From the NCBI GenBank assembly GCA_016699365.1, contig CP064973.1, positions 237,684 to 301,683 of the forward strand: DNA of 64,000 bases. Reading direction: 5' to 3'. Source of the DNA: Candidatus Nomurabacteria bacterium. Lineage in GTDB: Bacteria > Patescibacteriota > Minisyncoccia > Phycocordibacterales > UBA9973. The position numbers were made by a program, and so were the translations under genes. The notes beneath the pieces were generated by a model, which saw nothing but the letters and a program-made list of their open reading frames with translations, was not told where the DNA came from and ran no database searches. Positions 1 through 64,000 of the stretch are shown one piece after another; the stretch's first letter is position 1, and each line of letters starts with the position of its first letter.

Positions 1-2
1 AA

Positions 3-551
3 CTAAAATGGTTTGGGAGCCTACTAGCAGTACTATTTTTAGCATGGTTTATTAGTGGTGGCCCAGAGAGATACGATCTAGAAAATGACAAGCCGTTTAT
101 AAAACCACCTTCTCCACTCAACACAGGTGAAATATATGGACCAGAAAATACAGCTGTAAATCCAAATACTCCAGTTGGCTGGAAGTCTGTTTCAACAAAA
201 TACTTCTCTGTTGCACTGCCTACTGATTGGGCTTTCAATGAATCCGATTCTAGTGTATGGAATTCATACAGAGGCGAATTTACAAACGGCAGCTCAACAA
301 TCTTTTTTGAATACGGACCATATGCAACAATACCGGTTCCAACAACAGACGATCGTCACACATTTACATATGAAACAGTTGCTTCGTACTATGCGACAAT
401 GATAAAACCAACAGGCTTCATGGGAAATACGACTGGCATGTTCATAGACCGCGCCCCAGCACTAGAAAAATTCTCCATCTCGGGATACAACCTAAACCCT
501 AGTGCTCAAAACACAGCGTTTTCTATTTTTAGAACTTTAGAATTCTATTAG
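3..551 (+). CDS. 3' fragment of a hypothetical membrane-anchored/secreted protein (gene starts upstream of window)
   Basis: 183 consecutive sense codons open from position 3 to TAG at 549-551. Missing from the ORF track because there is no in-window Met start. The N-terminal part is hydrophobic (LKWFGSLLAVLFLAWFISGG). Confidence 0.45.
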   Translation, partial: LKWFGSLLAVLFLAWFISGGPERYDLENDKPFIKPPSPLNTGEIYGPENTAVNPNTPVGWKSVSTKYFSVALPTDWAFNESDSSVWNSYRGEFTNGSSTIFFEYGPYATIPVPTTDDRHTFTYETVASYYATMIKPTGFMGNTTGMFIDRAPALEKFSISGYNLNPSAQNTAFSIFRTLEFY

Positions 552-1018
552 ACTCCGAGTATTCTAAATAGTGCAATTCCAGCTGAAACAGAAACATTCA
601 GAGATTCCTTGTTACCCTGCATTGGGATTTCGGCTATGATATCTGAAATATCTAAAATATTTTTTGATATTCCGTCTGTTTCAGAACCCAATATGAAAAC
701 CACCTTTTCTTCGGGTGAAACTTTTTTATAATCAGTAGAATTTTCTGCGAGCTCAATCGCGATTATCTGATATCCATCTTTTTTAAGCTTTTCTACCTCA
801 ACCAGAGTCTCATTCGCATGTCTCCAAGATATTGTTTTCTCTGCACCGAGAGCAGATTTTGCTACTTTAGGATTTGGTCTTCCAAAGCGATCAATCGGAT
901 CTGGGGTTGTACCAGAAAGTATTATTTCCTCTATTCCTACTGCATCACATGTACGGAAAATCGCACCTACGTTTTCAGCACTGCGAATATTGTCTAGGAT
1001 TAGGATTTTATTTTTCAT
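548..1018 (-). CDS. SpoU/TrmH-family RNA 2'-O-methyltransferase
   Basis: 156 aa; SpoU-like motifs (ENVGAIFRTCDAVG...ILGSE..G...........IP.....SLNVSVSAGIALF). Confidence 0.75.
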   Translation of the reverse strand: MKNKILILDNIRSAENVGAIFRTCDAVGIEEIILSGTTPDPIDRFGRPNPKVAKSALGAEKTISWRHANETLVEVEKLKKDGYQIIAIELAENSTDYKKVSPEEKVVFILGSETDGISKNILDISDIIAEIPMQGNKESLNVSVSAGIALFRILGV

Positions 1019-1026
1019 AGATAGCT

Positions 1027-1494
1027 TTATTTTTTAAAATATTTATTAAAAACATTAATTAATATATTGTGTGCATAGTGTACAATCACCGCCATCCATA
1101 TAGTTCCTGTCCACAAGGTAATCATACAAGCTATTGGCCCAAAAATTATTCCAGTATATAAAACTTGATGAATAGTATCTTTTTTAGATTGCCACTTATG
1201 ATTTTTCAAATGCCATAGACCAAACAAAATGGAAGATATAAATACTGACCAAACTACTGGAAGTACGTACATCAATCCGAACAATACAATACCTCTAAAA
1301 ATTATTTCCTCGTAAGCACTAGAAAGGAAAGTAGAAATTCTCCATGGATATTTCTCCCAAGTAAAACCGGTTTCTTTATACTGTTTTCTCTGAATACTTA
1401 GTGTGAGTATGAACAAAAGACAAATAAGTGCTATTTGTATGGCTGGTGTAAAAGAGTCTATTTGTTTGAAACTCAATGATTCGAGAATGATCAT
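1027..1494 (-). CDS. CPBP/CAAX-family intramembrane metalloprotease
   Basis: Multi-TM protein with EEIIFRG, FGLWH and HYAHN motifs (EExxxR / FxxxH / HxxxN). The ORF extends to 1623 but the likely start is Met at 1494. Confidence 0.55.
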   Translation of the reverse strand: MIILESLSFKQIDSFTPAIQIALICLLFILTLSIQRKQYKETGFTWEKYPWRISTFLSSAYEEIIFRGIVLFGLMYVLPVVWSVFISSILFGLWHLKNHKWQSKKDTIHQVLYTGIIFGPIACMITLWTGTIWMAVIVHYAHNILINVFNKYFKK

Positions 1495-1644
1495 ATTTGT
1501 TTGAATTAGTGGGAATCTTTCCTTACAGGAACAGTGCACCTTTTCACTCCAATAAAATTGAAGCCTGAAAAGCTTTTCGATTCCTACACGCAAGCAAAGC
1601 AGTTTGCTTGCTCGGGAGGACAAAGCCTCGCTTCGCTCATTTTG

Positions 1645-1717
1645 TCCTCCCGGTAGGAATCGAACCTACGACCCTCTCCTTAAAAGGGAGCTGCTCTACC
1701 GACTGAGCTACGGGAGG
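1645..1717 (-). tRNA. tRNA-Lys (anticodon UUU)
   Basis: Hand-folded cloverleaf: acceptor CCTCCCG/CGGGAGG, D-arm GCTC..GAGC, anticodon loop CTTTTAA, T-arm GTAGG TTCGATT CCTAC. There is one G.A mismatch at the top of the anticodon stem. Confidence 0.7.
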
Positions 1718-1803
1718 ATTTAACTTATTGAAAATAACATATTTATAGCTTTTCGGCAAATATTTTTCTTTTTAAAACCAATCAAATATGTTACAAATAA
1801 TAC

Positions 1804-2196
1804 ATGAAACCAAAAACAAAAATAATCATCGCAGTGGTACTTGGTATTTTAATACTAGGATTTACAAGCTTTTTTATAAGATCAAAAGATTCTGTAAAAA
1901 TCCCTACTCCACAAGAGGCCTTGGCGCAATGCCTAAAAGACAATGGCGCAAAGTTTTACGGTACATTTTGGTGTCCTCATTGTCAAAAACAAAAACAAAT
2001 GTTTGGAAGATCTGCTTCAAAACTACTCCCTTATATTGAATGTTCTACTCCAGACGGTAAGGGTCAGCTCCAAATATGTACAGATAATCAAATAGAAGGA
2101 TACCCTACTTGGGAATTCTTGGATGGATCAAGACTTACTGGGGAAATACCTCTATCTACACTCGCAGATAAAACTGGTTGTGTAGCACCAAATTAA
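1804..2196 (+). CDS. thioredoxin-like / DsbA(BdbA)-like thiol-disulfide oxidoreductase, membrane-anchored
   Basis: N-terminal TM segment, WCPHCQ CxxC active site, thioredoxin-fold length. Confidence 0.6.
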   Translation: MKPKTKIIIAVVLGILILGFTSFFIRSKDSVKIPTPQEALAQCLKDNGAKFYGTFWCPHCQKQKQMFGRSASKLLPYIECSTPDGKGQLQICTDNQIEGYPTWEFLDGSRLTGEIPLSTLADKTGCVAPN

Positions 2197-2198
2197 AT

Positions 2199-2759
2199 AT
2201 GTCTATAGAAACATTCAACATAATAGCGACCATCGGGTCTATGCTTATAGGGATTTTTGGTATAACCGCTATTTTTCTATCTTTTTCAAACAAGAAAACA
2301 CAATTTAGTGCTTTTGTTTCAAAAAAAGCTTATTTAATTGGCTTTTTGATTACACTTGGTGCGGTTATTATGAGCCTAATATATTCTGATATATACAAAT
2401 ACCCTCCTTGTGTACTATGTTGGTACCAAAGGATATTTATATACCCTCAGGTTGTTTTATTCGGACTTGCTATGATAAAAAAGTATCCAAAGTTTTTAGT
2501 AGCTCAAATTAATTTGGCACTAACTACAATTGGAGGTGCATTTTCTCTATATCATGTGATTATTACATACACGAACTTCAATCCGATCCCTTGCCCTGCT
2601 GCTGTATCATGCACTCAAAGATTCGTATTTACATTTGGATTTTCAACTATTCCACTAATGGCAATGTTTCTATTTGTTGGTCTACTGGGTGTGTATTTTA
2701 TGCTTAAAAGACAGAGTGATTCTGACTTATCCACAGATACTAAACAAAAGACTTTTTAG
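2199..2759 (+). CDS. DsbB/BdbC-family disulfide bond formation protein
   Basis: Four TM segments with PCVLCWYQRI (the BdbC-type CxxCWYQR motif) and a second Cys pair. Co-oriented immediately downstream of the thioredoxin-like gene. Confidence 0.65.
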   Translation: MSIETFNIIATIGSMLIGIFGITAIFLSFSNKKTQFSAFVSKKAYLIGFLITLGAVIMSLIYSDIYKYPPCVLCWYQRIFIYPQVVLFGLAMIKKYPKFLVAQINLALTTIGGAFSLYHVIITYTNFNPIPCPAAVSCTQRFVFTFGFSTIPLMAMFLFVGLLGVYFMLKRQSDSDLSTDTKQKTF

Positions 2760-3106
2760 TTGTGTATAATATATAGGAAGCACATAAAAAATTGCACCCA
2801 AGATTTCCCATTTAGGGATAAATATTTAAGGGATAGCAAAAAAATATCGAAACAGTTCATTATGTACGGAAATTATTATTATCCGTACCGGTTCTCAGTT
2901 TTTCTGTTCTTTAGGATAGGAGAAAGGGTCTCATGCATGTTGCGTAAACTTTACGCGCCATACACGAGGCCCTTTTTTTATTGTCTTTTTTAAATACCTT
3001 TAAAATCCCCAAAGGGTATTTTAACTTTTTATAATATAAGCCAAGGCGAGGGCCCAAAGGATTTTGAGTTCTTAAATAGCCTTACGCAGGCGGGTAGCCG
3101 AGCAGA

Positions 3107-3240
3107 GCAAAAATCCAGCAGGATTTTATGCGTGCTTTTTAAAAGTGATGGATAAAATAAAAGTTTTCCAGAAACTAAAGTCTGTATAACCACATACATG
3201 ATATGGGTTACAAAAAAAACAAAAACCCTTGCGGGTTTTT
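3107..3240 (+). repeat. conserved intergenic RNA-like element, copy A (5' hairpin, core, A-rich tract, terminator hairpin)
   Basis: Colinear homology with copy D (50361-50490, minus), copy B (12776-12908) and copy C (54194-54300). Core is aaaagtgaTGGATAAAAtaaaagTTTTCCAGAAACtaaag. Ends in aaaaaccc-ttgc-gggttttt. Confidence 0.5.
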
Positions 3241-3964
3241 ATGCCAAAGCCTTTAATATAAATAGTTCCAAATCTTTATCTAAATCCCTATTCCCACTTC
3301 TAGCCTCGTGATATATATGATTGAGTGATTCTAGGAAATAAGATAGTTCTATGTCAGAAAATTTATTTGTCATAGAGAGCGCTTTTTTATGGACAAATGG
3401 TGATAATTTTGTACTTTCAGGACTTAGTTTGTTTTGTTGTTGTTTATAAACAATCAAAGCATTTTTAATGGCCCAAAAAAGAGCAGGTATTATCTCCTCT
3501 GCAGAAACATTGTCATCTCGCATTTTTCTAAATATAATCCAAGCATTTTTCTTATCTCTAGAACCAAAACTATCTGTAAAAGAAAATATAACTGGTTTTT
3601 CTGCGACTTTCTTTTCTGTTTTAAAAAATTCTATTTCTGCATTTGCATGCTCCAGGTCTTTTAAAACTGGTTTTTTTAAATCAGTTTCCACTATGATAAA
3701 CAAATTTTCTGAATCAGACATTTCAGAAATCTTTTCCAAAACAAAAACACTTTTTTCTTCATTGTCTATCGAGTGTTTTAAAACCAAGGCTGTTTTGCTG
3801 CCAAATAAGTTAGAGCAATAAATTATAGAAGATAGAGACTGTGGAGATATGTCACTATCTGAAAAGTACTCAATATCAAATTGATCTTTTTTCAACTTTT
3901 CTAAAAAACGCTCAAGTGCTTTTGTGCGTTTTTCTATATCATTACCATAAAAAACATGTAGCAT
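3239..3964 (-). CDS. holA: DNA polymerase III delta subunit (HolA)-like
   Basis: 241 aa; N-terminal FYGND resembles the HolA YGxD start. Weak similarity only. Confidence 0.4.
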   Translation of the reverse strand: MLHVFYGNDIEKRTKALERFLEKLKKDQFDIEYFSDSDISPQSLSSIIYCSNLFGSKTALVLKHSIDNEEKSVFVLEKISEMSDSENLFIIVETDLKKPVLKDLEHANAEIEFFKTEKKVAEKPVIFSFTDSFGSRDKKNAWIIFRKMRDDNVSAEEIIPALFWAIKNALIVYKQQQNKLSPESTKLSPFVHKKALSMTNKFSDIELSYFLESLNHIYHEARSGNRDLDKDLELFILKALA

Positions 3965-3965
3965 A

Positions 3966-4499
3966 CTAGAATTTCACTATTTTTTTATAATCTTCGTATG
4001 CCTTACCATACTTTTTTTCAAGAATTTTTTCTTCTTGAACTACGAATATATATCTTGTCACCAAGAAAGTTACCATTGCAGTACACACAATGATTACAGA
4101 ATTTGAAAGAAAACCAAAACCTAAAACAAGGAGCGCAAGCCCCATATGAGTAGGACTTCTGAGATACACATATGGCCCCTTGCGAAATTCTTTTGCGGTT
4201 AAGTTTTCTGGGTCGAGTCTGTGTTTTTTTGTTCTATCAGAAGTCTTTTGAGACCAGAATATTAGAACCGTAGCAAGTATTAATAGTAGAGGGCCTATAG
4301 AAACCAATGTAGAAGACATAACTCTAAGTGGGTATAAATAGTCCAAAAAAAGACCTAAAACCAACGCTGTAAAGTATGTTAGGTAGGAATGGGCTAATAT
4401 TTCATGAACTGTTTTTGGGACTATATTTTTATTCATAAAAAAAGTGTAGCACGGGTGGTAATTTTGTGAAGTCTTTTTGATTATTTCATCTCTCCCCAA
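3966..4499 (-). CDS. isoprenylcysteine carboxyl methyltransferase (ICMT/PEMT)-family membrane methyltransferase
   Basis: Multi-TM protein; C-terminal motif RYIFVVQEEKILEKKYGKAYEDYKK is typical of the ICMT family. Confidence 0.5.
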   Translation of the reverse strand: MGRDEIIKKTSQNYHPCYTFFMNKNIVPKTVHEILAHSYLTYFTALVLGLFLDYLYPLRVMSSTLVSIGPLLLILATVLIFWSQKTSDRTKKHRLDPENLTAKEFRKGPYVYLRSPTHMGLALLVLGFGFLSNSVIIVCTAMVTFLVTRYIFVVQEEKILEKKYGKAYEDYKKIVKF

Positions 4500-6871
4500 T
4501 TTTTTCCTACAGATATATGCACGTCCAATGGAACAGATTTTTTATCTTTCAGAAATTCATCAGGTATCACATTTTTCATAGCTTCTATAACTATTTTCTT
4601 AACTTCTTCTATTTTTTCTTTTTTTACTTCGTACATCAACTCGTCATGAACCTGAAGTATGAGTCGGGCTTCGTTTATAAGGCCATTTTTTTCGAGTGCA
4701 TCATGAGAATTCTTAATAGCAATTTTTATTATATCTGCAGCAGTCCCTTGAATAGGAGCATTTATAGCCATACGTTCTGCCATTGCTCTTATAAAAGGAA
4801 TCTTAGATTTCAAACCAGGAAAATATCTTCTGCGACCAAAAAGTGTTTCTGTATAACCTTTTTGCTTTGCTTCTAAAATAACAGAGTCTAGGTAGCCTTG
4901 TATACTAGGAAACTCTGCAAAATAATTGTCATAAAACTTTTGAGCTTCTGCTCTATCTGTTCCAAGATTTTCTTTCAAGGCAAGTACGCCCATGCCATAC
5001 AAAATACCGAAGTTTATTACCTTTGCTCGTCTGCGCATTTCTGATGTTACTTCTGATTCCTGAACTCCAAAGACTCTCATCGCAACAGCAGAATGTACAT
5101 CTCTATTTTCTACAAACACATTGCGCAAATACTCATCACCAGACATAAGTGCTGCTAGGCGTAGTTCTATTTGTGAGTAATCGAAAGAAACAAGTTCATA
5201 TCCATCTTTCGCAACAAAAGCGTTTCTTATATTTTTACCGAGCTCAGTTTTTGTTGGAATATTTTGTAAATTTGGATCCTGTGAAGAGAATCTTCCTGTG
5301 GTTGTACCTGCCTGTTTAAACTTTGCGTGCAGTCGTCCGTCCTCTGAAACAAGAGATGGAATCGTGTCTATGTACGTAGAAAGTAGTTTTTGTAACTCTC
5401 TATAAAAAAATATTTCATCTATTATCGGACTGACCCCGCGCAATTTTTCTAGTTCACTCTCGCGGGTAGACCGAGCACCACCTGCGGTTTTTTTCATCCT
5501 ACCTGTTTCCGGGATCAGCTTCATTTCATCAAAAAGTATTTCACCTAATTGTTTTGGAGAATTTATATTGAATTCCCTGCCTGCATATTCCCATATTTTC
5601 TTCTCATGTTTTTTCAATTCAGTATGGTATTTGTCTGAAAGATCTTTTAAATAAAGAGTGTTTACCATAACCCCTGTATCTTCCATTTCTTTTATTATAG
5701 GTACGATCGGCAATTCAATATTTTCATAAACATATGAAAGTCCTTCTTTTTCGATTCTGTCCAAAATATTTTTCTTGGCTTCTTGTAAATTTTTTGCTCC
5801 TCCAAATGACAGGATATCTTCTTTTGGTGCATCGGCAATTTCAGAATTCAACAACCAATACGCTATACGCAAATTTACTTCTTCGTTCGCGGGAATATCT
5901 TCTGAAAAAAGTGGTTCATTTTTAAAAGTAGCACTATCTGCATAACCAAGCACTGATCGAGCCCTGGTAGTTAAAGACTTAAATTCAAATTCGCGAAGTG
6001 TATTTTCAACTAAATCTACATCGATTGATTCAATAAATTTTTTCTCAGGCAATTCAAATTTAATCGGAGCATCTCTTCTTATTGTTGCAAGAGTTTTAGA
6101 AAAAATTGCTTCTTCTTCACCTTCTTTTATTAGATTAGAAATTCTATCCGAAAGACCTGCATTTTTTAATACATCTGAATCTTTTTTAAGGTCTTTGTAC
6201 ATTTTTTCAAGTGTTCCAAATTTCTGAATCAATATTTCAGCAGTTTTTTCACCTATGCCTTTTATTCCAATAATATTGTCCGATGGATCACCGCGCAGAC
6301 CTTTGTAATCAGGTAAAAATTCAGGACGAAAACCAAATCGCTCAAACACTTTTTCTTCATCGTATAGAATCGTATCGTTTATGCCTTTTTTCAAAGTGAA
6401 TACTTGCACGCGCTTGTCGTCCACAAGTTGCAGTGTATCCATATCTCCTGATGCGATCACGATGTCTATTTTTTTTTCTTTTTTAAGAGTCTCGGTTATT
6501 GTTCCAAGCATGTCGTCCGCTTCAAACCCAGGAGCATCGTACATAGGAATCGAAAGTGCTTCAAATATTTTTCTAGAACTTTTTAATTGCGCGACTAGAG
6601 CGTCGTCTGTTTTTGCGCGACCAGCCTTGTAATTGTCATATGCTTCGTGGCGGAAGGTCTTTTGTGGTAGGTCATAGCAAGCAACTATATAATCAGGCTT
6701 CAGATCAGTAATGATCTTGAAAAGCATAGTCAGGAGGCCGTATATAGCTCCTGTAGGCTCACCCTTGGACGAAGCGAAGTCTGGGAGGGCATGATAGGCA
6801 CGGTGAACAATCGCGTGTGTATCAAGCAAAATAAGCTTACTTCGAGTTGATTTATCAGTCTTTTTTGGCAT
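4481..6871 (-). CDS. polA: DNA polymerase I (5'-3' exonuclease plus polymerase domains)
   Basis: 796 aa; 5'-nuclease N-terminus. Pol A motifs DYSQIELR (A), RRRAKVINFGILYG (B) and QVHDEL (C). Its length suggests the 3'-5' proofreading domain is reduced. Confidence 0.9.
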   Translation of the reverse strand: MPKKTDKSTRSKLILLDTHAIVHRAYHALPDFASSKGEPTGAIYGLLTMLFKIITDLKPDYIVACYDLPQKTFRHEAYDNYKAGRAKTDDALVAQLKSSRKIFEALSIPMYDAPGFEADDMLGTITETLKKEKKIDIVIASGDMDTLQLVDDKRVQVFTLKKGINDTILYDEEKVFERFGFRPEFLPDYKGLRGDPSDNIIGIKGIGEKTAEILIQKFGTLEKMYKDLKKDSDVLKNAGLSDRISNLIKEGEEEAIFSKTLATIRRDAPIKFELPEKKFIESIDVDLVENTLREFEFKSLTTRARSVLGYADSATFKNEPLFSEDIPANEEVNLRIAYWLLNSEIADAPKEDILSFGGAKNLQEAKKNILDRIEKEGLSYVYENIELPIVPIIKEMEDTGVMVNTLYLKDLSDKYHTELKKHEKKIWEYAGREFNINSPKQLGEILFDEMKLIPETGRMKKTAGGARSTRESELEKLRGVSPIIDEIFFYRELQKLLSTYIDTIPSLVSEDGRLHAKFKQAGTTTGRFSSQDPNLQNIPTKTELGKNIRNAFVAKDGYELVSFDYSQIELRLAALMSGDEYLRNVFVENRDVHSAVAMRVFGVQESEVTSEMRRRAKVINFGILYGMGVLALKENLGTDRAEAQKFYDNYFAEFPSIQGYLDSVILEAKQKGYTETLFGRRRYFPGLKSKIPFIRAMAERMAINAPIQGTAADIIKIAIKNSHDALEKNGLINEARLILQVHDELMYEVKKEKIEEVKKIVIEAMKNVIPDEFLKDKKSVPLDVHISVGKNWGEMK

Positions 6872-6899
6872 TTGTAAGCCAATTATATCATTAAAATAC

Positions 6900-7385
6900 T
6901 TATTGTTTTGAGATTTCTATTTCTCTAATTCTTTCTCCTTTGTGTAAGATTTTTACATGAATAGCACTTTCGGGAATTATTCCACTTACCTTCTCTGGCC
7001 ACTCAATCAAAATTAAGTTTTTATCATTTTTTAATATTTCCTGCCAGCCAAGAGTTAACAGCTCTTTTTCATCTTCTATTCTATAGGCGTCAATGTGTAT
7101 CAAATGCTCAAAAATCTTACCGAGTTTTTTATCATCAATTTTGTATATTCGCATCAAAACAAATGTTGGCGATAGAACATCTTCTTTGATACCAATTCCG
7201 CGTGCAAATGCCTGTGTAAGTGTGGTCTTACCTGCACCAAGCTCTCCTGAAAGCGCTACAAGTGTCGCGGAATTATTTTTAGCGCTTTGTTTTACTATAT
7301 CTAAAAGCTCGTCAGCAACTTCTTTTATTTCATCAATCTCAAATACTCTTTTCATAAGACGGATTCTAGCATAAACAAAACCCAC
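6900..7385 (-). CDS. tsaE: tRNA threonylcarbamoyladenosine biosynthesis protein TsaE
   Basis: 161 aa; P-loop LSGELGAGKTT and the SPTFVLMRIY motif. Confidence 0.7.
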   Translation of the reverse strand: MGFVYARIRLMKRVFEIDEIKEVADELLDIVKQSAKNNSATLVALSGELGAGKTTLTQAFARGIGIKEDVLSPTFVLMRIYKIDDKKLGKIFEHLIHIDAYRIEDEKELLTLGWQEILKNDKNLILIEWPEKVSGIIPESAIHVKILHKGERIREIEISKQ

Positions 7386-7417
7386 TCTCTAGGAGTGGGT
7401 TTTGTTTATTTACTTCT

Positions 7418-9655
7418 TTAGTTGAAGTTTGGAGTTGGTCTACGTGTATATACTCTGCGTGCTAGATAAACTAGTGCAAATATAACAAGTATTAACAGCA
7501 ACCATCCAAGTAATGTATTCGGGAAGAATCCAAGACCTGAGAAGAATGCCAAACCTAGAAGCGGATTTCTACTTGTAGAAACACGATTCATCTCGTATGC
7601 AATAGCTTCTTGCTGAGCGCCTTTCGGGTCAGTATAAACTAGACTTGCAGTTGTAACGAGCAACTCACCTAGGCGCGCACTGTTTGCGACAACCCCTTGA
7701 ATGTAGAACGTACCGGTCTGATTTGGAATAAGTGTACCGAGTTGTATTGTTAGGGCGTGGTCAGCAAGTGAGTAATCACCTATTGAAGAATTTCTAAAGT
7801 TAATATTTTGTGGGAACAGAACACGAAGTGTTGCGTTTTGAAGTGTCTTTCCACTTATATTTTTGTAGATAAGTGTGTAGTCTACTATGTCTCCCATATA
7901 AACGTTTTCATATCGAGAGTCGATAGTAAGCATAATGTCTCCATTACCTGTACCTGTAGAGATAGTTGTACCTGTGTTGATAACAACTGGAACTACTGGA
8001 ACTGAGTATGAGAGTGTTCGGAATGTTAATACTTGTCCGTACTTCAATGTTCCATCATCTGCACGAACTACAGCTCTGTAATAATAAGTTGTATTAGCAA
8101 CTAAGCCTGTAGCAGTATTGAAGTATGAGAGTGTTGAATTAGTACCAAGTAATTGCTGTGATGAGTATAGACCCATGTAAGTTGTTGGTCCATATTCAAA
8201 CCATCCTGTAGGATTATCGTTTGATGTGTTGTAAACGAATCCAGAAAGTGTTGCAGATGTCTGTGTGATAGATGTAGCACTAACAGTAGAAACTGTTACG
8301 TTTGAATAATCAATATCTGGATTATCATTGTCGTCACTATCTGTAGTGAAACTCATGATAGATCCACAATCTTCTCCTAGATCACTTTCAGCACATGCGC
8401 GATAGTAATAGTCTTCATCTTCATCCAAACCAGTGATAGTCTCAGAAAATTCTTCTGTATCATCACTTGATATTGAACAAGATACATTTTCAGTTTCATC
8501 CAGGTCGTCGATTGCATCATTTGTACCCCATTCAAACCAACATGAATCAACTGAATCATCATTTGCATCTACTTCACCTCGAAGCGTTGCAGAGTCTTCA
8601 TCCACGTTGTCTTCTGAAAGAGTAGTAACACTTGGTTCTTGGTCAGATCCTGTGTCTTCTGTGCTTGTTTCAAAATGTAGAATAGATCCACAATCTGTAC
8701 CTTCAGCATTTTCAGCACACGCGCGGTAGTAATAATCTTCACCATCACTTAGACCTGTAAGATTTTCAGAAAATTCTTCTGTATCATCGTCGCCGATTGA
8801 ACATGATGCATCTTCTGTATTGTCTAGGTCGCCAACTGCATCATTTGTGCCCCATTCAAACCAACAGTTATCTATACTGTCTCCGTTTGCATCAGCCTCA
8901 CCACGCAATACTGCAGAATCTTCATCTACATCAACTGCTGATAGTGTAGTTGTATTTGGTGCACTTGCATCATCACCTCCATCATATGGAGATTCTGAAT
9001 CATCGTAGATACTGTCACAACTTGGATCATCCATGTCTGTATATCCATCTCCGTCGTTGTCTTCATTGTCATCACATTGTGCATCTCCGTCATCAGTGTT
9101 TCCACTAACTTTGAATTGAACACGTAGGTGACCTTGACTAGACCATCCTGGTGCAACTGAACCAATGTTTATTCCACTAGAAAATAGTGAGGAGTCACTG
9201 ATCGCAGAACCAGTAGTTGTTTGGTTTGGAAACCAAGTAGCAGAGTTGTCGATGTATGTTAGAGATTGTGAACTTGAAAGTGAAACACTAACAGAGTCTG
9301 AAAGACCTCCGTATCCATCGGCAGAGATACTACCAGTAAATGTATGTGAAGTACCTGTTCCAGTAGATTCTGGAGATACTTTCAATTTCACATTGTTTGC
9401 TGTTGTATTGCCAGTGTTGTGGTAATAAATATCAAAAGATATTGTCTCACCTGCATCTGCACTAACAGTAGTAGATATCCAATTCGTACCGTTTGGATAG
9501 TCTGAAACGTTCATGCCACGGAAAGTAGCATAGTCTTGTGGGTCATTGTTGAATGCCACAAAAGCAGCTGCCTCTGTAGGAAGTGCTGCAAATCCTAGAC
9601 CTAAAAAGGCTAGAAAAGAAAATGTGTATGCGATTTTTTTAATAAAGTTTTTCAT
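7418..9655 (-). CDS. large secreted surface protein with tandem FN3-like acidic repeats and C-terminal DUF11-like domain plus TM anchor
   Basis: Signal peptide. Repeat units of about 109 aa (DSA.LRGE.DAN.DS.D.CWFEWGTNDA...DYYYRACAE...DCGSI..F.T), two nearly identical and a degenerate third. Extremely Asp/Glu-rich. C-terminal hydrophobic anchor. Confidence 0.6.
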   Translation of the reverse strand: MKNFIKKIAYTFSFLAFLGLGFAALPTEAAAFVAFNNDPQDYATFRGMNVSDYPNGTNWISTTVSADAGETISFDIYYHNTGNTTANNVKLKVSPESTGTGTSHTFTGSISADGYGGLSDSVSVSLSSSQSLTYIDNSATWFPNQTTTGSAISDSSLFSSGINIGSVAPGWSSQGHLRVQFKVSGNTDDGDAQCDDNEDNDGDGYTDMDDPSCDSIYDDSESPYDGGDDASAPNTTTLSAVDVDEDSAVLRGEADANGDSIDNCWFEWGTNDAVGDLDNTEDASCSIGDDDTEEFSENLTGLSDGEDYYYRACAENAEGTDCGSILHFETSTEDTGSDQEPSVTTLSEDNVDEDSATLRGEVDANDDSVDSCWFEWGTNDAIDDLDETENVSCSISSDDTEEFSETITGLDEDEDYYYRACAESDLGEDCGSIMSFTTDSDDNDNPDIDYSNVTVSTVSATSITQTSATLSGFVYNTSNDNPTGWFEYGPTTYMGLYSSQQLLGTNSTLSYFNTATGLVANTTYYYRAVVRADDGTLKYGQVLTFRTLSYSVPVVPVVINTGTTISTGTGNGDIMLTIDSRYENVYMGDIVDYTLIYKNISGKTLQNATLRVLFPQNINFRNSSIGDYSLADHALTIQLGTLIPNQTGTFYIQGVVANSARLGELLVTTASLVYTDPKGAQQEAIAYEMNRVSTSRNPLLGLAFFSGLGFFPNTLLGWLLLILVIFALVYLARRVYTRRPTPNFN
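8296..8953 (-). repeat. tandem coding repeat (about 327 bp period, 2 near-identical units) inside the surface protein gene
   Basis: Protein residues about 235-343 and 344-453 are near-identical; the DNA is correspondingly duplicated. Confidence 0.6.
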
Positions 9656-9900
9656 AAATTTGTTTTTTAATCTCTTAATAATCTCTTAATACGACAACTA
9701 ATAATAGGTATTATATAACATTTTAGCTTAAAAGTCAATAAGATTCCCTTCCACCCATATTCGGGAGGATTTTTGATAGGAGATCTATATTAAACTGCTC
9801 AACTACATGTTTTAGGCCTCGATTCTAGCATAAACCAAAATCAAGAACTAAAAAAGTAGTACGACCTGACTGTCAGGTCGTACAAAAACATTACTGCAAA

Positions 9901-10875
9901 TTAATCAGGGAATCCACCACCTACATCAACCGGACCACCAGTAATATCTACAGGGCCACCTGGACCAATGGGGTTTCCACCATTGATATCAACCGGACCA
10001 CCAGTAGGACCACCGTAGTAAGTCCCACCAGATGAAGATCCGCCACCAATCCATTGATTGATAAGATAGCCTGCAGCAACACCAGCCCCTGCAGCCAAAA
10101 CATAGCCCCATGGAGATGCTTTTTTGCATTCCGGGCAATCATCGGTTTGGTGTGTAGGACCTGTGGTGTAAACCACTGGAGGTTGCTGATAAACAACCGG
10201 TGTAGGGGGTTCGTAGCGTGGTGCAGGAGGTTGATAAACAACCGGCGCAGGCGCTGAAGCGTCTACTGCATTGTCTGCAGCAGGTTGAACTGCTAAAGCA
10301 GTTGCATTACCACCATTACCATTACCATTGTTGTTTCCTGCAACAATATAGATGTTTATCGGCTGACCAGCGTTTGCTGTTACTGTTTCTTTTTTAACCA
10401 CACCTGTTGAAGGTTTATGGTTTAAGAATTCCTTTTCGGGCAAAAGGTTTTTACACCAATCACTCCAAAGTGGTTTTCCGTTAAAAGTCCCAGCTTTTTC
10501 GTCAGTATAATTTGCCCTGAAATCAGAATATTTCATACCACCACTCTCGGCATACGAAACCAATCTGCTTCCTTCACTAAACACAACTGGCTCAACTGAG
10601 CAAACACGCATTGCTGCGAACAGTTCAGCGTCTGTTGTAATAGGGTCAAATCCCCAAGCATAATACTCAATCGCCCAATTAAGGACTTTTTTGTATTCTG
10701 CTTTAATTGTTTCAACCGGAAGATTGAAAATCCCGTCAGGATCTCCTTTATCCAAAGCAGTAATAAACTGCTCGTTTGAAACCTTTCCACACATTTCGCT
10801 CTTCAGTACAGGTTGTCCTGCTGAGAGGATAAGTGTCATTTGCAATAAAACTAAAAATAACAATGTTTTTTTCAT
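9901..10875 (-). CDS. secreted protein with Pro/Gly-rich low-complexity C-terminal half and glycine-zipper TM segment
   Basis: Signal peptide MKKTLLFLVLLQMTLILSAG. CPECKK motif. PPxPVVYQ repeats. GGPxGGPVDI repeats at the C-terminus. Confidence 0.45.
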   Translation of the reverse strand: MKKTLLFLVLLQMTLILSAGQPVLKSEMCGKVSNEQFITALDKGDPDGIFNLPVETIKAEYKKVLNWAIEYYAWGFDPITTDAELFAAMRVCSVEPVVFSEGSRLVSYAESGGMKYSDFRANYTDEKAGTFNGKPLWSDWCKNLLPEKEFLNHKPSTGVVKKETVTANAGQPINIYIVAGNNNGNGNGGNATALAVQPAADNAVDASAPAPVVYQPPAPRYEPPTPVVYQQPPVVYTTGPTHQTDDCPECKKASPWGYVLAAGAGVAAGYLINQWIGGGSSSGGTYYGGPTGGPVDINGGNPIGPGGPVDITGGPVDVGGGFPD

Positions 10876-11064
10876 ATCTTTCGGATTTTAGCGTTTCAGA
10901 AATATTTTCTTCATCTTATCACATTTAAGGCAGATTGTCAATCCCACAACAGGACACTGCCGCCTTTTGGTCTGTTTAATAAAGAGCGGGTTTTAAGCTT
11001 TGTTTTTAGCCCAAAATCCCTTGTTTTTCTTCTTATTTGCCGATTTTGGTGTATTATTATTACA

Positions 11065-12762
11065 ATGATTCAATTTGATGAAGATAAGCAAAATAAACGA
11101 CTTGAAGACCTTAAATACCAAGAAGAGGAGGACTTGGTTCGTATTCTTTCTGCAGCTAAATACAATATTCCCTATATAGATCTATCTACAACAACTATTG
11201 AGAACGAGGCCCTTCGCATTGTTCCTGAAAAAACTGCTCGTGCAGTTGAAATTGCGCCATTCAAAGTGCTTGGAAAAAATCTACACATTGCGGTTAGATC
11301 CCCTGTTAGAGATGACTTATCTCAAGTTATTGAAGATATAAAAAGTCAAAATTATAATCCAATTTTATATATGGCTTCGCTTGCATCGTTAGAAAAAGCT
11401 TGGTCTAGATATGGAGAAATATCTTTTGCATCTGTGTCACGTACAGGTGGATTAGATATTTCAGCAGAAGCCCTGCTAGATATTGCAAATAAAGTTCACA
11501 ATATAGATGATGTTGCAAAAACAGTAGAAGATGCGTCGACTGACAACAAAACCCATAAACTATCTCACATGCTTGAGATAATACTTGGTGGGGCTATTGC
11601 TATAAAAGCATCTGATATACATATAGAGCCAGGAGAACAAAATGTCCAAGTTAGATTTAGGTTAGACGGTGTTTTGCAAAACATACTTACATTCCCCCAC
11701 GAAACATACAAGCTTGTAAATTCTCGTATAAAACTTATATCTGGACTGAAGCTCGTAATAAAAAGTGTTGCTCAAGACGGTCGCTTTAGTATATTCCAGT
11801 CTGATGGGACTGAGATATCAATGCGTGTTTCAATTATCCCTGGAGCATATGGTGAATCAATTGTAATGCGTATACTTGATCCAAAATCAATTCAAGTAAA
11901 ACTAGATGAGCTTGGAATTCCAAAAAAACTTCTATCTCTTATGGAAAATGAGATTGCAAAACCAAACGGACTCATACTTATCACTGGTCCAACTGGATCT
12001 GGTAAAACCACAACACTATATGCATTCCTGCGAAAAATATACTCTCCAGAAATAAAAGTTATTACAATCGAAGACCCTATAGAATATCACCTTGCTGGAA
12101 TTACTCAAACACAAGTTGAAAAAAATTATACATTTCTAGAAGGACTCCGTTCTGCACTTCGCCAAGACCCAGACGTAATAATGGTTGGAGAAATTCGTGA
12201 CTCTGAAACTGCAAAAATCGCAGTAGAATCAGCTCTAACCGGACACTTGGTTTTCTCTACACTACACACAAACAATGCAGGTGGTGTGATCCCTCGTCTT
12301 ATAGACCTAGAGGTAAACCCAAAAATTCTTGTGTCTGCACTGAGACTTTCTATTGCTCAGCGTCTTGTTAGAAAACTTTGCCAGAACTGTAAAGCAGAAG
12401 ATGTTCTATCTCCTGAAGACGAAGTTTTAATTAGAAAAATTCTCACTGGAATAAATACAGAAGGTAAAAAAGTAGAAGAATTTAGCATTGACCCAAACCA
12501 ACCACTGAAAATATGGAAAGCTGTTGGTTGCGACAAATGCAATAAAACTGGATACAAGGGGCGTATGGGAATATATGAAGCAATTCAGACTGATGAGTCT
12601 ATAGAGAAAATAATTCCTGAAAATCCGAGTGAGCGCGAAATAAAAAGAGTTGCTCATGCACAAGGAACACTCGACATGAAGGAGGATGGAATAATAAAAG
12701 TACTTACTGGTATTACAAGTTTATCTGAAGTGAAAAGTGTGGTGGAGTTGGATGAAGAATAA
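11065..12762 (+). CDS. pilB: type IV pilus assembly ATPase PilB / GspE family
   Basis: 565 aa; GspE N-terminal domain; Walker A GPTGSGKTT; Asp box; His box; C-terminal CxxC zinc motif (CQNCK...CDKC). Confidence 0.85.
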   Translation: MIQFDEDKQNKRLEDLKYQEEEDLVRILSAAKYNIPYIDLSTTTIENEALRIVPEKTARAVEIAPFKVLGKNLHIAVRSPVRDDLSQVIEDIKSQNYNPILYMASLASLEKAWSRYGEISFASVSRTGGLDISAEALLDIANKVHNIDDVAKTVEDASTDNKTHKLSHMLEIILGGAIAIKASDIHIEPGEQNVQVRFRLDGVLQNILTFPHETYKLVNSRIKLISGLKLVIKSVAQDGRFSIFQSDGTEISMRVSIIPGAYGESIVMRILDPKSIQVKLDELGIPKKLLSLMENEIAKPNGLILITGPTGSGKTTTLYAFLRKIYSPEIKVITIEDPIEYHLAGITQTQVEKNYTFLEGLRSALRQDPDVIMVGEIRDSETAKIAVESALTGHLVFSTLHTNNAGGVIPRLIDLEVNPKILVSALRLSIAQRLVRKLCQNCKAEDVLSPEDEVLIRKILTGINTEGKKVEEFSIDPNQPLKIWKAVGCDKCNKTGYKGRMGIYEAIQTDESIEKIIPENPSEREIKRVAHAQGTLDMKEDGIIKVLTGITSLSEVKSVVELDEE

Positions 12763-12775
12763 AATTTAATCTCAG

Positions 12776-12908
12776 AAAATCCCCAAAGGGGATTTTCTTT
12801 TTATTTTAATTATGGATAAAAAAGGGTTTTCCAGAAACCAAGCTCTGATTAACCGCAAACTGAATTGAAGTTATAAAAAGAAAAAACCCACTCTGTGGGT
12901 TTTTTCTA
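12776..12908 (+). repeat. conserved intergenic RNA-like element, copy B
   Basis: 5' hairpin aaaatccccaaaggggatttt. Core ttaTGGATAAAAaagggTTTTCCAGAAACcaagc. Terminator aaaaaacccactctgtgggtttttt. Confidence 0.5.
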
Positions 12909-13307
12909 AAAGTTTTTTAAAATAAAAAAAGAATACAAATCTCTAAACAATCCTTAAAAGGCTAGGCCTAGTAAGTAACATATTTTTGAAGGATGGCTCC
13001 AGTGGTCTATAAATAGTACCAGAACGTCCTACGCAAATACATATAGAAATTCATCTGATTGCTTAGAGATTTATATCCTCTTTAGTAATTGAACGCTTTA
13101 TAAGTATACGTATACTTATGCACTTGCCTAGACACAAAAAATATCGTCTTGTGGACATTGTGTGGACAACGGTGCAAAAATAAAAAGCCCTATATTTAAT
13201 CGGCTTTTATATGCTTCCTGCACGACCTAGATCGTTACAACTGAATACATCTTAGCATATTAGAATTTTTTTGTCAACTACCAGGCTTATAGGGTATACT
13301 TACAGGC

Positions 13308-14312
13308 ATGGAAGATAAAATCCAAAATACAGACACTAGGCTTGATCTAACACTGCGGCCCAGAAACTGGGAAGAGTACATAGGCCAAGAACAGATCAAA
13401 GAAAATTTGAGGATTTTACTTACAGCAGCAAAGGAAAGAAACCACCCAGCGGAGCATATATTGTTTTATGGGCCACCTGGACTTGGAAAAACAACACTTG
13501 CACATCTAATAGCAAAAGAAACTAATAGGCAAATAAAAATAACATCTGGCCCAGCCATAGAAAAGGTTGGTGATCTTGCTTCTATACTTACAAATCTTTC
13601 TCCTGGTGATATTTTATTTATCGACGAAATACATCGACTAAACAAAATGGTTGAGGAGGTTCTATACCCTGCTATGGAATCTGGGATACTAGATATCATA
13701 ATAGGTAAAGGTCCATCTGCTCGCACAATACAACTTGATCTGCCTGCATTTACACTTATCGCAGCAACAACTCGCATTGCATTACTATCTGCTCCACTTA
13801 GATCAAGATTCTCCGGAGGAACATTTAGATTGGAATTTTATAAAGAAGAAGAGATATCAAAGATAATATATAGATCTGCAAAAATACTTGGAGTAACACT
13901 AGACGATGAGGCTGTATCTGAAATTGCAAAAAGAAGTCGTTTTACACCTCGCACAGCAAACTATTTTCTAAAAAGAGTTAGAGATTACGGACAGGTCCAT
14001 AAAAAAGATTTGGACAAAAAAACTGTTTTTTTAGCACTTTCTCTACTTGGTATAGATGAACTTGGTTTATCAGAAGTAGATAGATCTGTACTCACTACTA
14101 TTATAGAAAAATTCGACGGGGGGCCGGTTGGTCTAAATACAATTGCAGCAGCAACAAGCGAAGAAGACGCAACCATAGAAGAGGTTGTAGAACCATATCT
14201 AATACAAAGAGGTTTACTTGATAGAACACCACGAGGAAGAGTTGCTACAAAAAAAGCATATGAACATTTGGGTTTTGAATATAAAGAAATAGATCAGGGT
14301 AAGTTGATATAA
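13308..14312 (+). CDS. ruvB: Holliday junction branch migration ATPase RuvB
   Basis: 334 aa; AAA+ Walker [10 protein letters not shown]; overall RuvB architecture. Confidence 0.9.
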
Positions 14313-14570
14313 AAAAATAGAGAGTTTCCCGTTTCCAGAAAACCCTCATTTTGTTCAAGTATGAAAAGAACAATTTTTTTCAAAAAAGAATTTATTCTTT
14401 TTTGAAATTATTTTAAATTTAAGAACTTTTTTATAAAAATCTTCAACCTCCACGCCTTCTTTAAGGGCGCTTCGGTTGAAGAATCCCCATGAAAACACAC
14501 CCTGTAATCTAACAGGATGTGTTCAAATTGTCAATTAGTAAATTTGGTATCAATAAATCATAATCTATAT

Positions 14571-15048
14571 ATGAGAATATTGGGAATAGATCCGGGTTTT
14601 GATCGATTAGGAATAGCTATAATAGATAAAAATGAAAAAGGAAAAGAATCCTTGGTGTATTCAGAGTGTTTTGAGACAAATAAAAAAGATTCTTTCTCGG
14701 AAAGACTTTTTTGATTGGAAAACAGGTCGCTTTTTTAAATATAAACCAGAATATTTAAGTATTGAAAAATTATATATGACAGTTAATCAAAAAACAGCCA
14801 TGAATGTAGCTGAGGCACGTGGCGTAGTCATATATGAATCACAAAAATCCAATATTCCCATATACGAATTTACTCCTATGGAAATAAAGATGGCGGTAAC
14901 AGGTTTCGGCAAGGCCACAAAAAACGATGTAGCAAAAATGGTCCCTAAATTAATAGTTTTAGAAAACAAGAAAATGAAAGATGATGAAATAGACGCTATT
15001 GCAATAGCCCTAACCCTGTCTGCAACAATTAGATATAGAAATATGTAA
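14571..15048 (+). pseudogene. ruvC: Holliday junction resolvase RuvC interrupted by frameshift(s) at T6 homopolymers
   Basis: The N-terminus MRILGIDPGFDRLGIAIID (RuvC signature) is in frame 0 and stops at 14712-14714. The C-terminal part (KYKPEYLSIEKLYM...EARGV...DAIAIALT) is in the +1 frame. T6 runs lie at 14707-14712 and 14731-14736. Confidence 0.6.
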
Positions 15049-15159
15049 GTTATCCACAAAATGAGTATTTTTTTCTTGCAAAGACAAATCGCATTTGATA
15101 AAAATACCTGAGGCACACAAGTGGTGTGATCTAATTTATAAATTTAAATTAATTGTACA

Positions 15160-15318
15160 TGTACGACGAAGAAAAAGACTTAAATGAAGAAGACCTTCTT
15201 GAGGTGTTAGGTGGAGATGATGTTCTAGATGACACAGAAGATCTTCTATCTATAGATGATGTTATTGCTACAGAAGACGGGGGAGATACTGAAGAGGAGG
15301 AAGACGAAGCATATTAAA
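15160..15318 (+). CDS. small (52 aa) extremely acidic hypothetical protein
   Basis: ATG-to-TAA ORF (MYDEEKDLNEEDLLEVLGGDD...EEEEDEAY) between ruvC and tyrS. Low complexity; speculative. Confidence 0.2.
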
Positions 15319-15345
15319 AAAATAAAAACCCACAAGCGTGGGTTT

Positions 15346-16554
15346 TTATTTTTTCTGGACAGTTATGTGAATAAATCTTTTTTTACCTATTTTTATAGCA
15401 CCATCACCCTCTACTAGTGTTTGAGGATCAATTATTTTTCTTTCTTCTGTGTTTACAAAAAATTTTATTGCACCCTCTTCAATAAGCCTTCTGAATTCTG
15501 ATTTTGAAGATACCATGCCGTTCTTGATCAAAATATCAACAAGAGGCATTTTTATTTTTACAGTGACTTTTTTTATATCTTCTGGTATTTCTCCTTTACT
15601 AAAAGTGTTTTCAAAACTACTTTCAGCTTTTTCTGCAGCTTTTTCTCCATGATAAAAACTTACTATTTCTCTTGCGAGTATTTTTTTATATATCATTGGG
15701 TTTGCTCCATCTGAAACAGCTTTTTTCATCTCCTCTATTTTATTCATTGGAACTCTTGTTACGAGTTCAAAATATTCAAATATTACAGAATCAACAATAG
15801 ACATTATTTTTCCGTACATTTCATTTGGGTCTTCTCCAATTGCAATAAAGTTTTGTAAACTTTTCCCCATTGGTCTTCCGTCACTTCCAACCAAGAGCTT
15901 CATTATTAAAGCAGATTGTGGTTTCATGGAAAAAGATTCCATAAGTCTTCTCCCTGCTAAAAGGTTGAAGGTTTGGTCTGTTGCTCCAATCTCTACATCG
16001 CACTTTATTGCGACAGAATCATATCCTTGCATAAGTGGGTATAAAAATTCATCTAAACCTATTGGTTTTCCAGAATTGTATCTAAGTAGAAAAGTTTCTC
16101 GGTCAAGCATCTGAGATACAGTAAATTGTTTTGTTAGATTTAAAACATCTTTAAAAGTAAGTTTTTTAAGCCAATCTGAGTTGTTTCTAATTTTTGAAGA
16201 TTCTTTTATGATTGTTTTATAAAACTGCTTCTCCCAACCTTTTTGATTTTTTTTTATTTGCTCTTCGGTTATGTCTGCTCTCATATCAACCTTATCAGAA
16301 TGATCTCCAACCAGCGTTGTAAAATCACCCACAATTAAAGTTACTTTATGTCCTAGTTCTTGAAAATCCCTAACTTTTCTATGTAAAACAGAGTGCCCCA
16401 AATGTAAAAATGCTCCAGTTACATCTGTACCGAGTTTTATATGCAGTTGTTTACCGCTCATTAATTTATTTTTTAGATCTTCTTTTGTAAAAACCTCATG
16501 AACTCCGCGGCTTAATATTTCATCTATTTTTACTTCATCTACTATAACTTTCAT
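15346..16554 (-). CDS. tyrS: tyrosyl-tRNA synthetase
   Basis: HIGH-type motif (LHLGH), KMSKS-like motif (KLLVGSDGRPMGKS), C-terminal S4-like domain. Confidence 0.85.
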   Translation of the reverse strand: MKVIVDEVKIDEILSRGVHEVFTKEDLKNKLMSGKQLHIKLGTDVTGAFLHLGHSVLHRKVRDFQELGHKVTLIVGDFTTLVGDHSDKVDMRADITEEQIKKNQKGWEKQFYKTIIKESSKIRNNSDWLKKLTFKDVLNLTKQFTVSQMLDRETFLLRYNSGKPIGLDEFLYPLMQGYDSVAIKCDVEIGATDQTFNLLAGRRLMESFSMKPQSALIMKLLVGSDGRPMGKSLQNFIAIGEDPNEMYGKIMSIVDSVIFEYFELVTRVPMNKIEEMKKAVSDGANPMIYKKILAREIVSFYHGEKAAEKAESSFENTFSKGEIPEDIKKVTVKIKMPLVDILIKNGMVSSKSEFRRLIEEGAIKFFVNTEERKIIDPQTLVEGDGAIKIGKKRFIHITVQKK

Positions 16555-16614
16555 AGAAACACTTTATCATATTTGGGTGTTTTTGTCTTTATGTATATAG
16601 ATATTGTGTTATGA

Positions 16615-19128
16615 TTGCTAAATATGAATAAACTCCATATAAATCATAAAAAAAGAAGTATTTTATTTATAACCGCGACATTTTTTGTGCTCTTTTGTTC
16701 TATTGGAGCGATTTGGCTTTCTAGTATAGAGTTACCAGACTTTAAGTCTTTTGAGGAGCGTAAAATTGCTCGATCTACAAAGATATATGACAGAACCGGT
16801 GAAATTCTATTATATGACGTACACCAAGACTTTAGACGAACTGTTATACCTTATGAACAGATGGGTGAGAATGTAAAAAACGCAACTATAGCAATAGAAG
16901 ACTCTTCTTTTTATGAACACAATGGAATTAGACCTACATCTATTATTAGAGCAGTTATTGCTAATATTTTTAGTGGAAATTTTTCACAAGGAGGTTCTAC
17001 TATAACCCAACAGGTAATAAAAAATACTTTACTTACAACAGAAAAGACAATAACTAGAAAATTCAAAGAATGGATTTTGGCTATAAAACTCGACGGGGTT
17101 ATGAGTAAAGATGAAATATTGGCTGTTTATCTAAATGATGCTCCTTATGGGGGAAGTATTTATGGAGTACAAGAAGCTTCAAAAACGTTTTTTAATAAAA
17201 ATCCTATAGATCTTACATTGGCAGAAGCTGCTTATTTGGCTGCAATACCAAAAGCACCTACTTATTATTCACCTTTTGGACAACATAGAGATAAATTAGA
17301 TGCTAGAAAAAATACTGTTCTTTCTAGAATGTTGGAAATAGGAATGATAGATGAGACTGCTTATCAAACAGCAAAAGAAGAAGTCGTTGAATTTAAAATA
17401 TCAGAAGGTAAGGGTATAAAAGCACCTCATTTTGTGTTTTTTATAAAAGAATATTTAGAAGAACAATATGGACAAGATATTGTAGAAAATGGAGGCTTAA
17501 AAGTTATTACTACACTAGATTATTCTCTACAAGAACAAGCCGAGGAGATTGTTAAGAGAAATGCTCTAAAAAATGAAATTGATTGGAATGCTAGTAATGC
17601 GAGTATGGTTGCAATAGATCCCAAAACAGGCCAAATACTGGTTATGGTTGGCTCAAGAGATTATTTTGATAAAGAAATAGATGGGAATTTTAATATAGCT
17701 ACAGCACAAAGACAGCCAGGGTCATCATTTAAACCTTTTGTGTATGCAACAGCATTAAAAGAGGGATATACAGCAAATACAGTTCTTTTTGATGTCCCAA
17801 CTGAATTCCAAGGTGGTTGTAATGCATACGGAGTTGCTTTATCTGGAAATAGTCAGTCAGATTGTTACAGCCCGGACAACTATGATGGTAAATATGTTGG
17901 GCCTATAAATCTTAGAAATTCACTTGGTCAATCAAGAAACGTTACCTCTGTTAAGCTTTTGTATTTAGCGGGCGTACAAGACTCTATAACAACAGCTAGA
18001 ACTATGGGTATAACAACACTCACAAATGCTAGTGTTTATGGCTTAACGCTCGTACTGGGAGGCGGAGAGGTTAGTTTACTTGATATGGTCTCAAGTTATG
18101 GAGTTTTTGCAAATGAAGGTATTAGAAACCCTTACAATGGAATATTGAAAATAGAAGATCATGATGGGCAGGTTTTAGAAGAATTCAAAGAAAACCCAAC
18201 AAGTGCGCTTGATAGTAATGTAGCACTTACTATTTCAGACATATTGGCAGATAATGTTGCAAGAACACCTCTTTTTGGCTCAAATTCATTTATGGTATTC
18301 CCTGGTTATGAAGTAGCAGCAAAAACAGGTACCACAAATAACAATAAAGACGCATGGTTAGTTGGATACACACCTTCTATAGTTGTTGGTGTATGGTCTG
18401 GAAACAACGACAACACTCCTATGAAAAAAGGATCTTCTATATCTGGTCCAATGTGGCATGAATTTATGAATATAGCTTTAAAAGCTATTCCTCAAGAAGA
18501 TTTTGAAAAACCTATAATCGAAAATGACCCTAGTGTATTGAAACCAATACTTAGAGGTGAGTGGATGGGTGGAGAAAGTTATACAATCGACACTATATCA
18601 GGTAAATTAGCTACAGAATTTACACCCCAAGAAACAAGAAAAGAACTTGTAGTTACAAATGTTCACGATATATTACACTGGGTAAATAAAACTAATCCTA
18701 GAGGACCTATACCAGAAAATCCTAGTGATGATTCACAATACATACGCTGGGAAACAACAGTGCAAGATTGGTGGATAAAAAACAAATATTTATATAACAG
18801 TGTTTCTATAGATGAAATACCTACAACCTATGACAATATACATACAGAAAAAAATATTCCTGAAGCATCTTTTATAAATCCTAAAAATGGTGTTCAATAT
18901 TCTCAAACACTACCTTTAAGTGTAGGTTTGGATTATAAAGGAAATTATTCTTTTCAGAAATTTGATATTTTTATAGATAATATATTTTTAGGATCTAGTA
19001 CTACAAAAGATTTTACATTTATACCTTCAGAAAATAATATCTCAAAAGGAAATCACAATTTAAGAGTAGTTGTTTATGATACTGTTTACAATAAACAAGA
19101 TTTATCTATTTCTTTAGATATAAATTAG
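16615..19128 (+). CDS. class A penicillin-binding protein (PBP1A; transglycosylase plus transpeptidase)
   Basis: N-terminal TM. GT51 motif IEDSSFYEHNGI. Transpeptidase SSFKP and KTGT motifs. Confidence 0.85.
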   Translation: MLNMNKLHINHKKRSILFITATFFVLFCSIGAIWLSSIELPDFKSFEERKIARSTKIYDRTGEILLYDVHQDFRRTVIPYEQMGENVKNATIAIEDSSFYEHNGIRPTSIIRAVIANIFSGNFSQGGSTITQQVIKNTLLTTEKTITRKFKEWILAIKLDGVMSKDEILAVYLNDAPYGGSIYGVQEASKTFFNKNPIDLTLAEAAYLAAIPKAPTYYSPFGQHRDKLDARKNTVLSRMLEIGMIDETAYQTAKEEVVEFKISEGKGIKAPHFVFFIKEYLEEQYGQDIVENGGLKVITTLDYSLQEQAEEIVKRNALKNEIDWNASNASMVAIDPKTGQILVMVGSRDYFDKEIDGNFNIATAQRQPGSSFKPFVYATALKEGYTANTVLFDVPTEFQGGCNAYGVALSGNSQSDCYSPDNYDGKYVGPINLRNSLGQSRNVTSVKLLYLAGVQDSITTARTMGITTLTNASVYGLTLVLGGGEVSLLDMVSSYGVFANEGIRNPYNGILKIEDHDGQVLEEFKENPTSALDSNVALTISDILADNVARTPLFGSNSFMVFPGYEVAAKTGTTNNNKDAWLVGYTPSIVVGVWSGNNDNTPMKKGSSISGPMWHEFMNIALKAIPQEDFEKPIIENDPSVLKPILRGEWMGGESYTIDTISGKLATEFTPQETRKELVVTNVHDILHWVNKTNPRGPIPENPSDDSQYIRWETTVQDWWIKNKYLYNSVSIDEIPTTYDNIHTEKNIPEASFINPKNGVQYSQTLPLSVGLDYKGNYSFQKFDIFIDNIFLGSSTTKDFTFIPSENNISKGNHNLRVVVYDTVYNKQDLSISLDIN

Positions 19129-19385
19129 TTTATATCTAAAACTTCAATTTTGTAATTCAAATCTTTAATATTAGATAGTATTTTATCTTTTTTTATTAAA
19201 ATTTCTTGTTTTCTAATAGGGTTTGTCTTAATAAATAAAATTTTGTTTTTTATACTTATTTTCTTTTCAGATATTTCAATACCTGTATTTTCTTTAATTA
19301 TATTAGATATGTTTAATAAAAAAGCATTGTGTGCTACAGCTGGTCCTAGTCTTTTTAATAAAAAATCTCCAATATTATTGAACAT
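19125..19385 (-). CDS. DUF721/DciA-like small protein downstream of dnaN
   Basis: 86 aa; the pattern ...ISIKNKILFIKTNPIRKQEILIKKDKILSNI resembles the DUF721 C-terminal region. Positioned immediately after dnaN. Confidence 0.4.
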   Translation of the reverse strand: MFNNIGDFLLKRLGPAVAHNAFLLNISNIIKENTGIEISEKKISIKNKILFIKTNPIRKQEILIKKDKILSNIKDLNYKIEVLDIN

Positions 19386-19386
19386 T

Positions 19387-20484
19387 TTATCTATTCATAG
19401 GCATAACTAAATATATAAATGTTTGATCACTACCACCTTTTATAATAAGAGGTTTATTGGTTCCATTGAATTTCAAAGTTATACTATCTTGGTTTATAGA
19501 TTGAAAACAATCAATAATATATCTGTAATTAAAACTCATAGAAATTGATTCACCTTCTATAGTCGCATCAATTTTAGTTTTATTTTCTCCTATATCATTA
19601 TTTCTAGCATTCAATTCACATATTTTATTTTTAGGATCTATATTGAAAGTTATTTGATTAAATTTATCAGAAAAAATATTTGATATTTTTAAAGCATTTA
19701 GGAAATCTTGTCTCAATAAAACAACTTCTGTTGTAAAGTTTTTTGGAATTATTTGTTTATAATCTGGGAAAACACCATCTATTATTCTTGAGGTTATATA
19801 AATACCATCAAAAATAAAAGATATTTGATTTTTACTAATAACACATTCTACATCCTCGTTTGTAGTCTCAAGTATTCGCACTATTTCATTTATATTCTTA
19901 AAAGGTATAAGAATTGGGGAAAAATCTGTACTATGTTTTGATTTTATCTTTTTTTCTGCAAGTCTGAATGAGTCTGTGGCAACAAAAACTAAATTTTCAT
20001 CCTCAGAATATATATAAACACTAGCCATTTCAGGTTTTATATCAGATGTTGAACAACTATAAACAACAGCTTTTATACCTTCAACTATTTTCTTTGAATT
20101 TAAAGTGTGTTTATCCCCAGAAACAACAGGTATTGTTGGAAAATCCTCATATGAGCTAGATTTAATCAATAATTGGTTATTTTTAGTTATTATTACCAAA
20201 TTATCATTTTCTTGTTTTAGTTCTATATCTTCATTGTCTGAAACTGTTGAGAAAATCTGCGATAAAACATCACCTCTTACAGCTACAACACCTTCTTTGT
20301 TAACCTTTACAGGAATATCAACCTCTATACCTAAACTTAGGTTTGTTGATCTAAACTTAAGTGTTTTACCAGAAGCAATTATAAGAATAGAACTTAAAAT
20401 AGGTAAAGTTAGATTTTTACCTGTAATTCTCTCTGTTAATTGGATTGCTTGTTTTATTCTTTTTGCACTAGTAGTTATATTCAT
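19387..20484 (-). CDS. dnaN: DNA polymerase III beta sliding clamp
   Basis: 365 aa; three-domain clamp length; adjacent to dnaA. Confidence 0.85.
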   Translation of the reverse strand: MNITTSAKRIKQAIQLTERITGKNLTLPILSSILIIASGKTLKFRSTNLSLGIEVDIPVKVNKEGVVAVRGDVLSQIFSTVSDNEDIELKQENDNLVIITKNNQLLIKSSSYEDFPTIPVVSGDKHTLNSKKIVEGIKAVVYSCSTSDIKPEMASVYIYSEDENLVFVATDSFRLAEKKIKSKHSTDFSPILIPFKNINEIVRILETTNEDVECVISKNQISFIFDGIYITSRIIDGVFPDYKQIIPKNFTTEVVLLRQDFLNALKISNIFSDKFNQITFNIDPKNKICELNARNNDIGENKTKIDATIEGESISMSFNYRYIIDCFQSINQDSITLKFNGTNKPLIIKGGSDQTFIYLVMPMNR

Positions 20485-20693
20485 AGTATTTTTTATTTAT
20501 TTAATTAAATACTTATATTAGTCCTGTGGATATGTGGATATCTATGTTTTATGTTGGTATATAAAGTAATTTTGAATTTATTTATTATATTTTTAAGTTA
20601 ATTTAAATTCATTTAATTTTATATCTAACAATAAACTAAACTTTATATATACTTATTAATTATTTATGTACACATTTCAGATAGTTATTAACA
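20485..20693. promoter_or_regulatory. candidate oriC: overlapping DnaA-box-like 9-mers plus AT-rich unwinding region between dnaA and dnaN
   Basis: TGTGGATATGTGGATAT at 20525-20541 (two 8/9 matches to TGTGGATAA), followed by a roughly 130 bp tract with almost no G/C (20560-20690). Confidence 0.5.
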
Positions 20694-22040
20694 TTATTTA
20701 AACATAACTCTTATCTGTTCTAATTCTTGTACAAGAGTTTGGTTTGTTTTTAAATCTTCTTTTATCTTCAAGAATGAATGTATAACTGTTGTATGATCCT
20801 TACCGCCCAATTTTTGACCTATTAGAGGATATGAAACATTAAAATCCTCACGAAGAAGATACATTATCATCTGTCTGGTTTTAACAATCTCTTTTCTGCG
20901 TGTTTTTTCATAAACTGTAGCTTCATCTATATTGTAAAATTGAGTAACAATCTTAACTACTTCATCTATAGAAACACTTTTCTTAGGTCTAATGTTGTTT
21001 TTTATTAGATTTTTAGCTTCTGTTAATGAAATCTCTTTATTTTTCAACCTAGTTTGACAAACAATAGCGTTCAAACTTCCTTCAAGTTCTCGAATAGATC
21101 CATTTATAGATGAAGCTATAAAATCTACAACATCGTCATTTATAGGAACACCCTGATCTCTTACCTTGGCTTTAAGTATAGCTAGTCTTGCTTCATATTC
21201 TGGCTCACCTATATCAATAATCATTCCAGCTTGGAATCTAGACTTCATACGATCTTCTAGACCAGGAATATAGTTTGGATGTTTATCTGAAGAAAATATT
21301 ATTTGTTTATTGTTCTCGTAGAAAGTGTTAAAAGTGTGGAAAAGCTCTTCTTGGGTCTTTTCCATCTTCCCTACAAACTGAATATCATCAATTATTAAAA
21401 CATCATACTTCCTATATTTCTCTTTGAAAGAGTTTGCTTTATTTGTTTGAAAAGAAGTTATTAAATCTGTGGCAAATTTTTCAAGGGTTATGTAATGTAC
21501 TCTTTTTTCAGGGTATTTTGTCTTTATTGTGTTCCCTATTGCTTGAATTAAGTGTGTTTTACCAAGCCCTGTTCCTCCATATACGAAAAATGGGTTATAA
21601 CTTGTTCCTGGTTTACTTACAATAGCTTGTGAAGCAGCAAAAGCTAATTCATTGAAACCTCCAACTATAAAACCATCGAATATATACCTAGGGTTTAAAT
21701 TATCCTCTTTGTTTATATAAAGATCTGCTAAAGGCAATTCTTTATTTAACATAGATTTTTGTTCAACCTCTTCTATTTTTTGTCTTATATCGTGTTTTAC
21801 TATTACAAATTCAACACCTCGAACATGTTCGGAGTGATTCATAAGAGTTTTTAATATCAATTTATGGTATTTATTGAAAAGCCAATCTTTAACAAATTCA
21901 TTAGGTACTCCAACATAAGCAGTTCCCGAATCTTGTTTAGTAATAGAAGTATTTTTAAACCAAGTGCTGAAATTAGCCCTAGAAACAGACTGTTCAATCT
22001 CAGATAGGCATGTTTCCCAAAGTTGTTTATTTTCTCCCAT
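20694..22040 (-). CDS. dnaA: chromosomal replication initiator DnaA
   Basis: 448 aa; AAA+ Walker A GGTGLGKTHL; C-terminal DNA-binding domain (helix-turn-helix with KTRRKEIV..RQ..MYL). Confidence 0.9.
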   Translation of the reverse strand: MGENKQLWETCLSEIEQSVSRANFSTWFKNTSITKQDSGTAYVGVPNEFVKDWLFNKYHKLILKTLMNHSEHVRGVEFVIVKHDIRQKIEEVEQKSMLNKELPLADLYINKEDNLNPRYIFDGFIVGGFNELAFAASQAIVSKPGTSYNPFFVYGGTGLGKTHLIQAIGNTIKTKYPEKRVHYITLEKFATDLITSFQTNKANSFKEKYRKYDVLIIDDIQFVGKMEKTQEELFHTFNTFYENNKQIIFSSDKHPNYIPGLEDRMKSRFQAGMIIDIGEPEYEARLAILKAKVRDQGVPINDDVVDFIASSINGSIRELEGSLNAIVCQTRLKNKEISLTEAKNLIKNNIRPKKSVSIDEVVKIVTQFYNIDEATVYEKTRRKEIVKTRQMIMYLLREDFNVSYPLIGQKLGGKDHTTVIHSFLKIKEDLKTNQTLVQELEQIRVMFK

Positions 22041-22186
22041 ATGTTTAGTTAGTCTATTATAGTCTACAGATACATAATAAAAAGCCCTTAAATAAAACTA
22101 GAATTGTGTATAAACTGTTAATAATATCTAATAAAAAATAAAACAGATTCTTGCCGAAAAAAGCCTTTTAATGTATGATGCAAGGC

Positions 22187-22321
22187 ATGTCACAAACATA
22201 CCAACCAAAGAAGAAAAAGAGAGCCAAAACTCACGGTTTTCGAAACAGAATAAAGTCAAAAAACGGTAAAAAAATACTTACCCGAAGACGTCAAAAAGGC
22301 AGAGCAAAGCTAACTGTATAG
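22187..22321 (+). CDS. rpmH: 50S ribosomal protein L34
   Basis: 44 aa [44 protein letters not shown]. Below the ORF-track length cutoff. Confidence 0.85.
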
Positions 22322-22326
22322 TAGTA

Positions 22327-22656
22327 ATGTTTCCTAAATCCCAAAAGATTTCAAAAAAATCCCCTATTTTCAAGGAAAAATCAGGTTTTTTTGGTCTTTA
22401 TAATAGAATTACTATCAAAAATAGCCTTAATTTAAAGGCCAAAATAGCTATTGTTGTATCTAAAAAGGTTTTAAATAAAGCTGTAGACAGAAATAGATTA
22501 AAAAGAATAATATATCACTATTTAAGGCCTAAAAATAAGGATATTTCTAATAAAGAGATCGTTATTTTCATAAAAGGCCCAATACCAGAAAAACCTAGTG
22601 TTTTACTAGAAGATATAGAAAAAACCCTTATAAATGCACTTAAAAAAGCAAAATAA
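22327..22656 (+). CDS. rnpA: RNase P protein component
   Basis: 109 aa basic protein; RNR motif region [17 protein letters not shown]; follows rpmH. Confidence 0.7.
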
Positions 22657-22894
22657 AGATAGAATTATCAATATAATTATTGATTTTTATCAAAAATATA
22701 TATCCCCCGACACTGGCTTACCTCATAAAATAGGCTTAATAAATAGACCTGTATGTGTTTTTAGCCCTACTTGCTCAGAATATACAAGAATAGCAATTAT
22801 TAAACATGGTCTGGTAAAAGGCTCTTTTCTAGGCCTAAAACGTATACTACGTTGTCATCCTTGGCAAAAAAAACACTTTGATCCAGTTCCATAA
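22634..22894 (+). CDS. yidD: membrane protein insertion efficiency factor YidD
   Basis: FYQKYISP...[10 protein letters not shown]...[10 protein letters not shown] matches the YidD signature. Confidence 0.7.
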
Positions 22895-22933
22895 ATAGAT
22901 TGCAATTTCAGTGTTTATATATACAATTGACTA

Positions 22934-23665
22934 ATGCTATCAAATATTTGGACAACTATATTTTACGAGCCGTTATATAACGCACTCGTATTTTTTACAG
23001 GCACTTTCGGAGGTATAGGACTTGCTGTTATAACTCTTACTCTAATAGTAAAGATTATAATGTTCCCTCTTACAAAAAAATCTATATTAAGCCAAGCAAA
23101 AATATATGCACTAAATGACGATATAGAAAAAATAAAGAAAGACTATCCAGATAAAACAGAACAGTCTAAAAAAACACTAGAATTATATAAAAAAAACAAT
23201 GTAAACCCATTTTCTAGTTGTTTGGTTATATTAATACAATTACCTATAATCATAGCTCTATACCAAGTATTTCTAAGAGGGATAGAATCTAGTACTGGGG
23301 TTCTATATTCTTTTGTTCATATACCAGAAAACCTATCAACTATGTTTTTAGGTATAAATCTAGAAGAAAAAAGTATTATATTTGCAGTTCTTGCTGGTAT
23401 TACACAATTTATACAAATGAAAATTAGCACATCTATGATAAAACCAGCGGATCCAAATGATGTTTCTTTTAAAGGTCAATTAGCAAAAAGTATGCAATTT
23501 CAAATGAAATACATATTACCATTCTTCATAACCTTTGTGGCCTACAGTGTTTCTGCTGCAATAGCTCTATATTGGGTTGCTAGTAATATTATTACAATAA
23601 TTCAAGAGCTTATAATTAGATCAAGGGCTGGTTTGATAAAAAAAGAAGATCTTTTGAAGATATAA
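22934..23665 (+). CDS. yidC: YidC/Oxa1-family membrane insertase (short form)
   Basis: 243 aa, 5 TM; conserved position after yidD. Confidence 0.8.
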   Translation: MLSNIWTTIFYEPLYNALVFFTGTFGGIGLAVITLTLIVKIIMFPLTKKSILSQAKIYALNDDIEKIKKDYPDKTEQSKKTLELYKKNNVNPFSSCLVILIQLPIIIALYQVFLRGIESSTGVLYSFVHIPENLSTMFLGINLEEKSIIFAVLAGITQFIQMKISTSMIKPADPNDVSFKGQLAKSMQFQMKYILPFFITFVAYSVSAAIALYWVASNIITIIQELIIRSRAGLIKKEDLLKI

Positions 23666-23667
23666 AA

Positions 23668-24138
23668 ATGAAACCGGATGATTTAAAAAAAATAATAGGA
23701 GAAATTATAGAATTAATAAACATCCCTTTTGATGAAGTAGATTTTTATTTAGATGAAGAATCTGGGGTTTATTGGTTTAAGATAAAAACCAAAGAATCTA
23801 AGCTTTTAATAGGTAAAGATGGTGAAACTCTAAAGGCTATAAACTATCTTTTCAGAAAGATTGTGGAATCTAAAAATCCAGAAAATATACAGTTTTTAAA
23901 TGTTCTAATAGATGTCAATGATTATCAAAAGAACAGAATAGAAAACATAAAAACAATAGCTCATATGATGGCAGAAAGGGCAAGATATTTTAAATCAAGC
24001 GTAGAAATAGACCCAATGAGCTCTTTTGACAGAAGAATAATACATACATTTTTAGAAAATAAATCAGATATAAAAACAGAATCTACTGGAACCGGACTGA
24101 ATAGAAGAGTTGTAATAAAATACGTAGGAAATATATAA
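23668..24138 (+). CDS. jag: Jag/KhpB-like RNA-binding protein (KH plus R3H)
   Basis: 156 aa; C-terminal R3H-like motif RRIIHTFLEN; conserved position after yidC. Confidence 0.7.
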   Translation: MKPDDLKKIIGEIIELINIPFDEVDFYLDEESGVYWFKIKTKESKLLIGKDGETLKAINYLFRKIVESKNPENIQFLNVLIDVNDYQKNRIENIKTIAHMMAERARYFKSSVEIDPMSSFDRRIIHTFLENKSDIKTESTGTGLNRRVVIKYVGNI

Positions 24139-24163
24139 CATAAAACACCGATCTGTCGGTGTT

Positions 24164-25693
24164 TTATGTTATTCTTGGGCGATATTGTATCGCTTCTAAT
24201 ATATGTTTACTATCAATTTTTTCACTATCATCTAAATCTGCAATAGTACGAGCAAGTTTTAAAACCCTGTGATACGCGCGGGCGGATAAATTTAATTTAC
24301 TTGCCGCTTGATTTAAAATACCCTCAACATCTTTTTCTAAAGAAATATATTTTGATATATCCTTAGCTCCCATGTCAGAATTTCTGTTTATCTTTTCATT
24401 CTCCCCACTAAACCTAACAAACTGCTTTTTATAAGCTTTTTCTACCCTATTACGAACAGATTCTGTATTTTCGGATAAATCATTTTTACTATTTAATTTA
24501 TCGTATTCAATACTTCCAACTTCAACCCAAATATCAATACGATCCATTATTGGTCCAGATAATTTTCTTTGATACCTGGCTATATCCCCCGCCGTGCAAA
24601 CACACTCTTTATTTTTTGATCCTCTGAAACCACAAGGGCAAGGATTCATTGCTGCAATAAGTATAAAATTTGAAGGGAAAATAGCGGTTCCTTTTGCTCT
24701 AGATATTGAAACAAAATTATCTTCAAGTGGCTGTCTCAATGATTCTATGACTCTTTTATCAAACTCTGGAAATTCATCCAAAAAAAGAACCCCTCTGTGT
24801 GACAGTGTTACTTCGCCTGGTTTAGGTGTAGCTCCCCCACCAATAACTGAAACATAAGAAGATGTGTGGTGAGGTGATCTAAAAGGGGCTTTTGTTATAA
24901 CAGGTGTTTTTAGATTTCCTGCAATTGAATATATGCTAGTTATTTCTAGTGCTTCGTTTTTTGAAAGACTCGGTAATAATGATCTAAAAGCTCTGGCAAG
25001 CATTGTTTTTCCGGTTCCTGGTGGTCCATACATAGCTATATTGTGCCCTCCACTAGCTGCAATCTCCAGTCCTCTTTTCGCACTTTCTTGACCTTTTATA
25101 TCTGCAAGATCAACAGAAGATTCATCATTTATATCCTCTATCGGAGTAATAGGTTCTTTTATTATGGATACGTTTTTATCTGTAAGGTGTGTAATCAGTT
25201 CTTTCAATGTAGAAACCCCATAAATATCAATACCTTCTATTAGAGCTGCTTCTTTTGCATTTTCTTTTGGAACATAAAGCTCTTCAAAACCTTCAGATTT
25301 GGCCAACATAACCAAAGGTAAAACACCTCTAATAGGTAAAACATCCCCATTTAAAGATAATTCTCCTAGAAATATTTTTTTATCAACATTAAATGATATA
25401 TCCTCACTCGCCAAAAGATATCCAAGAGATATAGCAACATCAAAAAAAGAGCCCTCTTTCTTTGTATCTGCAGGAGAAAGAGAAACGACAATTTTTTGAT
25501 TTTTGCTTTTAGGAGATGTAAAACCAGAGTTTTTTATAGCAGAACTTACTCTGTCTCTAGCTTCTTCGACTGCCTTGTCAGGTAGTCCTACAATTGAAAA
25601 AGCATGTAAGCCACTTGAAATATCAACTTCTACATTTACAAGCTGACCTTTTAGTAGATTTATTTGTGCTGTATATACACGCGCAAAGGACAT
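24164..25693 (-). CDS. comM: YifB/ComM-family Mg-chelatase-like AAA+ ATPase
   Basis: 509 aa; Lon-like N-domain; Walker A GPPGTGKTM; C4 zinc motif CPCG...C.C. Confidence 0.85.
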   Translation of the reverse strand: MSFARVYTAQINLLKGQLVNVEVDISSGLHAFSIVGLPDKAVEEARDRVSSAIKNSGFTSPKSKNQKIVVSLSPADTKKEGSFFDVAISLGYLLASEDISFNVDKKIFLGELSLNGDVLPIRGVLPLVMLAKSEGFEELYVPKENAKEAALIEGIDIYGVSTLKELITHLTDKNVSIIKEPITPIEDINDESSVDLADIKGQESAKRGLEIAASGGHNIAMYGPPGTGKTMLARAFRSLLPSLSKNEALEITSIYSIAGNLKTPVITKAPFRSPHHTSSYVSVIGGGATPKPGEVTLSHRGVLFLDEFPEFDKRVIESLRQPLEDNFVSISRAKGTAIFPSNFILIAAMNPCPCGFRGSKNKECVCTAGDIARYQRKLSGPIMDRIDIWVEVGSIEYDKLNSKNDLSENTESVRNRVEKAYKKQFVRFSGENEKINRNSDMGAKDISKYISLEKDVEGILNQAASKLNLSARAYHRVLKLARTIADLDDSEKIDSKHILEAIQYRPRIT

Positions 25694-25758
25694 TTATTAA
25701 TTTTAAAATCATTTTTTAAAAAAGTAAACAAAAAAACGCGATATATCGCGTTTTTTTG

Positions 25759-26118
25759 TTAGTTATTTATGTGTTTTATACAAGTTGGAGCAGCTGCGTT
25801 TGCTTCTAATCTTTCTTTTTCTATATCTTCTCCACAAACTTCACATTTACCAAAACTACTTTTCCCGATTTTACCCAATGCATCCTCAACATCATGTAGG
25901 CGATTTTTCAACGTATTCACCAAAGCTGTTTTTTCTTCATAATCCTCAGTCCTGTCAGCTCTGTCGTTTTCATCTGCTTCAGGTACTGATTCTTCTGGAA
26001 TCGCGTCCCAGTCATTTGTTTCAGGGTTTCTAATAGCACCTAGTCCCTTTAATTCGCCCAATAAATTTGCTTGTTCGCCCTCTAGTTTTTCTTTAAAATA
26101 TTTCATATCTATTTTCAT
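25759..26118 (-). CDS. DksA/TraR-family C4 zinc-finger protein
   Basis: 119 aa; C-terminal CEVCGEDI...CIKH four-Cys finger; acidic coiled-coil N-terminus. Confidence 0.6.
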   Translation of the reverse strand: MKIDMKYFKEKLEGEQANLLGELKGLGAIRNPETNDWDAIPEESVPEADENDRADRTEDYEEKTALVNTLKNRLHDVEDALGKIGKSSFGKCEVCGEDIEKERLEANAAAPTCIKHINN

Positions 26119-26161
26119 TGTGAACGTATAATAACATGCTTAAATTTAATAGTAAATCAAC

Positions 26162-27073
26162 CTATTTTCCAAATCCAGCATCCAGTCTATTTATAATCTC
26201 CGTTACTGTTTCTACAGATTCTGTTATAAGAATTGAATCGGTGTTTATAAATACATACATAAGCACAGGTTTTCTATCTTTATCATACAAAACCCTGGCA
26301 TCTCTATTTTCGATTACAATGTCATTAAACTTTTCAGAAAAAAGATAATTATTTTCTCCGCTTGGTGTTATGCCAAGTATTCCATAAAAATTATCAAACA
26401 TTTTATTCTCCCACTCAAGCATTCCTGCCAGCGCAGTTTCTCTAGATGTTGTTTTTAATATCAAGAAGAACTCACTTTCTGTTTCTCGGGTATGTATCCC
26501 AAACATATAACTGTTTGTTAGTGCTCTAATAAAATACCCTTCCACATCTCCTTCCATTTTTTTTATTAACTCTTCTATTGTTATAAGTCTGCTCCCAGTA
26601 TCTGTAGGATTTGTGAATATTATATTAACAATACCATTCACCCTGTCGCGCTCTTTTAGAACAGATATAGAATCAGAAAATTGTTTTGAAGTTAAAACAT
26701 CTTCCACCCTCACTTCTTCTGTTGATTCAGAAACTATTATAGATTGAATAACTGGTTTTTTGTCTACAACAACAACCTCGTTCTTTTTACTTAAAAATGC
26801 ATAAAATACAATACCTACTCCAAGAAGTATCATTAGCACACTTCCTATTATTAAACCTCGGTTTTTTTTAGACACTGGAGAAATATTTTCAAAATCAGAT
26901 TCTTTCTTTTTATGTTCAGCCATGGCTATCTTTATTACCGAACCCTGTTGGTCGTTTAAAGCTTTTGCCATATCGCTCGCATATGTCCTTATTGTTTTTA
27001 GGTCAGAATAAGAACCTGTTTGTGCAGGGTCTTTACTCAACTCCTTTTTTATTTCGAGTGGATTTATTTCCAT
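26162..27073 (-). CDS. hypothetical single-pass membrane protein
   Basis: 303 aa; one TM segment (residues about 75-98); no recognised motifs. Confidence 0.4.
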   Translation of the reverse strand: MEINPLEIKKELSKDPAQTGSYSDLKTIRTYASDMAKALNDQQGSVIKIAMAEHKKKESDFENISPVSKKNRGLIIGSVLMILLGVGIVFYAFLSKKNEVVVVDKKPVIQSIIVSESTEEVRVEDVLTSKQFSDSISVLKERDRVNGIVNIIFTNPTDTGSRLITIEELIKKMEGDVEGYFIRALTNSYMFGIHTRETESEFFLILKTTSRETALAGMLEWENKMFDNFYGILGITPSGENNYLFSEKFNDIVIENRDARVLYDKDRKPVLMYVFINTDSILITESVETVTEIINRLDAGFGK

Positions 27074-27142
27074 TTACCTAATAGTATCTTATTTTATTCA
27101 ATTTAAAAACCAGATAATTTATCTGGTTTTTAAATTGATTAG

Positions 27143-29302
27143 TTATTCTTTTTTAGGTTCAACAGGAGGATATGGGTTTTTTATAAAATTTCTATCAGCT
27201 TCTTTTATAGATAAGCTTATTCTTCCTCTTTCCTTATCCACTCCCACAACCTTAACTGGAACCTCCATATCTTCTTTCAAAACATCAGTTACCCTGCTTA
27301 CTCTAAATGGGGCTATTTCTGATATGTGTACCAATCCTTCACCTCCGCCATTATTGAATGAAACTATTGCACCTACTTCTATTATTTTTATTACCTTAGC
27401 TGTGAATGCTTCTCCGACCACATATTCGTGCGTCATCGCTTCTACTATATCTCTCGCTTTTTCTGCGGCACCATTTTTTCCTGTTAAGAAAACTGTTCCG
27501 TCGTCTTCAATGGTTATTTCAGCTCCAGTATCTTCGCGGATCTTATTAACTGTTTTACCACCTCCTCCAATAACCATACCTATTTGATCTGGCTTTATTT
27601 TTGTTACGAGAATCTTTGGGGCATTTGGTGAAATATCAGATCTAGGTTTTTCAATTGTTCTGTTTATTTCTTCAAGTATTGTTTTGTGAGCAGCCCTTGA
27701 TTGAGTTAGAGATTCCTTCAATATTTTTACTGGAACTCCATCCAATTTTATATCAAGCTGTATTGCTGTTATTCCATTTTTTGTACCAGCAACCTTGAAA
27801 TCCATGTCTCCATAATGATCCTCGGGTCCTTGAATATCAGTAAGTATTTTGTACTTAGTGCTGTCTTCTGCAGATAGCATCAATCCCATTGCTATACCAG
27901 CAACAGGAGAAGATATCGGAACACCTCCATCCATCAGCGCTATCGAAGATGCACAAATTGAGGCCTGTGATGTTGATCCATTTGACGCCATAGATTCAGA
28001 AACAACACGTATTGTATATGGAAAGTCTATTTTATTTGGAATAACAGGAGTGAGTGCTTTTTCTGCTAAAAAACCATGACCCATTTCACGACGATTGATT
28101 CCACCCAATCTACCTGTTTCACCGGCTGAATATGGAGGAAAATTGTAATGATGCATGAAACGTTTTTCACCTTTTACTTCCATTCCATCTTGAACGAAAG
28201 CATCGTCTGGTCCCCCCAGTGTTAACACTGAAAGTACATGAGTTTCTCCTCTGTAAAATATTCCTGTTCCGTGTAACACACTTGATACACCTCCTGCTTC
28301 ACAGAATAGGGGTCTAACTTCATCCATACCTCTTCCATCAGCGCGTTTATTTTTGTTGATTGCACCATCATGCAACTCCTGGTCTACTTTGTCAGAAAAA
28401 TAGTCTTTTGCTATTGATACAACATCCTTATTTTCATCAGCGCTTCCGTATTTTTCATCGAGTATTTTTATCCAAGTGTCTTCAAGTTCGTGAATTGTCC
28501 TTTTGCTATCTTTGTTGAACAAGCTTGCCTCCATCTTGTCTTCTATTTGGTTGTGAAACATATCTACTATTTCTTGTGGAACAACTGGTTCAGAAAAAAA
28601 CTTCTTCTCTTTGCCGATCTCAGAAACAATTTTTTTCTGGAAAGATTCAATTTCTGTTATATGCTTCATTGCTAAATCAAGTGCATTCCCAAGCTCTGTT
28701 TCACTAACCTCACTTGCCATTGCCTCAATCATTGTTACATGAGCATCTCTACCACATACAGTTAGATCAAGATCATATTTATTGTCTCCATCTGGTGCGA
28801 TATATAGATCAACCCCCACATCCTCTGTTCCTTTTGGTTTTCCAATGTGCACACATCCCACAGGTCCACGCCATGGTATATCAGAAGTGGCTATTGCTAG
28901 TGAGGCCGCATTTACTCCAAGTATTGTTGGGTCTGATTTTCCAACCGCAATAACTGTTACGATTACTTGAACTGCATTTTTAATATGATGAGAAAAAAGC
29001 GGTCTAATAGTTCTATCTATAACACGTGACGCAAGTATCGCCTTATCTGAAGGTTTGCCTTCGCGACGAGTAAATTGGCTTCCAAGAATTTGCCCAGACG
29101 CATAGAACTTCTCTAGGTACTCAACTGTGAGATTGAAGAATCCTGGATTATTTTTGCCATCTTTACCCATGACTGCTGTAGCAAGCACGACCGTGTCTTC
29201 GCATTTGAGCATGACTGAACCATGTGCTTGGTCAGCCAAATCGGAGAATATTGCTACGATTTCCCTGCCTGCAATATTCAATTTGTATTCCTTTTTGTGC
29301 AT
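27143..29302 (-). CDS. pnp: polyribonucleotide nucleotidyltransferase (PNPase)
   Basis: 719 aa; two RNase PH-like domains; KH (IGKGGKTVN-like VIGGGGKTVNKI); C-terminal S1 domain. Confidence 0.9.
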   Translation of the reverse strand: MHKKEYKLNIAGREIVAIFSDLADQAHGSVMLKCEDTVVLATAVMGKDGKNNPGFFNLTVEYLEKFYASGQILGSQFTRREGKPSDKAILASRVIDRTIRPLFSHHIKNAVQVIVTVIAVGKSDPTILGVNAASLAIATSDIPWRGPVGCVHIGKPKGTEDVGVDLYIAPDGDNKYDLDLTVCGRDAHVTMIEAMASEVSETELGNALDLAMKHITEIESFQKKIVSEIGKEKKFFSEPVVPQEIVDMFHNQIEDKMEASLFNKDSKRTIHELEDTWIKILDEKYGSADENKDVVSIAKDYFSDKVDQELHDGAINKNKRADGRGMDEVRPLFCEAGGVSSVLHGTGIFYRGETHVLSVLTLGGPDDAFVQDGMEVKGEKRFMHHYNFPPYSAGETGRLGGINRREMGHGFLAEKALTPVIPNKIDFPYTIRVVSESMASNGSTSQASICASSIALMDGGVPISSPVAGIAMGLMLSAEDSTKYKILTDIQGPEDHYGDMDFKVAGTKNGITAIQLDIKLDGVPVKILKESLTQSRAAHKTILEEINRTIEKPRSDISPNAPKILVTKIKPDQIGMVIGGGGKTVNKIREDTGAEITIEDDGTVFLTGKNGAAEKARDIVEAMTHEYVVGEAFTAKVIKIIEVGAIVSFNNGGGEGLVHISEIAPFRVSRVTDVLKEDMEVPVKVVGVDKERGRISLSIKEADRNFIKNPYPPVEPKKE

Positions 29303-29451
29303 ATATTTTTTATGAACACCTCCAAACTTTAGTATGGAAGCAGGCGCGCTTTCATTACTACATGTCTGAAGATATTCTGTTATTTTCTAATATATTTAGA
29401 CTAACAAAACTTTGATAAAAAACAAAAGCCCTTTCTGAGGGCTTTTGTTTT

Positions 29452-29979
29452 TTATCTTCTCTGTCTTCCTAGACTTCCGATAAGATATTTTCTTGGGTTT
29501 TCTGATAGATCCATAAAGTCGTCTACTGCTTCCTTTAGTTTCATTGAAGATGATTTACCAAATGATACAACTTCTACCTGTACACCAGAGTGTATCTGTA
29601 GATATTCTACAAGTGGTACATAGTCTCCATCACCAGATACGATTATCACTGCATCAAGTTTTGTAGCCATAGTGATTGCATCTACTGCAAGGCCCACGTC
29701 CCAGTCGCCCTTTTTAGCACCATCAACGAATATCTGGAGATCTTTGGTTTTTGTCTCAATGCCCATTTTAGTAAGTGCGTCAAAGAAATTTTTCTCGTCC
29801 CCTGCTTCTGTGTTAATTACATATGCAATTGCGCGCACAAGCTTGCGACCTCCTACTGCGTCTTTTAATATTGCACCGAAGTTTACACGTGCTTTGTATA
29901 AATTTTTTGCACTATGATATAAATTTTGCGTATCAATAAATACTGCTACGCGCTGTTCTAAGTGTTTAATAACTGCCAT
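29452..29979 (-). CDS. NYN/LabA-like (PIN-fold) predicted ribonuclease domain protein
   Basis: 175 aa; VAVFIDTQNL...VIIVSGDGDY motifs typical of NYN/LabA (COG1432-like). Confidence 0.65.
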   Translation of the reverse strand: MAVIKHLEQRVAVFIDTQNLYHSAKNLYKARVNFGAILKDAVGGRKLVRAIAYVINTEAGDEKNFFDALTKMGIETKTKDLQIFVDGAKKGDWDVGLAVDAITMATKLDAVIIVSGDGDYVPLVEYLQIHSGVQVEVVSFGKSSSMKLKEAVDDFMDLSENPRKYLIGSLGRQRR

Positions 29980-30102
29980 AAAATGTTTTTTCTAATTGTA
30001 ATAAAATATTCAATGCTCAAAGTTTGCTACATATAGTGTAGCAGAATGTATATAAATAAGGAGTGTATAAAAAATATCACTCGATTTCTCGAGTGATATT
30101 TT

Positions 30103-30363
30103 TTATTCTTTTATCTTTTTAACAGCTGCAGCGTGGCGTGTCTTATCTTTCTTCTCGAGGTATTTAAGATGTGATCTGCGGTCTCCAACCATTTTGATGA
30201 GTCCTCGTCTTGAGTGGTCATCTTTCTTGTGTTTTTTAAGATGAGTTGTAAGTTCGTCAATAGAAGCCGATAGGATAGCTATCTGCACTTCTGGTGAACC
30301 AGTGTCCTTTTCATGAACCTGGCTCTTTTTTATAACTGTTTGTTTTTTCTTTACTGTAAGCAT
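30103..30363 (-). CDS. rpsO: 30S ribosomal protein S15
   Basis: 86 aa; motif DTGSPEVQIA...RRGLIKMVGDRRSHLKYL. Confidence 0.85.
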   Translation of the reverse strand: MLTVKKKQTVIKKSQVHEKDTGSPEVQIAILSASIDELTTHLKKHKKDDHSRRGLIKMVGDRRSHLKYLEKKDKTRHAAAVKKIKE

Positions 30364-30433
30364 TGTGGCTATATAGTAGCATATTTATCTATAAATTGCA
30401 AGCCCCCGAGGATATCGGGGGCTTTTGGCCATT

Positions 30434-30736
30434 TTAGGCTGGTTCTTTGTCCTCATACACACTGGAATCCATAAAGATCATTTGTCCTATGAACAACAGG
30501 GCAAGTCCAATATCTCTCCATGAGTTATTCCTACGAATCATTATTAGCGCAGAAACTAAAACCGTAAAAAGAGACAAGCTTATACCGGAAATCCATCCAA
30601 AATAATTTAGCAGGAGGTATATAGGATAAAAAAACAAGGACAATATGAGTATTCCTTTCAAAGCACGTATGGTGAATTGAATAATTATAAATAACCAGTC
30701 CAAAATAAAAACAAATATTTTTTTCATAACAAACAA
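30434..30736 (-). CDS. small hypothetical membrane protein
   Basis: 100 aa, 3 predicted TM segments. The overlapping ORF 30531-30773 in another frame is judged spurious. Confidence 0.3.
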   Translation of the reverse strand: MFVMKKIFVFILDWLFIIIQFTIRALKGILILSLFFYPIYLLLNYFGWISGISLSLFTVLVSALIMIRRNNSWRDIGLALLFIGQMIFMDSSVYEDKEPA

Positions 30737-30785
30737 TTTTCTCTATTAAATACGAAAAGTCTCTAAAAGTCAAAAATGCTATAAT

Positions 30786-31706
30786 TTGAACATGTCTGAA
30801 GTCGAAAATCTAAAACGTCAATTTTTGGAATATATGGAAATTGAACGTGGAGCAAGTCTTAATACTGTTTCAAATTACGATAGATACTTGTCTCGGTTTT
30901 TTGAGTTTATAAAATCTGACAATATAAAAAACATCACAGATGATTCAATTCGTGAATACAGACTATATCTAAATAGGCAGCCAGGTATGCATGTTCGTGG
31001 GCAGTCTAGCTCTACAATGAAGAAAAACACTCAAAACTATTACTTAATAGCGCTTCGAAGATTTCTAAAATACCTGATGAAGCGCGGAATTAGTGCAATA
31101 TCCCCCGATGCAATAGAGCTCGCAAAGATCAAGGAAAGACATCTAGATCTTATAAGTGTAGATGAGCTAAACAGACTCTTGAAAGCTCCAGACACAGAAG
31201 AAATCGGTTCTCTTAGAGATCGTGCGATATTGGAACTTTTTTTCTCGACAGGTCTTCGCTTGTCAGAGTTATGTTCTTTGAATCGAGATTTAGATTTATC
31301 TAAAGATGAATTTTCAATTCGAGGTAAAGGTGAAAAGGTTCGTGTGGTTTTTCTGTCCGATACTGCAAAATCTGCAATACGTGCTTATTTAAAAAAGCGC
31401 GTTGATACAGATGAGCCAATGTTCGTTCAGCACGCTCGCAATAAAGGTCAGGGTGGTGGACGTTTAACACAAAGGTCAATTGAAAGAATTGTAAAACACT
31501 ATGCAATAAAGGCCGGTATTTCCAAGAAAGTTACTCCGCACGTAATACGTCACTCTTTTGCAACAGACCTACTCTCAAACGGCGCTGATATTCGCTCTGT
31601 GCAGATGATGCTTGGGCATGCAAATATTGCTACAACTCAAATATATACACACGTAACAGACAAACAACTTCGAGATGTACACAAAAAGTTTCATTCAAAG
31701 AAATAA
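30786..31706 (+). CDS. xerC: tyrosine site-specific recombinase XerC/XerD family
   Basis: 306 aa; C-terminal catalytic motifs RHSFATDLLSNGADIRSVQMMLGHANIATTQIYTHV with R..HxxR..Y. Confidence 0.8.
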   Translation: MNMSEVENLKRQFLEYMEIERGASLNTVSNYDRYLSRFFEFIKSDNIKNITDDSIREYRLYLNRQPGMHVRGQSSSTMKKNTQNYYLIALRRFLKYLMKRGISAISPDAIELAKIKERHLDLISVDELNRLLKAPDTEEIGSLRDRAILELFFSTGLRLSELCSLNRDLDLSKDEFSIRGKGEKVRVVFLSDTAKSAIRAYLKKRVDTDEPMFVQHARNKGQGGGRLTQRSIERIVKHYAIKAGISKKVTPHVIRHSFATDLLSNGADIRSVQMMLGHANIATTQIYTHVTDKQLRDVHKKFHSKK

Positions 31707-31731
31707 GTTGGATGTTGTATGATATAAGATA

Positions 31732-32379
31732 ATGGACTATAAAACACAAAAAGAATATTTCGAGCGTGCGTATCGAACTGGTAGCGATATCTGGACTCAC
31801 ACCCCATATGATTTAAAAGGTAAGGATCTAACACCCTACTTACCACCAAATGCGATGATTCTTGATTTAGGAAGCGGTCGCGGGAGATTCCCTTTTGAAT
31901 TAGTAAATCTAGGATTTAGGGTTATTGGTCTTGAATATGTAAAAGAAATAGTTGATAAAAATAACGAAGAAATAAAAATAAATAAAATATCTGACAAAAT
32001 CAGATTTATAGAAGGAGATGTTTTAGATGTACCTTTTGCAGACAATAGTTTTGATGGTGTTGTAGATTTTGGATTACTTCAGCATTTGGATAGAAGTGAC
32101 TGGCTAACCTATATGCAAGAATCTTTAAGAGTTTTAAAAAGTGGAGGTTATTTTTTACTAGTTTTATTATCAAAAGAAACAGAGCAGTATTTAACATGGA
32201 ATCCTAAAAAAGATTTAAATGGAGACTTTGAAAACGAAGGTGTTTTATATCATTTTTTTACACTAGACGAATTGATAAAATTATTTGGCGACAATGCTAC
32301 TCTAGAGCATCAGAAAATTGATTATATAAAAGACAAAGAAAATCTTGCGTATATAGTCACCTTGTTTCGTAAAAAATAA
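31732..32379 (+). CDS. class I SAM-dependent methyltransferase
   Basis: 215 aa; motif I ILDLGSGRGRF; motif II/III region. Confidence 0.6.
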   Translation: MDYKTQKEYFERAYRTGSDIWTHTPYDLKGKDLTPYLPPNAMILDLGSGRGRFPFELVNLGFRVIGLEYVKEIVDKNNEEIKINKISDKIRFIEGDVLDVPFADNSFDGVVDFGLLQHLDRSDWLTYMQESLRVLKSGGYFLLVLLSKETEQYLTWNPKKDLNGDFENEGVLYHFFTLDELIKLFGDNATLEHQKIDYIKDKENLAYIVTLFRKK

Positions 32380-32407
32380 AACCCAAGAACAAAGTTCTTG
32401 GGTTTCG

Positions 32408-32480
32408 CGCGAAAGGTGGGACTCGAACCCACGACCCTCGGTTTTGGAGACCGCCACTCTACCAACTGAGCTACTATCGC
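32408..32480 (-). tRNA. tRNA-Trp (anticodon CCA)
   Basis: Hand-folded cloverleaf: anticodon arm CGGT-CTCCAAA-ACCG, identical to the canonical tRNA-Trp anticodon arm; T-arm GTGGG TTCGAGT CCCAC. Confidence 0.75.
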
Positions 32481-32785
32481 TTATGTTTATTTTTTACATT
32501 TTTGAATAAAAAAGGGCCGGATTCCGAAGATTCCGACCCATATTGTTGTGGCATATAGATCTTTCGATTTATATGTTGCAAGGTCATCTTGACCAGCACG
32601 TTTGCTTCGGGAGCGAACGAAACTAGCTACTCAGCTTATAAGGCAGCGAAACCCATATCAAGCTGATACCTTGCGCACAACAATTTAGTTTACAGAACAG
32701 GCTAAGAGCTATATTATTCCTGAGTTACTTTTTTGTCAATATATACCAAAAACGTGAGTTTTGTTTTTCCTGATATAATCATTTT

Positions 32786-33583
32786 ATGAAAATTATAAGT
32801 TGGAATGTAAATGGTATCAGAGCAGTTCACAAAAAAGGATTGTTTGTTCCGTTTATAGAAAAATACAAGCCAGATATTATCTGCCTACAAGAAACAAAAG
32901 CACAAGAGCACCAATCAGAAGTTGATCTGCCAGAATATGAAGAGTATTGGAATTCAGCCGAACGTCCAGGTTATAGTGGTACAGCAATTTTCACAAAGAT
33001 AAAACCAATAAAAATAATTAATGGTATTCCAGATAAAATAGCAAAAAAGTTTGGGTTAAAAGATGATTTATACGGAGATCCAAATTCTGAAGGTCGTGTA
33101 ATTGCTGCTGAATTTAAAAAGTTTTTTGTAGTTACTGTGTATACACCAAATTCAAAAGATGACCTATCGCGTATTCCTCTCCGATACAAAAAATGGGATC
33201 CGGCATTTCTAGCTTTCATAAAAGAACTAGAGAAAAATAAGCCTGTTATATTTTGCGGGGATTTAAATGTTGCTCACACTCCCCTCGACCTTGCTCGACC
33301 GAAAGAGAATGTTGGTAAAAAAGGTTTTACATCAGAAGAGAGAGAAGGAATAGATAAAATAATCAAAGCGGATTTCATAGATACTTTTCGTATTTTTAAA
33401 AAAGATTCTGGTCATTACACATGGTGGAGTCACTTTGCGGCTGCTCGAGCTAGAAATATTGGTTGGCGCATAGATTATTTCTTTGCTTCTAAAAAACTTG
33501 TTTCAAAAATAATTTCAGCAAAAATATTAGACGAACAAATAGGTTCTGATCACTGCCCTATTTTACTCGAAGTAAAAGACTAG
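32786..33583 (+). CDS. xth: exodeoxyribonuclease III (AP endonuclease)
   Basis: 265 aa; N-terminal MKIISWNVNGIRA; catalytic D/N/H motifs of the EEP family. Confidence 0.85.
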   Translation: MKIISWNVNGIRAVHKKGLFVPFIEKYKPDIICLQETKAQEHQSEVDLPEYEEYWNSAERPGYSGTAIFTKIKPIKIINGIPDKIAKKFGLKDDLYGDPNSEGRVIAAEFKKFFVVTVYTPNSKDDLSRIPLRYKKWDPAFLAFIKELEKNKPVIFCGDLNVAHTPLDLARPKENVGKKGFTSEEREGIDKIIKADFIDTFRIFKKDSGHYTWWSHFAAARARNIGWRIDYFFASKKLVSKIISAKILDEQIGSDHCPILLEVKD

Positions 33584-33608
33584 TTTTATTTGACATTTAG
33601 CTTAAAAT

Positions 33609-34211
33609 GTGATATTGTATATATTCACAAGTTCATTTCACAAAAAAATTATACATATGCATTCATGGGACAAAAATGTTTTGTTTGATTGGGACTGGTT
33701 AATGTATGGTGCTTCTGGTAAAGAAGTGTACCGCACGCTAACCGATTTTTTTGAACAGCAGCAGAAGCGAGCCGAGAATCGCAATGGTTCTGTTCCAGCA
33801 CCAAAAAGTGATGGGCGAGATAAGTTCAAAAACACCCTCGGGAAACACGTTTATCACCCAAGGGTGATGAACAAGCTTTCATACCTAGAACAAGATGAGA
33901 TCGACGATCTCTACCTGGAATATGCAGGTACTGCAATGACCGAACATATTAAACAAGTCAGAAAAGAATGGCTTAAAATGTCCGAGCAAATGCAAGACAT
34001 CGCTCTCGCTGAGCAGATTGAAGCTCTGTATGAATACCCCACAAAGGTTTCAGACAAAGCGGAATATCTACGAATGCAATTTTATGCATTCCCGCTCGCC
34101 GGACTTTTTGGTCATACAAAAGAGGTTGTAAAAAACTTGATCGAAAAAGATGTTTCCTGGTTAGAGCCTCTTGAGGTTGTGATTCAGGAAAGATCTCGAG
34201 CCACAGTGTGA
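33609..34211 (+). CDS. hypothetical protein
   Basis: 200 aa ORF (alternative start Met at 33657); no recognised motif; locally higher GC. Confidence 0.35.
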   Translation: MILYIFTSSFHKKIIHMHSWDKNVLFDWDWLMYGASGKEVYRTLTDFFEQQQKRAENRNGSVPAPKSDGRDKFKNTLGKHVYHPRVMNKLSYLEQDEIDDLYLEYAGTAMTEHIKQVRKEWLKMSEQMQDIALAEQIEALYEYPTKVSDKAEYLRMQFYAFPLAGLFGHTKEVVKNLIEKDVSWLEPLEVVIQERSRATV

Positions 34212-34294
34212 AATAAAAACCCCTGACTAGTTCAGGGGTTTAAATTTTGCAATATTGTAAATACCATGTTAATTTCAAGAAAGAATTGTAAAAT

Positions 34295-35074
34295 ATGCAG
34301 ACAAAAGAACCAAAGTATTTTCGTATTCGCGCAAACGAAGAGAAAATCAAATTCATTATTGAAAAAACAGATATCTCAGCTGAGATTATTCTAAAGGCTC
34401 AGAAAGTTGCCGTGCAAAACCCATATCATGGATTTGGTCATGAGCTCGGTGTGACTGAGAGTGGGATTATGATCGCAGAAGCATGTGGTTGCAATAGATA
34501 TGACATAAATACTATTGCCTTAGCTCTACTCTTTCATGACGCTGATCATAGAGGGATTCACAATCCAGAAGATGAAGAACGTGCTGCTATTGCAATGATG
34601 TCTTCTCTATCAAAAAAGGATTTGAAGATTTGTGGAGTATCACCTATTCTTGCTCAACAAAGGATTCGTGACTTTATACTCTCTACCAGATTCTCTGTTC
34701 ATGGGAAATCTGGAGACTTGGGTGTGTGTATTGTTCAAGACGCAGACATTGCTTCTATTGGAAGAGGTCCGGAGTATTGGCTCTGGGCAACTATGGGGTT
34801 GGTCGATGAATTCAACAATCAACATGAAAAACCCATAACACCTTTTAATTTTATTCACACAGAGCAGGTTAAGTTCCTTGAGGTTTTAGAAAGTTCTTCT
34901 ATCAATGGAGAAATATTTCTCACAAGTGGAGCTAGAAAAATATTCTACGATCCATACGAATCCCTTGAGATCATGCTCTCTTGGCCAGAGGAAGCTATAG
35001 ATTGGGCATATTCTGTTCGCTTTGAAGATCTGACCTTCGAAGAATTCCAAGAAGGATTAAATAAAATAATATAA
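34295..35074 (+). CDS. HD-superfamily metal-dependent phosphohydrolase
   Basis: 259 aa; H...GH (YHGFGHELGV) and LLFHDADHRG give a His/HD motif arrangement. Confidence 0.5.
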   Translation: MQTKEPKYFRIRANEEKIKFIIEKTDISAEIILKAQKVAVQNPYHGFGHELGVTESGIMIAEACGCNRYDINTIALALLFHDADHRGIHNPEDEERAAIAMMSSLSKKDLKICGVSPILAQQRIRDFILSTRFSVHGKSGDLGVCIVQDADIASIGRGPEYWLWATMGLVDEFNNQHEKPITPFNFIHTEQVKFLEVLESSSINGEIFLTSGARKIFYDPYESLEIMLSWPEEAIDWAYSVRFEDLTFEEFQEGLNKII

Positions 35075-35107
35075 AAATAAACCCGCAAATATTTGCGGGT
35101 TTTACTA

Positions 35108-35872
35108 TTACCAATCACACAATTCTCCAATTTCTTTCCACTTCTGGTCATCCTCTTGTTGTAATCTTTTTTCTGAATCTCCTACTGTTTCAATTTCTAG
35201 ACGCTTACATTCAGTAGTAATTTTATGTAAAAGTTTTTCCTTAACACCATCTACTCCATTAATTTTTCTGAAAAGTGGTAAATATACTTCTTTTGTTTCT
35301 TCCAAAGTTCTCTTACTTTTTTTGATAACCGCTAAAGTATCTGATCCGCTTGTCCTAAGGTTATGAAGTCTATCTATGGCTTTACAACGAAGCACTTTTT
35401 CTTCTTTCATAATATTCGACAGATAGTACTCCCCTGTTTCTTTTTTAACGAAAAATCTAATACCATCAACTTCCGGTTTTGTAAGTGCGATCACTATTTC
35501 TGCGACATTTTCGTTAAACATTCTACTGATACGATATGTTGCAGTGCTTACAAAACTATCCCAACCTGCGGTTCTGTTGCCAAATATTGGAGAATCTTCT
35601 CCTGCGTCGTGCAAGAACAATGCGCATATTACATCTCTGTCATACCAACCAAGTTCATCAAGAGCGATAATCACCAGGGCTCTAGGGTGCTCAAAATATC
35701 TTTCACCGCTATCACGAGTATGAGTTCTGTGAGCTTCTTTGGATACATCATATGCAAGCATAATCATGTCGACATCGAAGCTACTCGCACTATGTCTTTT
35801 CAATCTTTCAATAAATGTTTGTCTGTTTTCTATCATAATCTGTTTTTTAATAGTTGAATGCTCTAAATTCAT
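35108..35872 (-). CDS. RelA/SpoT-type HD hydrolase (small alarmone hydrolase-like) with C-terminal extension
   Basis: GERYFEHPRAL...ALFLHDAGED and KAIDRLHNLRT match the SpoT HD signatures (GEPYI.HP / LHD..ED / KLADRLHNMRT). Confidence 0.65.
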   Translation of the reverse strand: MNLEHSTIKKQIMIENRQTFIERLKRHSASSFDVDMIMLAYDVSKEAHRTHTRDSGERYFEHPRALVIIALDELGWYDRDVICALFLHDAGEDSPIFGNRTAGWDSFVSTATYRISRMFNENVAEIVIALTKPEVDGIRFFVKKETGEYYLSNIMKEEKVLRCKAIDRLHNLRTSGSDTLAVIKKSKRTLEETKEVYLPLFRKINGVDGVKEKLLHKITTECKRLEIETVGDSEKRLQQEDDQKWKEIGELCDW

Positions 35873-36095
35873 TTAATTGACTTTCCATATCCTTGGACAG
35901 GTTGTAGACTTCCATGACTTTTTGCATGTTTTTGCCATTGTATTCACTTTCCACTTCCTTAACATTTTCGTTACTTTCTACAAATACAGGATAGTCATCA
36001 TGGTCAAATGTGTCACAAACAACCACGAGGTGAGTTGCTCCTTGTTCGATTCCTCTTAAGAACCATTCTCTGATTTCGTTTTTTGTAGTCGCCAT
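35847..36095 (-). CDS. small hypothetical protein (82 aa) overlapping the SAH start
   Basis: ORF overlaps the start of the downstream SpoT-like gene by 26 nt on the same strand, consistent with a co-transcribed pair. Confidence 0.3.
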   Translation of the reverse strand: MATTKNEIREWFLRGIEQGATHLVVVCDTFDHDDYPVFVESNENVKEVESEYNGKNMQKVMEVYNLSKDMESQLNEFRAFNY

Positions 36096-36259
36096 AATTA
36101 TTTAGTTTTAAATGAAATGAATCTACCTTGACTATACAGACTCGAAATAAAAAATGTAATAGATTTTTTACTATTTTTGCTCACTAGTATATAGCCCTTT
36201 ACTTATTGACAAAATACACGTATTTTAATAGGATTAAATTGTAAATAGAATTTTACAAT

Positions 36260-37024
36260 ATGAACTATACAAATGAACTAATTCGCATAGGACTCACCCG
36301 AGAGCAGGCTCTCATATATGAAGTACTACTCGCTTCTCCTCTTTTACCTGTACGCAATATTTCTAAAAATGCTGGTGTGGGCCGCGAGCTTACTTACTAT
36401 GTACTAGATCAACTCACTATTCTCGGCTTGTGTGAAAAAGTGGAACATGTCGGCAAGGTAGCACTATGGCGCGCAAAGCATCCAGAGAGTATCAAAAAAG
36501 TTGCCGAAGAAAAGAAACTTCTCGCAGATGAAGCAAGCTTAGCTTACGGAAAAGTCATCGAGCACCTTGTAAGTGACTTCAATACCCTTCACTCTCGTCC
36601 GCATGTAAAATTCTTTGAAGGTTTCGATGGACTCAACGAAACATATGCTGATATTTTAAAAAATGCAAAAGAAGTTTTTGTATTCCGCTCCCTATATGAT
36701 CATGAGAACTCTGAACTTCGCGCGCTCGTAAGCGAGCAACTAAAAAAGCAGTCCAAGGCTGGGATTCGTTCGTATGTGCTCACTCCAAAACTAGAGCATA
36801 TGTCTAATGTTGTATATTCGCATGATTTAGAGCGCAACATAACTCGCAAAATTATTCCAAAAGATAAGTTTGTTTTACCGGCATATATCTTGATCTACAA
36901 AGGTAAGGTTAGTATCACTTCTGTTAAAAACAAAGACTCGATGGTTACAACACTTATTGAAAACTCAGATATTGCAGATACATTTCTGACACTATTCCAA
37001 TTTATGTGGGATTCCATTGAATAG
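36260..37024 (+). CDS. TrmB-family transcriptional regulator
   Basis: 254 aa; N-terminal winged HTH of TrmB type (LTREQALIYEVLL...ISKNAGVGRELTYYVLDQL); paralogous architecture to the 46166-46939 gene. Confidence 0.5.
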   Translation: MNYTNELIRIGLTREQALIYEVLLASPLLPVRNISKNAGVGRELTYYVLDQLTILGLCEKVEHVGKVALWRAKHPESIKKVAEEKKLLADEASLAYGKVIEHLVSDFNTLHSRPHVKFFEGFDGLNETYADILKNAKEVFVFRSLYDHENSELRALVSEQLKKQSKAGIRSYVLTPKLEHMSNVVYSHDLERNITRKIIPKDKFVLPAYILIYKGKVSITSVKNKDSMVTTLIENSDIADTFLTLFQFMWDSIE

Positions 37025-37093
37025 CTTGACATTTTTATATATTTATATTATAAAAAACAAGTAAATAAATAAGTTCATCAAAACAAAATAGAT

Positions 37094-37546
37094 ATGAGAA
37101 GAAATTTTTTCATTTTCACACTGCCTTTGTGGCAGACAGCTATTTGCTTAATATTTGTAGCTTTATTTTTTTCACCCATAGAATCAATGCCGATTTTACT
37201 CATATCTTCGGTACTGTGTTCTGTATGGTTTATACACACAAAGCTTTCTCTCTATAAAAAAGAAACAGAGGCGAAGTCTGTGTCGACTAAAAATGACTAC
37301 AAAAGGTTGGCTTTTTTGACAACAAGCTCGTTTTTTCTTTGGCTTGTTGTATTAAACTCTGTGGGTTTTTTGGTTAACAAAATCAATCCGCAGGCACAAA
37401 ACATTACTCTATTCGCAGAAGATGCAAATATGAGTTTGGTTTTGTCGTTCCTGATATTCCCGCTTATTTTTATAAGTACATCTATGATGCTAGTTTATTT
37501 ACATTTAAAAAAACCAGCACAAAAGTTGGAAACAATAAAATCTTGA
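37094..37546 (+). CDS. hypothetical membrane protein
   Basis: 150 aa, 4 predicted TM segments. Confidence 0.35.
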   Translation: MRRNFFIFTLPLWQTAICLIFVALFFSPIESMPILLISSVLCSVWFIHTKLSLYKKETEAKSVSTKNDYKRLAFLTTSSFFLWLVVLNSVGFLVNKINPQAQNITLFAEDANMSLVLSFLIFPLIFISTSMMLVYLHLKKPAQKLETIKS

Positions 37547-37624
37547 ACAAAGACCCGATAACGGGTCTTTTCTTTTTATAAAATTAGTTGATACACTACA
37601 GTTAGAACTTTTAAAACTACATAT

Positions 37625-38524
37625 ATGAAAAAAATTATTTTTTGTGTAATGTGTGTAGTTTTATTACTACCACTTTATGCGCAAGACTTTGTAATTCACG
37701 ATGAACTTAGTCGTTTCAACAAAGATGCCGTTCCTCGTGAAAAAACTATTGGAATCATAAATCATGACACCCAAGGAGATTGGCCCGGAACAAGAACTTG
37801 GGTTCAATGTCCAAACTATGGCCCACCGCTTACAAATTACTTAATCAACCGTGCGGGTAGGATTGAGTTGATATGTGATGATTGGCGAGAAGCTGATCAT
37901 GCAGGAGATTCTTATTATGCGGGTGATACTGGTGTATCCAGATTTTTTATAGGAATTGAATATGTTGGTTTCTACAATCTAGAACTTACTCCCATCCAAG
38001 CTGCTGCAGGTAAATGGCTCAACGATTCCCTTAAAAGAAAGTATCCAGATATTATTGATGAGCGTATACTCCCACATACTTTTGTAGCCTGTTGGTATCC
38101 AAATGACCCAAAGAATCCTCATCCTGGATTTTATACTCGAGGCAGAAAAAGTGACGGGATTCGTTTCGTGGAGCCCTATTGGATGGACAAACTTGGCCTC
38201 AAAGCAAAACCACTTTATGATATTGACCAGGTTATGAGTGATAGTGTATATGCAAGCGATGCATTTAATAGGAAATGCTACGGTAGGACATTTTCTAAGT
38301 CAGATCTACTTGCAATACGTAAGTCATTAATTCCAGATAGAGACACTGCTTTGGCTCTTGCTTCTATTGAAGTACTTCCAATTGAATGCATACCAGTAAA
38401 TGAGTATTTAGGATATATTGTTTTACCAAATAATATCAAAAGTATTTATTACGAACATCAATTCCTTTATCCATCTGGAGATGCGGTCTTGTCTAGAAAT
38501 AAATTTTTTAAAAAAAGATCTTAA
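37625..38524 (+). CDS. secreted N-acetylmuramoyl-L-alanine amidase (Amidase_2/PGRP-like)
   Basis: Signal peptide ending LYAQ; IGIINHDTQG...NYLINRAGRIEL...HAG...IGIEYVG resembles amidase_2 zinc-site motifs. Confidence 0.45.
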   Translation: MKKIIFCVMCVVLLLPLYAQDFVIHDELSRFNKDAVPREKTIGIINHDTQGDWPGTRTWVQCPNYGPPLTNYLINRAGRIELICDDWREADHAGDSYYAGDTGVSRFFIGIEYVGFYNLELTPIQAAAGKWLNDSLKRKYPDIIDERILPHTFVACWYPNDPKNPHPGFYTRGRKSDGIRFVEPYWMDKLGLKAKPLYDIDQVMSDSVYASDAFNRKCYGRTFSKSDLLAIRKSLIPDRDTALALASIEVLPIECIPVNEYLGYIVLPNNIKSIYYEHQFLYPSGDAVLSRNKFFKKRS

Positions 38525-38689
38525 CCCGACTCATATGAGTCGGGTTTCCTTTATTTTACAGGCTTTTTAAGACTTTTGTCACAAAATAACACTTGATTCG
38601 TCATATATGCCAGATGGGTTACGAATATATGCTTTACCTATCTCACCAAAATTAAATCTTTTTTCTAACTTTAAACCAAAATTAAATTA

Positions 38690-38853
38690 TGAAAATTATT
38701 GCAGCACTTAGCATTGCAGTATCTGGATTCGTTATTGCAGCAAAAACAGGAGAATACCTTTTTGCAGTAGGGTCTATATTGGTAGTACTTGTTCTCGGCT
38801 TCCATGAAGCTTGGGAAAAAACTTCACCAAAGAGCGACAATAAATACGCTTAA
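38690..38853 (+). CDS. small (54 aa) hypothetical membrane protein
   Basis: ATG-to-TAA ORF (MKIIAALSIAVSGFVIAAKTGEYLFAVGSILVVLVLGF...). Below the ORF-track cutoff. Confidence 0.25.
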
Positions 38854-38935
38854 ATCTACAAACCTCGATCATATGGTCGAGGTTTTTCTTTGATAGATTT
38901 TATTTTGTGAGATAATTTTAAAAAAGCTATTTGAA

Positions 38936-40186
38936 ATGAAAAAAATACTTATATTTTTATTTTTTATATTTCCTAAATTTATTTTTGCACAGAACTTTGT
39001 TCCTGTATGGGAAGACACCTATCTTCCAGATCAGGAAGCTGGTTGTTATGTTTCATCTTTGGATTTACAAAATGAAACGATTTTTATCGGACGGTACTGT
39101 GGGGCAGAAGACGAGATTGTTTTTGGAGATATTTCCTCAGAAGAGTGGATGGAATGTGATATTCCCGACTCCCTCGGAGAGATTTCTTCTGGTGGTGTAA
39201 TAGAGGGTGTGTTCTACGTTTATACAGAATCAAACTGGATACTGTCAGTAGATCAGTTGTGTGAAACGGAGGTGGTCGCCAAGAGTGATGGCTGGGCCAA
39301 AATATTTTCCGAGGACGACACCCTTTATGTCTTCGGCTCTAGTGTCTATATAGACGATACCTTGTCCCCTCCTTTTGTTCACTCTTTTGTTCCTGCGACG
39401 AACACTTGGGAGTCATTCCCAAATCCAGAATCTGAATCTGTGATCGGTCTGACAATTTTTCAAAACAAAATGTTTTGCGTTGGACTAGATGATGGGATTC
39501 AAAAGATTTTCCAACTAGACGATTCTCTTTGGAATGTCGTTTATGTTTTTCCAGAAGATGAGCATTTCGTTTCTTGGGAACCTGTCGAAGATAGGATTTA
39601 TGTTTCCTCGACTAACTTCGCTCCCCCACTTGAGTACGGAATATTTTCTGAATTCAAGGACGGAGATATGGACTCGTTGTTTTCAAGTGATGGAAATATT
39701 CTCGACATTTCTGCGAGCGACTGCTTTGTAACTGTTGTTGGTAATTTTACAAATTTTGGAAATTGCGATGCAGAGAACCTGGCGATGTTTGATCGATCTA
39801 CAAAAGAGATTGTTCAGACTGACCGCGGACTTGATGGAAATGGATATGCCGTAGTTGAAAGCGACGAACTATTTTATGCAGGCGGTGCGTTCACCTATGG
39901 AGCAGATATTTATTCACCCGGAATAATATCTCTTCCCTCTTGTTATGAAGTTGGTATCGAAGATATTTCAGAAAACGAGATAAAGATTTTTCCAAACCCA
40001 GCAACAGATTTCCTTTCAATAGAAAACGGTGTTGGAAAAGTTGTTAGAGTATTTTCTTTATCAGAGGAAATATATTTGATGGCAAATGAAATTGAAAATA
40101 GAAAAGTTTTCGATGTTGTGAATCTTTCATCCGGAACTTACTATGTTTTGATTGAAGGAAAAGTTTTTTCTTTTATAAAAATATAA
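38936..40186 (+). CDS. secreted protein with T9SS-type (Por) C-terminal sorting domain
   Basis: Signal peptide ...FIFAQ. C-terminal roughly 75 aa IKIFPNPATDFLSIENG...LSSGTYYVLIEGKVFSFIKI matches the Por_Secre_tail pattern (PNPa.d.l.i ... GvY.v). Confidence 0.55.
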   Translation: MKKILIFLFFIFPKFIFAQNFVPVWEDTYLPDQEAGCYVSSLDLQNETIFIGRYCGAEDEIVFGDISSEEWMECDIPDSLGEISSGGVIEGVFYVYTESNWILSVDQLCETEVVAKSDGWAKIFSEDDTLYVFGSSVYIDDTLSPPFVHSFVPATNTWESFPNPESESVIGLTIFQNKMFCVGLDDGIQKIFQLDDSLWNVVYVFPEDEHFVSWEPVEDRIYVSSTNFAPPLEYGIFSEFKDGDMDSLFSSDGNILDISASDCFVTVVGNFTNFGNCDAENLAMFDRSTKEIVQTDRGLDGNGYAVVESDELFYAGGAFTYGADIYSPGIISLPSCYEVGIEDISENEIKIFPNPATDFLSIENGVGKVVRVFSLSEEIYLMANEIENRKVFDVVNLSSGTYYVLIEGKVFSFIKI

Positions 40187-40202
40187 AAGTTCTACCCACT
40201 CA

Positions 40203-40229
40203 AAAGCGCCCCACCGGAGCGCTTTTTTT
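40203..40229 (+). terminator. intrinsic terminator hairpin (aagcgc-cccaccgga-gcgctt + T-run), shared by convergent genes
   Basis: Inverted repeat followed by TTTTTTT; overlaps the cca stop. Confidence 0.5.
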
Positions 40230-41712
40230 ACTTTTTTACATTATGTTTTTTGTGTATTTCCCCAAGCTCCTTTTCTTCTGCCTCATCTTTTGTTTGTTTT
40301 GCTTTCTCTCCGAGTTTTTTCAATTCTTCATCTGACAACTCGTTTAGCTCCCCTACTCTCTTGTCCAAGTATTCACGTGTATTTTTTTCTGGTTCATCGA
40401 GCACTTCTTCGAGAAGTGAATTTAGAATCCAACCCATGCGAGGTCCTGCTTTTACACCAAGTTCTTTCATTAGAATATTTCCATCCACTACAAGTTGCGA
40501 TACAGATATCGGATCACGAAGTACTTGCTCGATCATCGCATGATATTTACGCAATCGATAAGGAGCCTCAACTTTTGCCATACCAACACGATCGCACTCG
40601 CGCACATTCATAAGAGTCCAGATATTTTCTACACCTACATTGCGCACAACTCTTCGTACAGCAGAAAGTGTAATCTGTTCTGTGTCAGAGAAGAACATGT
40701 GATATCGCACAAGACTCGTTACAAGCTCGATTGTATCTTTCGGAAACCTCATCCGCTCCATTATCACGCGTGCCATACGAGCACCGACGACTTCGTGTCC
40801 ATAGAAGGTATAAGCTTTCTTGATCCCCTTTCTTCGAGTCTTTGGCTTTCCGATATCGTGAAAGAGCGCAGAGAGTCTGATCTCAAGTGGCCATCCTTTG
40901 TCAGCTGAATGCTGGAGAGCCTGTAGTAAGTGTTCGTATACGTCGAACTTGTGTGCACCTCCTTGCTCACAACCAATCCCCTGTTCAATTTCTGGAATTA
41001 TATATTTGAGCATGCCAGTTTTTTGAAGCATTGCTATTCCAACAATTGGTTCTGGTGACATGATTATTTTTATAAATTCATCACGGGTTCTTTCTGCAGA
41101 TATTTCTGAAATACTTTGGGCAGTTTCAACAATGGCTTGTAACGTATCGCTTTCGATCGCAAATCCAAGTTCACAAGAAAAACGAATTGCTCTAATCATG
41201 CGTAGAGCGTCCTCAGAGAACCTGTCTGAAGAATTACCAACGGTGCGTATAGTTTTGACCTTTATGTCCTTTATACCCTCAAAAAGGTCAATTAATTGGC
41301 TTTTAGATGGGTTGTAGGCCAGTGCGTTGACCGTGAAATCCCTTCTGGATAGGTCGTCGTTTATATTTTTGCTAAAGGACACAGTATCTGGATGTCTTTT
41401 GTCTGAATACTTACCTTCAGTGCGGTATGGTGTTATTTCAATTTGCTTAAGTGTCTTATCTTCTGTATTTTCTAGAATAATCGCAACAGTACCGAAATTA
41501 TTTTCGTATACAGTTTTTTCATATAAAGGAATTATTTCTTCGGGTACTGCATTTGTGGTTATGTCCCAATCTTTTGGTTTACGATTTAACAATAGATCAC
41601 GTACACACCCACCAACAAGAAAAGCCTCAAAACCTGCTTTTTCTAAGGTATTCATTACTTCCAAAATTTCGCTTGGAATACTTTCATTTTTTATTGTCTT
41701 TTCAGGGCTCAT
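40228..41712 (-). CDS. cca: CCA-adding tRNA nucleotidyltransferase with C-terminal HD domain
   Basis: 494 aa; GGCVRDLLL and RRDFTVNAL PolB-type NT motifs; HD motif ALFHDIGK. Confidence 0.8.
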   Translation of the reverse strand: MSPEKTIKNESIPSEILEVMNTLEKAGFEAFLVGGCVRDLLLNRKPKDWDITTNAVPEEIIPLYEKTVYENNFGTVAIILENTEDKTLKQIEITPYRTEGKYSDKRHPDTVSFSKNINDDLSRRDFTVNALAYNPSKSQLIDLFEGIKDIKVKTIRTVGNSSDRFSEDALRMIRAIRFSCELGFAIESDTLQAIVETAQSISEISAERTRDEFIKIIMSPEPIVGIAMLQKTGMLKYIIPEIEQGIGCEQGGAHKFDVYEHLLQALQHSADKGWPLEIRLSALFHDIGKPKTRRKGIKKAYTFYGHEVVGARMARVIMERMRFPKDTIELVTSLVRYHMFFSDTEQITLSAVRRVVRNVGVENIWTLMNVRECDRVGMAKVEAPYRLRKYHAMIEQVLRDPISVSQLVVDGNILMKELGVKAGPRMGWILNSLLEEVLDEPEKNTREYLDKRVGELNELSDEELKKLGEKAKQTKDEAEEKELGEIHKKHNVKK

Positions 41713-41761
41713 TTGAGCTTTTTAGTTAGTAAACATAAGTTTATTAACCTATTGTATTTTG

Positions 41762-41832
41762 TGCGGGATAGGAGAATCGAACTCCTGTCTCATCCTTGGC
41801 AAGGACGTGTTCTACCACTAAACCAATCCCGC
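41762..41832 (-). tRNA. tRNA-Gly (anticodon GCC)
   Basis: Hand-folded: acceptor GCGGGAT/ATCCCGC; anticodon arm CGTCC-TTGCCAA-GGATG; T-arm AGGAG TTCGATT CTCCT. Confidence 0.75.
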
Positions 41833-41913
41833 AGCGGTTATTGATATAAAAGAGATTATAACAGCAAAAGCTTATTTTGCAATTTGTTATATAAAGCTTA
41901 TACTGACCTTACT

Positions 41914-41985
41914 GCACCCATAGTGAAATGGATATCATACCGGTCTTCGGAACCGTTGTTGGGGGTTCGAATCCCTCTGGGTGCA
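41914..41985 (+). tRNA. tRNA-Arg (anticodon UCG)
   Basis: Hand-folded: acceptor GCACCCA/TGGGTGC; D-arm GTGA..TCAT (with G.U); anticodon loop CTTCGGA; T-arm GGGGG TTCGAAT CCCTC. One C.T mismatch in the anticodon stem. Confidence 0.55.
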
Positions 41986-42187
41986 CATGCGAGGAGGACT
42001 ATTGTCCGACGATTCATGTACAAGGCGCAGAGATACTTCAAGTAGCAACTTGAAGTATCGAGCCAGGGGCGCGAAATTTTCTGCGCGACGGCGAAGAAAA
42101 TATTTGTGACCACTAATGACCAAATAGAAACCAATGTCCTTTACACCCTGTCTTTTACACACAAAAAACCCTTATTTTTCAACAAAA

Positions 42188-42196
42188 TGTGGATAA
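42188..42196 (+). promoter_or_regulatory. perfect DnaA-box 9-mer TGTGGATAA
   Basis: Exact match to the reverse complement of the consensus TTATCCACA, about 130 bp upstream of the iteron-like array. Confidence 0.35.
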
Positions 42197-42321
42197 GTGT
42201 GTGTACATAGTTCATAAAGGACAGGTTGTTGGTATAAAGGAAATGGGCGTATATCGCTATTTTAGCTTAATTTATAAGGGTTTTTATCTAGATTGACTGC
42301 AATAATGCTTTTTTGTGTCTT

Positions 42322-42606
42322 ATAAACAGCCTATATGTTTCACGTGAAACATATAGGCTGTTTATATATTAAATTAACCTTTTTTGTTACACATGAAACA
42401 AGAAATATCATCCTTTTGTATGTAAGCACACCAATTTGTGTTTTATTTTTCCAATTGCACATAATTTGGTTTCATGTGTAACAACGAAATTTATAAATAG
42501 CTAATCTTGTTTTTGTTTCATGTGCAACGTTTATATGTAGGTGTATTTACATACTTTTGTTTTTATAATCTCTGTGTAACAATAAAAATACTGTTACACA
42601 TGAAAC
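42322..42606. promoter_or_regulatory. iteron-like array: 5 copies of a 14-bp semi-palindromic motif GTT(T/A)CAC(G/A)TG(A/T)AAC, including a perfect 44-bp palindrome
   Basis: Copies at 42336-42352 (the centre of palindrome 42322-42365 ataaacagcctatatgtttcacgtgaaacatataggctgtttat), 42386-42400, 42468-42483 (reverse), 42515-42528 (reverse) and 42591-42606, the last abutting the yraN ATG. Confidence 0.45.
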
Positions 42607-42981
42607 ATGCCTAAAGTATTTACTTCAAAATCTCAAAAGAAAGGTGAATTGGGAGAGGATTTGGCCTGTAGGTTTCTCATGAAACATGGTTATTATATTG
42701 TGGAGCGTAATTACACACGAAGACTTGGTGAAATAGACATAATAGCCGAAAAATACGGCGTGATTCACTTTATAGAGGTTAAATCAGTCTCTTTTTATGC
42801 AACCATTAGGCCTGAAGAAAATATGCATCCAATGAAATTAAAGAAAATATATAGGACAATAGAGGTTTATATCCAAGAGAGGGGTATAAAGGACAAAGAC
42901 TGGCAACTCGATCTAGTGTGTGTCCTTTTGGATGAAGTGGGGAAGAGGGCTAAATTTAGAGTTATTGAAAATATTGTTTAA
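42607..42981 (+). CDS. yraN: YraN-family (UPF0102) predicted endonuclease
   Basis: 124 aa; KGELGEDLACRFLMKHGYYIVERNYTRRLGEIDIIAEK...IHFIEVKS matches the YraN signature. Confidence 0.7.
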   Translation: MPKVFTSKSQKKGELGEDLACRFLMKHGYYIVERNYTRRLGEIDIIAEKYGVIHFIEVKSVSFYATIRPEENMHPMKLKKIYRTIEVYIQERGIKDKDWQLDLVCVLLDEVGKRAKFRVIENIV

Positions 42982-43110
42982 TTTAAAAATAGAAAATTAT
43001 TTTTATAAAACTCCACGCAATTTAAGTGTTGTCAAAAAAAATAAAAGGTGTAATATTTACTTTGTTCTTTAAACCAATTTAATAACACACAAAAAAACAG
43101 CGATCTGATT

Positions 43111-43518
43111 ATGAGTAAAACCTCAGCCCACTTCTTGGAAATGGAAAAATTTCTAAGATCGAAAATCATCCAAATGAAAAAAATGGGTGATGAACAAAAA
43201 GACAAAGAATTCAAGGCCCTAGCTATGGGAATTGAAGAAGCTGTTGAAGGTCCAAATATGCGGAACTTCAGTCACAGCTTTCATTTCTCAAAAGCGGTAA
43301 ATGCGGTAATCCATCGCAAGGATTTGAATCCACTTTCTCTCGAAGCGACTAAAATTCGTACCGAGGTAAACCTAAAATACAAGCCCGATAGCCTTTCTCC
43401 TACAGAGAAAATTGCGATTGAACTTGTATTGGCTCTGTTAACTTTTTACATACTCGGTAAATACACTGAGTGGGTTGAAAGATTGTTTGAGCGTGCGAAT
43501 GAAGAGGCATTTGCCTAA
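43111..43518 (+). CDS. hypothetical protein
   Basis: 135 aa ORF with an upstream TTGTCA-17-TAATAT promoter-like element. Confidence 0.35.
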   Translation: MSKTSAHFLEMEKFLRSKIIQMKKMGDEQKDKEFKALAMGIEEAVEGPNMRNFSHSFHFSKAVNAVIHRKDLNPLSLEATKIRTEVNLKYKPDSLSPTEKIAIELVLALLTFYILGKYTEWVERLFERANEEAFA

Positions 43519-43637
43519 AATTTTAAACCCTGGGTTACCGGGGTTTTATTTTTGCAAAAAAATGATTTTGGTGTTAATATCGCATAGTATTTAAGTGCTG
43601 TAGAAAAGCGGGCTTGTCCGCTACAGCTTTAACAGAA

Positions 43638-43708
43638 GCGGGATTAGTTAAATGGTATAACTTCAGTTTTCCAAACTGAAATCAAGGGTTCGATTCCCTT
43701 ATCCCGCA
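43638..43708 (+). tRNA. tRNA-Gly (anticodon UCC)
   Basis: Hand-folded: acceptor GCGGGAT/ATCCCGC; D-arm GTTA..TAAC; anticodon arm TCAGT-TTTCCAA-ACTGA; T-arm AAGGG TTCGATT CCCTT. Confidence 0.8.
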
Positions 43709-43763
43709 CATAAAACACACGGCTCGGACGCGAAAGCGTTCGGGTCTTTGTGTTTTACTGCGG

Positions 43764-43881
43764 TAAGGGAATCGAAAGACGGAGACGGTATACAAGACGA
43801 GCGAAGCGAGTGCTTGTCGCCGAGTCGGGGTCGCAGAATTTTTTGTAATAAAATATCTGTGACCGATTCCCTTATCCAATA
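43764..43881 (+). repeat. tRNA-Gly(UCC) 3'-end-derived repeats: inverted copy (43766-43777) and exact 14-nt direct copy CGATTCCCTTATCC (43868-43881)
   Basis: The 14-mer is identical to 43691-43704 of the tRNA. The inverted copy gtaagggaatcg can pair with it. Between them lie GC-rich hairpins (for example acgcgaaagcgt). Confidence 0.5.
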
Positions 43882-43938
43882 CAAACAAACTTGAAAATTA
43901 AGGATATCTCGGCTATACTGAGCGCTCAGGCAAAACAT

Positions 43939-44009
43939 CGGGGTGTAGTATATCGGTAGTATACTTGTTTTGGGAACAAGAGGGCCGGGTTCGATTCCCG
44001 GCACCCCGA
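43939..44009 (+). tRNA. tRNA-Pro (anticodon UGG)
   Basis: Hand-folded: acceptor CGGGGTG/CACCCCG; anticodon arm CTTGT-TTTGGGA-ACAAG; T-arm CCGGG TTCGATT CCCGG. Confidence 0.8.
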
Positions 44010-44101
44010 CAAAGAATAAAAACGGCGTAATGCCGTTTTTATTCTTTGTTATCAAACAAATAGACTGTAACAGAATAATTATTTAGGTATATAATCTAGA
44101 T

Positions 44102-44386
44102 ATGGAAAATATGAATCCACCAGAGGGTGAAAAAGGGAGAGAAAGATTTGTTATTGGTAGTATTAGAAAGTCTCCAATAGAAGAACAAAATAAAATACTC
44201 GATGATATAAAAAAAAGAATCGAGAAAAGCAAAGAAGATAAAACAAAGAAAAAAGAAGGAGGACAAAATGATCCAGAAGGCTCACCAGATGAAGATGAAC
44301 AAAAAATTATTCCCGGAGAACAAAACAAAGAGCCATATTCAAATCCACCAGATAATCCAAATGAAAAAATAGAAAAAGAACCTTAA
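44102..44386 (+). CDS. small acidic/lysine-rich low-complexity protein
   Basis: 94 aa; shares its first codons and the 9 nt upstream (TCTAGATATGGAAAATAT) with the ORF at 45496. Confidence 0.3.
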   Translation: MENMNPPEGEKGRERFVIGSIRKSPIEEQNKILDDIKKRIEKSKEDKTKKKEGGQNDPEGSPDEDEQKIIPGEQNKEPYSNPPDNPNEKIEKEP

Positions 44387-44453
44387 GAAGGTTCTTTTTC
44401 TATTGCTTGCAATTTACTTTAGATAAGAGTAAAAATAACCAAACACTTGTTCA

Positions 44454-45440
44454 ATGAGAGTTAAAAATTTTTGGGATTATAAATCTTATTTTTCTAGCTT
44501 ACTTTTTTGGAGTACGGTGCGCCGCAATATTTATAGAATATTGTGGCGTGTAATCTTATTTTTCATCCTGTCTTTTTTTGGAGCTTGGATACTAGTTGCC
44601 TTGTATGGTTTTTTATTTGAAAGAGGGGAGTACGATCTTTCCGTTGAAACATTTAGTCTACTTTCTCCAGATGCATCAAATTATACAAGTGGGGACCCTG
44701 AGACAGACATGATTGTAAACTATTATGCAGGTAAACAAGATATAAGCAGAGAGTGGAAGATCATGCAATTCTATCAAGACACTTTATTTAGACTTGAATT
44801 GTCTATCTACGGAACAGGAAAGGTAAGAGATAGTATCAAAAATGTAATAAAAAAAATCGAGTCTATGTCGTACGAGGAATTTGATATTGATTTGATAAAG
44901 AGAGGTATTGATATAGAAGAAAGATTTCATTTTGCGCCTGATAGCCTAAACAGTACGGCAACATATCAAACAATATGGAAAATATATTTATCGCTTGGTG
45001 CGCCCAAGTTAAAATATTGTCCGAACTCGAAGTCTTTTCCAATGCAGTACGCAGATGCTTTCTATGACCCAATAAATAATAGAATATTTTTGTCCAAACT
45101 CTTAGAAAGGAATGGAGATTCTTTGAAGGTCAATAGATATTATTGCTATACGTGGAACCCTGACCTTTTCTTGGAGGAGCTTGGGCACGCAAAGCAGTTC
45201 AAAGACAAGCCTGCGAGCTCACTGTCAAAATACTTATCTGGAATGGCAAACTCTAGGTTTGTATCTTTCTGGTCTTTTGTTTCTTTTGAGAAAAACAAAG
45301 ATTGGAGCAGTGCATATAGTTTGGAATATATCAGAAGAGGTTCATTTGAACGAGAAGCTCATTTGGAATTGGGAGGGTTGTATAAACAGATGTTTTATTC
45401 TGTTGTATTTTCTACTCCATATGAAGATATTTTTTATTAG
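44454..45440 (+). CDS. hypothetical membrane-anchored protein
   Basis: 328 aa; N-terminal TM segment; no recognised motif. Confidence 0.4.
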   Translation: MRVKNFWDYKSYFSSLLFWSTVRRNIYRILWRVILFFILSFFGAWILVALYGFLFERGEYDLSVETFSLLSPDASNYTSGDPETDMIVNYYAGKQDISREWKIMQFYQDTLFRLELSIYGTGKVRDSIKNVIKKIESMSYEEFDIDLIKRGIDIEERFHFAPDSLNSTATYQTIWKIYLSLGAPKLKYCPNSKSFPMQYADAFYDPINNRIFLSKLLERNGDSLKVNRYYCYTWNPDLFLEELGHAKQFKDKPASSLSKYLSGMANSRFVSFWSFVSFEKNKDWSSAYSLEYIRRGSFEREAHLELGGLYKQMFYSVVFSTPYEDIFY

Positions 45441-45495
45441 AAAAATCCACCAATTTATTGGTGGATTTTATTTTTGTTTGGAGTATAGTCTAGAT

Positions 45496-45654
45496 ATGGA
45501 AAATATTTTAAATACTGAAAGTCAAAGTTCTCACGAAAGCTCTATTCCAAATACTGCTCCTGACACTAGTGGGCAAAGATATGATGGGGGAGAGCGCGAA
45601 AGTCATCGCGACCATACTCCGTCGAGTGCACCAAGTACTCCAGAACAAAAATAA
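45496..45654 (+). CDS. small (52 aa) Ser/Pro/acidic protein, paralogous start to 44102 gene
   Basis: MENILNTESQSSHESS...; identical 18-nt start region to the 44102 gene. Sits in frame inside the longer ORF 45181-45654, which overlaps the upstream gene. Confidence 0.25.
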   Translation: MENILNTESQSSHESSIPNTAPDTSGQRYDGGERESHRDHTPSSAPSTPEQK

Positions 45655-45666
45655 ATACAAAAGAAA

Positions 45667-45746
45667 AAACCCGGGGATAGGACCGGGTTTTTTCTTATAT
45701 ATACATATACATTTAAATTTTCTAGACCTGCCTGCGCAGGCAGGGA
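45667..45746. terminator. back-to-back terminators: aaaaaacccgg..ccgggtttttt hairpin plus 18-bp GC palindrome cctgcctgcgcaggcagg
   Basis: Inverted repeats with flanking T/A runs, between convergent genes (45496 + and hup -). Confidence 0.5.
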
Positions 45747-45753
45747 AAATCTA

Positions 45754-46026
45754 TTATTTAACTGCGTCCTTGAACGCTTTTGCTGCACGAAACTTTGGAA
45801 CTTTTGTAGCAGCAACTTTTACTTGCTCACCTGTCTTTGGGTTGCGAGCCATACGAGCTGCACGATCTTTTACAGAAAAGATTCCTAGACCTGCGATTGA
45901 AACTTCACCTCCTTTTTTCAAAGTACCGATGATTGCGTCAATCAATCCGTCTACGATTTCTTCAGCCTGCACTTTTGTGCCGCCAACTTTTCCATGAACC
46001 CATTCAACCAATGCTTGTTTATTCAT
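45754..46026 (-). CDS. hup: HU-family DNA-binding protein
   Basis: 90 aa; GLGIFSVKDRAARMARNPKTGEQVKVAATKVPKFRAAKAFKDAV is the HU arm signature. Confidence 0.85.
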   Translation of the reverse strand: MNKQALVEWVHGKVGGTKVQAEEIVDGLIDAIIGTLKKGGEVSIAGLGIFSVKDRAARMARNPKTGEQVKVAATKVPKFRAAKAFKDAVK

Positions 46027-46165
46027 ATATAGTTTTAGTGGTAACTAAGTGGTAATAAACGACCCGCCTCAAGATCCCCGCCATGAGGGAATCATTATGC
46101 GCTTGTAAATAGTATAGCTCCCACTCAAATTTACGCAAGCAGGTAAAGGGATTTTGGGGTTTTAG

Positions 46166-46939
46166 CTACTTTGCCTGCTCCCAAGCAATTTTATACAAAG
46201 ATTTTAGAAGCGAAGCTATCTTACTGTTTTTGATAGTTATTGAATGCAGTCCACTATCCCAAACAGTAAAACAAGCAGTATCTCCAAATATAGATGCTTG
46301 AACTTCTGGGTTATATATTTCCCTTGGAAGAGAGCGAACTTCTCGTCCTTTGCCGATTGCGTCCAATTTTTCACTGTCTGTCATAGGAGAATCTGGCATC
46401 AAAATCATGGATTTTATACCTTTTTTCATACGTAATTTACGGTAATCAGCCAATCTGTCACGAGCAACAGTAAATTTCTCCGGATCTCCACCTAGTCGTA
46501 ACACTTCGCTATGTTTTCCTTCTAGAGAAGAATAAAAAGTTTTCACAAATCCGTCTTCTCCATGAAGTTCTTCGACCACTATAGGTTCTTCGCCTTTTTC
46601 TGTAGCAAAAATAGCATTTAGTTCTGGAAGTGTTTGTTCTAAGATACTTTTTCTTTCATTTAGAATATTTTGATCAAACTCAACAAGAGATCTAATCCTT
46701 TCTGGGGTGTCTATATAAAAAAGTCTTCGTTTGCCTTGCTTGTGCACTAAGACAACTCCACGTTCAATAAGTTCTTCGGTTGCTAGGTGGACACTTGAAC
46801 GAGGAAGACCGACTGATTTTGCGAGATCTTGAATAGACAGAAGTCCTGCACCAAGTAAGCTAGAGAACACTTCAACTTGTGTCCTGTCTAAACCCGCTTT
46901 ACGAAGAGAAGATTTAAATTCTTGAGATAATTGTTTCAT
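46166..46939 (-). CDS. TrmB-family transcriptional regulator
   Basis: 257 aa; N-terminal wHTH (LDRTQVEVFSSLLGAG..SIQDLAKSVGLPRSSVHLATEELIERG). Confidence 0.5.
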   Translation of the reverse strand: MKQLSQEFKSSLRKAGLDRTQVEVFSSLLGAGLLSIQDLAKSVGLPRSSVHLATEELIERGVVLVHKQGKRRLFYIDTPERIRSLVEFDQNILNERKSILEQTLPELNAIFATEKGEEPIVVEELHGEDGFVKTFYSSLEGKHSEVLRLGGDPEKFTVARDRLADYRKLRMKKGIKSMILMPDSPMTDSEKLDAIGKGREVRSLPREIYNPEVQASIFGDTACFTVWDSGLHSITIKNSKIASLLKSLYKIAWEQAK

Positions 46940-47029
46940 AAAATGACAGAAATCTTTGACAAAATATTATTAAATCCAACAAAACCCATTATATACTTGA
47001 TTTTACTGGAATACAAGTAGTATAAATCA

Positions 47030-47772
47030 TTGACATTTAACTTCAGTCGTGTTACACTATCTCCAGATAAGTTCGATGAAGAAATCCAATCGAGGTGAGA
47101 TTACCGGAAGTTGCGTGGTTGCCATTTCTGGTAACCTCCCTTCGATTAGGGAAAAGATTCACGTTGAATAGATTGCTCATTATCTAAAAGGCGCACCAGG
47201 CGGATCTGGTGGAACCACAAAAATGAGTAGGGCGAGTCTTCACAGATTTTCCTAGAGTCTACAAAAAACACTTCCGAGGTTCGTTGTCGAACAAAGAATG
47301 TTTTAAATCGGGTCCCGTGTATGGATTCTAGCCACACAGCTGTGTAGGAGTGATCGATGGCCTTAAAAAGCTGGAGATTGCGTACGGAATTCATACCTTG
47401 GTGTAGCTCTAAAGTTTTCGGAAAAGGGATTGCCAATGTGTCCGTGGCACCCTTTTCTCGAAGATAGATTAAGTTGATCTTTTTCAAAGCAAAAATATGG
47501 GTGACCTTACCCAACCTGTCAGAGACAGGCAAAGGCTATGCATCTTCACAATAAAGCTGGATTGATTCTGGCCTGAATCAATCACAACTTTAGCGTATCC
47601 AAGTTTTTCGGCAGCGGTACTCGTTTGCAGCTTGACTGCAAACGAGGATTCCCTCAAAAACTAAAGTGGAGGCTCGCAATCTCTACAGGAAAAACTTACA
47701 GTACCGGCGGGTACTGCAAAGTAATGAAGAATGGACGATCGCAATTGTCGGTCGTCCTTTTTATCCAGACTA
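47030..47772 (+). ncRNA. candidate large (about 700 nt) structured non-coding RNA with sigma70-like promoter and intrinsic terminator; class unknown
   Basis: TTGACA (47030-35), 17 nt spacer, TACACT (47053-58). No credible plus-strand ORF. GC visibly higher than the neighbours. Several perfect hairpins, for example ctcgtttgcag/ctgcaaacgag (11 bp), gattgattc/gaatcaatc (9 bp) and gtacc-ggcg-ggtac. The terminator is ggacga..tcgtcc + TTTTTAT at 47733-47762. Confidence 0.3.
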
Positions 47773-47831
47773 CAATTTCGATTGCGGTTTGGTAGAAAGT
47801 AAAAAGTTCTTTTCACTTACAAAATAAATAA

Positions 47832-48230
47832 ATGAAATCCACAAAGAGTTACGTAAAAGAATTGGAAGATTTACTTGGACCAGTCGATGAAAAAATAACA
47901 AAGGAGGTAAATGACCACTTTGAAAAAATAGAACAACAATATAAATGGATGGAAGAAAATAATATTCCACAAGATTTGAGGAAGTATTATTTTGATCTTG
48001 AAGTTTTGAAGACACATGACTACAAGCCTGTAGCTGTAACTACAATGATGTGCGAAAACACTTTTGTTTTTGAAACAGAAGATGAAGCAATTAGAGCATT
48101 TGAACAATTTGAGAAACATCCAAGCGGTGAATATATATCAGGTTGGTGGTACAGCAGAGAATCTTTTGATAGCTCAATCAAAGAGTATGCAAAAGAGGTT
48201 GGCTATGATCCGAAAGTTATCTGGTTCTAA
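47832..48230 (+). CDS. hypothetical protein
   Basis: 132 aa ORF; acidic; no recognised motif. Confidence 0.35.
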   Translation: MKSTKSYVKELEDLLGPVDEKITKEVNDHFEKIEQQYKWMEENNIPQDLRKYYFDLEVLKTHDYKPVAVTTMMCENTFVFETEDEAIRAFEQFEKHPSGEYISGWWYSRESFDSSIKEYAKEVGYDPKVIWF

Positions 48231-48252
48231 ATCTAAAAAATTAAAAAAACTT

Positions 48253-48414
48253 ATGGAAAACACATTGGACAAAATTGACCTTCAAAAAGAGGCTGACAAA
48301 TTACTTTTGAAAAACGGTTTTCAAACAACCGGCGATAAAAAAAAGAGGATTTGCAAAGCACAAAGATTTTTTGAGAAACGTATTTTGATAACACCAATGG
48401 GGCATAAGAGATAA
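48253..48414 (+). CDS. small (53 aa) basic hypothetical protein
   Basis: Internal Met start (MENTLDKIDLQ...) of ORF 48064-48414, chosen to avoid overlap with the upstream gene. Speculative. Confidence 0.2.
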   Translation: MENTLDKIDLQKEADKLLLKNGFQTTGDKKKRICKAQRFFEKRILITPMGHKR

Positions 48415-48649
48415 GTTGTACATGTCGGACGGGTAACCTGTATAACCCATCACCGTTCCACGAAGGGTATGGGGGCCGACATCCTGGGAAATGAGAAGTG
48501 GTCAAATGAACCGCTTCTCATCTTTATCAGACTCATGAGTTTGTTTCGTGGGTCTGTAGAGATATTGAAGTATAAACAGAGAGCATTGCGTAGGCACTGC
48601 AGTGCTCCGTGTTTGTTCTTTAAATAGTTTCACGAGTAAAAATCTATAT

Positions 48650-48889
48650 ATGGATATTCAGAAGTTAAACTCAGCTATCGGTAAAAAAGTATTTGTCGTA
48701 TCGCTCCGTATGAGAGTAATGCGAGTGAGTGATTATGGAAAACTCGAAATGGTAAATGAACCAAACAATATTATTTTGGCTAAAATGCCGTTTGGAGACA
48801 GCATAATCCCATTTGATGAAATCTTAAAGGTCTATGATGATCAAGGTTATGTTGTTTACGACAATGAGCCTTCTAAAAAGAAGAAATAA
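48650..48889 (+). CDS. small hypothetical protein
   Basis: 79 aa from MDIQKLNSAIGKKVFVV... Preceded by the AGTTTCACGAGTAAAA motif that is shared with the next gene. Confidence 0.3.
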   Translation: MDIQKLNSAIGKKVFVVSLRMRVMRVSDYGKLEMVNEPNNIILAKMPFGDSIIPFDEILKVYDDQGYVVYDNEPSKKKK

Positions 48890-48991
48890 CCTGATACGAA
48901 GATATATTCCATACGTTTAGTCAGTTTCACAAGTAAAACGAAAAAAGACAAAAGAAACGTTACACAAAACTAAACTAAAAAACGTAAACGT

Positions 48992-49324
48992 ATGGAAAGA
49001 GAAACTTTTACCGTAACCCTTTGGTTCAAGGAAACAAAGGACGGGAAACGGGAGCGACCTGTTTCACTTACTTATCATCTCGACGGCTTCTATAGCAAGA
49101 AGCAAACCAATCTACTCTATAAAATATATTCTGATGTTTATGGTCAGATAAGTATGAGTGGGTATGGATGGCTCGATGAAGCGGTAGTGTGTATATGGAT
49201 TCTCCCTAAACAACCTTTTCTCCCTTCTACATTGCGCTACTGTGAAACAGTGAAGGCTTGGCTCGATTTTATTGAGTTTCAAGTTTCTGTAACAGTCAGC
49301 ATATTGTATGAGAAGGAAAGTTAA
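48992..49324 (+). CDS. small hypothetical protein
   Basis: 110 aa; upstream motif AGTTTCACAAGTAAAA (48911-48926). Confidence 0.3.
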   Translation: MERETFTVTLWFKETKDGKRERPVSLTYHLDGFYSKKQTNLLYKIYSDVYGQISMSGYGWLDEAVVCIWILPKQPFLPSTLRYCETVKAWLDFIEFQVSVTVSILYEKES

Positions 49325-49380
49325 TTCAAAGAAGGGAGCAATCCCTTCTTTTTTCATTTAATTTTTTAAAACAAAAAATT

Positions 49381-49542
49381 ATGAGCAAGAACAAGAAAAA
49401 TATTCGTATTGTAATCAAGAAAGATTTAGCAAAAGACAATCGTGAGATGTCCAGAAATGTATTTGCTAATGTAAATGTAAAAGAGAAGTCATTCAAGGAT
49501 AAGTCCAAATATACAAGAAAGGTAAAACATAAAGACACTTGA
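49381..49542 (+). CDS. small (53 aa) highly basic protein
   Basis: MSKNKKNIRIVIKKDLAKDNREMSRNVFANVNVKEKSFKDKSKYTRKVKHKDT. Its stop codon lies inside the -35 box of the downstream promoter. Confidence 0.25.
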   Translation: MSKNKKNIRIVIKKDLAKDNREMSRNVFANVNVKEKSFKDKSKYTRKVKHKDT

Positions 49543-49810
49543 CAAACACTAGCTACAATGTTATACTACTCCTAGCTCAATAAAAGAGCTTATATTGATC
49601 CGGCAGCCGTGTTGGCGTCCGCTAGCTTTCGCAAGAAAGCCCGTGGACTAGAACAACCGGCATAATTAGGTCAGGGCGATAATGATGAGAACGAATTCTT
49701 GATTCTAAACCATGTGGGGTTTGGAAAAGATATGAAGGGAAGCCCTAAAACAAATTGCGATGTGCCATGGCCTATCGCGCCCCCGAACTTTTTAAGTTTG
49801 GGGGTTTTTT
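49539..49810 (+). ncRNA. candidate sRNA/leader (about 240 nt) with consensus sigma70 promoter and intrinsic terminator; class unknown
   Basis: TTGACA (49539-44), 17 nt spacer, TATACT (49562-67). GNRA hairpin GCTTTC-GCAA-GAAAGC. Long-range pairing GGGCGATA/TATCGCGCCC. Terminator cccccgaactt..aagtttggggg + T7 at 49779-49810. Longest internal ORF is 28 aa. Confidence 0.35.
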
Positions 49811-49828
49811 TATGTTAAAATTCATAAT

Positions 49829-49986
49829 ATGACAAATCCAAAATACACACCCGAGGAATACAAAGAAATAGTCGAGAAGATAAAAAATGGTACTGCAACA
49901 GAGTCCGAGATAAAAGATATCGAGGAACTTGTTCGCAACGCAACAATCGAGATTAATAATATTTTAGAGGAAGACAAGAATTAATT
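49829..49986 (+). CDS. small (52 aa) acidic hypothetical protein
   Basis: ATG-to-TAA ORF MTNPKYTPEEYKEIVEKIKNG... immediately after the terminator. Speculative. Confidence 0.2.
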
Positions 49987-49987
49987 T

Positions 49988-50362
49988 ATGGACAAAGAAC
50001 CAACACAAAATACAATAGAGAATACAGAATCAGTGGATATGGAACAGTTTGGTGAGAATATAAAAAATGCATCTCCAAGTACTCTTCTAAAAATAAAAGA
50101 GGTTATGAAACGCCCTGAAACATGGACTGGTATAGCGACCATGGTAATGGGAAGCATCGTAGGAGTACAGGTATTTGAACATAGTGAGGTGGTAAAAGAA
50201 AACTGGGATGATCTAGGGAAAAGCGCAGAAAGTTTTCGAGGCGTTTTAAATGCTTATAAGGTTTTTGCTTCTGGTGTGTTCACAATGGGAGTCCTAGTAA
50301 CAATGCTTGGGATAAGTAAAGGTGGTGATATTGCAAAACAAAAAGCTAATTTAGAACAATAA
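49988..50362 (+). CDS. hypothetical protein with two hydrophobic segments
   Basis: 124 aa ORF. Confidence 0.35.
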   Translation: MDKEPTQNTIENTESVDMEQFGENIKNASPSTLLKIKEVMKRPETWTGIATMVMGSIVGVQVFEHSEVVKENWDDLGKSAESFRGVLNAYKVFASGVFTMGVLVTMLGISKGGDIAKQKANLEQ

Positions 50363-50490
50363 AACCCGCAAGGGTTTTTGTTTTTTATAACCTATACCAC
50401 GCACTCGGTAATCTAGAGTTTATTTACCGGAAAATTTTTCTCTTATCCACCACTTTTAAAAAGCACACATAAAATCCTGCTGGATTTTTG
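50361..50490 (-). repeat. conserved intergenic RNA-like element, copy D (minus strand)
   Basis: Its reverse complement aligns base-for-base with copy A across roughly 130 nt, including the 5' hairpin aaaatccagcaggatttt and the terminator aaaaaccc-ttgc-gggtttt. Confidence 0.5.
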
Positions 50491-50813
50491 CTCAACTCGC
50501 GCCGGCCGCGCTCCGTCAGGCTTTTTAGAAAGTGTGGATTTATTTATATAGGAATTCAGAATCCTTGAGCCCAGGCTTTGCCCTTCAATTCCACGAGTAT
50601 ACGAACAAACGAGGACGAACGTTCCGTAAGGAAAAAGTATTCTGTTTGAGACAGCAGGCGAGTTAATACTTTTAGTGAGTCCGAGTTTTGTGAGTATTCG
50701 TGGGATTGAATGCAAAGAGGTTTTTGTGTTACTTTTTTGAAAAATTAACGATTAAAAAACAAAGAAAAATTCCGCAAAGCGGAATTTTTCTTTTGTTCAG
50801 TCTGATTTCAAAC

Positions 50814-52340
50814 CTATCTCGCGTATTCGATAACTCTCGTTTCTCGAATCAAAGTCACCTTAATCTCACCTGGATATTTCAATTCAGATTCAATTTTCTT
50901 TGCGATATCACGAGCCATCTCCTTTGCTTCTACATCGCCAACTTTTTCTGGAGTTACGAATAGTCTGATTTCACGTCCAGCCTGCAATGCGTATGATTTC
51001 TCTACACCATCGAAGTTGTTTACAAGTGCTTCAAGTTCTGCAAGACGACGAAGGTAGTTTTCGACACTGTCGCGTCTAGCACCAGGACGTCCTCCAGATA
51101 TATAGTCAGCTGTTTGTACTATCACAGCTTCAATAGTTTCGTGAGGTACATCATCATGGTGAGATTTCATCGCTGTAATTACGCGTGGGTCAGCGCCAAA
51201 TTTTTGAAGTATTCGAATACCAATGTCTATGTGTGTACCTTGCACCTCATGATCAAGTGCTTTACCTATATCGTGAACAAGTGCACCTGCTTTTGCTATT
51301 TGTACATCAGCCCCAAGTTCCTCGGCAATCATACCTGCGATATGGGTCATCTCGATAGAGTGTTGGAGTACGTTTTGTCCATAACTTGTACGGAAATATA
51401 GACGTCCGATTATAGCTACTATACGAGGGTCGAAGTTGAATATTCCACATTCGTAAACTGCTTGCTCACCCTTTTCTTTGATAATTTTATTTATATCTTC
51501 TTTTGCTTTGTCTACCATCTCTTCGATCTTTGCTGGCTGGATACGTCCATCAAGAATCAGGTTTTCAAGTGCAAGGCGTGCTATCTGTCTACGTACTGGA
51601 TCAAAGCTAGATATAACAATAGTTCCAGGTGTGTCGTCTACGATTAGCTCCACTCCTGCAGCGCGTTCAAACGCTCTGATGTTGCGCCCTTCTTTTCCTA
51701 TAATTTTTCCTTTGATTTCGTCGTTTGGAATAGTTACGTTTGTTGCCATAAGCTCGGCTGCAGTCGAAGACGCAAGACGTTGGATAGATGTAGACAATAT
51801 ATCTTTGGCTCTAGAGTCTAACTTTTCTTGACCAGATTGTTCTAATTTTTGCATACGAACAAGAAGGTCTTCTTCGTAATCTTTCTCTATAGTGCTCATA
51901 AGCTCAACCTTAGCATCCTCTCGAGTTAGTTTTGACACACGTTCTAGTTCTTTGTGTTTTTCTTCTTCTAGTTCAACTGTCTTTTCTTTTATTTTTTTTA
52001 TCTCTTCAACTTTTAGTTTTATATTTTCAACCTCTCTATCTATTTCAGTTTGGCGTGCATCTAGAAGCTCCTCTTTTTTGATTAGTCTTTTTTCGGTTTC
52101 TTTGAATTCTATTTCACGATTTTTCTCTTCTTTTTTAAGTTCTTCGTCACGCTCCTCGGCCTTTTTCTTGGCTTCGTCTGTTATTCTCTGTGCTTCCTCT
52201 TTTGCAGAGATCAGGATCTTTTTGATCTCAAGCTCCATTGAGCCCTTTTGTCCAAGGGCTATGATTAGTCGGAGATAATATCCGACGGCAACTCCCACGA
52301 CTAGAGCTAGTCCTAGGAATGCTAATAAATGTAAATTCAT
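50814..52340 (-). CDS. rny: ribonuclease Y
   Basis: 508 aa; N-terminal TM; coiled-coil; KH domain; HD domain (HSIEMTHIAGMIA...VHDIGK). Confidence 0.85.
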   Translation of the reverse strand: MNLHLLAFLGLALVVGVAVGYYLRLIIALGQKGSMELEIKKILISAKEEAQRITDEAKKKAEERDEELKKEEKNREIEFKETEKRLIKKEELLDARQTEIDREVENIKLKVEEIKKIKEKTVELEEEKHKELERVSKLTREDAKVELMSTIEKDYEEDLLVRMQKLEQSGQEKLDSRAKDILSTSIQRLASSTAAELMATNVTIPNDEIKGKIIGKEGRNIRAFERAAGVELIVDDTPGTIVISSFDPVRRQIARLALENLILDGRIQPAKIEEMVDKAKEDINKIIKEKGEQAVYECGIFNFDPRIVAIIGRLYFRTSYGQNVLQHSIEMTHIAGMIAEELGADVQIAKAGALVHDIGKALDHEVQGTHIDIGIRILQKFGADPRVITAMKSHHDDVPHETIEAVIVQTADYISGGRPGARRDSVENYLRRLAELEALVNNFDGVEKSYALQAGREIRLFVTPEKVGDVEAKEMARDIAKKIESELKYPGEIKVTLIRETRVIEYAR

Positions 52341-52611
52341 GTAATCGTTGTCTACTTACGAGGGTATTTCGCTTTTTGAGTGATTTTTATTTGAATTTGA
52401 GTATTTTTTGGGTTCATTTTGTTTCGTTTCAGAGATTTTCCTTCAAAAAAGCGTTTAAAATCTAGTAAGTAAAAGTAATTGTTTATAAGTTCGATGCTTT
52501 TATATTAGCACACCTTTTTTGTTGTGTCATTGAATCTATTGACATGAAGACGAAATAGTTATTTTTATATACCAATACAAAACCCCTCGCAGTTGCGAGG
52601 GGTTTTGTATT

Positions 52612-53196
52612 TTATGCTTTTGCTTTTGTTATTACTTCATCTATAAGTCCGTATTTCTTGGCCTCATCAGAGGTCATAAAGTAATCTCGGTCTGCATCGG
52701 CTTCAACTTTAGCAAGTTTCTGACCAGTATGCTTTGACAGAAGTTCGTTCAACATTTTCTTCATACGTAATAGTTCACGAGTTCGGATCTCAACATCACT
52801 TGCTTGACCCTCAGCTCCACCGAGCACTTGGTGAATCATCATGCGAGAGTTTGGTAGAGCAAAGCGCTTGCCTTTTGCGCCACCTGCAAGCAAGACTGCC
52901 CCCATAGATGCCGCCATACCGACACATATAGTAGTAACATCAGGCTTTATGAACTGCATTGTGTCGTATATTGCCATACCTGCTGTAACAGAACCTCCTG
53001 GGGAGTTGATGTATAGCTGAATATCTTTCTTTGGATCTTCGTGTGCAAGGAAAATAAGCTGAGCAATAACAAGGTTTGCAGTATAGTCGTTCACCTCGTC
53101 GTTTAGGAATATAATACGCTCTTTTAAAAGACGAGAATATATGTCATATGCTCGTTCGCCAAATTGGGATTTTTCTAAGACTGTTGGGATTAACAT
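52612..53196 (-). CDS. clpP: ATP-dependent Clp protease proteolytic subunit
   Basis: 194 aa; catalytic Ser region GMAASMGA and His region MIHQ. Confidence 0.9.
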
Positions 53197-53373
53197 ATTG
53201 AGTAGGTGTCAGGTTATAGGTATTAGGAAATAGTAATAAATACACTGAAATTCCTATAAGACAAGGTCATTATAGCAGAAAACAGGGGTGTTCGGGAGGG
53301 CTTGACAAATGGGGTGTATGTGTGCTATACTACATGAGTAAAAGTTCTTAAACTAAACTAAAAAACCAAAGAT

Positions 53374-54060
53374 ATGAAGATAGCAATTATCACTTTTTCT
53401 TTCATTTTTTCAATTTTCTTTTTAACTTCTTGCGGCTATGATGGTCAAAAGACTAGAGCGGCCGATATGCAAAACCAGCCAGCAGGTGCTGATGCGGACA
53501 ATGCTACATTTTCGGGAACCGCTAATGGTATAGCATTCGATGAGATGACTTTACCGTTCGTTTTGTGTGGAGGTTCTGAAACCAGTTATGCCCGTATGGC
53601 TGACAAACATGAAGCAACGAAGTATAACAACTTTGTAGACGCTTATGGTAGTCAGGTTTGGGTAAAGGTGCGAATCATCCATCCGATTTGGTGGAATGGT
53701 CGCGAGATTCGGTTTGAGATCGTTGACTACGGCCTTACAAAAAAAACCGAATCGGCCTGTGATTGCCAGGAAAAGGAAGAGGTAACTCCTCCTACTCCTC
53801 CGGTGATTAAAGAACCAACTCCGGTAAAAGAAAAACCGGCAGTAGTAAAAGAAGAGCCCACACCTGTGGTTAAAGAAATCAAAAAGGAGATTGCGGCCAA
53901 AGATCTCCAGCCTTGTTTTAAGGCTAAAGATTACGAAGTGATCACGATTATCAAAGAGAGAGGGAAAGTGGTTTCAGAAACCACAACTAATCTCGGAGAT
54001 GTTGTGGATGCTGGTGGTCCATCTTTACCAGACAATGAGGTGGACGCCGGTGAAAATTAA
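53374..54060 (+). CDS. lipoprotein with Pro/Lys/Glu-rich repeats
   Basis: Signal peptide with lipobox FLTSC; PTPPVIKEPTPVKEKPAVVKEEPTPVV repeats. Confidence 0.45.
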   Translation: MKIAIITFSFIFSIFFLTSCGYDGQKTRAADMQNQPAGADADNATFSGTANGIAFDEMTLPFVLCGGSETSYARMADKHEATKYNNFVDAYGSQVWVKVRIIHPIWWNGREIRFEIVDYGLTKKTESACDCQEKEEVTPPTPPVIKEPTPVKEKPAVVKEEPTPVVKEIKKEIAAKDLQPCFKAKDYEVITIIKERGKVVSETTTNLGDVVDAGGPSLPDNEVDAGEN

Positions 54061-54193
54061 TTTGGTTAGAGCTTTTTGCCAGCTCGGCCCGCGAATTTAT
54101 TTCGCGGGTTTTTTTATTGTCCACAACTTCTTTAATGTATTTGATAACTCAGAGTTTTGTTTCTAGAAAAATATTTTTCATCCTCACCCTTTA

Positions 54194-54300
54194 AAAGTAG
54201 TGGATAAAAGAAAGGTTTTCCAGAAACCAAACTTTACACAACCACGAACGTGATACAGGTTTTGTATAAAAGAAAAAATCCCCGGAGGGGGATTTTTTCT
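54194..54300 (+). repeat. conserved intergenic RNA-like element, copy C
   Basis: Core agtaGTGGATAAAAgaaagGTTTTCCAGAAACCaaac; terminator aaaaaatccccggagggggatttttt. Confidence 0.5.
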
Positions 54301-54312
54301 TTCGGATGGATT

Positions 54313-55377
54313 TTACTTCTGATTCTCAAAAAACACAAATACCTTTTCATTTCTAAGCACGTTGTCTACATACAATTCTGCTTGAAGTGGATCTGCGTCC
54401 GGGTAGTTCTCAAGAAGCTTTTTCATTTCTCTCTCCAGTTCTTCTTTATCAGCTTTTATGTTTTCAAGTTTTGCGATTTCACTTATTGATAGTTCTAGTA
54501 TTGCTCTGCGTTCTGCATCTTTTCTCCATTCGTTCAACAAATCTTCGCGAGTCTTTTTTACATGAGCTAGATAGTCGTCTATTTTTAGACCCATGTTTGC
54601 TATGTCTATCTCCATGCGAGACATCATTTTTCGAAGTTCGGCTTGTATAAATACTTCAGGAACATCAATCTTTGCTTCGTCTATTATTCTCTCCATAACA
54701 GCAATGCGTTTTTTCTCATGAGCTTTGTTTGCTTTTTCAAGAGCCATATTCTCTTCGATTTTTGTGCGCAATTCTGCGACTGTTTTGAAATCTCCAAGTG
54801 AGGCAGCAAATTCATCATTTAGTTCTGGAAGATTTTTTTCATCGTTTAGCTCTTCGTGATTGTGGTCATGGTTTTCTTCTTCGCCCTCCTTCATATTTTC
54901 ATGAAGTGCTTGATGAGCTTTCATTTTTCTGAGCTCTAGTATTGCGTTGTCTACCTCCTCTCCTGTTACGTCTACACTCTCGCTTTTTGACATCTCTTCT
55001 TTCGCAATTTTTTTATAGTCCGGGAGTGCTATTTCCGGCAGAACTGCAGTTTTAATTTTGAATTCTAGGGCGTTGCCACGAGCAAGCTTTGTGATTATTA
55101 CCTCAGGGCGTCCGATTGCATCTATTTTGTTTTCTTCCAATATTTTTGGATACTCATCGCCAATAGCGCGTTCTGCCATTTCTTCTAGGATTGTCATATC
55201 AGAGATTTCTTTTCGGAAAGTTGCTTCCGGAACCTTGCCTTTTCGGAATCCTGGCATTTCAAAATCTTTTAACATTTCGTCCACAATGCCTTTTTCGTAA
55301 CCTAACAACTTCTCTTCTGGAATTGTACCTTCTATTTCAACTTGGCTTTTTTCTAGCTTTGTAACTTTTATACTCAT
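54313..55377 (-). CDS. tig: trigger factor (short form)
   Basis: 354 aa; N-terminal ribosome-binding signature PGFRKGKVP; located upstream of clpP as in the canonical tig-clpP arrangement. Confidence 0.75.
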   Translation of the reverse strand: MSIKVTKLEKSQVEIEGTIPEEKLLGYEKGIVDEMLKDFEMPGFRKGKVPEATFRKEISDMTILEEMAERAIGDEYPKILEENKIDAIGRPEVIITKLARGNALEFKIKTAVLPEIALPDYKKIAKEEMSKSESVDVTGEEVDNAILELRKMKAHQALHENMKEGEEENHDHNHEELNDEKNLPELNDEFAASLGDFKTVAELRTKIEENMALEKANKAHEKKRIAVMERIIDEAKIDVPEVFIQAELRKMMSRMEIDIANMGLKIDDYLAHVKKTREDLLNEWRKDAERRAILELSISEIAKLENIKADKEELEREMKKLLENYPDADPLQAELYVDNVLRNEKVFVFFENQK

Positions 55378-55392
55378 ATTTTTATTTTTTAA

Positions 55393-55977
55393 TTAGTCTA
55401 ATTTTGGTGCGTAATCTTTTTCGTATCTATCTTGGCATTCTTTGATTATTTTTATTGCTTCATCTTTATCGAAGAATCCGAGGGGTTTGCATGTACCAGG
55501 CTTTTTTAGATGTTTATAGAATTCAAAATAATGCTCAACTTCCTTTTGCCAGTGTTCTCCAAGATCAGTATAAGACTTTATATGATCCATTCTTTTGTCG
55601 TCGGCAATTACTGTTATTATCTTGTCATCGCGTTCTCCTCCGTCTTCGAATTTCATTACTCCAATTACGCGTAACTCCGCTAGTGTTCCAGGTACAAGTG
55701 GTTCTGTAACATTTGCGATTACAAAATCGAGCAAGTCGTTGTCCTGATCCCATGTCTTAGGGATTAGTCCATAAGCTACTGGATATGCGAGTGATGAATA
55801 ACCAACTCTATCGAGCTTCAATTGTCCGCTCTCAGTTATGAATTCATATTTGTTTATTGAATTTGCATTTATTTCTACAAGTCCATTTACAATACCTTTT
55901 CCTTCATCAGCAAACGAAGGAATAGTGTGCTGTAAATTATACATAAACTTTGATGGTGGTAGGTTTATATTTGCCAT
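55393..55977 (-). CDS. ppa: inorganic pyrophosphatase (family I)
   Basis: 194 aa; DQDNDLLDFVI...VIGVMKFEDGGERDDKII matches the PPase active-site Asp cluster. Confidence 0.85.
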   Translation of the reverse strand: MANINLPPSKFMYNLQHTIPSFADEGKGIVNGLVEINANSINKYEFITESGQLKLDRVGYSSLAYPVAYGLIPKTWDQDNDLLDFVIANVTEPLVPGTLAELRVIGVMKFEDGGERDDKIITVIADDKRMDHIKSYTDLGEHWQKEVEHYFEFYKHLKKPGTCKPLGFFDKDEAIKIIKECQDRYEKDYAPKLD

Positions 55978-56002
55978 AGATTTATTTAGTTAAAATTTTA
56001 AT

Positions 56003-57238
56003 TTAAGCTAACTCTTCTTTTTCTTGTGTGTCTTCGGAAACTGCAACCTCAGGAGTTTCTTTTGCTCCTAGATCTGTTAGAGATATGTATCCTTCATCGG
56101 TTTCGTCTTCTGAACTTCCTATAGTTTCACCTTTTACACCTTTTATATCAATTTTCCATCCAGTAAGTTTTGCTGCAAGACGAACATTTTGTCCACCCTT
56201 ACCAATTGCAAGAGAAAGTTGATCATCGGCTACTTCTACAAGAGCCTTGTGTTCGTCTTCGTTTATTTCAATATCTAGAACTTTTGCAGGTGATAGTGAG
56301 TTTGATACAAGAGTATTTGCATCTTTTGACCAAGGTATAATATCGATTTTCTCACCATTTAGTTCATTCATGACAGTTGTTACACGAACACCGCGTTGTC
56401 CAACACATGAGCCAACTGGATCTACGTGGTCATCATTTGAAAATACTGCGATTTTTGAACGACTTCCTGCTTCACGAGCTATAGATTTTATTTCTACTAT
56501 TCCGTTTGCTATTTCTGGAGCTTCTAGTTCAAATAGTTTTGACAAGAATTTTGGATGAGTGCGTGAAAGTTTTAGAGAAATTCCACGAGGAGATTCTTCT
56601 ACCATATATAGATATGCTCTGATGCGCTCATTGCGACGATATTGCTCACCAGGAATTTGTTCTTCAAAAGGGAGTATTCCAGTTGCACGGTTGAAATCCA
56701 CATATACGATTCCACGTTCTATCTTTTGAACGATTCCAGAAACGATATCGCCTTCTTTTGTGCCGTATTCATCCATGATTGAACTTCTTTCAGCTTCGCG
56801 AATACGTTGTATGATAACTTGTTTTGCAGTTTGAGCTGCGATACGTCCGAAATCATCTTTTGTTTCTAGAGGGAATATTATTTCTTCGTCGAGCTCTATG
56901 CCTTTCTTTATTTTTTGGGCATCTTCTAGGAAGATGTGGTGTTCTTCGTTATATCGAACTCTCTCATCTCCTTCTTCTATAACTTCCTCTTCTTCTGGAG
57001 TTTCTTCAGGTACGATACGGACAGTTGTTTCATCAACAACTTTTTTTACTTGGAAAAATTGAGTAGTTCCATCTTCTAAATCAAACTTTGAACGAATAAT
57101 TTGCCCACGCTTTCCGTATTCTTTCTTGTAAGCAGCAGCGAGAGCTTGTTCTATAGCTTCGATTATTTTTTCTTTTGGGATTTTGCGCTCTTCTTCTAAT
57201 TGTTCAAGAGCTGAACGTAATACTTTTAGATCTAACAT
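56003..57238 (-). CDS. nusA: transcription termination/antitermination factor NusA
   Basis: 411 aa; N-terminal domain, S1, and two KH domains (GxxG motifs LAIGKGGQNVRLAAKLTGW). Confidence 0.85.
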   Translation of the reverse strand: MLDLKVLRSALEQLEEERKIPKEKIIEAIEQALAAAYKKEYGKRGQIIRSKFDLEDGTTQFFQVKKVVDETTVRIVPEETPEEEEVIEEGDERVRYNEEHHIFLEDAQKIKKGIELDEEIIFPLETKDDFGRIAAQTAKQVIIQRIREAERSSIMDEYGTKEGDIVSGIVQKIERGIVYVDFNRATGILPFEEQIPGEQYRRNERIRAYLYMVEESPRGISLKLSRTHPKFLSKLFELEAPEIANGIVEIKSIAREAGSRSKIAVFSNDDHVDPVGSCVGQRGVRVTTVMNELNGEKIDIIPWSKDANTLVSNSLSPAKVLDIEINEDEHKALVEVADDQLSLAIGKGGQNVRLAAKLTGWKIDIKGVKGETIGSSEDETDEGYISLTDLGAKETPEVAVSEDTQEKEELA

Positions 57239-57353
57239 ATATTTTATTGTTATTTATCTATCTCTTGTGAGATAAAATTTTATTAAAAAAAGTCCGCTGA
57301 CAGCGAACTTAATATCCAAATATTACCATAAAGCTCCGAATTGCGCAAATAGC

Positions 57354-57767
57354 CTATTCGTCATCTTTTTTAAATATTTTGAGTACATCTTTTGCAACTT
57401 CGTACATATCTTCGTACTTTGTGTCATCGAGTACAACTCCTATTACATCATCAGCTTTTTCTTTTGCATCCTCTTTTTGTTCTTCGGTCAGAAGAGGCTT
57501 GTCTTCTTCAAAAGAAGGGAATATTCCAGGCTGTTCTGTTTCAGTCTGCACTGTATCTGTTTCAGGTGTTGTTTGAGCCATACCTTTTGAAGATAGTGTC
57601 ATAAAAACAATCGCCGGTATTATAACTTTGAGTGAATTTGCTAAGTTTGGAGGAAGGTCGCTAATACGATCTTTTATATTATGAATTCGTCTAAGTAAAG
57701 CCAAGCCCTCTTCTTTGGGGTTTAGTTTTTCTATCTTATTTAAATTTATTTGTGGTCCTTTTTCCAT
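57354..57767 (-). CDS. hypothetical membrane-anchored acidic protein
   Basis: 137 aa; one TM segment. Confidence 0.35.
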   Translation of the reverse strand: MEKGPQINLNKIEKLNPKEEGLALLRRIHNIKDRISDLPPNLANSLKVIIPAIVFMTLSSKGMAQTTPETDTVQTETEQPGIFPSFEEDKPLLTEEQKEDAKEKADDVIGVVLDDTKYEDMYEVAKDVLKIFKKDDE

Positions 57768-57962
57768 ATATATTAAGATGCAAACACAACTTCTGCGTCA
57801 GCTATAATACGCTCACTTTCGCGAATAAAACGCGCGTATTCTTCGTCGGTTGTTTCTCCGAATATTATTTTTCTAGCTAGTTGTTCCAGTTCTTCGATAG
57901 ACATATATATAGTATACACAGTGTTTTATTCAAAGCAAAACCCCCTATAAAAGGGGGTTGTT

Positions 57963-59288
57963 TTAAAATTTAACGAATCTTCCTTGGAAATGTTCAGATT
58001 TAACTGAATAAATTCCAGCAGGCAGATTTTCAATATTGATTATTATCTTTGAGTCGTTGACTAACTTGTTGTTAAAACTAACCAGTTGTCCATATGAGTT
58101 AAAAATGCTCACTTCATCAAATATATTTTCAATATTATCAATCTCTATAGTTACGATGTCCTTTGCTGGGTTAGGATAGATGTTTATGTTTTTTTCAATC
58201 TCAAATATTGAGATATTTGTAGTGTCTTCAGTAGTGTCTACTGGAGTTTCTACTTTATAAACAAACATCCAAGATCCAATAGCCGCATATAAGTCATCTC
58301 CTATAAAACCAATATCTTTACCTGCGCCAGTTCCGGCTATGCTTGTTCCGTCTACTGATTTCCATTCCAAAGTATTTGGATCGTAGGTTACGATAGGGTT
58401 TACTTCTACTCCGTTTACTTCATCTAAGTCTCCGTAAAAATAAACTAGACCATCATGGGATTTTATTCCCACAGGCTCTCCATTCATATTGCCTATGACG
58501 TTGAATACTACACCATCGGTTGATTCATAGAACTCTTTGTCTCCTCCGTCAAAATTCCAGAGGGCAATATATAGCTTATCTTCGGATCTCGCAATTGCGT
58601 ATACTATGAAATTAGTCGGTAAATTTGTGCTTTCGGCACTCTCGCAGCCGCAAGATTCATCCCATATAAAGAGATTTTTGTAATCTTGCGGTAATGAAAA
58701 ATATCCTATGTAATATTTACCTGCAAAATAAACCATGTCAGTAGGTGTTCCGTTTACTGAGAAACCCGGTAATGGTGATACGTTTTCACCATCGTACACA
58801 AATGCACCAGGATAAGGGCTTGTGAAATCACCTAAAACTACTAGATTTCCATCGCTTAGTGTATCTAATACTGTTACACCACCGTCGATATTTATCCCAG
58901 AACTTTCCCAAGGGTCATTTATGTTATCTTTTTTTGCGAGTTTCCACATCGGATCATCCGATACTCCACCTGCATAACTAATTCCATGAGAAACAGCGAA
59001 GTCTTTTATACCTCCGCTCTCATCTTCAGGGAATCCACTTTGAGGATTAATGAATTCATCGTTTTCCATTATTGCAAATTTTGCAAAAGGGAAACCAGCG
59101 CTTTCATTGAACGATCCTCCAATCATTATTTGTCCAGTAGATTCATTGGTCTCGATTACGTTTATGTAACCGGGAACATAATCAATCGGAGACAATGATT
59201 GAGCATTCGCAGTCAATAAACTGCTTAAAAATAAGGCTAAGATGTATAAATTCTTCATCTTTTTAGATATTTTTTTATTAAAAAACAA
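57963..59288 (-). CDS. secreted protein with T9SS-type (Por) C-terminal sorting domain
   Basis: Signal peptide ...LLTANAQ; C-terminal NINIYPNPAKDIVTIEIDN...LPAGIYSVKSE...FVKF matches the Por_Secre_tail pattern. Confidence 0.5.
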   Translation of the reverse strand: MFFNKKISKKMKNLYILALFLSSLLTANAQSLSPIDYVPGYINVIETNESTGQIMIGGSFNESAGFPFAKFAIMENDEFINPQSGFPEDESGGIKDFAVSHGISYAGGVSDDPMWKLAKKDNINDPWESSGINIDGGVTVLDTLSDGNLVVLGDFTSPYPGAFVYDGENVSPLPGFSVNGTPTDMVYFAGKYYIGYFSLPQDYKNLFIWDESCGCESAESTNLPTNFIVYAIARSEDKLYIALWNFDGGDKEFYESTDGVVFNVIGNMNGEPVGIKSHDGLVYFYGDLDEVNGVEVNPIVTYDPNTLEWKSVDGTSIAGTGAGKDIGFIGDDLYAAIGSWMFVYKVETPVDTTEDTTNISIFEIEKNINIYPNPAKDIVTIEIDNIENIFDEVSIFNSYGQLVSFNNKLVNDSKIIINIENLPAGIYSVKSEHFQGRFVKF

Positions 59289-59377
59289 TTATATAACACA
59301 TTAGAGCAGAGATTATGTCAAATGTCCAGATAGTTATCCACATCGTAAACCTTTTTAAAATAAGCTCAAAATGTTGA

Positions 59378-59710
59378 TTGTGGTATTATTATTTACATAA
59401 TATGGATATTGAATCTACAATAAACCACCCTGTTTTAAGCCACAACAGAAACAAGCACATACTATATATATTACTTTCTGTAATTGTATTTTTATCTGTT
59501 ATATATGTGGTTATGATAAAGCAGGATAGGATAGAGCCTTATTCTATAGATGCAAGATATATAGAGCTATCAAGATTGAAGAATACAGGTGATCCAATTT
59601 CAACTATTGAAGAGAGATATGAAGCGATATCAAAATCAGAAGAAAGTGGAACAGTCCAAATATCCACATTTGAAAAATTAAAAGCTATGGAAGCTTTGAA
59701 TCAAAAATAA
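59378..59710 (+). CDS. small hypothetical membrane protein
   Basis: 110 aa ORF with one TM; an alternative start Met lies about 30 nt in. Confidence 0.3.
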   Translation: MWYYYLHNMDIESTINHPVLSHNRNKHILYILLSVIVFLSVIYVVMIKQDRIEPYSIDARYIELSRLKNTGDPISTIEERYEAISKSEESGTVQISTFEKLKAMEALNQK

Positions 59711-59713
59711 AAT

Positions 59714-61552
59714 ATGTTCAAAAAAGCAAAAAAACAAATCGCTTTAATTTTTACTCTAACCTTAATCGTTGTTTGTATTGGGAGTGTGACTAAGCCATAC
59801 GAAGCTAGTGCTGGTGCAGGGCAAAATGTTTCTGGTTGGGCATGGGGAGAAGGTTTTGTTGACTGGTCAATATACGCAGGAGACCCAGATGAAGGAGGAG
59901 CAGGAGAGGATATTGGCTTAAAAGAAAATGTATATCTAAGAAATCTTACAAATATTTTTATAAAACAAGTTGTAGCTTTTTACGATAATGTTCCTGGTGT
60001 AGATGATGGAGATGACAAGGCTGGTGGTATGGGATGGCTGTCTTTTAACTGTAGTACTGCTCCATATGGTTGTGCTGTTGATTATGGTGTGAATATAGAT
60101 ATGACGACTGGTCTAATGACTGGCAATGCTTGGAGTGAAAACTACGGTTGGGTTAAATTTGATGCAGGTTGTCCAGCAGGTACAACAGGAGATTGTAGTG
60201 CAAAATTAAATCTAGCTACAAATGAATTAGTTGGTTTTGCAAAAGTTTTATCAGGAGATGATGTTGCAACTGATGGATTTGATGGATGGATTAGTTTGAA
60301 TGATTCAAATGATCACAATTTTATTACAACTGGTGTAAACCCTTCACCGTTTGCTTATGGAGTTTCTTTTACACCAGGAACAGGTGTGTTGAGTGGGTAT
60401 GCTTGGGGATCGGCTGTAACTGGTTGGGTTCAGTTTACAGACGTTCATGTGAATGCAGTTGTTGATACTGGTAGTTTGAAATTTGTACCAACTACAACTA
60501 TCCCTGTTTCAATAACTGGTCTTCCGAATACAATTACTGTTCCGGCAGGGCCTATAGTTTTAAACTGGAATTCTCCTGATGGAACTGTGTACAACAATTG
60601 TATTCCTACATCTACACCAGCAAATCCTGCATGGAATAGTACAATCATAAATGCTACAGCTTCAAACTTACCACCTATGGCTCCAGCATTTGAATACAAA
60701 GAAGGCATATCTCTTGTTGCAGCCACTGGTGCAAATATTTTTTCAATACAATGTTTCCCTGCAGGAGGAGGAGCTCCAACAAGTGCTACTGCGATTGTAA
60801 ATGTTGATGAGGACATGTTACCACCTCTAGATCTATATATAGCTGGAACTACAAATACTATTGGATCTGTGTTTAGTCCTTATGAAGTAGATCTTTCTTG
60901 GAAATCAGATAGTCCAAACTTTAACCCACTTATATCTTGCACTGGATCACAAACAGACGCGACTGGGGTTGTGATTGCTAGTTGGGATGCAGATGCTGAA
61001 GCTGTGCCTGTAGTTGCTGGTGCTTATTACACCGAATATGGAATGAATGTTCCAAATGATCCAACTTATTTCAAAATAACTTGTACTGCCACAAACGGAA
61101 CGCTAGTAAGTTCTAATCTAGTGATTGTTAATAGAACAGAAGTAGGAGATCCGTCAGTTACTTTTACTGGAAGTTGTACTGAATCTGTGACCGGCCTTGA
61201 TCCATATGTAAGCTGGAGTTCATCTGATTCAGTCTCTTGTGACGCTTTGTCTGGAGAAAATTTTGATACTGATGGAGATACTTCAGGATATGATTCTGTT
61301 GCAACTCTAGATCCATCCACATCTCCTTATGAATATGAAATAGAATGTGAAAATGATACAGGTTCTGATACAGAGATTGCTAATGTATGGTACTTGCCTC
61401 TAGGAGAAACCTGTACACCTACCGGATGCGATCCAGAACTAGACCCTACTTGTACTCCATGTGACCCAGCAGTAGACCCATGGTGCACAGCCGGATCGGG
61501 AGGAGTAAGGCCAGTGTTCAATGAGCAGAGACAAGAAGATATCAATCCATAA
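59714..61552 (+). CDS. large secreted protein with five Trp-rich G(W/Y)AWG...GW(I/V)xF repeats and a Cys-rich C-terminus
   Basis: Signal peptide. Repeats GWAWGEGFVDWS, GGMGWLSFNC, NYGWVKFDAG, DGWISLND, GYAWGSAVTGWVQFTD. C-terminal CTPTGCDPELDPTCTPCDPAVDPWC. Confidence 0.5.
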   Translation: MFKKAKKQIALIFTLTLIVVCIGSVTKPYEASAGAGQNVSGWAWGEGFVDWSIYAGDPDEGGAGEDIGLKENVYLRNLTNIFIKQVVAFYDNVPGVDDGDDKAGGMGWLSFNCSTAPYGCAVDYGVNIDMTTGLMTGNAWSENYGWVKFDAGCPAGTTGDCSAKLNLATNELVGFAKVLSGDDVATDGFDGWISLNDSNDHNFITTGVNPSPFAYGVSFTPGTGVLSGYAWGSAVTGWVQFTDVHVNAVVDTGSLKFVPTTTIPVSITGLPNTITVPAGPIVLNWNSPDGTVYNNCIPTSTPANPAWNSTIINATASNLPPMAPAFEYKEGISLVAATGANIFSIQCFPAGGGAPTSATAIVNVDEDMLPPLDLYIAGTTNTIGSVFSPYEVDLSWKSDSPNFNPLISCTGSQTDATGVVIASWDADAEAVPVVAGAYYTEYGMNVPNDPTYFKITCTATNGTLVSSNLVIVNRTEVGDPSVTFTGSCTESVTGLDPYVSWSSSDSVSCDALSGENFDTDGDTSGYDSVATLDPSTSPYEYEIECENDTGSDTEIANVWYLPLGETCTPTGCDPELDPTCTPCDPAVDPWCTAGSGGVRPVFNEQRQEDINP

Positions 61553-61615
61553 GAAATGTATTGTGATATGATATTAGATATAAAAAACTTTTATTATTAG
61601 TAGATTTAAATAAAT

Positions 61616-63013
61616 ATGAAAGAGAATTCTATAAAAAAAATAATAAGTACCTCAAAAATAATCCTATTAGGATTGTTTGTGGCAGTAGGTATGAACTACG
61701 CATTTGCTTTCGTTGGGCCTACAGCAACTGCTCCTGGTAGTAACATCGCTGCTCCAGTAAATGTTAGTACATATGATCAAGTTAAAGATGGCGGCTTGGC
61801 AGTAAATGCTTTTGTTGGTGGTGGAGACGGGTCAGAGAGTTCATTTTGGGGAGATTTAACAATAGGAGGAGTTCCAGGTGGAATCGTAGGACCTAAAGAT
61901 TTATTTGTATATGGTGATATTGGGTTGGATAAATTCAGACAACTATACGAAGACAATCTTTTGAATATTTCGTATCCTGCTCCTGTTTGTACTGACACAG
62001 CTGGAAATATAGTTTTTTGTGCAGAAGCGGGAAGTGATTTCATTTTCTTGGCTGATGGATCAACAAATACATATTACCCAAATGATCTATATCCTGGAGT
62101 TACTGGTGTAACACTGTCTTGGAGTTCAAGTAGTTCTACTTGTACTGCTAGTGGCGTTCCTTTAGTGTGGAGTGGTGAGAAATCTGGTTCAGGTGTTCAA
62201 ATAGTTAATTTTGCTACAAATGGTTTAAAGGTATTAAATCTAGAATGTGGGGGTGTGACTAGAAGTGTTTCAGTAAATGTTTCTGGTCCAGCAAGTGAGC
62301 ATGGTACAAAAGTATTTACTTCAAATGGAACACTGTATGGCAATGAGATTCCTTATGGAGTTCCTGTAATGATAGAAGTTTGGGGTGGAGGTGGAGGCGG
62401 AGCTTTCACAGGAAATGGTGATGAAGTTGGAGGTGGAGGCGGAGCTGGAGGAAGCTACACAATGGCTATAATACCTTCAAATAACACAGCAAACGAATAC
62501 GCAGTTACAATTGGAAATGGAGGATTGGGAGGTAAAACAGTTGTGGGCACAACAACTTATGATGGTGCTCCTGGAGGACAAAGTAGTGTTATCGGTGGTG
62601 GTGTAACAATAAAAGCTGCAGGAGGATACGGAGCGGAAAATGGATTGCATAGTAGTGCGTATCTAACAAACGCAGCAAGAGGAGTAAATTCAATATCTGG
62701 AACAGTAAATGGTAAAACAGTCTCAGGTTTCTCAATCTTGGGTGGTCAATCAGAACAATCTGAAGAATATGCTTGCATAAAGACAACTGGCGCAGATTTT
62801 GAGAAACAAGGTTTTGGTGGAAGAGGTGGTGATTCTCCACGAGGTGGTGCAGGAGGATTGCCAAAGATATTAGGAGCTTCTGCTAAGTCTGGTGATGTTC
62901 CTGGTGGAGGCGGAGGTGGAGGTACTTATGACCGAAGTCCTGATTGTGATGGAGGAGGATCTCCTTCTGCTGGTGCAGATGGTGCAAAAGGAATGGTTGT
63001 AGTAACTTGGTAA
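61616..63013 (+). CDS. secreted/anchored glycine-rich protein
   Basis: N-terminal hydrophobic segment; the C-terminal half is dominated by GGGGG runs (VWGGGGGGAFTGNGDEVGGGGGAGG...GGGGGGGTYD). Confidence 0.5.
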   Translation: MKENSIKKIISTSKIILLGLFVAVGMNYAFAFVGPTATAPGSNIAAPVNVSTYDQVKDGGLAVNAFVGGGDGSESSFWGDLTIGGVPGGIVGPKDLFVYGDIGLDKFRQLYEDNLLNISYPAPVCTDTAGNIVFCAEAGSDFIFLADGSTNTYYPNDLYPGVTGVTLSWSSSSSTCTASGVPLVWSGEKSGSGVQIVNFATNGLKVLNLECGGVTRSVSVNVSGPASEHGTKVFTSNGTLYGNEIPYGVPVMIEVWGGGGGGAFTGNGDEVGGGGGAGGSYTMAIIPSNNTANEYAVTIGNGGLGGKTVVGTTTYDGAPGGQSSVIGGGVTIKAAGGYGAENGLHSSAYLTNAARGVNSISGTVNGKTVSGFSILGGQSEQSEEYACIKTTGADFEKQGFGGRGGDSPRGGAGGLPKILGASAKSGDVPGGGGGGGTYDRSPDCDGGGSPSAGADGAKGMVVVTW

Positions 63014-63094
63014 AAAATGAAAATAAAAAATCCCGCAGTCGCGGGATTTTTTTGTATAAGAATACAAATTATTTTGTTATAATAAAAACAATAA

Positions 63095-64000
63095 ATGCAA
63101 ATCAAAGAAGATCAATTAAAAAAGTTTATTATCGAGAGTGGTCTTGTTGCAAAGGCTGATATTGCTCTTGCTGATAAAACTGCAAAAGAAAAAGATCAAT
63201 CGATTGGCGATGTTCTGGTTTCTTTTGGAAAAATAACTGACATTGATTTAAAACGTATGCAAGCGTATGTGCTTGGGATACCTTTTATATCACTTGCAAC
63301 AGAAAAAATTGATTTTGAAACTCTATCTTTGATTCCTGAAACTATTGCTCGTAAACACAACATAATTGCTTATAAAAAAAGACCTCGTGAGCTTGAGGTG
63401 GCGATGCTTGATATAGATGATCTTCCAGTTATAGATTTTATAAAGAAAAAGGTTGAGCTTAAGATATCTCCTAGACTTACTGATTCTGATTCAATCAAGC
63501 ACGCACTATCTCAATACAAAAAAAGTTTAAAGGCAGATTTCGACGACATAATAAAAAAAGAATCCTCATCTCTTAAGACTATCTCAGAAGATGGAGGAGA
63601 AGGTGCTTTGTCCGAAAAAGAACTAAAAGAGATGGCAGAAGACTTGCCTGTGGTAAAAATTGTAGACACTCTTATATCTCATGCAATATTGCAAAATACA
63701 TCTGATATTCATATTGAACCAGAAGAGGAACAGCTCTTAGTTCGTTATAGAATAGACGGCATACTTCGTGATGCTATGGTCTTGCCGCGTGATGCATCAG
63801 CGGGCATAACTGCACGTATAAAAGTTTTAGCTAATTTAAAACTCGATGAGAAGAGGCTTCCTCAAGACGGTAGATTTAAAATAACAACAGAATCCGGAGA
63901 CCGAGTATCTTTTCGTGTATCTACACTACCAACATACTATGGCGAGAAGACTGTTATCCGTATTTTGAAGGAGAATTCAAAAGGCTATACCCTAGAAGGT
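63095..64000 (+). CDS. pilB: type IV pilus assembly ATPase PilB/GspE family (5' part; continues beyond window)
   Basis: GspE N-terminal domain (MQIKEDQLKKFIIESGLVAKADIALA...) followed by the start of the ATPase domain (DIHIEPEEEQLLVRYRIDGIL...QDGRF). Second PilB paralog in the window. Confidence 0.8.
   Translation, partial: MQIKEDQLKKFIIESGLVAKADIALADKTAKEKDQSIGDVLVSFGKITDIDLKRMQAYVLGIPFISLATEKIDFETLSLIPETIARKHNIIAYKKRPRELEVAMLDIDDLPVIDFIKKKVELKISPRLTDSDSIKHALSQYKKSLKADFDDIIKKESSSLKTISEDGGEGALSEKELKEMAEDLPVVKIVDTLISHAILQNTSDIHIEPEEEQLLVRYRIDGILRDAMVLPRDASAGITARIKVLANLKLDEKRLPQDGRFKITTESGDRVSFRVSTLPTYYGEKTVIRILKENSKGYTLEG

What the first reader, a model, noticed from the sequence alone, without database searches (positions are those of the whole stretch)
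3107..3240. Four-copy conserved intergenic RNA-like element with terminator and compensatory hairpin changes
Four homologous intergenic elements lie at 3107-3240 (+), 12776-12908 (+), 54194-54300 (+) and 50361-50490 (-). They share a roughly 60 nt core (aaaagtG.TGGATAAAA.AAAG.TTTTCC(A/G)G.AAAC..A.CT...). Each ends in an A-rich tract and a GC hairpin followed by a T-run: aaaaaCCC..GGGttttt, and in copy C aaaaaatCCCC..GGGGAtttttt. Copies A and D align almost base-for-base over about 130 nt. The small hairpin around TTTTCCAG changes compensatorily: GGTTT/AAACC in B and C, AGTTT/AAACT in A, ATTT/AAAT in D. The terminator orientation implies a transcribed unit on the element's strand. The elements are not consistently upstream of any gene, so they look more like a multi-copy small RNA family than promoters. 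The core also contains a 7-8/9 match to a DnaA box (TGGATAA). A degenerate fifth fragment lies at about 14335-14365 (gtttcccgtttccagaaaaccc). I cannot assign them to any RNA family I know.
Basis: seen in the sequence. Interest (0 to 1): 0.7.

Follow-up and report, generated by a model that had tools for sequence, protein, structure and literature searches.

The report
Repeated structured RNA-like module, CPR bacterium
Five copies of a roughly 110-base non-coding unit lie in the origin region of a tiny uncultured Nomurabacteria (CPR) genome; it matches no known RNA family and is most likely a lineage-specific structured small-RNA module, though its function and even its transcription are not shown.

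Summary
The repeat is real.

The window is the dnaA/dnaN origin region of a Candidatus Nomurabacteria MAG. No Rfam family matches.

Related MAGs keep copies at three syntenic sites, although fast-evolving neighbour proteins are only 34-50% identical and flanking spacers no longer align.

In the long copies (A, D and their counterparts), the first 20 nt of the core form the 3' strand of a 19-bp helix. That helix encloses two hairpins, one with 7 of 10 pairs changed compensatorily. In D the module is the 3' end of a roughly 280-nt RNA-like structure (81 pairs, 17 compensatory).

No sigma-70 promoter, conserved ORF, terminal inverted repeats or target duplication was found. The 3' hairpins are bidirectional terminators shared with convergent genes.

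Best reading: a new lineage-specific structured ncRNA family (about 0.5). Main rival: a REPIN-like hairpin repeat (about 0.25). Transcription and function are untested.

The parts
3134..3240 (+). Copy A, short unit. P0 3' strand 3134-3153; A-rich linker; P2 3155-3158 with 3180-3183; P3 hairpin 3162-3176 with loop UCCAG 3167-3171; AACC/GGUU hairpin about 3186-3209; bidirectional terminator 3221-3240, which overlaps the stop codon of the convergent holA-like gene.
   Evidence: 81.2 bits
3078..3133 (+). Copy A, long-form extension. Remnant of the P0 5' strand, hairpin H1 (3089-3099, GGC-GGGUA-GCC) and hairpin H2 (3107-3131). A TATAAT box at 3031-3036 is a possible promoter for this form (inference only).
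   Evidence: the block is 82% identical to the syntenic copy in L036 while the flanks do not align
12774..12907 (+). Copy B. The pilB terminator hairpin (12774-12798) occupies the place of H2. The core and 3' region run 12799-12878 and the unit's own bidirectional terminator is 12879-12907.
   Evidence: 67.8 bits; identical in four other assemblies of the same species
54186..54302 (+). Copy C. Core, AACC/GGUU hairpin and terminator 54269-54302, which is shared with the convergent tig gene.
   Evidence: (79.3 bits)
54086..54197 (-). It is degenerate and lies head-to-head with C; together they can form a long imperfect hairpin. Its terminator 54086-54110 is shared with orf228.
   Evidence: E 5e-8; 66.2 bits; the syntenic copy is in L034
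50361..50464 (-). Copy D, short unit. Terminator 50361-50378, shared with the convergent orf124.
   Evidence: 72.8 bits
50465..50539 (-). Copy D, long-form module. The P0 5' strand (50520-50539, AUCCACACUUUCUAAAAAGC) pairs with 50445-50464. P0 encloses hairpins H1 and H2.
   Evidence: inverted repeat I1; 19 of 19 pairs; MFE fold, z -2.75; counterparts z -4.2 and -4.9
50540..50737 (-). 5' domain of 'X', a structured RNA-like region upstream of and continuous with copy D (the model spans about 50462-50737). It is conserved, in inverted orientation relative to rny, in L035.
   Evidence: 81 pairs, all standard pairs in both sequences, 17 compensatory versus 1-5 in the slid controls

Best explanation
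The five copies are members of a lineage-specific family of structured non-coding RNA modules in Candidatus Nomurabacteria (Paceibacterota, CPR).

Anatomy of one unit (~110 nt):
- a 20-nt segment, GCUUUUUAAAAGUGRUGGAU;
- an A-rich linker, AAAAGAAA;
- an extended hairpin, P2-P3, with loop UCCRG;
- a weaker AACC/GGUU hairpin;
- an A-tract, a GC hairpin and a U-tract that act as a terminator in both directions.

Two forms exist. In the long form (A, D and the counterparts in L036 and L035) the first 20 nt are the 3' strand of a ~19-bp helix P0. P0 closes a three-way junction with two hairpins, H1 and H2. In D this junction is itself the 3' part of a ~280-nt structured RNA next to rny. Short copies (B, C, E) carry only the 3' half.

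Inferred working: the units are transcribed on the element strand, the long forms probably from their own weak -10 boxes and the short ones from a local start or by read-through. The conserved unpaired A-rich segment and the UCCRG loop would be the surface that binds a protein or another RNA. Each copy also supplies the terminator of the adjacent convergent gene.

Shown: the repeat, the helices and their compensatory changes, persistence at syntenic sites, and absence of coding potential. Inferred: transcription, strand, and any trans-acting function.
For: - Five copies are cleanly separated from background.
- No Rfam family matches.
- H2: 7 of 10 pairs change on both sides among four sequences, giving three entirely different stems.
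- H1 switches between GGC/GCC, GCC/GGC and GCGC/GCGC.
- P0: 19/19, 18/19 and 18/19 pairs in D, L036 and L035, with one C-G to U-A exchange. A keeps 13 of 19, including two U-G pairs.
- Minimum-free-energy folds recover P0, H1 and H2 with z -2.75, -4.17 and -4.93.
- Core hairpins: 86% of cells paired versus 28-61% in slid controls; 5 pairs change on both sides; 2 of 500 shuffles reach the covariation score.
- X: 81 pairs, 17 compensatory, every cell a standard pair, 5 of them G-U, so no A-C cells.
- Copies sit at syntenic sites in other MAGs although neighbouring proteins are 34% (orf228) and 50% (HolA-like) identical. The A block is 82% identical while its flanks do not align.
- A and D share the same terminator sequence next to different genes, so the terminator travels with the unit.
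- The tiny ORF MDK(R/I)K... is broken by frameshifts and early stops in D, B, L034 and L035 (read directly from the sequences).
Against: - No expression data were available.
- No sigma-70-like promoter lies upstream of the core in any copy, although the genome has canonical promoters.
- Within the core, G-U (7) and A-C (5) cells do not single out a strand, and its covariation rests on 8 sequences from which the structure was derived.
- The 3' variable part and the terminator are not conserved in two of the three counterparts (L036, L035).
- Copy E is degenerate.
- No antisense targets above chance were found in the window.
- Variable 5' extent, a head-to-head pair, an inverted arrangement in L035, and apparent gene conversion between A and D (identical H2, which differs in L035 and L036) also fit a selfish repeat.
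Confidence: 0.5

Rival explanations
1. REPIN/REP- or MITE-like selfish hairpin repeat. In this reading the unit is a short palindromic DNA element that is copied within the genome as single-stranded DNA or by recombination. It settles in harmless 3'-3' intergenic sites, occurs as singlets and inverted doublets, and is only incidentally transcribed, possibly serving as a terminator or 3' stabiliser.
For: - Each core contains a 29-nt imperfect palindrome (P2-P3).
- C and E form an inverted doublet that folds into a long hairpin.
- In the long forms, the sequence upstream of the P0 5' strand weakly resembles an inverted core (about 11 of 21 positions, by eye).
- All copies lie next to gene 3' ends.
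- The 5' extent varies while the 3' end is common.
- The A site is empty in L030-L033, and the D unit is inverted in L035.
- Contigs L034 and L037 end exactly at the core edge, as expected for repeats in short-read assemblies.
- Strand-neutral G-U/A-C counts in the core.
- No promoter.
Against: - No terminal inverted repeats and no target-site duplication at the A junction.
- No transposase, RAYT or reverse transcriptase among the Pfam-scanned ORFs of the window (most ORFs of about 110 aa or more); only a XerC/D-type integrase at 30786-31706.
- Copies are only 57-87% identical to each other rather than a young swarm.
- Only five copies in 74 kb, and none in 55 kb from relatives with 80-87% identical RNase Y.
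- By PolA identity, L036 (87%) is closer to the window than L030/L032 (81%). The empty A site therefore needs only one gain, not mobility.
- Copies are retained at syntenic sites across divergence that has erased the flanking spacers.
- No hits in phage or viral collections.
Confidence: 0.25
2. Purely cis-acting 3'-end module. In this reading the units are portable bidirectional terminator and mRNA-stabiliser cassettes. They end and protect the transcripts of the flanking convergent genes against 3'-5' exonucleases and RNase Y, with no trans-acting role.
For: - Every copy abuts the stop codon of a gene and provides its only visible terminator: holA-like, orf124, tig and orf228.
- B follows the pilB terminator as a second terminator in tandem.
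- PNPase and RNase Y genes are in the window.
Against: - A terminator alone does not need a 60-nt conserved sequence plus P0, H1 and H2.
- In L030-L033 holA is served by the neighbouring terminator without the element.
- In the L036 and L035 counterparts the conserved part is the core, not the terminator.
Confidence: 0.12
3. Double-stranded DNA binding sites near the replication origin. The candidates are a DnaA-box-containing titration or regulatory site, or a site for another dimeric DNA-binding protein, kept free of transcription by flanking terminators.
For: - The window spans dnaA/dnaN with a likely oriC at 20485-20693.
- The most invariant part of the core is TGGATAA, which on the opposite strand reads TTATCCA, 7-8 of 9 positions of a DnaA box.
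- Every copy is bracketed by terminators.
Against: - Each unit has only one box-like motif.
- Box-like matches are not enriched in the window (29 versus 21 +/- 4).
- The motif is accounted for as one strand of helix P0, whose partner AUCCACAC changes compensatorily in L035.
- Symmetric changes in both arms of P2/P3 and in H2 are not expected for protein half-sites.
- The true parS array lies elsewhere (42336-42686).
- Whether copies are confined to the origin region is unknown.
Confidence: 0.06

Closest known systems
Multi-copy sRNA paralogue families such as streptococcal csRNAs, Listeria LhrC1-5 and Vibrio Qrr1-5 (comparison from general knowledge)
   Same: Several ~100-nt non-coding units lie in separate intergenic regions. 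Each ends in an intrinsic terminator. A conserved segment is followed by a more variable part, and the family is confined to a narrow lineage.
   Different: Those families share a recognisable regulated promoter (CiaR, LisR or sigma-54/LuxO) and have proven transcripts. Here no promoter was found. Two copies are 3' extensions of larger structured regions. There is no sequence or Rfam similarity.
REP / REPIN elements mobilised by RAYT transposases, and other intergenic hairpin repeats such as ERIC, BOX and Correia (comparison from general knowledge)
   Same: The units are imperfect palindromes found as singlets and inverted doublets at gene 3' ends. Their hairpins are kept by compensatory changes, and they may act as terminators or stabilisers.
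   Different: No RAYT or transposase gene was seen, and there are no terminal inverted repeats or target duplication. Local copy number is low and copies are strongly diverged. A three-way-junction module and a ~280-nt structured extension are attached. Copies are retained at syntenic sites across species-level divergence.
Bidirectional Rho-independent terminators
   Same: The 3' end of every copy is an A-tract, GC stem and T-tract that can terminate both convergent transcripts.
   Different: This accounts for only the last ~30 nt. It does not explain the conserved 60-nt core or the upstream helices.

Membership tests
Any Rfam 15 family | Match to a curated covariance model at or near the gathering score | tested here: not met
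   At gathering threshold the whole window gives only six tRNAs. Permissive scans of 2900-3400 and 50300-50850 give only sub-threshold, unrelated hits.
Rho-independent (bidirectional) terminator | GC-rich stem-loop followed by a T-run, with an A-tract upstream for action in both directions | tested here: met
   Terminator-like sites were called at 3219-3242, 12879-12907, 50361-50378, 54086-54110 and 54279-54305, against 0.2-0.4 expected per region.
Trans-acting sRNA gene family | Own promoter upstream of each copy | tested here: not met
   No sigma-70-type site on the element strand upstream of any core. Only weak TANNNT hexamers are seen by eye. Non-canonical promoters were not covered.
Trans-acting sRNA gene family | Discrete transcript with defined 5' and 3' ends | not testable with these tools
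   No RNA-seq data were available.
Trans-acting sRNA gene family | Conservation at syntenic sites beyond neutral expectation, with structure-preserving changes | tested here: met
   Three syntenic pairs: A-L036, D-L035 and E-L034. Compensatory changes occur in H2, H1, P0 and P3.
Trans-acting sRNA gene family | Complementarity of a conserved or variable segment to target mRNAs | tested here: inconclusive
   The longest antisense matches in the window (11-16 nt) are about as long as those of shuffled controls, whose means are about 12 and maxima 13-15. The rest of the genome was not available.
MITE | Terminal inverted repeats and a target-site duplication | tested here: not met
   The only inverted repeats found are the internal helices and the terminators. 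The filled versus empty A site shows no duplication beyond T-runs.
REP/REPIN | Short palindromic unit occurring as singlets and inverted doublets in intergenic DNA | tested here: met
   P2-P3 palindrome; C/E inverted doublet.
REP/REPIN | Cognate RAYT (Y1 transposase) gene and tens to hundreds of copies per genome | tested here: inconclusive
   No Y1 transposase among the scanned ORFs of the 64-kb window. There are 5 copies in 74 kb. The remaining ~630 kb of the genome could not be read.
DnaA-box cluster (oriC, datA or DARS type) | Several DnaA boxes clustered within a few hundred bp | tested here: not met
   Each unit has one box-like motif at 7-8 of 9 positions. Window-wide there are 29 matches against 21 +/- 4 expected. 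The likely oriC with paired boxes is at 20525-20541.
parS centromere site | 16-bp palindrome TGTTNCACGTGAAACA | tested here: not met
   The core palindrome is GGTTT-N5-AAACC, an odd-length arrangement. Six canonical parS-like sites lie at 42336-42686 instead.
Small-protein gene or leader peptide | Open reading frame conserved in frame and length | tested here: not met
   The ORFs starting at (A/G)TGGATAAA encode 8-18 aa. B and L035 are frameshifted, and D and L034 stop early (sequences).
Riboswitch or cis-regulatory leader | Located upstream of, and co-oriented with, a regulated gene | tested here: not met
   Four of five copies face a convergent gene. B is separated from ruvB by its own terminator and 400 nt.

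The most novel reading that the evidence does not exclude
The repeated unit could be the portable 3' domain of a previously undescribed CPR-specific structured RNA, made up of X plus the P0/H1/H2 three-way junction and lying next to rny. In that reading the dispersed short copies are functional partners of this RNA: extra binding platforms or decoys for the same protein, or a conserved 'handle' followed by a copy-specific variable segment that acts as a guide. That would make it a new RNA-based regulatory system in a bacterium that has few regulators and, it appears, leaderless mRNAs.
Probability: 0.12. Interest if true: 0.75.

Novelty: new member of a known kind. Interest (0 to 1): 0.45.

Why it matters
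My paper searches found no description of non-coding RNAs like these in CPR/Patescibacteria genomes. Standard models recognise none of the several RNA-like intergenic regions in this window.

A five-copy conserved module, a three-way-junction domain with clear compensatory changes, and a ~280-nt structured neighbour are concrete candidates for the first lineage-specific regulatory RNAs in Nomurabacteria.

If they turn out to be selfish hairpin repeats instead, that would show such elements persist in a 0.7-Mb reduced genome. Either outcome can be tested with existing activated-sludge metatranscriptomes.

Tried and rejected
- **Rfam.** Gathering threshold on the whole window, and permissive scans on four regions, gave nothing.
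- **Public collection scans with core patterns.** Genome contigs gave 21 stretches, of which only L018 is a clear homologue; L021 is a weak hit that falls at the start of an ORF. Metagenome contigs gave one chance hit inside an ORF. Viral contigs and phage BLAST gave nothing.
- **RNase P RNA, SRP, 6S, tmRNA, group I/II intron or small ribozyme identity for X or the module.** I considered these because of a CR-I-like GGGCAAAGCCUGGGCUC motif. I rejected them: no Rfam signal, the order of motifs is wrong, and no S-domain is present.
- **Sigma-54, FliA, ECF and extended -10 promoters in the core.** Checked by eye. Spacing or key bases do not fit, or are not conserved.
- **Leaderless small ORF** (MDKRK...). 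Rejected because of frameshifts.
- **parS.** Rejected; the canonical array is elsewhere.
- **dif/Xer site, boxA antitermination site, CsrA site, T-loop, anti-Shine-Dalgarno pairing.** Resemblances are partial and not conserved across copies.
- **Antisense targets in the window.** None above chance.
- **Intrinsic terminator reading of H2.** Superseded by helix P0.
- **'Patchy distribution implies mobility' argument for the A site.** Weakened once PolA identities showed L036 is closer to the window than the empty-site genomes.
- **One look-up of encoding contigs was wasted** (that product is not on record).

Full report
**Observation.** I read the four stated loci and aligned them. They share a conserved stretch, TTTAAAAGTGRTGGATAAAAGAAARGTTTTCCRGAAACYAAACTCT. 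After it come a less conserved ~30 nt, an A-tract, a GC hairpin and a T-run.

A profile HMM built from the four copies recovers them at E 1e-26 to 5.5e-29. It also finds a fifth copy on the minus strand at 54104-54197, head-to-head with C (E 5e-8).

A covariance model built later from eight non-redundant copies scores the five window copies at 66-81 bits. Everything else in the 64 kb scores 16.7 bits or less with filters off. So there are exactly five copies in the window.

**Where the window comes from.** The window's PilB protein occurs on a contig of MAG GCA_020047435.1. Its HolA-like protein also occurs on a 705-kb contig annotated Candidatus Nomurabacteria, locus tags IPJ63_. RNase Y relatives are named Paceibacterota/Patescibacteria. 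Pfam scans show that the window spans the replication-origin region, with rnpA, yidC, jag, dnaA and dnaN at 19.4-24.1 kb.

Neighbours of the copies are:
- A: dsbB on one side, a convergent holA-like gene on the other.
- B: pilB upstream, ruvB downstream.
- D: rny upstream, convergent orf124.
- C and E: orf228 and tig, which converge on them.

**Known families.** Rfam gives only six tRNAs at gathering threshold. Permissive scans of the loci give nothing relevant. Four literature searches found no description of such an element in CPR bacteria.

**Relatives.**
- One scan of representative genomes found a single clear homologue, L018 (Candidatus Paceibacterota DALYDX01), at the site syntenic with A.
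- The metagenome scan returned one chance hit.
- Contigs fetched through RNase Y and HolA homologues gave two more counterparts. L035 (RNase Y 96% identical) has a copy at the D site, but the whole unit is inverted relative to rny. L034 (RNase Y 95%) has a copy at the E site, next to an orf228 homologue that is only 34% identical.
- Genomes with 80-87% identical RNase Y have no copy in 55 kb.
- The A site is empty in L030-L033. There the upstream terminator abuts the holA stop codon.
- PolA identities place L036 (87%) closer to the window than L030/L032 (81%). One gain in the common ancestor of the window and L036 therefore explains the empty sites.
- Ten further kb beyond the window start hold no copy.
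- The A block is 82% identical between the window and L036, while the spacers on both sides do not align.

- *Helix P0.* In D, L036 and L035 the segment AUCCACACUUUCUAAAAAGC pairs with GCUUUUUAAAAGUGGUGGAU, which is the first 20 nt of the core. This gives 19/19, 18/19 and 18/19 pairs. L035 carries a C-G to U-A exchange and has lost a bulge. A keeps 13 of 19 pairs, including two U-G pairs.
- *Hairpins H1 and H2.* P0 encloses both. H2 has three completely different stems in four sequences under a conserved AGCA loop, and 7 of its 10 pairs change on both sides. H1 alternates GGC/GCC, GCC/GGC and GCGC/GCGC.
- *Free-energy folds.* They recover this three-way junction with z-scores of -2.75, -4.17 and -4.93.
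- *Region X.* In D and L035 the junction is preceded by a further ~200 nt. Over the ~280-nt region as a whole, 81 predicted pairs are all standard pairs in both sequences. Seventeen are compensatory, against 1-5 in slid controls, and 5 cells are G-U. That model was made on a stretch ending before the distal part of the P0 3' strand. Its 8-bp closing helix competes with P0 for the same bases, and P0 is the longer helix.
- *Strand.* The G-U pairs in X, in the outer part of H2 and in copy A's P0 would be A-C mismatches on the other strand. This points to the element strand.
Paired cells are 86% against 28-61% in slid controls, five pairs change on both sides, and 2 of 500 shuffles reach the covariation score. 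The structure was derived from the same eight sequences, and G-U (7) versus A-C (5) cells do not single out a strand there.
- *C and E.* Together they can fold into a long imperfect hairpin.

**Against a simple sRNA-gene picture.**
- The consensus scan finds no sigma-70-type promoter on the element strand upstream of any core. Yet this genome has canonical promoters, for example TTGACA-N17-TATACT at 49541-49570 and TATAAT-like boxes 6-12 nt before many start codons.
- The 3' hairpins are bidirectional and are the only visible terminators of the convergent genes.
- In L036 and L035 the 3' part differs entirely.
- A and D share the same terminator next to different genes, so the terminator is copied with the unit.
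- A and D also share an identical H2 that differs from those of L035 and L036. This suggests gene conversion within the genome.
- Copy E has a decayed core.

**Other readings tested.**
- *Coding.* The tiny ORF starting at (A/G)TGGATAAA is frameshifted or truncated in half of the copies.
- *Mobile element.* No terminal inverted repeats or target duplication were found. No transposase, RAYT or reverse transcriptase is among the Pfam-scanned ORFs, which cover most ORFs of about 110 aa or more; only a XerC/D-type integrase turned up.
- *DnaA box.* Matches are not enriched, and the motif is one strand of P0.
- *parS.* A canonical six-site array lies at 42336-42686, so the core palindrome is not parS.
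- *Phage origin.* No phage or viral similarity.
- *Antisense targets.* None above chance in the window.

**Verdict.** The finding is real and is larger than described. The best reading is a lineage-specific family of structured non-coding RNA modules (about 0.5). Long forms carry a P0/H1/H2 junction, and in D this is appended to a ~280-nt structured RNA. Short forms carry only the 3' half. Each unit brings a bidirectional terminator.

A REPIN-like selfish hairpin repeat is the main rival (about 0.25). A purely cis-acting terminator/stabiliser cassette follows (about 0.12), then a DNA-binding site (about 0.06). Transcription, copy number in the rest of the genome, and function remain untested.

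Noticed in passing
window 19387-24138: The window spans the chromosomal origin region: dnaN (19387-20484, -), dnaA (20694-22040, -), rnpA (22327-22656, +), yidC and jag/KhpB. The dnaA-dnaN spacer 20485-20693 is extremely AT-rich and holds two adjacent DnaA boxes (GTGGATATGTGGATAT, 20525-20541). It is probably oriC.
   Followed up: partly
window 42336-42686: An array of six parS-like sites lies within 350 bp, including one perfect TGTTTCACGTGAAACA at 42336 (0.41 matches expected by chance). It sits about 20 kb from dnaA, between a tRNA-Arg gene and a UPF0102 gene.
   Followed up: no
window 1644-1717 (-): ARAGORN calls this a 'tRNA-Stop' with anticodon UUA. Read directly, the anticodon loop is CUUUUAA, so the anticodon is UUU. 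The gene is most likely an ordinary tRNA-Lys and not a suppressor.
   Followed up: yes
window, upstream of ~30 long ORFs: No Shine-Dalgarno motifs precede start codons. TATAAT-like boxes often lie 6-12 nt upstream of the ATG, which suggests that mRNAs in this genome are mostly leaderless or have very short leaders.
   Followed up: partly
window 49541-49812 (+): A candidate unannotated ncRNA gene. It has a canonical promoter (TTGACA-N17-TATACT), about 240 nt of GC-richer sequence, and a strong terminator (CCCCCGAAC...GGGGGTTTTTTT). Rfam gives no match even at permissive thresholds.
   Followed up: partly
window 2770-2985 (+): A ~215-nt conserved non-coding region lies downstream of dsbB. A TATAAT box is at 2766-2771 and it ends in the terminator GGGTCTC...GAGGCCC-T7. 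It is nearly identical in L031-L033 and L036. Rfam gives no match.
   Followed up: partly
window 50462-50737 (-); L035 2728-3010: Region 'X' next to rny is a ~280-nt RNA-like structure with 81 predicted pairs, 17 of them compensatory between two genomes. It matches no Rfam family. It may be a new structured RNA in its own right.
   Followed up: partly
L036 768-1184: In the related Paceibacterota MAG, the place of copy B downstream of pilB is taken by a tRNA gene and another promoter-bearing (TTGACA-N17-TAGTAT) structured-looking non-coding region.
   Followed up: no
L035 2640-2683 and 2985-3047: Two inverted copies of a ~45-nt leader (TTTTTCAAAAAGT..ACCTCTTTGC) flank the inverted X+core unit in L035. 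This points to a rearrangement more complex than a simple inversion.
   Followed up: partly
window 12700-12762: The last codons of pilB (AAAAGTGTGGTGGAGTTGGATGAAGAATAA) resemble the core's AAAAGTGGTGGATAAGAGAA, in the same orientation and just upstream of copy B. This is probably chance.
   Followed up: no

What the first reader, a model, noticed from the sequence alone, without database searches (positions are those of the whole stretch)
41914..50810. tRNA-flanked region enriched in orphan small genes, paralogous gene starts, GC-anomalous non-coding blocks and regulators: possible integrated or remnant mobile element carrying novel ncRNAs
From tRNA-Arg to the RNase Y gene the content changes character. 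Several features recur. There are four tRNAs with duplicated 3' ends. There is the iteron-like array. There are 12 or more small ORFs of about 50-135 aa without recognisable domains. Two of these (44102, 45496) share an identical 18-nt start region (TCTAGATATGGAAAATAT). Two (48650, 48992) share an upstream AGTTTCAC(G/A)AGTAAAA motif. Regulators present are HU and a TrmB-like regulator on the opposite strand and YraN. There are two promoter/terminator-bounded non-coding units and a GC-rich structured leader at 48417-48600 with 9-12 bp perfect hairpins. Copy D of the multi-copy element is also here. There is no integrase in the region; the nearest XerC/D-like recombinase is at 30786. The region could therefore be a decayed island, a satellite-like element, or simply an ncRNA-rich accessory region. 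It is the part of the window most likely to hide an undescribed system.
Basis: inference. Interest (0 to 1): 0.6.

Follow-up and report, generated by a model that had tools for sequence, protein, structure and literature searches.

The report
Conserved tRNA neighbourhood with tRNA-mimic trailers
This 9-kb stretch is not an inserted mobile element but an ordinary, vertically inherited part of a tiny "candidate phyla radiation" bacterial genome. Its GC-rich non-coding blocks are nevertheless real: two belong to a widespread, apparently undescribed family of small folded elements that sit just behind tRNA genes and copy the tRNA's own 3' end.

Summary
In about 30 or more of 80 related Paceibacterota genomes the chain ClpP-RNase Y-HU-tRNAGly/Pro-YraN-tRNAGly/Arg-CCA enzyme recurs, and only the spacing varies. 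Composition is typical of the window. No integrase is present and no distal tRNA repeat bounds the region. Four conspecific strains are colinear. The small ORFs lack Pfam, PHROG and PADLOC matches, but seven of them are under purifying selection against the nearest species (dN/dS 0.09-0.25), so they are real, fast-evolving lineage genes.

The GC-rich blocks behind tRNA-Gly(TCC) and tRNA-Arg are tRNA-trailer elements. A 100-250 nt structured module follows the tRNA. Its arms are complementary to that tRNA's T-arm and acceptor 3' strand, and it often ends in a direct copy of the tRNA 3' end. A covariance model finds 45 copies in the relatives and one more in this window (1498-1625). A motif scan finds at least 120 metagenome contigs, behind 32 tRNA species. 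Rfam has no match.

The block beside RNase Y (50419-50770) is a covarying, roughly 300-nt two-hairpin element that changes place and orientation between species. Three long structured leaders precede small ORFs. All functions remain inferred.

The parts
41761..41832 (-). tRNA-Gly(GCC), part of the conserved divergent tRNA pair next to the CCA-enzyme gene
41914..41986 (+). tRNA-Arg(TCG)
41987..42125 (+). Degenerate class-2 tRNA-trailer remnant. It shares only the 3' half of the class-2 module (CGAGCC.GGGGCGCGAAATTTT...AAATATTTGTGACC) and lacks the anti-T arm and the copy of the tRNA end.
   Evidence: folding z -4.7; 4.3% strain divergence against 0% in the tRNA; L001 has a canonical class-1 module at this tRNA instead
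42150..42227 (.). Conserved DNA block with an invariant DnaA-box-like TGTGGATAA flanked by an inverted repeat (GTCYTTTTA / TAAARGAC). No RNA structure; likely a protein-binding or promoter region.
   Evidence: blastn hits in 20 loci; 10/10 invariant box in the alignment; boxes are not clustered
42337..42606 (.). Array of six palindromic GTTTCAYGTG / GTTACACATGAAAC sites directly upstream of the yraN start; operator-like and conserved in relatives
   Evidence: homologous palindromes in L001, L003, L012, L014, L031, L063, L070
42607..42981 (+). YraN/UPF0102 gene (core)
   Evidence: dN/dS 0.15
43111..43518 (+). Lineage-specific 135-aa gene
   Evidence: found only in L001 (63% aa); pN 0.24 against pS 0.88
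43638..43709 (+). tRNA-Gly(TCC)
43710..43883 (+). Class-2 tRNA-trailer element, in order: terminator-like hairpin, anti-acceptor CTGCGG, anti-T arm TAAGGGAATCGAAAG, structured core, then a partly decayed direct copy of the tRNA 3' end (CGATTCCCTTATCC)
   Evidence: (D11); z -9.0; homologues directly behind the tRNA in L001, L005, L024, L078
43939..44010 (+). tRNA-Pro(TGG) with its own promoter-like site and terminator; no trailer element
44102..45654 (+). Three lineage-specific genes (94, 328 and 52 aa). The first and third share the promoter/start module TATA(A/G)TCTAGATATGGAAAATAT.
   Evidence: The 328-aa protein has 6 cluster representatives among 5.8 billion sequences, the other five at 62-80% identity; dN/dS 0.10
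45754..46026 (-). HU (core)
   Evidence: found in 58 of 80 loci
46166..46939 (-). TrmB-type wHTH regulator; ortholog next to HU in L003, L035, L045, L048
47030..47762 (+). Promoter, conserved 5' hairpin (47088-47157), about 600 nt of structured body that cannot be aligned with L001, and a terminator. This is a long leader or ncRNA ahead of the 132-aa ORF.
   Evidence: identical in 4 strains
47832..48414 (+). Two small genes (132 and 53 aa); strain-level divergence hotspot (about 10%)
48415..48612 (+). GC-rich structured leader ending in a terminator-like hairpin, ahead of the 79-aa ORF
   Evidence: 3' part 80% conserved in L001
48650..49542 (+). Three small lineage-specific ORFs (79, 110 and 53 aa)
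49539..49812 (+). Promoter, about 240 nt of structured leader and a terminator, ahead of the 51-aa and 124-aa ORFs. L001 has a GC-rich structured block with a terminator at the same position but no detectable sequence similarity.
49829..50362 (+). Two small ORFs (51 aa; 124 aa with hydrophobic segments)
50419..50770 (.). Element E: two long hairpin domains (D1 about 50571-50720, D2 about 50445-50539). D2 plus the terminator is the 'multi-copy element'. The transcribed strand is unresolved.
1498..1625 (-). Canonical class-1 tRNA-trailer element behind the tRNA at 1644-1717; lies outside the finding's coordinates
   Evidence: 83.7 bits, E 6e-21; arms 9/9 and 12/12 complementary to the tRNA

Best explanation
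SHOWN. The segment is a vertically inherited core neighbourhood of a Paceibacterota (CPR) genome: CCA enzyme, tRNA-Gly/Arg, yraN, tRNA-Gly/Pro, HU, RNase Y, ClpP. The gaps between these genes are hypervariable between species. They are filled with real but fast-evolving lineage-specific small genes and with structured non-coding elements. It is not an integrated or decayed mobile element.

The GC-rich blocks behind tRNA-Gly(TCC) and tRNA-Arg belong to a widespread family of tRNA-trailer elements. Each is a module of about 125 nt (100-250 nt overall) lying 0-170 nt downstream of a tRNA on the same strand. The module has three covarying hairpins. It carries two arms complementary to the T-loop/T-stem and acceptor 3' strand of that particular tRNA. 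In about half the cases it ends in a near-perfect direct copy of the tRNA 3' end. Arms and copy together can therefore form an acceptor/T-arm minihelix identical to that of the neighbouring tRNA. The block next to RNase Y is a separate covarying two-hairpin element that has changed place and orientation between species.

INFERRED. My preferred mechanism for the trailers (about 40%) is that the tRNA-sense strand is transcribed, by read-through or directly, into a tRNA-mimicking RNA. That RNA would either pair with the tRNA 3' end or fold on its own copy of it, and would be handled by the tRNA end-processing machinery (RNase P/Z, CCA enzyme) as a punctuation or quality-control signal at the end of tRNA operons. 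The three promoter-leader-terminator units are most simply cis-acting attenuator-type leaders of the small ORF operons.
For: NOT AN ISLAND
- Synteny: RNase Y is followed by HU in 58 of 80 loci, YraN in 41 and CCA in 33, in the same order with the same tRNA set. The RNase Y-HU gap ranges from about 0.1 to about 10 kb.
- Tetranucleotide distance z is -0.3 to -0.7 for 42-51 kb.
- No distal tRNA-end copies exist.
- Four strains are colinear at 98.2-99.7% identity.

SMALL ORFS ARE GENES
- dN/dS is 0.09-0.25 with saturated dS, against 0.01-0.03 for HU, RNase Y and ClpP.

TRAILER FAMILY
- 31 of 176 tRNAs have a copy of their own 3' end (>=13/16) 70-310 nt downstream, against 2 upstream.
- The covariance model gives 45 hits at E<1e-5, and 38 of them lie directly behind a same-strand tRNA.
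- The anti-T arm matches the tRNA at 10.9/12 on average, against 7.1 for shuffled sequence.
- The motif occurs in at least 120 metagenome contigs. Of 125 matches, 96 lie within 400 nt downstream of a tRNA, covering 32 isoacceptors, and the arms again match at 10.9/12.
- Covariation: 97.4% of cells are paired, against 77% shuffled and 33-52% slid. Sixteen of 18 pairs show double changes.
- G.U 37 against A.C 6 places the folding on the tRNA-sense strand.
- Several tRNAs on one contig each carry their own module.

ELEMENT E
- 33 pairs show compensatory changes among only 3 homologues, against 3-9 in slid controls.
- Its position and orientation differ in L001 and L002.

LEADERS
- Promoter and terminator matches, z-scores of -3.6 to -7.3, and a conserved promoter plus 5' hairpin in L001.
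Against: - No expression data exist, so every RNA role is inferred.
- Half of the modules (43/87) are preceded by a terminator-like hairpin plus T-run and only 16/87 are followed by one. Routine co-transcription with the tRNA is therefore doubtful.
- A direct repeat of a tRNA 3' end starting in the T-loop is the classical scar of site-specific integration. Tandem and degenerate copies occur.
- Presence at orthologous tRNAs is patchy, and the Arg trailer differs in kind between this genome and L001. These points fit a DNA-level or mobile origin.
- A processing signal would not need to match the individual tRNA.
- The window's own two trailers are the variant class 2, which the class-1 model does not detect. 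The Arg one is incomplete.
- The leaders have only one or no alignable homologue, so they have no covariation support.
Confidence: 0.75

Rival explanations
1. The tRNA trailers are DNA-level elements. They would be miniature non-autonomous integrative or recombination modules, comparable to integron attC sites or the folded single-strand attP of CTX phage. Their arms plus the sense copy would fold, on the top strand, into a duplex that recreates the tRNA gene's T-arm/acceptor end. A host tyrosine recombinase acting in trans would recombine this with the tRNA gene, duplicating the tRNA 3' end.
For: - A direct copy of the tRNA end begins in the T-loop, as for integrase crossover sites.
- The order tRNA, terminator, arms, hairpins, copy is what recombination of a circle with the tRNA 3' end would give.
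- Tandem and decayed copies occur (L018, L024, L035, L049).
- The same core lies behind 32 different tRNAs.
- Presence among orthologous sites is patchy.
- A terminator usually separates the tRNA from the module.
- Strand-specific G.T tolerance is also expected for a folded single strand.
Against: - No integrase homologue was found in 742 kb around 120 modules, and the only Xer-like gene is a housekeeping core gene.
- Cargo-bearing cases are explained by other insertions: extra tRNA fragments in L090 and about 90-bp inverted repeats in L130.
- Modules are kept at the same tRNA across species whose synonymous sites are saturated.
- The arms stay complementary to the tRNA even where the distal copy has decayed.
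- No empty-site/filled-site pair was found.
Confidence: 0.3
2. The whole 41.9-50.8 kb region is a decayed genomic island or phage satellite that entered at the tRNA cluster and lost its integrase.
For: - tRNA genes lie at one end.
- There are many ORFans without domains.
- Small-ORF content differs even in the nearest species.
- In other genomes small defence or toxin-antitoxin cargos are lodged between a tRNA and its trailer (L042, L007, L130).
Against: - The backbone order is conserved in dozens of species, including HU, the TrmB-like gene, yraN and the tRNAs inside the supposed island.
- Composition is typical.
- No att repeat exists.
- No PHROG or PADLOC families match.
- The small ORFs are syntenic and under purifying selection in L001.
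- Four strains show no presence/absence variation.
Confidence: 0.05
3. The trailers are functionless by-products. Fold-back or template-switch replication at the tRNA terminator palindrome would extend the palindrome into the tRNA 3' end and create the arms. Slippage would create the direct copy. Quasi-palindrome correction would keep the three copies alike. The conserved core would be a hitch-hiking repeat of the REP/MITE type.
For: - The tRNA end, A-run, hairpin, T-run and anti-acceptor arm together form one long perfect palindrome.
- The tRNA, arms and copy evolve in concert without an obvious need.
- Degenerate copies are common.
Against: - Covariation is strong in three hairpins that are not part of the palindrome.
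- Single-stranded junction motifs are conserved (AAAG, ACCUG, GUA loop) across at least 54 sequences from many tRNAs.
- Retention across species argues for selection on a folded molecule.
Confidence: 0.12
4. The DnaA-box block and the repeat array between tRNA-Arg and yraN mark the chromosomal replication origin or a plasmid-type iteron origin.
For: - A perfect TGTGGATAA is invariant in 10/10 species.
- Six clustered repeats follow it.
- yraN and the tRNA-Gly(GCC)/CCA-enzyme side are transcribed divergently from this interval.
Against: - There is only one perfect box here, and boxes are not clustered in the window (29 found with <=1 mismatch against 21 expected).
- There is no GC-skew turning point at 42 kb.
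- No dnaA or rep gene is adjacent.
- The array abuts the yraN start codon like an operator.
Confidence: 0.08

Closest known systems
tRNA-gene-targeting integrative elements and genomic islands (attL = tRNA, attR = partial tRNA 3' copy)
   Same: The trailers have a direct repeat of the tRNA 3' end that starts in the T-loop, downstream of an intact tRNA. Successive and decayed copies occur.
   Different: The unit is 100-250 nt and non-coding. No integrase was found in cis in about 170 examples. It contains arms antisense to the tRNA end and a conserved covarying core. It sits behind many tRNAs of one genome. The 9-kb region itself has none of the island hallmarks.
tRNA-like processing signals: plant mitochondrial t-elements, mascRNA-type tRNA mimics, viral TLS (from general knowledge, not tested here)
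   Same: These are acceptor/T-arm minihelix mimics placed next to genes. They could be read by RNase P, RNase Z and the CCA-adding enzyme.
   Different: Here the mimic copies the sequence of the adjacent tRNA. The D/anticodon domain is replaced by one conserved hairpin and the T-loop by two hairpins. No processing has been shown, and a terminator often lies in front.
Integron attC sites and CTX-phage folded single-strand attP
   Same: Structure is conserved more than sequence, folding is strand-specific, and the site re-creates a duplex resembling the target. Arrays occur.
   Different: No IntI or neighbouring recombinase is present. No R/L core boxes were identified. Most units carry no cassette ORF. 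The anchor is any tRNA 3' end rather than attI or dif.
REP/BIME, Correia, RUP-type small intergenic repeats
   Same: Element E and the trailers are short, structured, multi-copy intergenic units near terminators. Their position and orientation change between relatives.
   Different: The trailers are tied to tRNAs with locus-specific arms. E shows compensatory evolution over about 250 nt in three species, which suggests a functional fold rather than decaying inverted repeats.
Long 5' leaders with terminators (riboswitch, T-box or protein-dependent attenuators)
   Same: The three units share the architecture promoter, 200-700 nt of structured RNA, intrinsic terminator, ORF.
   Different: No Rfam family matches even at E<=5. 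The bodies are not conserved in the nearest species. No ligand or regulator is known.

Membership tests
Genomic island / integrative element at a tRNA | Integrase or recombinase gene inside or at the edge | tested here: not met
   No such Pfam domain in any ORF from 42.6 to 50.4 kb. The nearest recombinase (30786-31706) is a conserved core gene.
Genomic island / integrative element at a tRNA | Direct repeat of the tRNA 3' end at the far border | tested here: not met
   The Arg and Pro tRNA ends are unique in the 64 kb at <=3 mismatches. The only copy is 154 nt behind tRNA-Gly(TCC).
Genomic island / integrative element at a tRNA | Deviant composition | tested here: not met
   GC is 0.32-0.40 and tetranucleotide z is -0.3 to -0.7. 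The window's outlier is 17.5-25 kb.
Genomic island / integrative element at a tRNA | Absent from close relatives, with conserved flanks joined | tested here: not met
   HU, yraN and the tRNAs inside the region are syntenic in 33-58 of 80 loci. Four strains are colinear. Only the small ORFs vary.
Phage satellite / prophage remnant | Phage-family genes (integrase, primase/rep, packaging or capsid-redirecting) | tested here: not met
   PHROGs gave no credible hit for 10 ORFs. Motif scans of viral contigs gave no match for the trailer motif and one chance 17-mer for element E.
Anti-phage defence island | Known defence-system proteins | tested here: not met
   PADLOC matched only the wHTH part of the TrmB-like protein, to Csa3/CasR models.
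Iteron-type replicon / oriC | Repeats together with an adjacent rep or dnaA gene, clustered DnaA boxes and a skew switch | tested here: not met
   The repeats are real, but there is no rep or dnaA gene, only a single box and no skew turn. The array is conserved upstream of yraN in relatives.
Any Rfam 15 RNA family | Covariance-model match | tested here: not met
   Only tRNAs reach gathering score. Nothing credible appears at E<=5 in 41.5-51 kb or at E<=1 in four loci with canonical trailers.
tRNA-like structured RNA (t-element-like) | Acceptor plus T-stem minihelix formed by the element | tested here: met
   Arms and the distal copy are complementary and track the tRNA. The acceptor part is missing or decayed in about 40% of copies.
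tRNA-like structured RNA (t-element-like) | Transcribed and cleaved by RNase P/Z, or receives CCA | not testable with these tools
   No expression or biochemical data. The terminator in front of 43/87 modules is a caution.
Integron attC-like recombination site | Associated IntI-type recombinase and cassette ORFs | tested here: not met
   No tyrosine recombinase homologue lies near 120 modules. Most modules directly follow the tRNA with no ORF.
Integron attC-like recombination site | Strand-specific folded site with structure conserved over sequence | tested here: inconclusive
   Covariation and the G.U/G.T bias are present, but they are equally compatible with an RNA.

The most novel reading that the evidence does not exclude
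The tRNA-trailer modules are a previously undescribed and widespread class of nucleic-acid element in CPR bacteria that is 'programmed' by the neighbouring tRNA. It would be either a tRNA-mimic RNA that monitors or punctuates tRNA transcripts, or a folded recombination site that uses any tRNA 3' end as its anchor. Its core is shared behind at least 32 different tRNA species. Element E and the three long leaders would then be further uncharted RNAs of the same genomes.
Probability: 0.45. Interest if true: 0.75.

Novelty: new variant of a known kind. Interest (0 to 1): 0.55.

Why it matters
For the scan, the result shows that "tRNA plus ORFans plus odd GC blocks" in a CPR genome need not mean an island. 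Synteny and dN/dS turn it into ordinary core genome with fast-evolving filler.

The by-product is more interesting. A large, strongly covarying element family sits behind tRNA genes, absent from Rfam and not found in my literature searches. It copies and base-pairs with the 3' end of its own tRNA.

If it is an RNA, it points to an unknown layer of tRNA transcript handling in organisms with minimal RNase sets. If it is a DNA site, it would be a new way of using tRNA genes as recombination anchors without a linked integrase. Either way, the sequence rules found here make it directly testable.

Tried and rejected
- Rfam at gathering and permissive thresholds on the region and on four loci with canonical trailers returned only tRNAs.
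- Viral-contig scans were uninformative. The trailer H1 motif gave none; the element E 17-mer gave one hit with no further similarity, so it is chance.
- The motif AAATATYTGTGACC shared by the two window trailers has no exact match in the 80 loci. It is explained later as the class-2 3' stem.
- I considered whether the modules mark the far end of cargo islets, since four cargo cases exist: an OLD-like ATPase, a Panacea-type toxin-antitoxin pair, a nucleotidyltransferase plus 2-TM protein, and a pyrophosphatase plus ASCH protein (cargo names are my reading of the translations and were not scanned). On inspection L090 has extra tRNA fragments and L130 has about 90-bp inverted repeats, so these are separate insertions. 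I dropped this as evidence for module mobility.
- No integrase association was found.
- I noted an apparent dichotomy between anti-acceptor and sense-acceptor matches, but did not rely on it. Many metagenome copies have both.
- I considered hammerhead-type core motifs by eye and rejected them because the junction order does not fit.
- I considered RNase P, SRP, tmRNA, 6S and T-box identities for the 240-nt and 700-nt units by eye and through Rfam, and rejected them.
- The oriC idea was rejected.
- A common fold for the 240-nt unit and its positional counterpart in L001 was inconclusive with two sequences.
- Two literature searches found no description of such tRNA-linked modules. A third, on miniature integrative elements, gave only general background.

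Full report
WHAT THE REGION CONTAINS

ARAGORN and Rfam agree on four tRNAs at the left end: Gly-GCC 41761-41832(-), Arg-TCG 41914-41986(+), Gly-TCC 43638-43709(+) and Pro-TGG 43939-44010(+). Pfam identifies YraN/UPF0102 (42607-42981), HU (45754-46026, -), a TrmB-type wHTH protein (46166-46939, -) and RNase Y (50814-52340, -). Just outside lie a CCA-adding enzyme (40228-41712, -) and ClpP. Eleven further ORFs of 51-328 aa have no Pfam, PHROG or PADLOC family. Rfam finds nothing but tRNAs, even at E<=5.

CHECK OF THE INDIVIDUAL OBSERVATIONS

- The repeat array is real. GTTTCAYGTG occurs six times in 42337-42606 and nowhere else in the window (0.17 expected).
- The 18-nt identity at 44095 and 45489 is real. 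It extends to a 23-nt module, TATA(A/G)TCTAGATATGGAAAATAT, which reads as a -10-like box plus start codon (my reading).
- The AGTTTCACRAGTAAAA pair is only weakly above chance.
Promoter-like sites as a class are not enriched.
- All non-coding blocks fold far better than dinucleotide shuffles: z -9.0 for the Gly trailer, -7.3 for the 700-nt unit, -6.8 for the leader, -5.6 for E domain 1, -4.7 for the Arg trailer and -3.6 for the 240-nt unit. Three CDS controls are near 0.
- 'Four tRNAs with duplicated 3' ends' is overstated. Only tRNA-Gly(TCC) has a downstream copy.

IS IT AN ISLAND?

I fetched 80 species-level genome loci around RNase Y homologues, all Paceibacterota/Nomurabacteria-type MAGs. 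tblastn plus ARAGORN gives the same chain again and again: ClpP, RNase Y, a variable gap, HU, tRNA-Gly(TCC) and tRNA-Pro(TGG), YraN, tRNA-Gly(GCC) and tRNA-Arg(TCG), CCA enzyme.

HU is present in 58 loci, YraN in 41 and CCA in 33. Most of the remainder are short contigs. The RNase Y-HU gap ranges from about 0.1 kb (L010) to about 10 kb (L015), and it is 4.8 kb here. tRNA orientation and order flip often between species. For example, the Gly-GCC/Arg-TCG pair occurs in both inverted states.

GC and tetranucleotide use of 42-51 kb are typical of the window. The real outlier is 17.5-25 kb. No second copy of the Arg or Pro tRNA end exists in the 64 kb. Four assemblies of the same species are colinear over 41.5-48.4 kb at 98.2-99.7% identity with no large indel.

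The small ORFs are mostly shared only with the nearest species, L001 (RNase Y 96% aa), at 36-78% identity. Against L001 they show dN/dS of 0.09-0.25 with saturated dS, compared with 0.01-0.03 for HU, RNase Y and ClpP. They are therefore real genes that evolve 5-15 times faster than the core.

The 328-aa protein has only six cluster representatives among 5.8 billion sequences: its own cluster and five others at 62-80% identity. Because dS is about 1 or more, unconstrained non-coding DNA should be unalignable between the window and L001. The non-coding pieces that do align at 73-94% identity are therefore under constraint.

Conclusion: this is core neighbourhood with hypervariable filler, not an integrated element.

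THE tRNA TRAILERS

The block behind tRNA-Gly(TCC) (43710-43883) is conserved directly behind the orthologous tRNA in L001, L005, L024 and L078. It reads, in order:
- tRNA end;
- a terminator-like hairpin;
- CTGCGG, antisense to the acceptor 3' strand;
- TAAGGGAATCGAAAG, antisense to the T-stem 3' strand and T-loop;
- a structured core;
- CGATTCCCTTATCC, a direct copy of the tRNA 3' end.

The arm and the copy covary between species.

I generalised this over the 176 usable tRNAs of the window plus loci (179 predicted). Thirty-one have a copy of their last 16 nt (>=13/16) 70-310 nt downstream, and 27 of these are >=15/16. The upstream control gives 2.

Most inserts share a conserved core, which I call class 1. 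Its parts, in order, are:
- an anti-acceptor arm;
- hairpin H1 (GCAAGCAAACUNCUUUGCUUGC);
- CGUG followed by the anti-T arm;
- (A/U)UCGAAAG;
- hairpin H2 (CUUUUC...GAAAAG);
- ACCUG;
- a short hairpin H3 with a GUA loop;
- the copy of the tRNA end.

A covariance model built from 18 copies finds 45 hits at E<1e-5 in 1.33 Mb. Thirty-eight of them lie 0-170 nt behind a same-strand tRNA, and most 'orphans' sit at contig ends with tRNA-like tails. One hit is in this window at 1498-1625(-), behind the tRNA at 1644-1717 (83.7 bits).

The anti-T arm matches the upstream tRNA at 10.9/12 on average (7.1 shuffled). It stays matched (11.2/12) in the 17 copies whose distal acceptor copy has decayed.

Of 125 matches, 96 lie within 400 nt behind a tRNA, covering 32 isoacceptors, and the arms again match at 10.9/12. 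Forty-nine have a near-perfect distal copy. Contigs with several tRNAs often have a module behind each, for example 3 of 3 in L167.

On 54 aligned modules, 97.4% of cells pair, against 77% shuffled and 33-52% slid. Sixteen of 18 pairs show double changes. This alignment was fitted to the model, which inflates these figures somewhat. Non-Watson-Crick pairs are G.U 37 against A.C 6, so the folding strand is the tRNA-sense strand.

No Rfam family matches, no viral contig carries the motif, and three literature searches found no description.

The window's Gly trailer is a variant, class 2, that lacks H1. The Arg trailer shares only the class-2 3' half and lacks both the arm and the copy. It diverges by 4.3% between strains while the tRNA diverges by 0%, so it looks like a decaying remnant. 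L001 carries a canonical class-1 module at that tRNA instead.

WHAT THE TRAILERS MIGHT BE

Two models fit.

(a) A tRNA-mimic RNA. The arms plus the copy form the acceptor/T-arm minihelix of the neighbouring tRNA. H1 stands in place of the D/anticodon domain, and H2/H3 stand in place of the T-loop. Alternatively, the arms can pair with the real tRNA 3' end across the terminator hairpin. Such an RNA could be cut by RNase P or RNase Z, or receive CCA, as a punctuation or quality-control signal.

(b) A DNA-level recombination or mobile module, of the att, attC or folded-attP type.

For (a):
- covarying hairpins with a G.U bias;
- conserved junction motifs;
- retention at the same tRNA across species;
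- several modules per genome;
- arms kept complementary to the tRNA.

For (b):
- the tRNA-end direct repeat starting in the T-loop;
- tandem and decayed copies;
- patchy presence;
- a terminator-like hairpin plus T-run in front of 43/87 modules but behind only 16/87.

Against (b):
- no recombinase homologue in 742 kb around the modules;
- the few cargo-bearing cases turned out to be separate insertions.

A neutral palindrome-extension origin remains possible but does not explain the conserved core. I favour (a) at about 0.4, (b) at about 0.3, and the neutral origin at about 0.1. These three figures concern the trailers only and leave the remainder unassigned. They are separate from the 0.75 given to the overall reading of the region.

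ELEMENT E AND THE MULTI-COPY ELEMENT

The block 50419-50770 next to RNase Y has homologues in L002 (78.5%) and L001 (73%). In L002 it is inverted relative to RNase Y. In L001 it lies beyond ClpP, where the window has only a 90-nt partial copy (54190-54282), and RNase Y itself is inverted there.

The three sequences support two long hairpin domains. Ninety-four per cent of cells are paired and 33 pairs show compensatory changes, against 3-9 in slid controls. That structure was derived from the same sequences, which is a caveat. The transcribed strand is unresolved. The energies favour the window + strand, while the terminator position favours the - strand. No Rfam hit.

THE THREE LEADERS

Three units have the same architecture: promoter, long structured RNA, terminator, small ORF.
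- 47030 to 47757, ahead of the 132-aa ORF.
- 48415 to 48607, ahead of the 79-aa ORF.
- 49539 to 49805, ahead of the 51-aa and 124-aa ORFs.

For the first, the promoter, a 5' hairpin (47088-47157, 94% identical) and the segment after the terminator (93%) are conserved in L001. The roughly 600-nt body cannot be aligned with L001. For the third, L001 has a GC-rich structured block with a terminator at the same place (z -3.7) but no detectable similarity and no clear common fold. These are plausible cis-regulatory leaders but lack covariation support.

THE yraN UPSTREAM REGION

A 75-nt block (42150-42227) with an invariant TGTGGATAA is conserved in 20 loci and shows no RNA structure. The six-site palindromic array follows it and runs into the yraN start codon. 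Related palindromes occupy the same place in relatives. This looks like a conserved operator/promoter region. An origin is unlikely.

VERDICT

The observations are mostly sound. The island or satellite interpretation is not supported, and 'ncRNA-rich accessory stretch within a core neighbourhood' is the right description. The most valuable outcome is the tRNA-trailer family, which is well supported as a real, widespread, structured element. Its mechanism is still inferred.

Noticed in passing
window 1644-1717 (-) and 1498-1625 (-): ARAGORN calls this tRNA 'Stop (tta)'. With a single nucleotide 26 and a 5-nt variable loop, the anticodon loop reads CUUUUAA, that is tRNA-Lys(UUU). This is my reading of the sequence and was not re-run with another program. 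It is followed by a canonical class-1 tRNA-trailer element (83.7 bits).
   Followed up: partly
window 17500-25000: The only compositional outlier of the window: GC 0.29 against 0.36 and tetranucleotide distance z +2.4. It is a better island candidate than the region under study.
   Followed up: no
window 50733-52545 against L001 9793-11731: RNase Y with its terminator is inverted in the nearest species while both flanks stay colinear. Element E sits at a different place there.
   Followed up: partly
window 47832-48414; also 45754-46026: Among four otherwise near-identical conspecific strains, divergence is concentrated in the two small ORFs at 47832-48414 (about 10%) and in HU (2.8%). Most other features show 0 differences. 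The pattern is a mosaic that suggests recombination or diversifying alleles.
   Followed up: partly
L001 1625-1696 against window 43638-43709: At the orthologous site L001 has tRNA-Gly(GCC) instead of tRNA-Gly(TCC). The distal copy in its trailer matches the GCC tRNA, and the arm has followed through a G.U intermediate.
   Followed up: partly
80 loci, tRNA clusters: Individual tRNA genes and the Gly-GCC/Arg-TCG pair are found in both orientations and orders among species while the protein genes keep their order. This indicates recurrent small inversions at tRNA genes.
   Followed up: no
L130 398-3677; L042 8269-10874; L007 13745-15381; L090 125-2337: Small cargos are lodged between a tRNA and its trailer. 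They are a nucleotidyltransferase plus 2-TM protein flanked by about 90-bp perfect inverted repeats, an OLD-like ATPase plus HTH protein, a Panacea/SocA-like pair, and a pyrophosphatase plus ASCH protein. The cargo names are my reading of the translations and were not scanned against any library. The tRNA-trailer junction seems to be an insertion hotspot.
   Followed up: partly
window 3073-3239 (+) and 54190-54282 (+): Further copies of domain 2 of element E, each followed by an intrinsic terminator. Neither is next to a tRNA.
   Followed up: partly
window 44089-44112 and 45483-45506: A duplicated module, TATA(A/G)T-CTAGAT-ATG, places a -10-like box 6 nt before the start codon of two small ORFs. 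This suggests leaderless or near-leaderless transcripts.
   Followed up: no
window 8358-8960 and 61774-62922: A 324-nt tandem duplication (72-80% identity) lies at 8358-8960. Glycine-rich GGTGGAGG repeats lie at 61774-62922. Both are probably internal repeats of large proteins.
   Followed up: no

What the first reader, a model, noticed from the sequence alone, without database searches (positions are those of the whole stretch)
42188..42606. Iteron-like array of a CACGTG-centred palindromic 14-mer (5 copies, both orientations, one perfect 44-bp palindrome) plus a perfect DnaA box, wedged between tRNA-Arg and yraN
In 42320-42606 there are five copies of GTT(T/A)CAC(G/A)TG(A/T)AAC. One forms the centre of a perfect 44-bp palindrome at 42322-42365. 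The last overlaps the yraN start codon. A perfect TGTGGATAA DnaA box lies at 42188-42196, and GC-rich hairpins follow tRNA-Arg, for example gatacttcaag/cttgaagtatc. This architecture resembles plasmid or phage iteron origins, or a multi-operator regulatory hub. The half-site GTTTCAC recurs upstream of two small genes further along (48624, 48913). The real chromosomal oriC is elsewhere, at 20485-20693, so this would be a second, possibly element-derived, origin or regulator binding array.
Basis: seen in the sequence. Interest (0 to 1): 0.65.

Follow-up and report, generated by a model that had tools for sequence, protein, structure and literature searches.

The report
Chromosomal parS centromere cluster, DnaA boxes
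The repeated CACGTG-centred palindrome is the standard bacterial centromere sequence parS, present as six clustered copies about 21 kb from the replication origin of an uncultured Paceibacterota (CPR) bacterium and next to a conserved group of DnaA boxes, so it is a known kind of element rather than a plasmid-like or second origin.

Summary
The extended motif at 42336-42351, TGTTTCACGTGAAACA, matches the pan-bacterial parS site bound by ParB/Spo0J at 16 of 16 positions. Five weaker copies (2-3 mismatches) follow within 350 bp. One abuts the yraN start codon and one lies inside yraN. No other site occurs in the 64 kb window.

The organism is a Paceibacterota (CPR) bacterium. dnaA-dnaN and a classical oriC lie 21 kb away. 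In 80 related genomes the same motif piles up at the syntenic yraN/tRNA/CCA-enzyme locus: 346 sites in 806 kb. Around dnaA in 80 relatives there are only 2 sites in 586 kb.

The "DnaA box" is not a chance hit either. TTATCCACA is the most enriched 9-mer in this intergenic region (36 of 48 loci). It heads a conserved cluster of 3-4 boxes upstream of yraN, always in the order boxes, parS, yraN.

I found no Rep gene, no direct-repeat iterons and no plasmid or phage similarity, so the iteron and second-origin reading is not supported.

Main gap: no ParB or ParA gene occurs in the window or in 160 related loci, and the whole genome could not be searched. Verdict: a new member of a known kind, of modest interest. 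The parS/DnaA-box/yraN coupling and the extended palindromes around the main parS are the fresh details.

The parts
42336..42351 (.). parS-1, TGTTTCACGTGAAACA. A perfect 16/16 match to the chromosomal parS consensus; the primary ParB nucleation site.
   Evidence: Consensus taken from PMC7022226 Table 1. Perfect copies occur at the syntenic position in 18 of 80 related loci.
42321..42366 (.). A 46-bp perfect palindrome (two 23-nt arms, no spacer) centred on parS-1.
   Evidence: I2, 100% complementary. As single-stranded DNA it folds at -19.8 kcal/mol, z = -12. Relatives also have extended arms whose sequences differ but stay complementary.
42385..42400 (+). parS-2, TGTTACACATGAAACA (14/16).
   Evidence: The same variant recurs in relatives.
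42468..42483 (-). parS-3. On the - strand it reads TGTTACACATGAAACC (13/16).
   Evidence: It is a 15-nt exact inverted copy of parS-5 (I10).
42514..42529 (.). parS-4, TGTTTCATGTGCAACG (13/16).
42592..42607 (+). parS-5, TGTTACACATGAAACA (14/16). Its last base is the A of the yraN start codon.
   Evidence: The junction ACATGAAACATGCCTAA is conserved in L001 and L002.
42671..42686 (.). parS-6, GGTTTCTCATGAAACA (13/16), inside the yraN coding sequence (codons for R-F-L-M-K-H).
   Evidence: A motif-like sequence sits at the equivalent yraN position in many relatives even though the encoded residues differ.
42135..42223 (-). Conserved DnaA-box cluster. It holds the perfect box TTATCCACA (42188-42196, - strand) and two degenerate tandem boxes ending in ATAAAGGACA (42200-42223). 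Inverted box-like elements TGTCCTTTAC and TGTCTTTTACACA lie at 42135-42161.
   Evidence: TTATCCACA is the top-enriched 9-mer in this intergenic region: 36 of 48 syntenic loci, 37 occurrences against 0.93 expected. The tandem and inverted box arrangement is shown. The cluster lies upstream of yraN on its strand in 34 of 54 loci, against 1 in the opposite orientation and 0 in a control window.
42607..42981 (+). yraN (UPF0102/PF02021, predicted PD-(D/E)xK-type nuclease fold). This is the gene downstream of the box cluster and the parS array.
   Evidence: Pfam E = 5e-21. Synteny with parS and the DnaA boxes is shown.
41914..41986 (+). tRNA-Arg(TCG), the left border of the 620-bp intergenic region.
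41987..42110 (+). GC-rich hairpin region after tRNA-Arg, including the 11-bp stem at 42032-42059. Probably the tRNA 3' trailer or a terminator; not part of the parS array.
   Evidence: RNA fold -48 kcal/mol, z = -5.3. No Rfam match. The sequence is not conserved in L001 or L002.
20485..20693 (-). dnaA-dnaN spacer. AT-rich, with two overlapping DnaA boxes (TGTGGATATGTGGATAT, 20525-20541). The likely oriC core, 21.7 kb from parS-1.
   Evidence: An equivalent box pair about 60 bp upstream of dnaN, and another pair upstream of dnaA, occur in most of 80 related loci.

Best explanation
The array is the chromosome's centromere-like region. It is a tight cluster of six parS sites: one perfect, two with 2 mismatches and three with 3 mismatches.

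Inferred mechanism, taken from the established ParABS model and not tested here:
- ParB (Spo0J) dimers recognise the 16-bp palindrome through their helix-turn-helix domains.
- They bind CTP, close into sliding clamps and spread over the neighbouring kilobases (yraN, the tRNA genes, the CCA-enzyme gene).
- The resulting partition complex marks the origin-proximal DNA for segregation, with ParA if present, and for SMC loading.

What is shown directly:
- Exact identity to the universal parS consensus.
- Restriction of the motif to this one locus.
- Proximity to the origin (21 kb from dnaA-dnaN).
- Strong conservation of the motif cluster at the syntenic locus across Paceibacterota, including copies embedded in coding sequence.

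A conserved cluster of 3-4 DnaA boxes lies immediately upstream. It belongs to the 5' region of yraN, because it stays with yraN when yraN is moved away from the parS/CCA region. I infer that it is either a DnaA-controlled yraN promoter (TGGATA-17 nt-TATAAA in relatives, overlapping the boxes) or a DnaA-titrating box cluster. ParB bound at parS sites between this element and the yraN ATG would also be placed to dampen yraN expression.

This is not a second replication origin and not a mobile-element relic.
For: 1. 42336-42351 is TGTTTCACGTGAAACA, which is the parS consensus listed for B. subtilis, Caulobacter, Hyphomonas and Burkholderia chromosome 1 (also the papers).
2. All six sites with 3 or fewer mismatches in 64 kb fall within 42336-42686; chance gives 0.35.
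3. dnaA, dnaN, rpmH, rnpA, yidC and jag lie at 19.4-24.1 kb, so the array is 21 kb from the classical origin region. The same distance of about 21 kb is seen on a 356,709-bp contig of a relative (L023 and L144).
4. Clade control: 346 sites (3 or fewer mismatches), 20 of them perfect, in 806 kb of 80 yraN/CCA loci, against 2 sites and 0 perfect in 586 kb of 80 dnaA loci.
5. The per-position pattern tGTTnCAygTGnAACa has invariant G2 T3 T4 C6 / G11 A13 A14 C15 and a free position 5, as in the published tGTTNCACGTGAAACa.
6. Sites occur inside the yraN and CCA-enzyme coding sequences in relatives. This is typical of parS and unlike promoter operators.
7. DnaA-box cluster.
8. The classical oriC box pairs are conserved at dnaA in 80 relatives, with no parS there.
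9. There is no plasmid or phage similarity.
Against: - No ParB (PF02195) or ParA gene was found in any window ORF of 110 aa or more.
- None was found in 10 kb beyond the left end of the window.
- None was found in 160 related loci, about 1.4 Mb in total. This used tblastn and phmmer with a Spo0J query validated against PDB 6sdk. The one exception is an orphan ParA-like ORF in L089.
- The rest of the genome could not be searched, so the cognate binder is inferred.
- Five of the six sites carry 2-3 mismatches, and their affinity is unknown.
- The long perfect palindrome around parS-1, and similar non-homologous extensions in relatives, are not needed for ParB binding and remain unexplained.
- A site abutting the yraN ATG could also act as an operator.
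Confidence: 0.82

Rival explanations
1. The array is an operator set for a local transcription factor, for example one of the TrmB-like winged-helix proteins at 36260-37024 or 46166-46939. That factor would repress or activate yraN, and the resemblance to parS would be coincidental.
For: One site ends on the yraN start codon and others fill its 5' region. Two TrmB-like genes lie within 6 kb. A weak promoter-like match overlaps parS-2.
Against: - The 16/16 match to parS recurs in 18 relatives.
- Sites also occur deep inside the CCA-enzyme and yraN coding regions.
- The TrmB-like genes are syntenic only in L001 and L002, whereas the motif cluster is conserved in about 70 loci.
- Promoter-like hits in the region are at chance level: 7 found against 6.3 expected.
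Confidence: 0.07
2. The region is a replication origin. It would be either the true oriC of this lineage, displaced from dnaA, or a second origin that uses the DnaA-box cluster with the AT-rich parS stretch as the unwinding region.
For: A conserved cluster of 3-4 DnaA boxes, with tandem boxes 12 and about 20 bp apart plus an inverted box, lies 150 bp from parS-1. Box density is 2.2 per kb here against 0.35 per kb elsewhere. The intergenic region is long (620 bp) and AT-rich.
Against: - The box cluster follows yraN, not parS, in rearranged genomes (L050, L053, L078) and always points towards yraN. This fits a promoter-associated element.
- Classical oriC signatures are conserved at dnaA in 80 relatives: box pairs upstream of dnaA and in the very AT-rich dnaA-dnaN spacer, in an rpmH-rnpA/dnaA-dnaN arrangement.
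- No DnaA-trio-like periodicity or obvious unwinding element adjoins the boxes (by eye).
- GC skew and gene orientation in 64 kb do not discriminate between the two sites.
Confidence: 0.06
3. The region is a relic or active origin of an integrated plasmid or phage, with iterons and a DnaA box.
For: Only superficial resemblance: several copies of a short repeat plus a DnaA box in an intergenic region.
Against: - The repeats are palindromic and occur in both orientations, not as directly repeated iterons, and their spacing is irregular (49, 83, 46, 78, 79 bp).
- There are no rep, integrase-flanked or partition genes nearby.
- blastn against 72,556 plasmids and 50,697 phages gave no match.
- Housekeeping synteny (yraN, tRNAs, CCA enzyme, xerC) is conserved in dozens of genomes.
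- There is no compositional anomaly.
Confidence: 0.01
4. The copies are a generic dispersed palindromic repeat (REP- or MITE-like) that happens to have several copies here.
For: There is a long perfect palindrome, and relatives also have extended palindromes.
Against: There are no copies in the other 63.6 kb of the window and only 2 weak matches in 586 kb of dnaA loci from the same clade. The conserved core equals parS, while the flanks are not conserved.
Confidence: 0.01

Closest known systems
Chromosomal parS sites of the ParABS system (B. subtilis Spo0J/parS; Caulobacter, Hyphomonas and Streptococcus pneumoniae parS)
   Same: - The same 16-bp palindrome tGTTNCACGTGAAACa.
- Few copies, close to the origin.
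- Some copies lie inside coding sequences.
- Degenerate copies accompany a consensus copy.
   Different: - Six sites are packed into 350 bp in one intergenic region and gene start. They are not near parAB and not within 4 kb of dnaA.
- No parAB genes lie within about 30 kb to the left or 43 kb to the right of oriC.
- The main site is embedded in a 46-bp perfect palindrome.
- The host is a CPR/Paceibacterota bacterium. I found no parS or ParB description for this group in the searchable literature.
Multi-parS centromere regions of Myxococcus xanthus (22 sites), Streptomyces coelicolor (21 sites) and Caulobacter (5 sites)
   Same: Arrays of several parS sites concentrated in the origin domain (Table 1 of PMC7022226).
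   Different: From my own knowledge, those arrays are spread over kilobases to tens of kilobases. Here the array spans 0.35 kb in the window and about 0.3-3 kb in relatives.
DnaA-box clusters outside oriC (B. subtilis DBCs, E. coli datA) and DnaA-regulated promoters such as the dnaA promoter
   Same: Several closely spaced DnaA boxes, conserved, origin-proximal, in an intergenic or promoter region. What is known about DBCs and datA comes from my own knowledge.
   Different: This cluster is tied to the 5' region of yraN and, in most genomes, is followed directly by parS sites. I know of no such box-parS-gene arrangement having been described.
Plasmid and phage iteron origins
   Same: A short motif present in multiple copies near a DnaA box.
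   Different: Iterons are direct repeats bound by a cis-encoded Rep protein. Here the repeats are palindromes, there is no rep gene, and there is no plasmid or phage homology.
E. coli yraN-diaA operon
   Same: A UPF0102/YraN gene is physically linked to the DnaA initiation circuitry. In K-12, yraN lies 19 bp upstream of diaA, which encodes the DnaA initiator-associating protein. Here yraN sits behind a DnaA-box cluster.
   Different: No diaA homologue was seen here. The link is through cis-acting DnaA boxes, and any functional connection is speculative.

Membership tests
Chromosomal parS (ParABS centromere) | A 16-bp inverted repeat matching tGTTNCACGTGAAACa | tested here: met
   42336-42351 matches 16/16. 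Five more sites match 13-14/16.
Chromosomal parS (ParABS centromere) | Few copies, confined to the origin-proximal part of the chromosome rather than dispersed | tested here: met
   All sites lie within 350 bp, 21.7 kb from the dnaA-dnaN spacer. There are no further sites in the window and 2 weak sites in 586 kb of clade dnaA loci. The rest of the genome was not seen.
Chromosomal parS (ParABS centromere) | Conservation of the sites in related genomes | tested here: met
   68 of 80 related loci have at least one site with 2 or fewer mismatches, and 18 have a perfect site, at the syntenic yraN/CCA locus.
Chromosomal parS (ParABS centromere) | A cognate ParB/Spo0J (ParBc N-terminal domain plus HTH) encoded in the genome | tested here: inconclusive
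   None was found in the window, in the 10-kb left extension or in 160 related loci. Only about 74 kb of an estimated 0.6-1 Mb genome was accessible. The Spo0J homologue search returned only Bacillus proteins.
Chromosomal parS (ParABS centromere) | Specific ParB binding, CTP-dependent loading and spreading | not testable with these tools
   This needs EMSA, ChIP-seq or DAP-seq.
Iteron-type plasmid/phage origin | Directly repeated iterons (about 17-22 bp) in one orientation at regular spacing | tested here: not met
   The copies are palindromic and in both orientations. Centre-to-centre spacings are 49, 83, 46, 78 and 79 bp.
Iteron-type plasmid/phage origin | An adjacent rep (initiator) gene and a mobile-element context | tested here: not met
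   The neighbours are tRNAs, yraN and the CCA-adding enzyme. There is no plasmid or phage similarity, and chromosomal synteny is conserved.
Bacterial oriC | A cluster of DnaA boxes | tested here: met
   There is one perfect box in the window, plus 2-3 tandem or inverted boxes that are degenerate in the window (2-3 mismatches) and mostly one mismatch off in relatives. They are conserved in relatives.
Bacterial oriC | An adjacent AT-rich unwinding element or DnaA-trios, and a GC-skew or coverage switch at the site | tested here: inconclusive
   No trio-like periodicity is seen next to the boxes. Skew over 64 kb is dominated by gene orientation. A better candidate exists at dnaA-dnaN, with boxes conserved in 80 relatives.
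DnaA-box cluster / DnaA-regulated promoter | Several conserved DnaA boxes in fixed orientation and distance upstream of a gene, overlapping promoter elements | tested here: inconclusive
   Orientation and position relative to yraN are fixed: 34 of 54 loci, median -206 bp. The boxes stay with yraN after rearrangement. The promoter (TGGATA-17-TATAAA in relatives) is read by eye and is not picked up by the consensus scan in the window.

The most novel reading that the evidence does not exclude
Across Paceibacterota the chromosome carries one composite cis-module with a fixed order: a DnaA-box cluster, then a parS array, then yraN. In this reading the module physically couples the replication initiator DnaA and the segregation protein ParB at a site about 21 kb from oriC. 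The uncharacterised nuclease-fold protein YraN (UPF0102) would be a DnaA- and ParB-controlled player in replication or segregation, in line with yraN-diaA linkage in E. coli. The non-homologous but always complementary extensions of the main parS would then point to a hairpin or cruciform form of the centromere. A more radical variant is that the lineage lacks canonical ParB and another protein reads parS.
Probability: 0.15. Interest if true: 0.65.

Novelty: new member of a known kind. Interest (0 to 1): 0.35.

Why it matters
It assigns a clear, ordinary identity (the parS centromere) to a striking repeat array and removes the suggestion of a second or element-derived origin.

For CPR/Patescibacteria, whose cell biology is almost unknown, it gives three concrete things:
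- a sequence-defined centromere conserved at one syntenic locus across many genomes;
- support for a classical dnaA-dnaN origin;
- a testable lead that DnaA boxes and parS jointly flank yraN, a widespread gene of unknown function that sits next to diaA in E. coli.

The parS cluster is also a practical landmark for orienting and checking Paceibacterota genome assemblies.

Tried and rejected
- Rfam, at gathering thresholds and in permissive mode, found only tRNAs. The palindrome gave spurious sub-threshold miRNA hits. No RNA family explains the region.
- The promoter and terminator consensus scan was at chance level, apart from sensible divergent tRNA promoters at 41855-41904.
- ParB/ParA searches all came back negative or uninformative for this lineage: motif regex, tblastn and phmmer with Spo0J and Soj against the window and 160 loci, Pfam on every window ORF of 110 aa or more, extension of the left flank, two failed look-ups for the right flank, and one large homologue search that listed only Bacillus proteins.
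- Seven literature searches for ParB or parS in CPR/Patescibacteria/Parcubacteria found nothing relevant (papers read).
- The half-site GTTTCAC idea was rejected as chance.
- I considered that TGTCCTTTAT is a separate factor's motif. Part of it is explained as the end of a degenerate DnaA box (TGTGnATAA-AGGACA), but the conserved GGACA/TGTCC remains unexplained.
- I tried reading DnaA-trios next to the boxes and saw no convincing periodicity.
- GC skew and gene-strand bias over 64 kb cannot place the origin.
- ARAGORN's "tRNA-Stop(tta)" was checked by hand and is most simply tRNA-Lys(UUU).

Full report
**Observation.** The sequence is as described, with small corrections. GTTWCACRTGWAAC (up to 1 mismatch) occurs at 42337, 42386, 42469, 42515 and 42593. 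A sixth copy lies at 42672 inside yraN. It occurs nowhere else in the 64 kb, against 0.28 expected. The perfect palindrome is 46 bp (42321-42366) and would form a very stable hairpin or cruciform. The 9-mer TGTGGATAA at 42188-42196 is exact. tRNA-Arg (41914-41986) and yraN (42607-42981, PF02021) flank the 620-bp spacer.

**Identity of the repeat.** Extended by one base on each side, the central copy reads TGTTTCACGTGAAACA. This is the canonical chromosomal parS site bound by ParB/Spo0J. The same 16-mer or tGTTNCACGTGAAACa is tabulated for B. subtilis, Caulobacter, Hyphomonas and Burkholderia chromosome 1 in PMC7022226, and it is used as parS in a dozen papers. Scored against this 16-mer, the window has six sites with 3 or fewer mismatches, carrying 0, 2, 3, 3, 2 and 3 mismatches. 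All lie within 42336-42686. Shuffled sequence gives 0.35 such sites.

**Genomic context.** The CCA-adding enzyme next door has 86-87% identical homologues in MAGs labelled Candidatus Paceibacterota, with relatives labelled Nomurabacteria and Parcubacteria. The window therefore comes from a CPR/Patescibacteria bacterium. A near-identical contig is JAGOQN010000001.1 of GCA_017991335.1. The window holds the classical origin neighbourhood:
- dnaN at 19387-20484 and dnaA at 20694-22040;
- rpmH-rnpA-yidD-yidC-jag divergent from dnaA;
- an extremely AT-rich dnaA-dnaN spacer with two overlapping DnaA boxes.

The parS cluster is thus 21.7 kb from the likely oriC, the expected kind of place for parS. 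No window ORF of 110 aa or more has a ParB or Rep domain.

**Comparative evidence for parS.** In 80 related genomes the yraN-tRNA-CCA synteny is widely kept, and parS-like sites pile up exactly there. They occur upstream of yraN, within yraN and inside the CCA gene.
- In 806 kb of these loci there are 20 perfect sites, 54 with 1 or fewer mismatches and 346 with 3 or fewer.
- In 586 kb around dnaA from 80 relatives recovered from metagenomes there are 0, 0 and 2 respectively.
- No relative has parS within 4 kb of dnaA.
- The position-by-position pattern keeps G2 T3 T4 C6 and G11 A13 A14 C15 and tolerates changes at positions 1, 5, 8-10, 12 and 16. This matches the published degenerate consensus.
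- On one 356,709-bp contig sampled by both searches (L023 and L144), dnaA and the parS locus are again about 21 kb apart.

Sites embedded in coding sequence, restriction to one origin-proximal locus and deep conservation are the hallmarks of parS. They are not the hallmarks of a promoter operator, a dispersed repeat or plasmid iterons.

**The DnaA box.** Within the window it is one of four scattered perfect boxes. Boxes with 1 or fewer mismatches number 29 against 21 expected, so it looks like chance. Comparison with relatives reverses that view.
- In an unbiased 9-mer enrichment over the yraN-CCA spacer of 48 syntenic loci, TTATCCACA ranks first: 36 loci, 37 occurrences against 0.93 expected. 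It ranks ahead of the parS core.
- It heads a conserved block. On the window + strand this reads AAAAC-TGTGGATAA-cT-(t)GTGGATAT-GTGTATAAA-GGACA. That is three head-to-tail boxes about 12 and 20 bp apart, plus an inverted box (TGTCCTTTATnCACA) about 36-45 bp upstream.
- In this genome boxes 2 and 3 are degenerate.
- Box density in the spacer is 2.2 per kb against 0.35 per kb elsewhere in the loci.
- Of 54 loci with enough sequence upstream of yraN, 34 have a perfect box on the yraN strand within 450 bp (median -206 bp). One has a box in the opposite orientation, and none has one in a downstream control window.
- In all 25 loci with both elements the order is boxes, parS, yraN.
- In L050, L053 and L078, yraN has been separated from the CCA/parS region. 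The box cluster stays upstream of yraN while the parS sites stay at CCA.

I therefore assign the DnaA boxes to the yraN 5' region. The likely role is a DnaA-controlled promoter; TGGATA-17-TATAAA can be read in relatives, but this is by eye only. The alternative is a DnaA-titrating box cluster. As a side observation, in E. coli K-12 yraN lies 19 bp upstream of diaA, the DnaA initiator-associating protein.

**Is it a second origin?** The classical oriC signatures are conserved at dnaA in relatives. One box pair (11-bp spacing) lies about 80 bp upstream of dnaA. Another pair (8-bp spacing) lies about 60 bp upstream of dnaN, often with inverted boxes after the dnaA stop. The window's 20525/20533 pair corresponds to the latter. 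The yraN-locus boxes track a gene rather than an unwinding element. I see no DnaA-trio-like periodicity beside them. GC skew and gene orientation over 64 kb are uninformative. A displaced or secondary origin is therefore unlikely, about 6%. It cannot be excluded without whole-contig skew or coverage data. A mobile-element origin is effectively excluded:
- the repeats are palindromic, in both orientations and irregularly spaced;
- there is no rep gene;
- there is no blastn similarity to 72,556 plasmids or 50,697 phages;
- the locus is syntenic chromosomal DNA.

**Mechanism (inferred).** ParB dimers nucleate on parS-1 and the weaker sites, load as CTP-dependent clamps and spread over yraN, the tRNA genes and the CCA gene. 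This builds the partition complex that is segregated and recruits SMC. That is textbook ParABS biology and was not tested here. Because parS sites lie between the DnaA-box element and the yraN ATG, and one site ends on the ATG, ParB occupancy would probably also lower yraN expression.

**Weak points.**
- I could not find ParB or ParA. They are absent from the window, from 10 kb beyond its left end and from 160 related loci. The only exception is one orphan ParA-like ORF. The Spo0J query was validated. A large homologue search was swamped by Bacillus. Only about 10% of the genome was visible, so this is inconclusive rather than negative.
- The main parS is embedded in extended perfect palindromes in many relatives. 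Arm lengths are 12-18 nt in relatives and 23 nt here. The flanking sequences differ but remain complementary, for example caaaag|parS|cttttg and tattaaa|parS|tttaata. Nine of 20 perfect sites have arms of 12 nt or more, where about 0.1 is expected. ParB does not need this, and I have no tested explanation.
- The conserved GGACA/TGTCC flanking the box-like elements is unexplained.

**Other claims in the finding.**
- The GC-rich hairpins after tRNA-Arg are real and fold strongly (z = -5.3). They are not conserved in the closest relatives and match no Rfam family. They are probably a tRNA trailer or terminator.
- The GTTTCAC half-sites near 48.6 and 48.9 kb are within chance as a 7-mer. The two loci do share a longer AGTTTCACRAGTAAAA string upstream of two small ORFs.

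**Novelty.** The kind of element is well known. I found no description of parS or ParB in CPR/Patescibacteria in the searchable literature. This is therefore a new member of a known kind, with three details worth following up: the conserved DnaA-box-parS-yraN order, the absence of par genes near either the origin or the centromere, and the extended palindromes.

Noticed in passing
window 42321-42366; L015:4815-4850, L006, L008, L048, L001, L002, L013, L026 (positions): The perfect parS nearest yraN sits inside extended perfect palindromes, with arms of 12-23 nt. The flanks differ between genomes but stay complementary, a covariation-like pattern. ParB needs only 16 bp. A possible hairpin, cruciform or transcript stem-loop role is unexplained.
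   Followed up: partly
window 42135-42243, 42313-42327, 42886-42895; related loci: The motif TGTCYTTTAT / ATAAARGACA recurs in both orientations around the DnaA boxes and next to parS-1. It is partly the tail of degenerate DnaA boxes (TGTGnATAA-AGGACA). The conserved GGACA, often arranged as GGACA-N10-14-TGTC, has no assigned binder.
   Followed up: partly
window 1644-1717 (- strand): ARAGORN calls this a tRNA-Stop with anticodon TTA. By hand, the anticodon arm reads better as stem GCTCC/GGAGA with loop CTTTTAA. That makes it an ordinary tRNA-Lys(UUU), so there is no evidence of stop-codon suppression.
   Followed up: partly
window 41987-42110: A GC-rich, strongly folding stretch (two long hairpins; -48 kcal/mol, z = -5.3) lies directly after tRNA-Arg. 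It has no Rfam match and is not sequence-conserved in L001 or L002. L001 has different hairpins and what looks like a tRNA 3' fragment at the same place.
   Followed up: partly
window 48626-48641 and 48923-48938: Two similar strings, AGTTTCACGAGTAAAA and AGTTTCACAAGTAAAA, lie upstream of two small ORFs (starts at about 48651 and 48992). Each has 4 mismatches to parS. They could be a shared regulatory element of paralogous small genes or very weak parS-like sites.
   Followed up: no
window 20485-20693 and 22041-22187; L084-L163: The dnaA region has the classical rpmH-rnpA-yidD-yidC-jag / dnaA-dnaN layout. In 80 relatives a DnaA-box pair 11 bp apart lies about 80 bp upstream of dnaA. A second pair 8 bp apart lies about 60 bp upstream of dnaN. 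This looks like a bipartite Firmicutes-like oriC in Paceibacterota.
   Followed up: partly
window 30786-31706; 48 of the related loci L006-L080: A XerC/XerD-type tyrosine recombinase gene is syntenic with the CCA/parS locus in 48 relatives, usually 3-5 kb from the CCA gene.
   Followed up: no
window 38936-40186 and 57963-59288: Two predicted proteins carry a C-terminal Por_Secre_tail (T9SS-type sorting) domain. That is unexpected in a Patescibacteria genome.
   Followed up: no
L002:4631-5250 (reverse strand relative to window): In the close relative L002, about 600 bp containing an extra ORF is inserted between the parS array and yraN. The parS copy abutting the yraN ATG is retained.
   Followed up: no
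L089:6922-7941: One relative has an orphan 339-aa ParA-like ATPase (KGGVGKTT Walker A) just downstream of dnaN. No ParB gene follows it before the contig ends.
   Followed up: partly
window 36260-37024 and 46166-46939: Two paralogous TrmB-like winged-helix regulators flank the region at about 6 kb and 4 kb. They are conserved at high identity only in L001 and L002, so they are unlikely partners of the parS array.
   Followed up: partly
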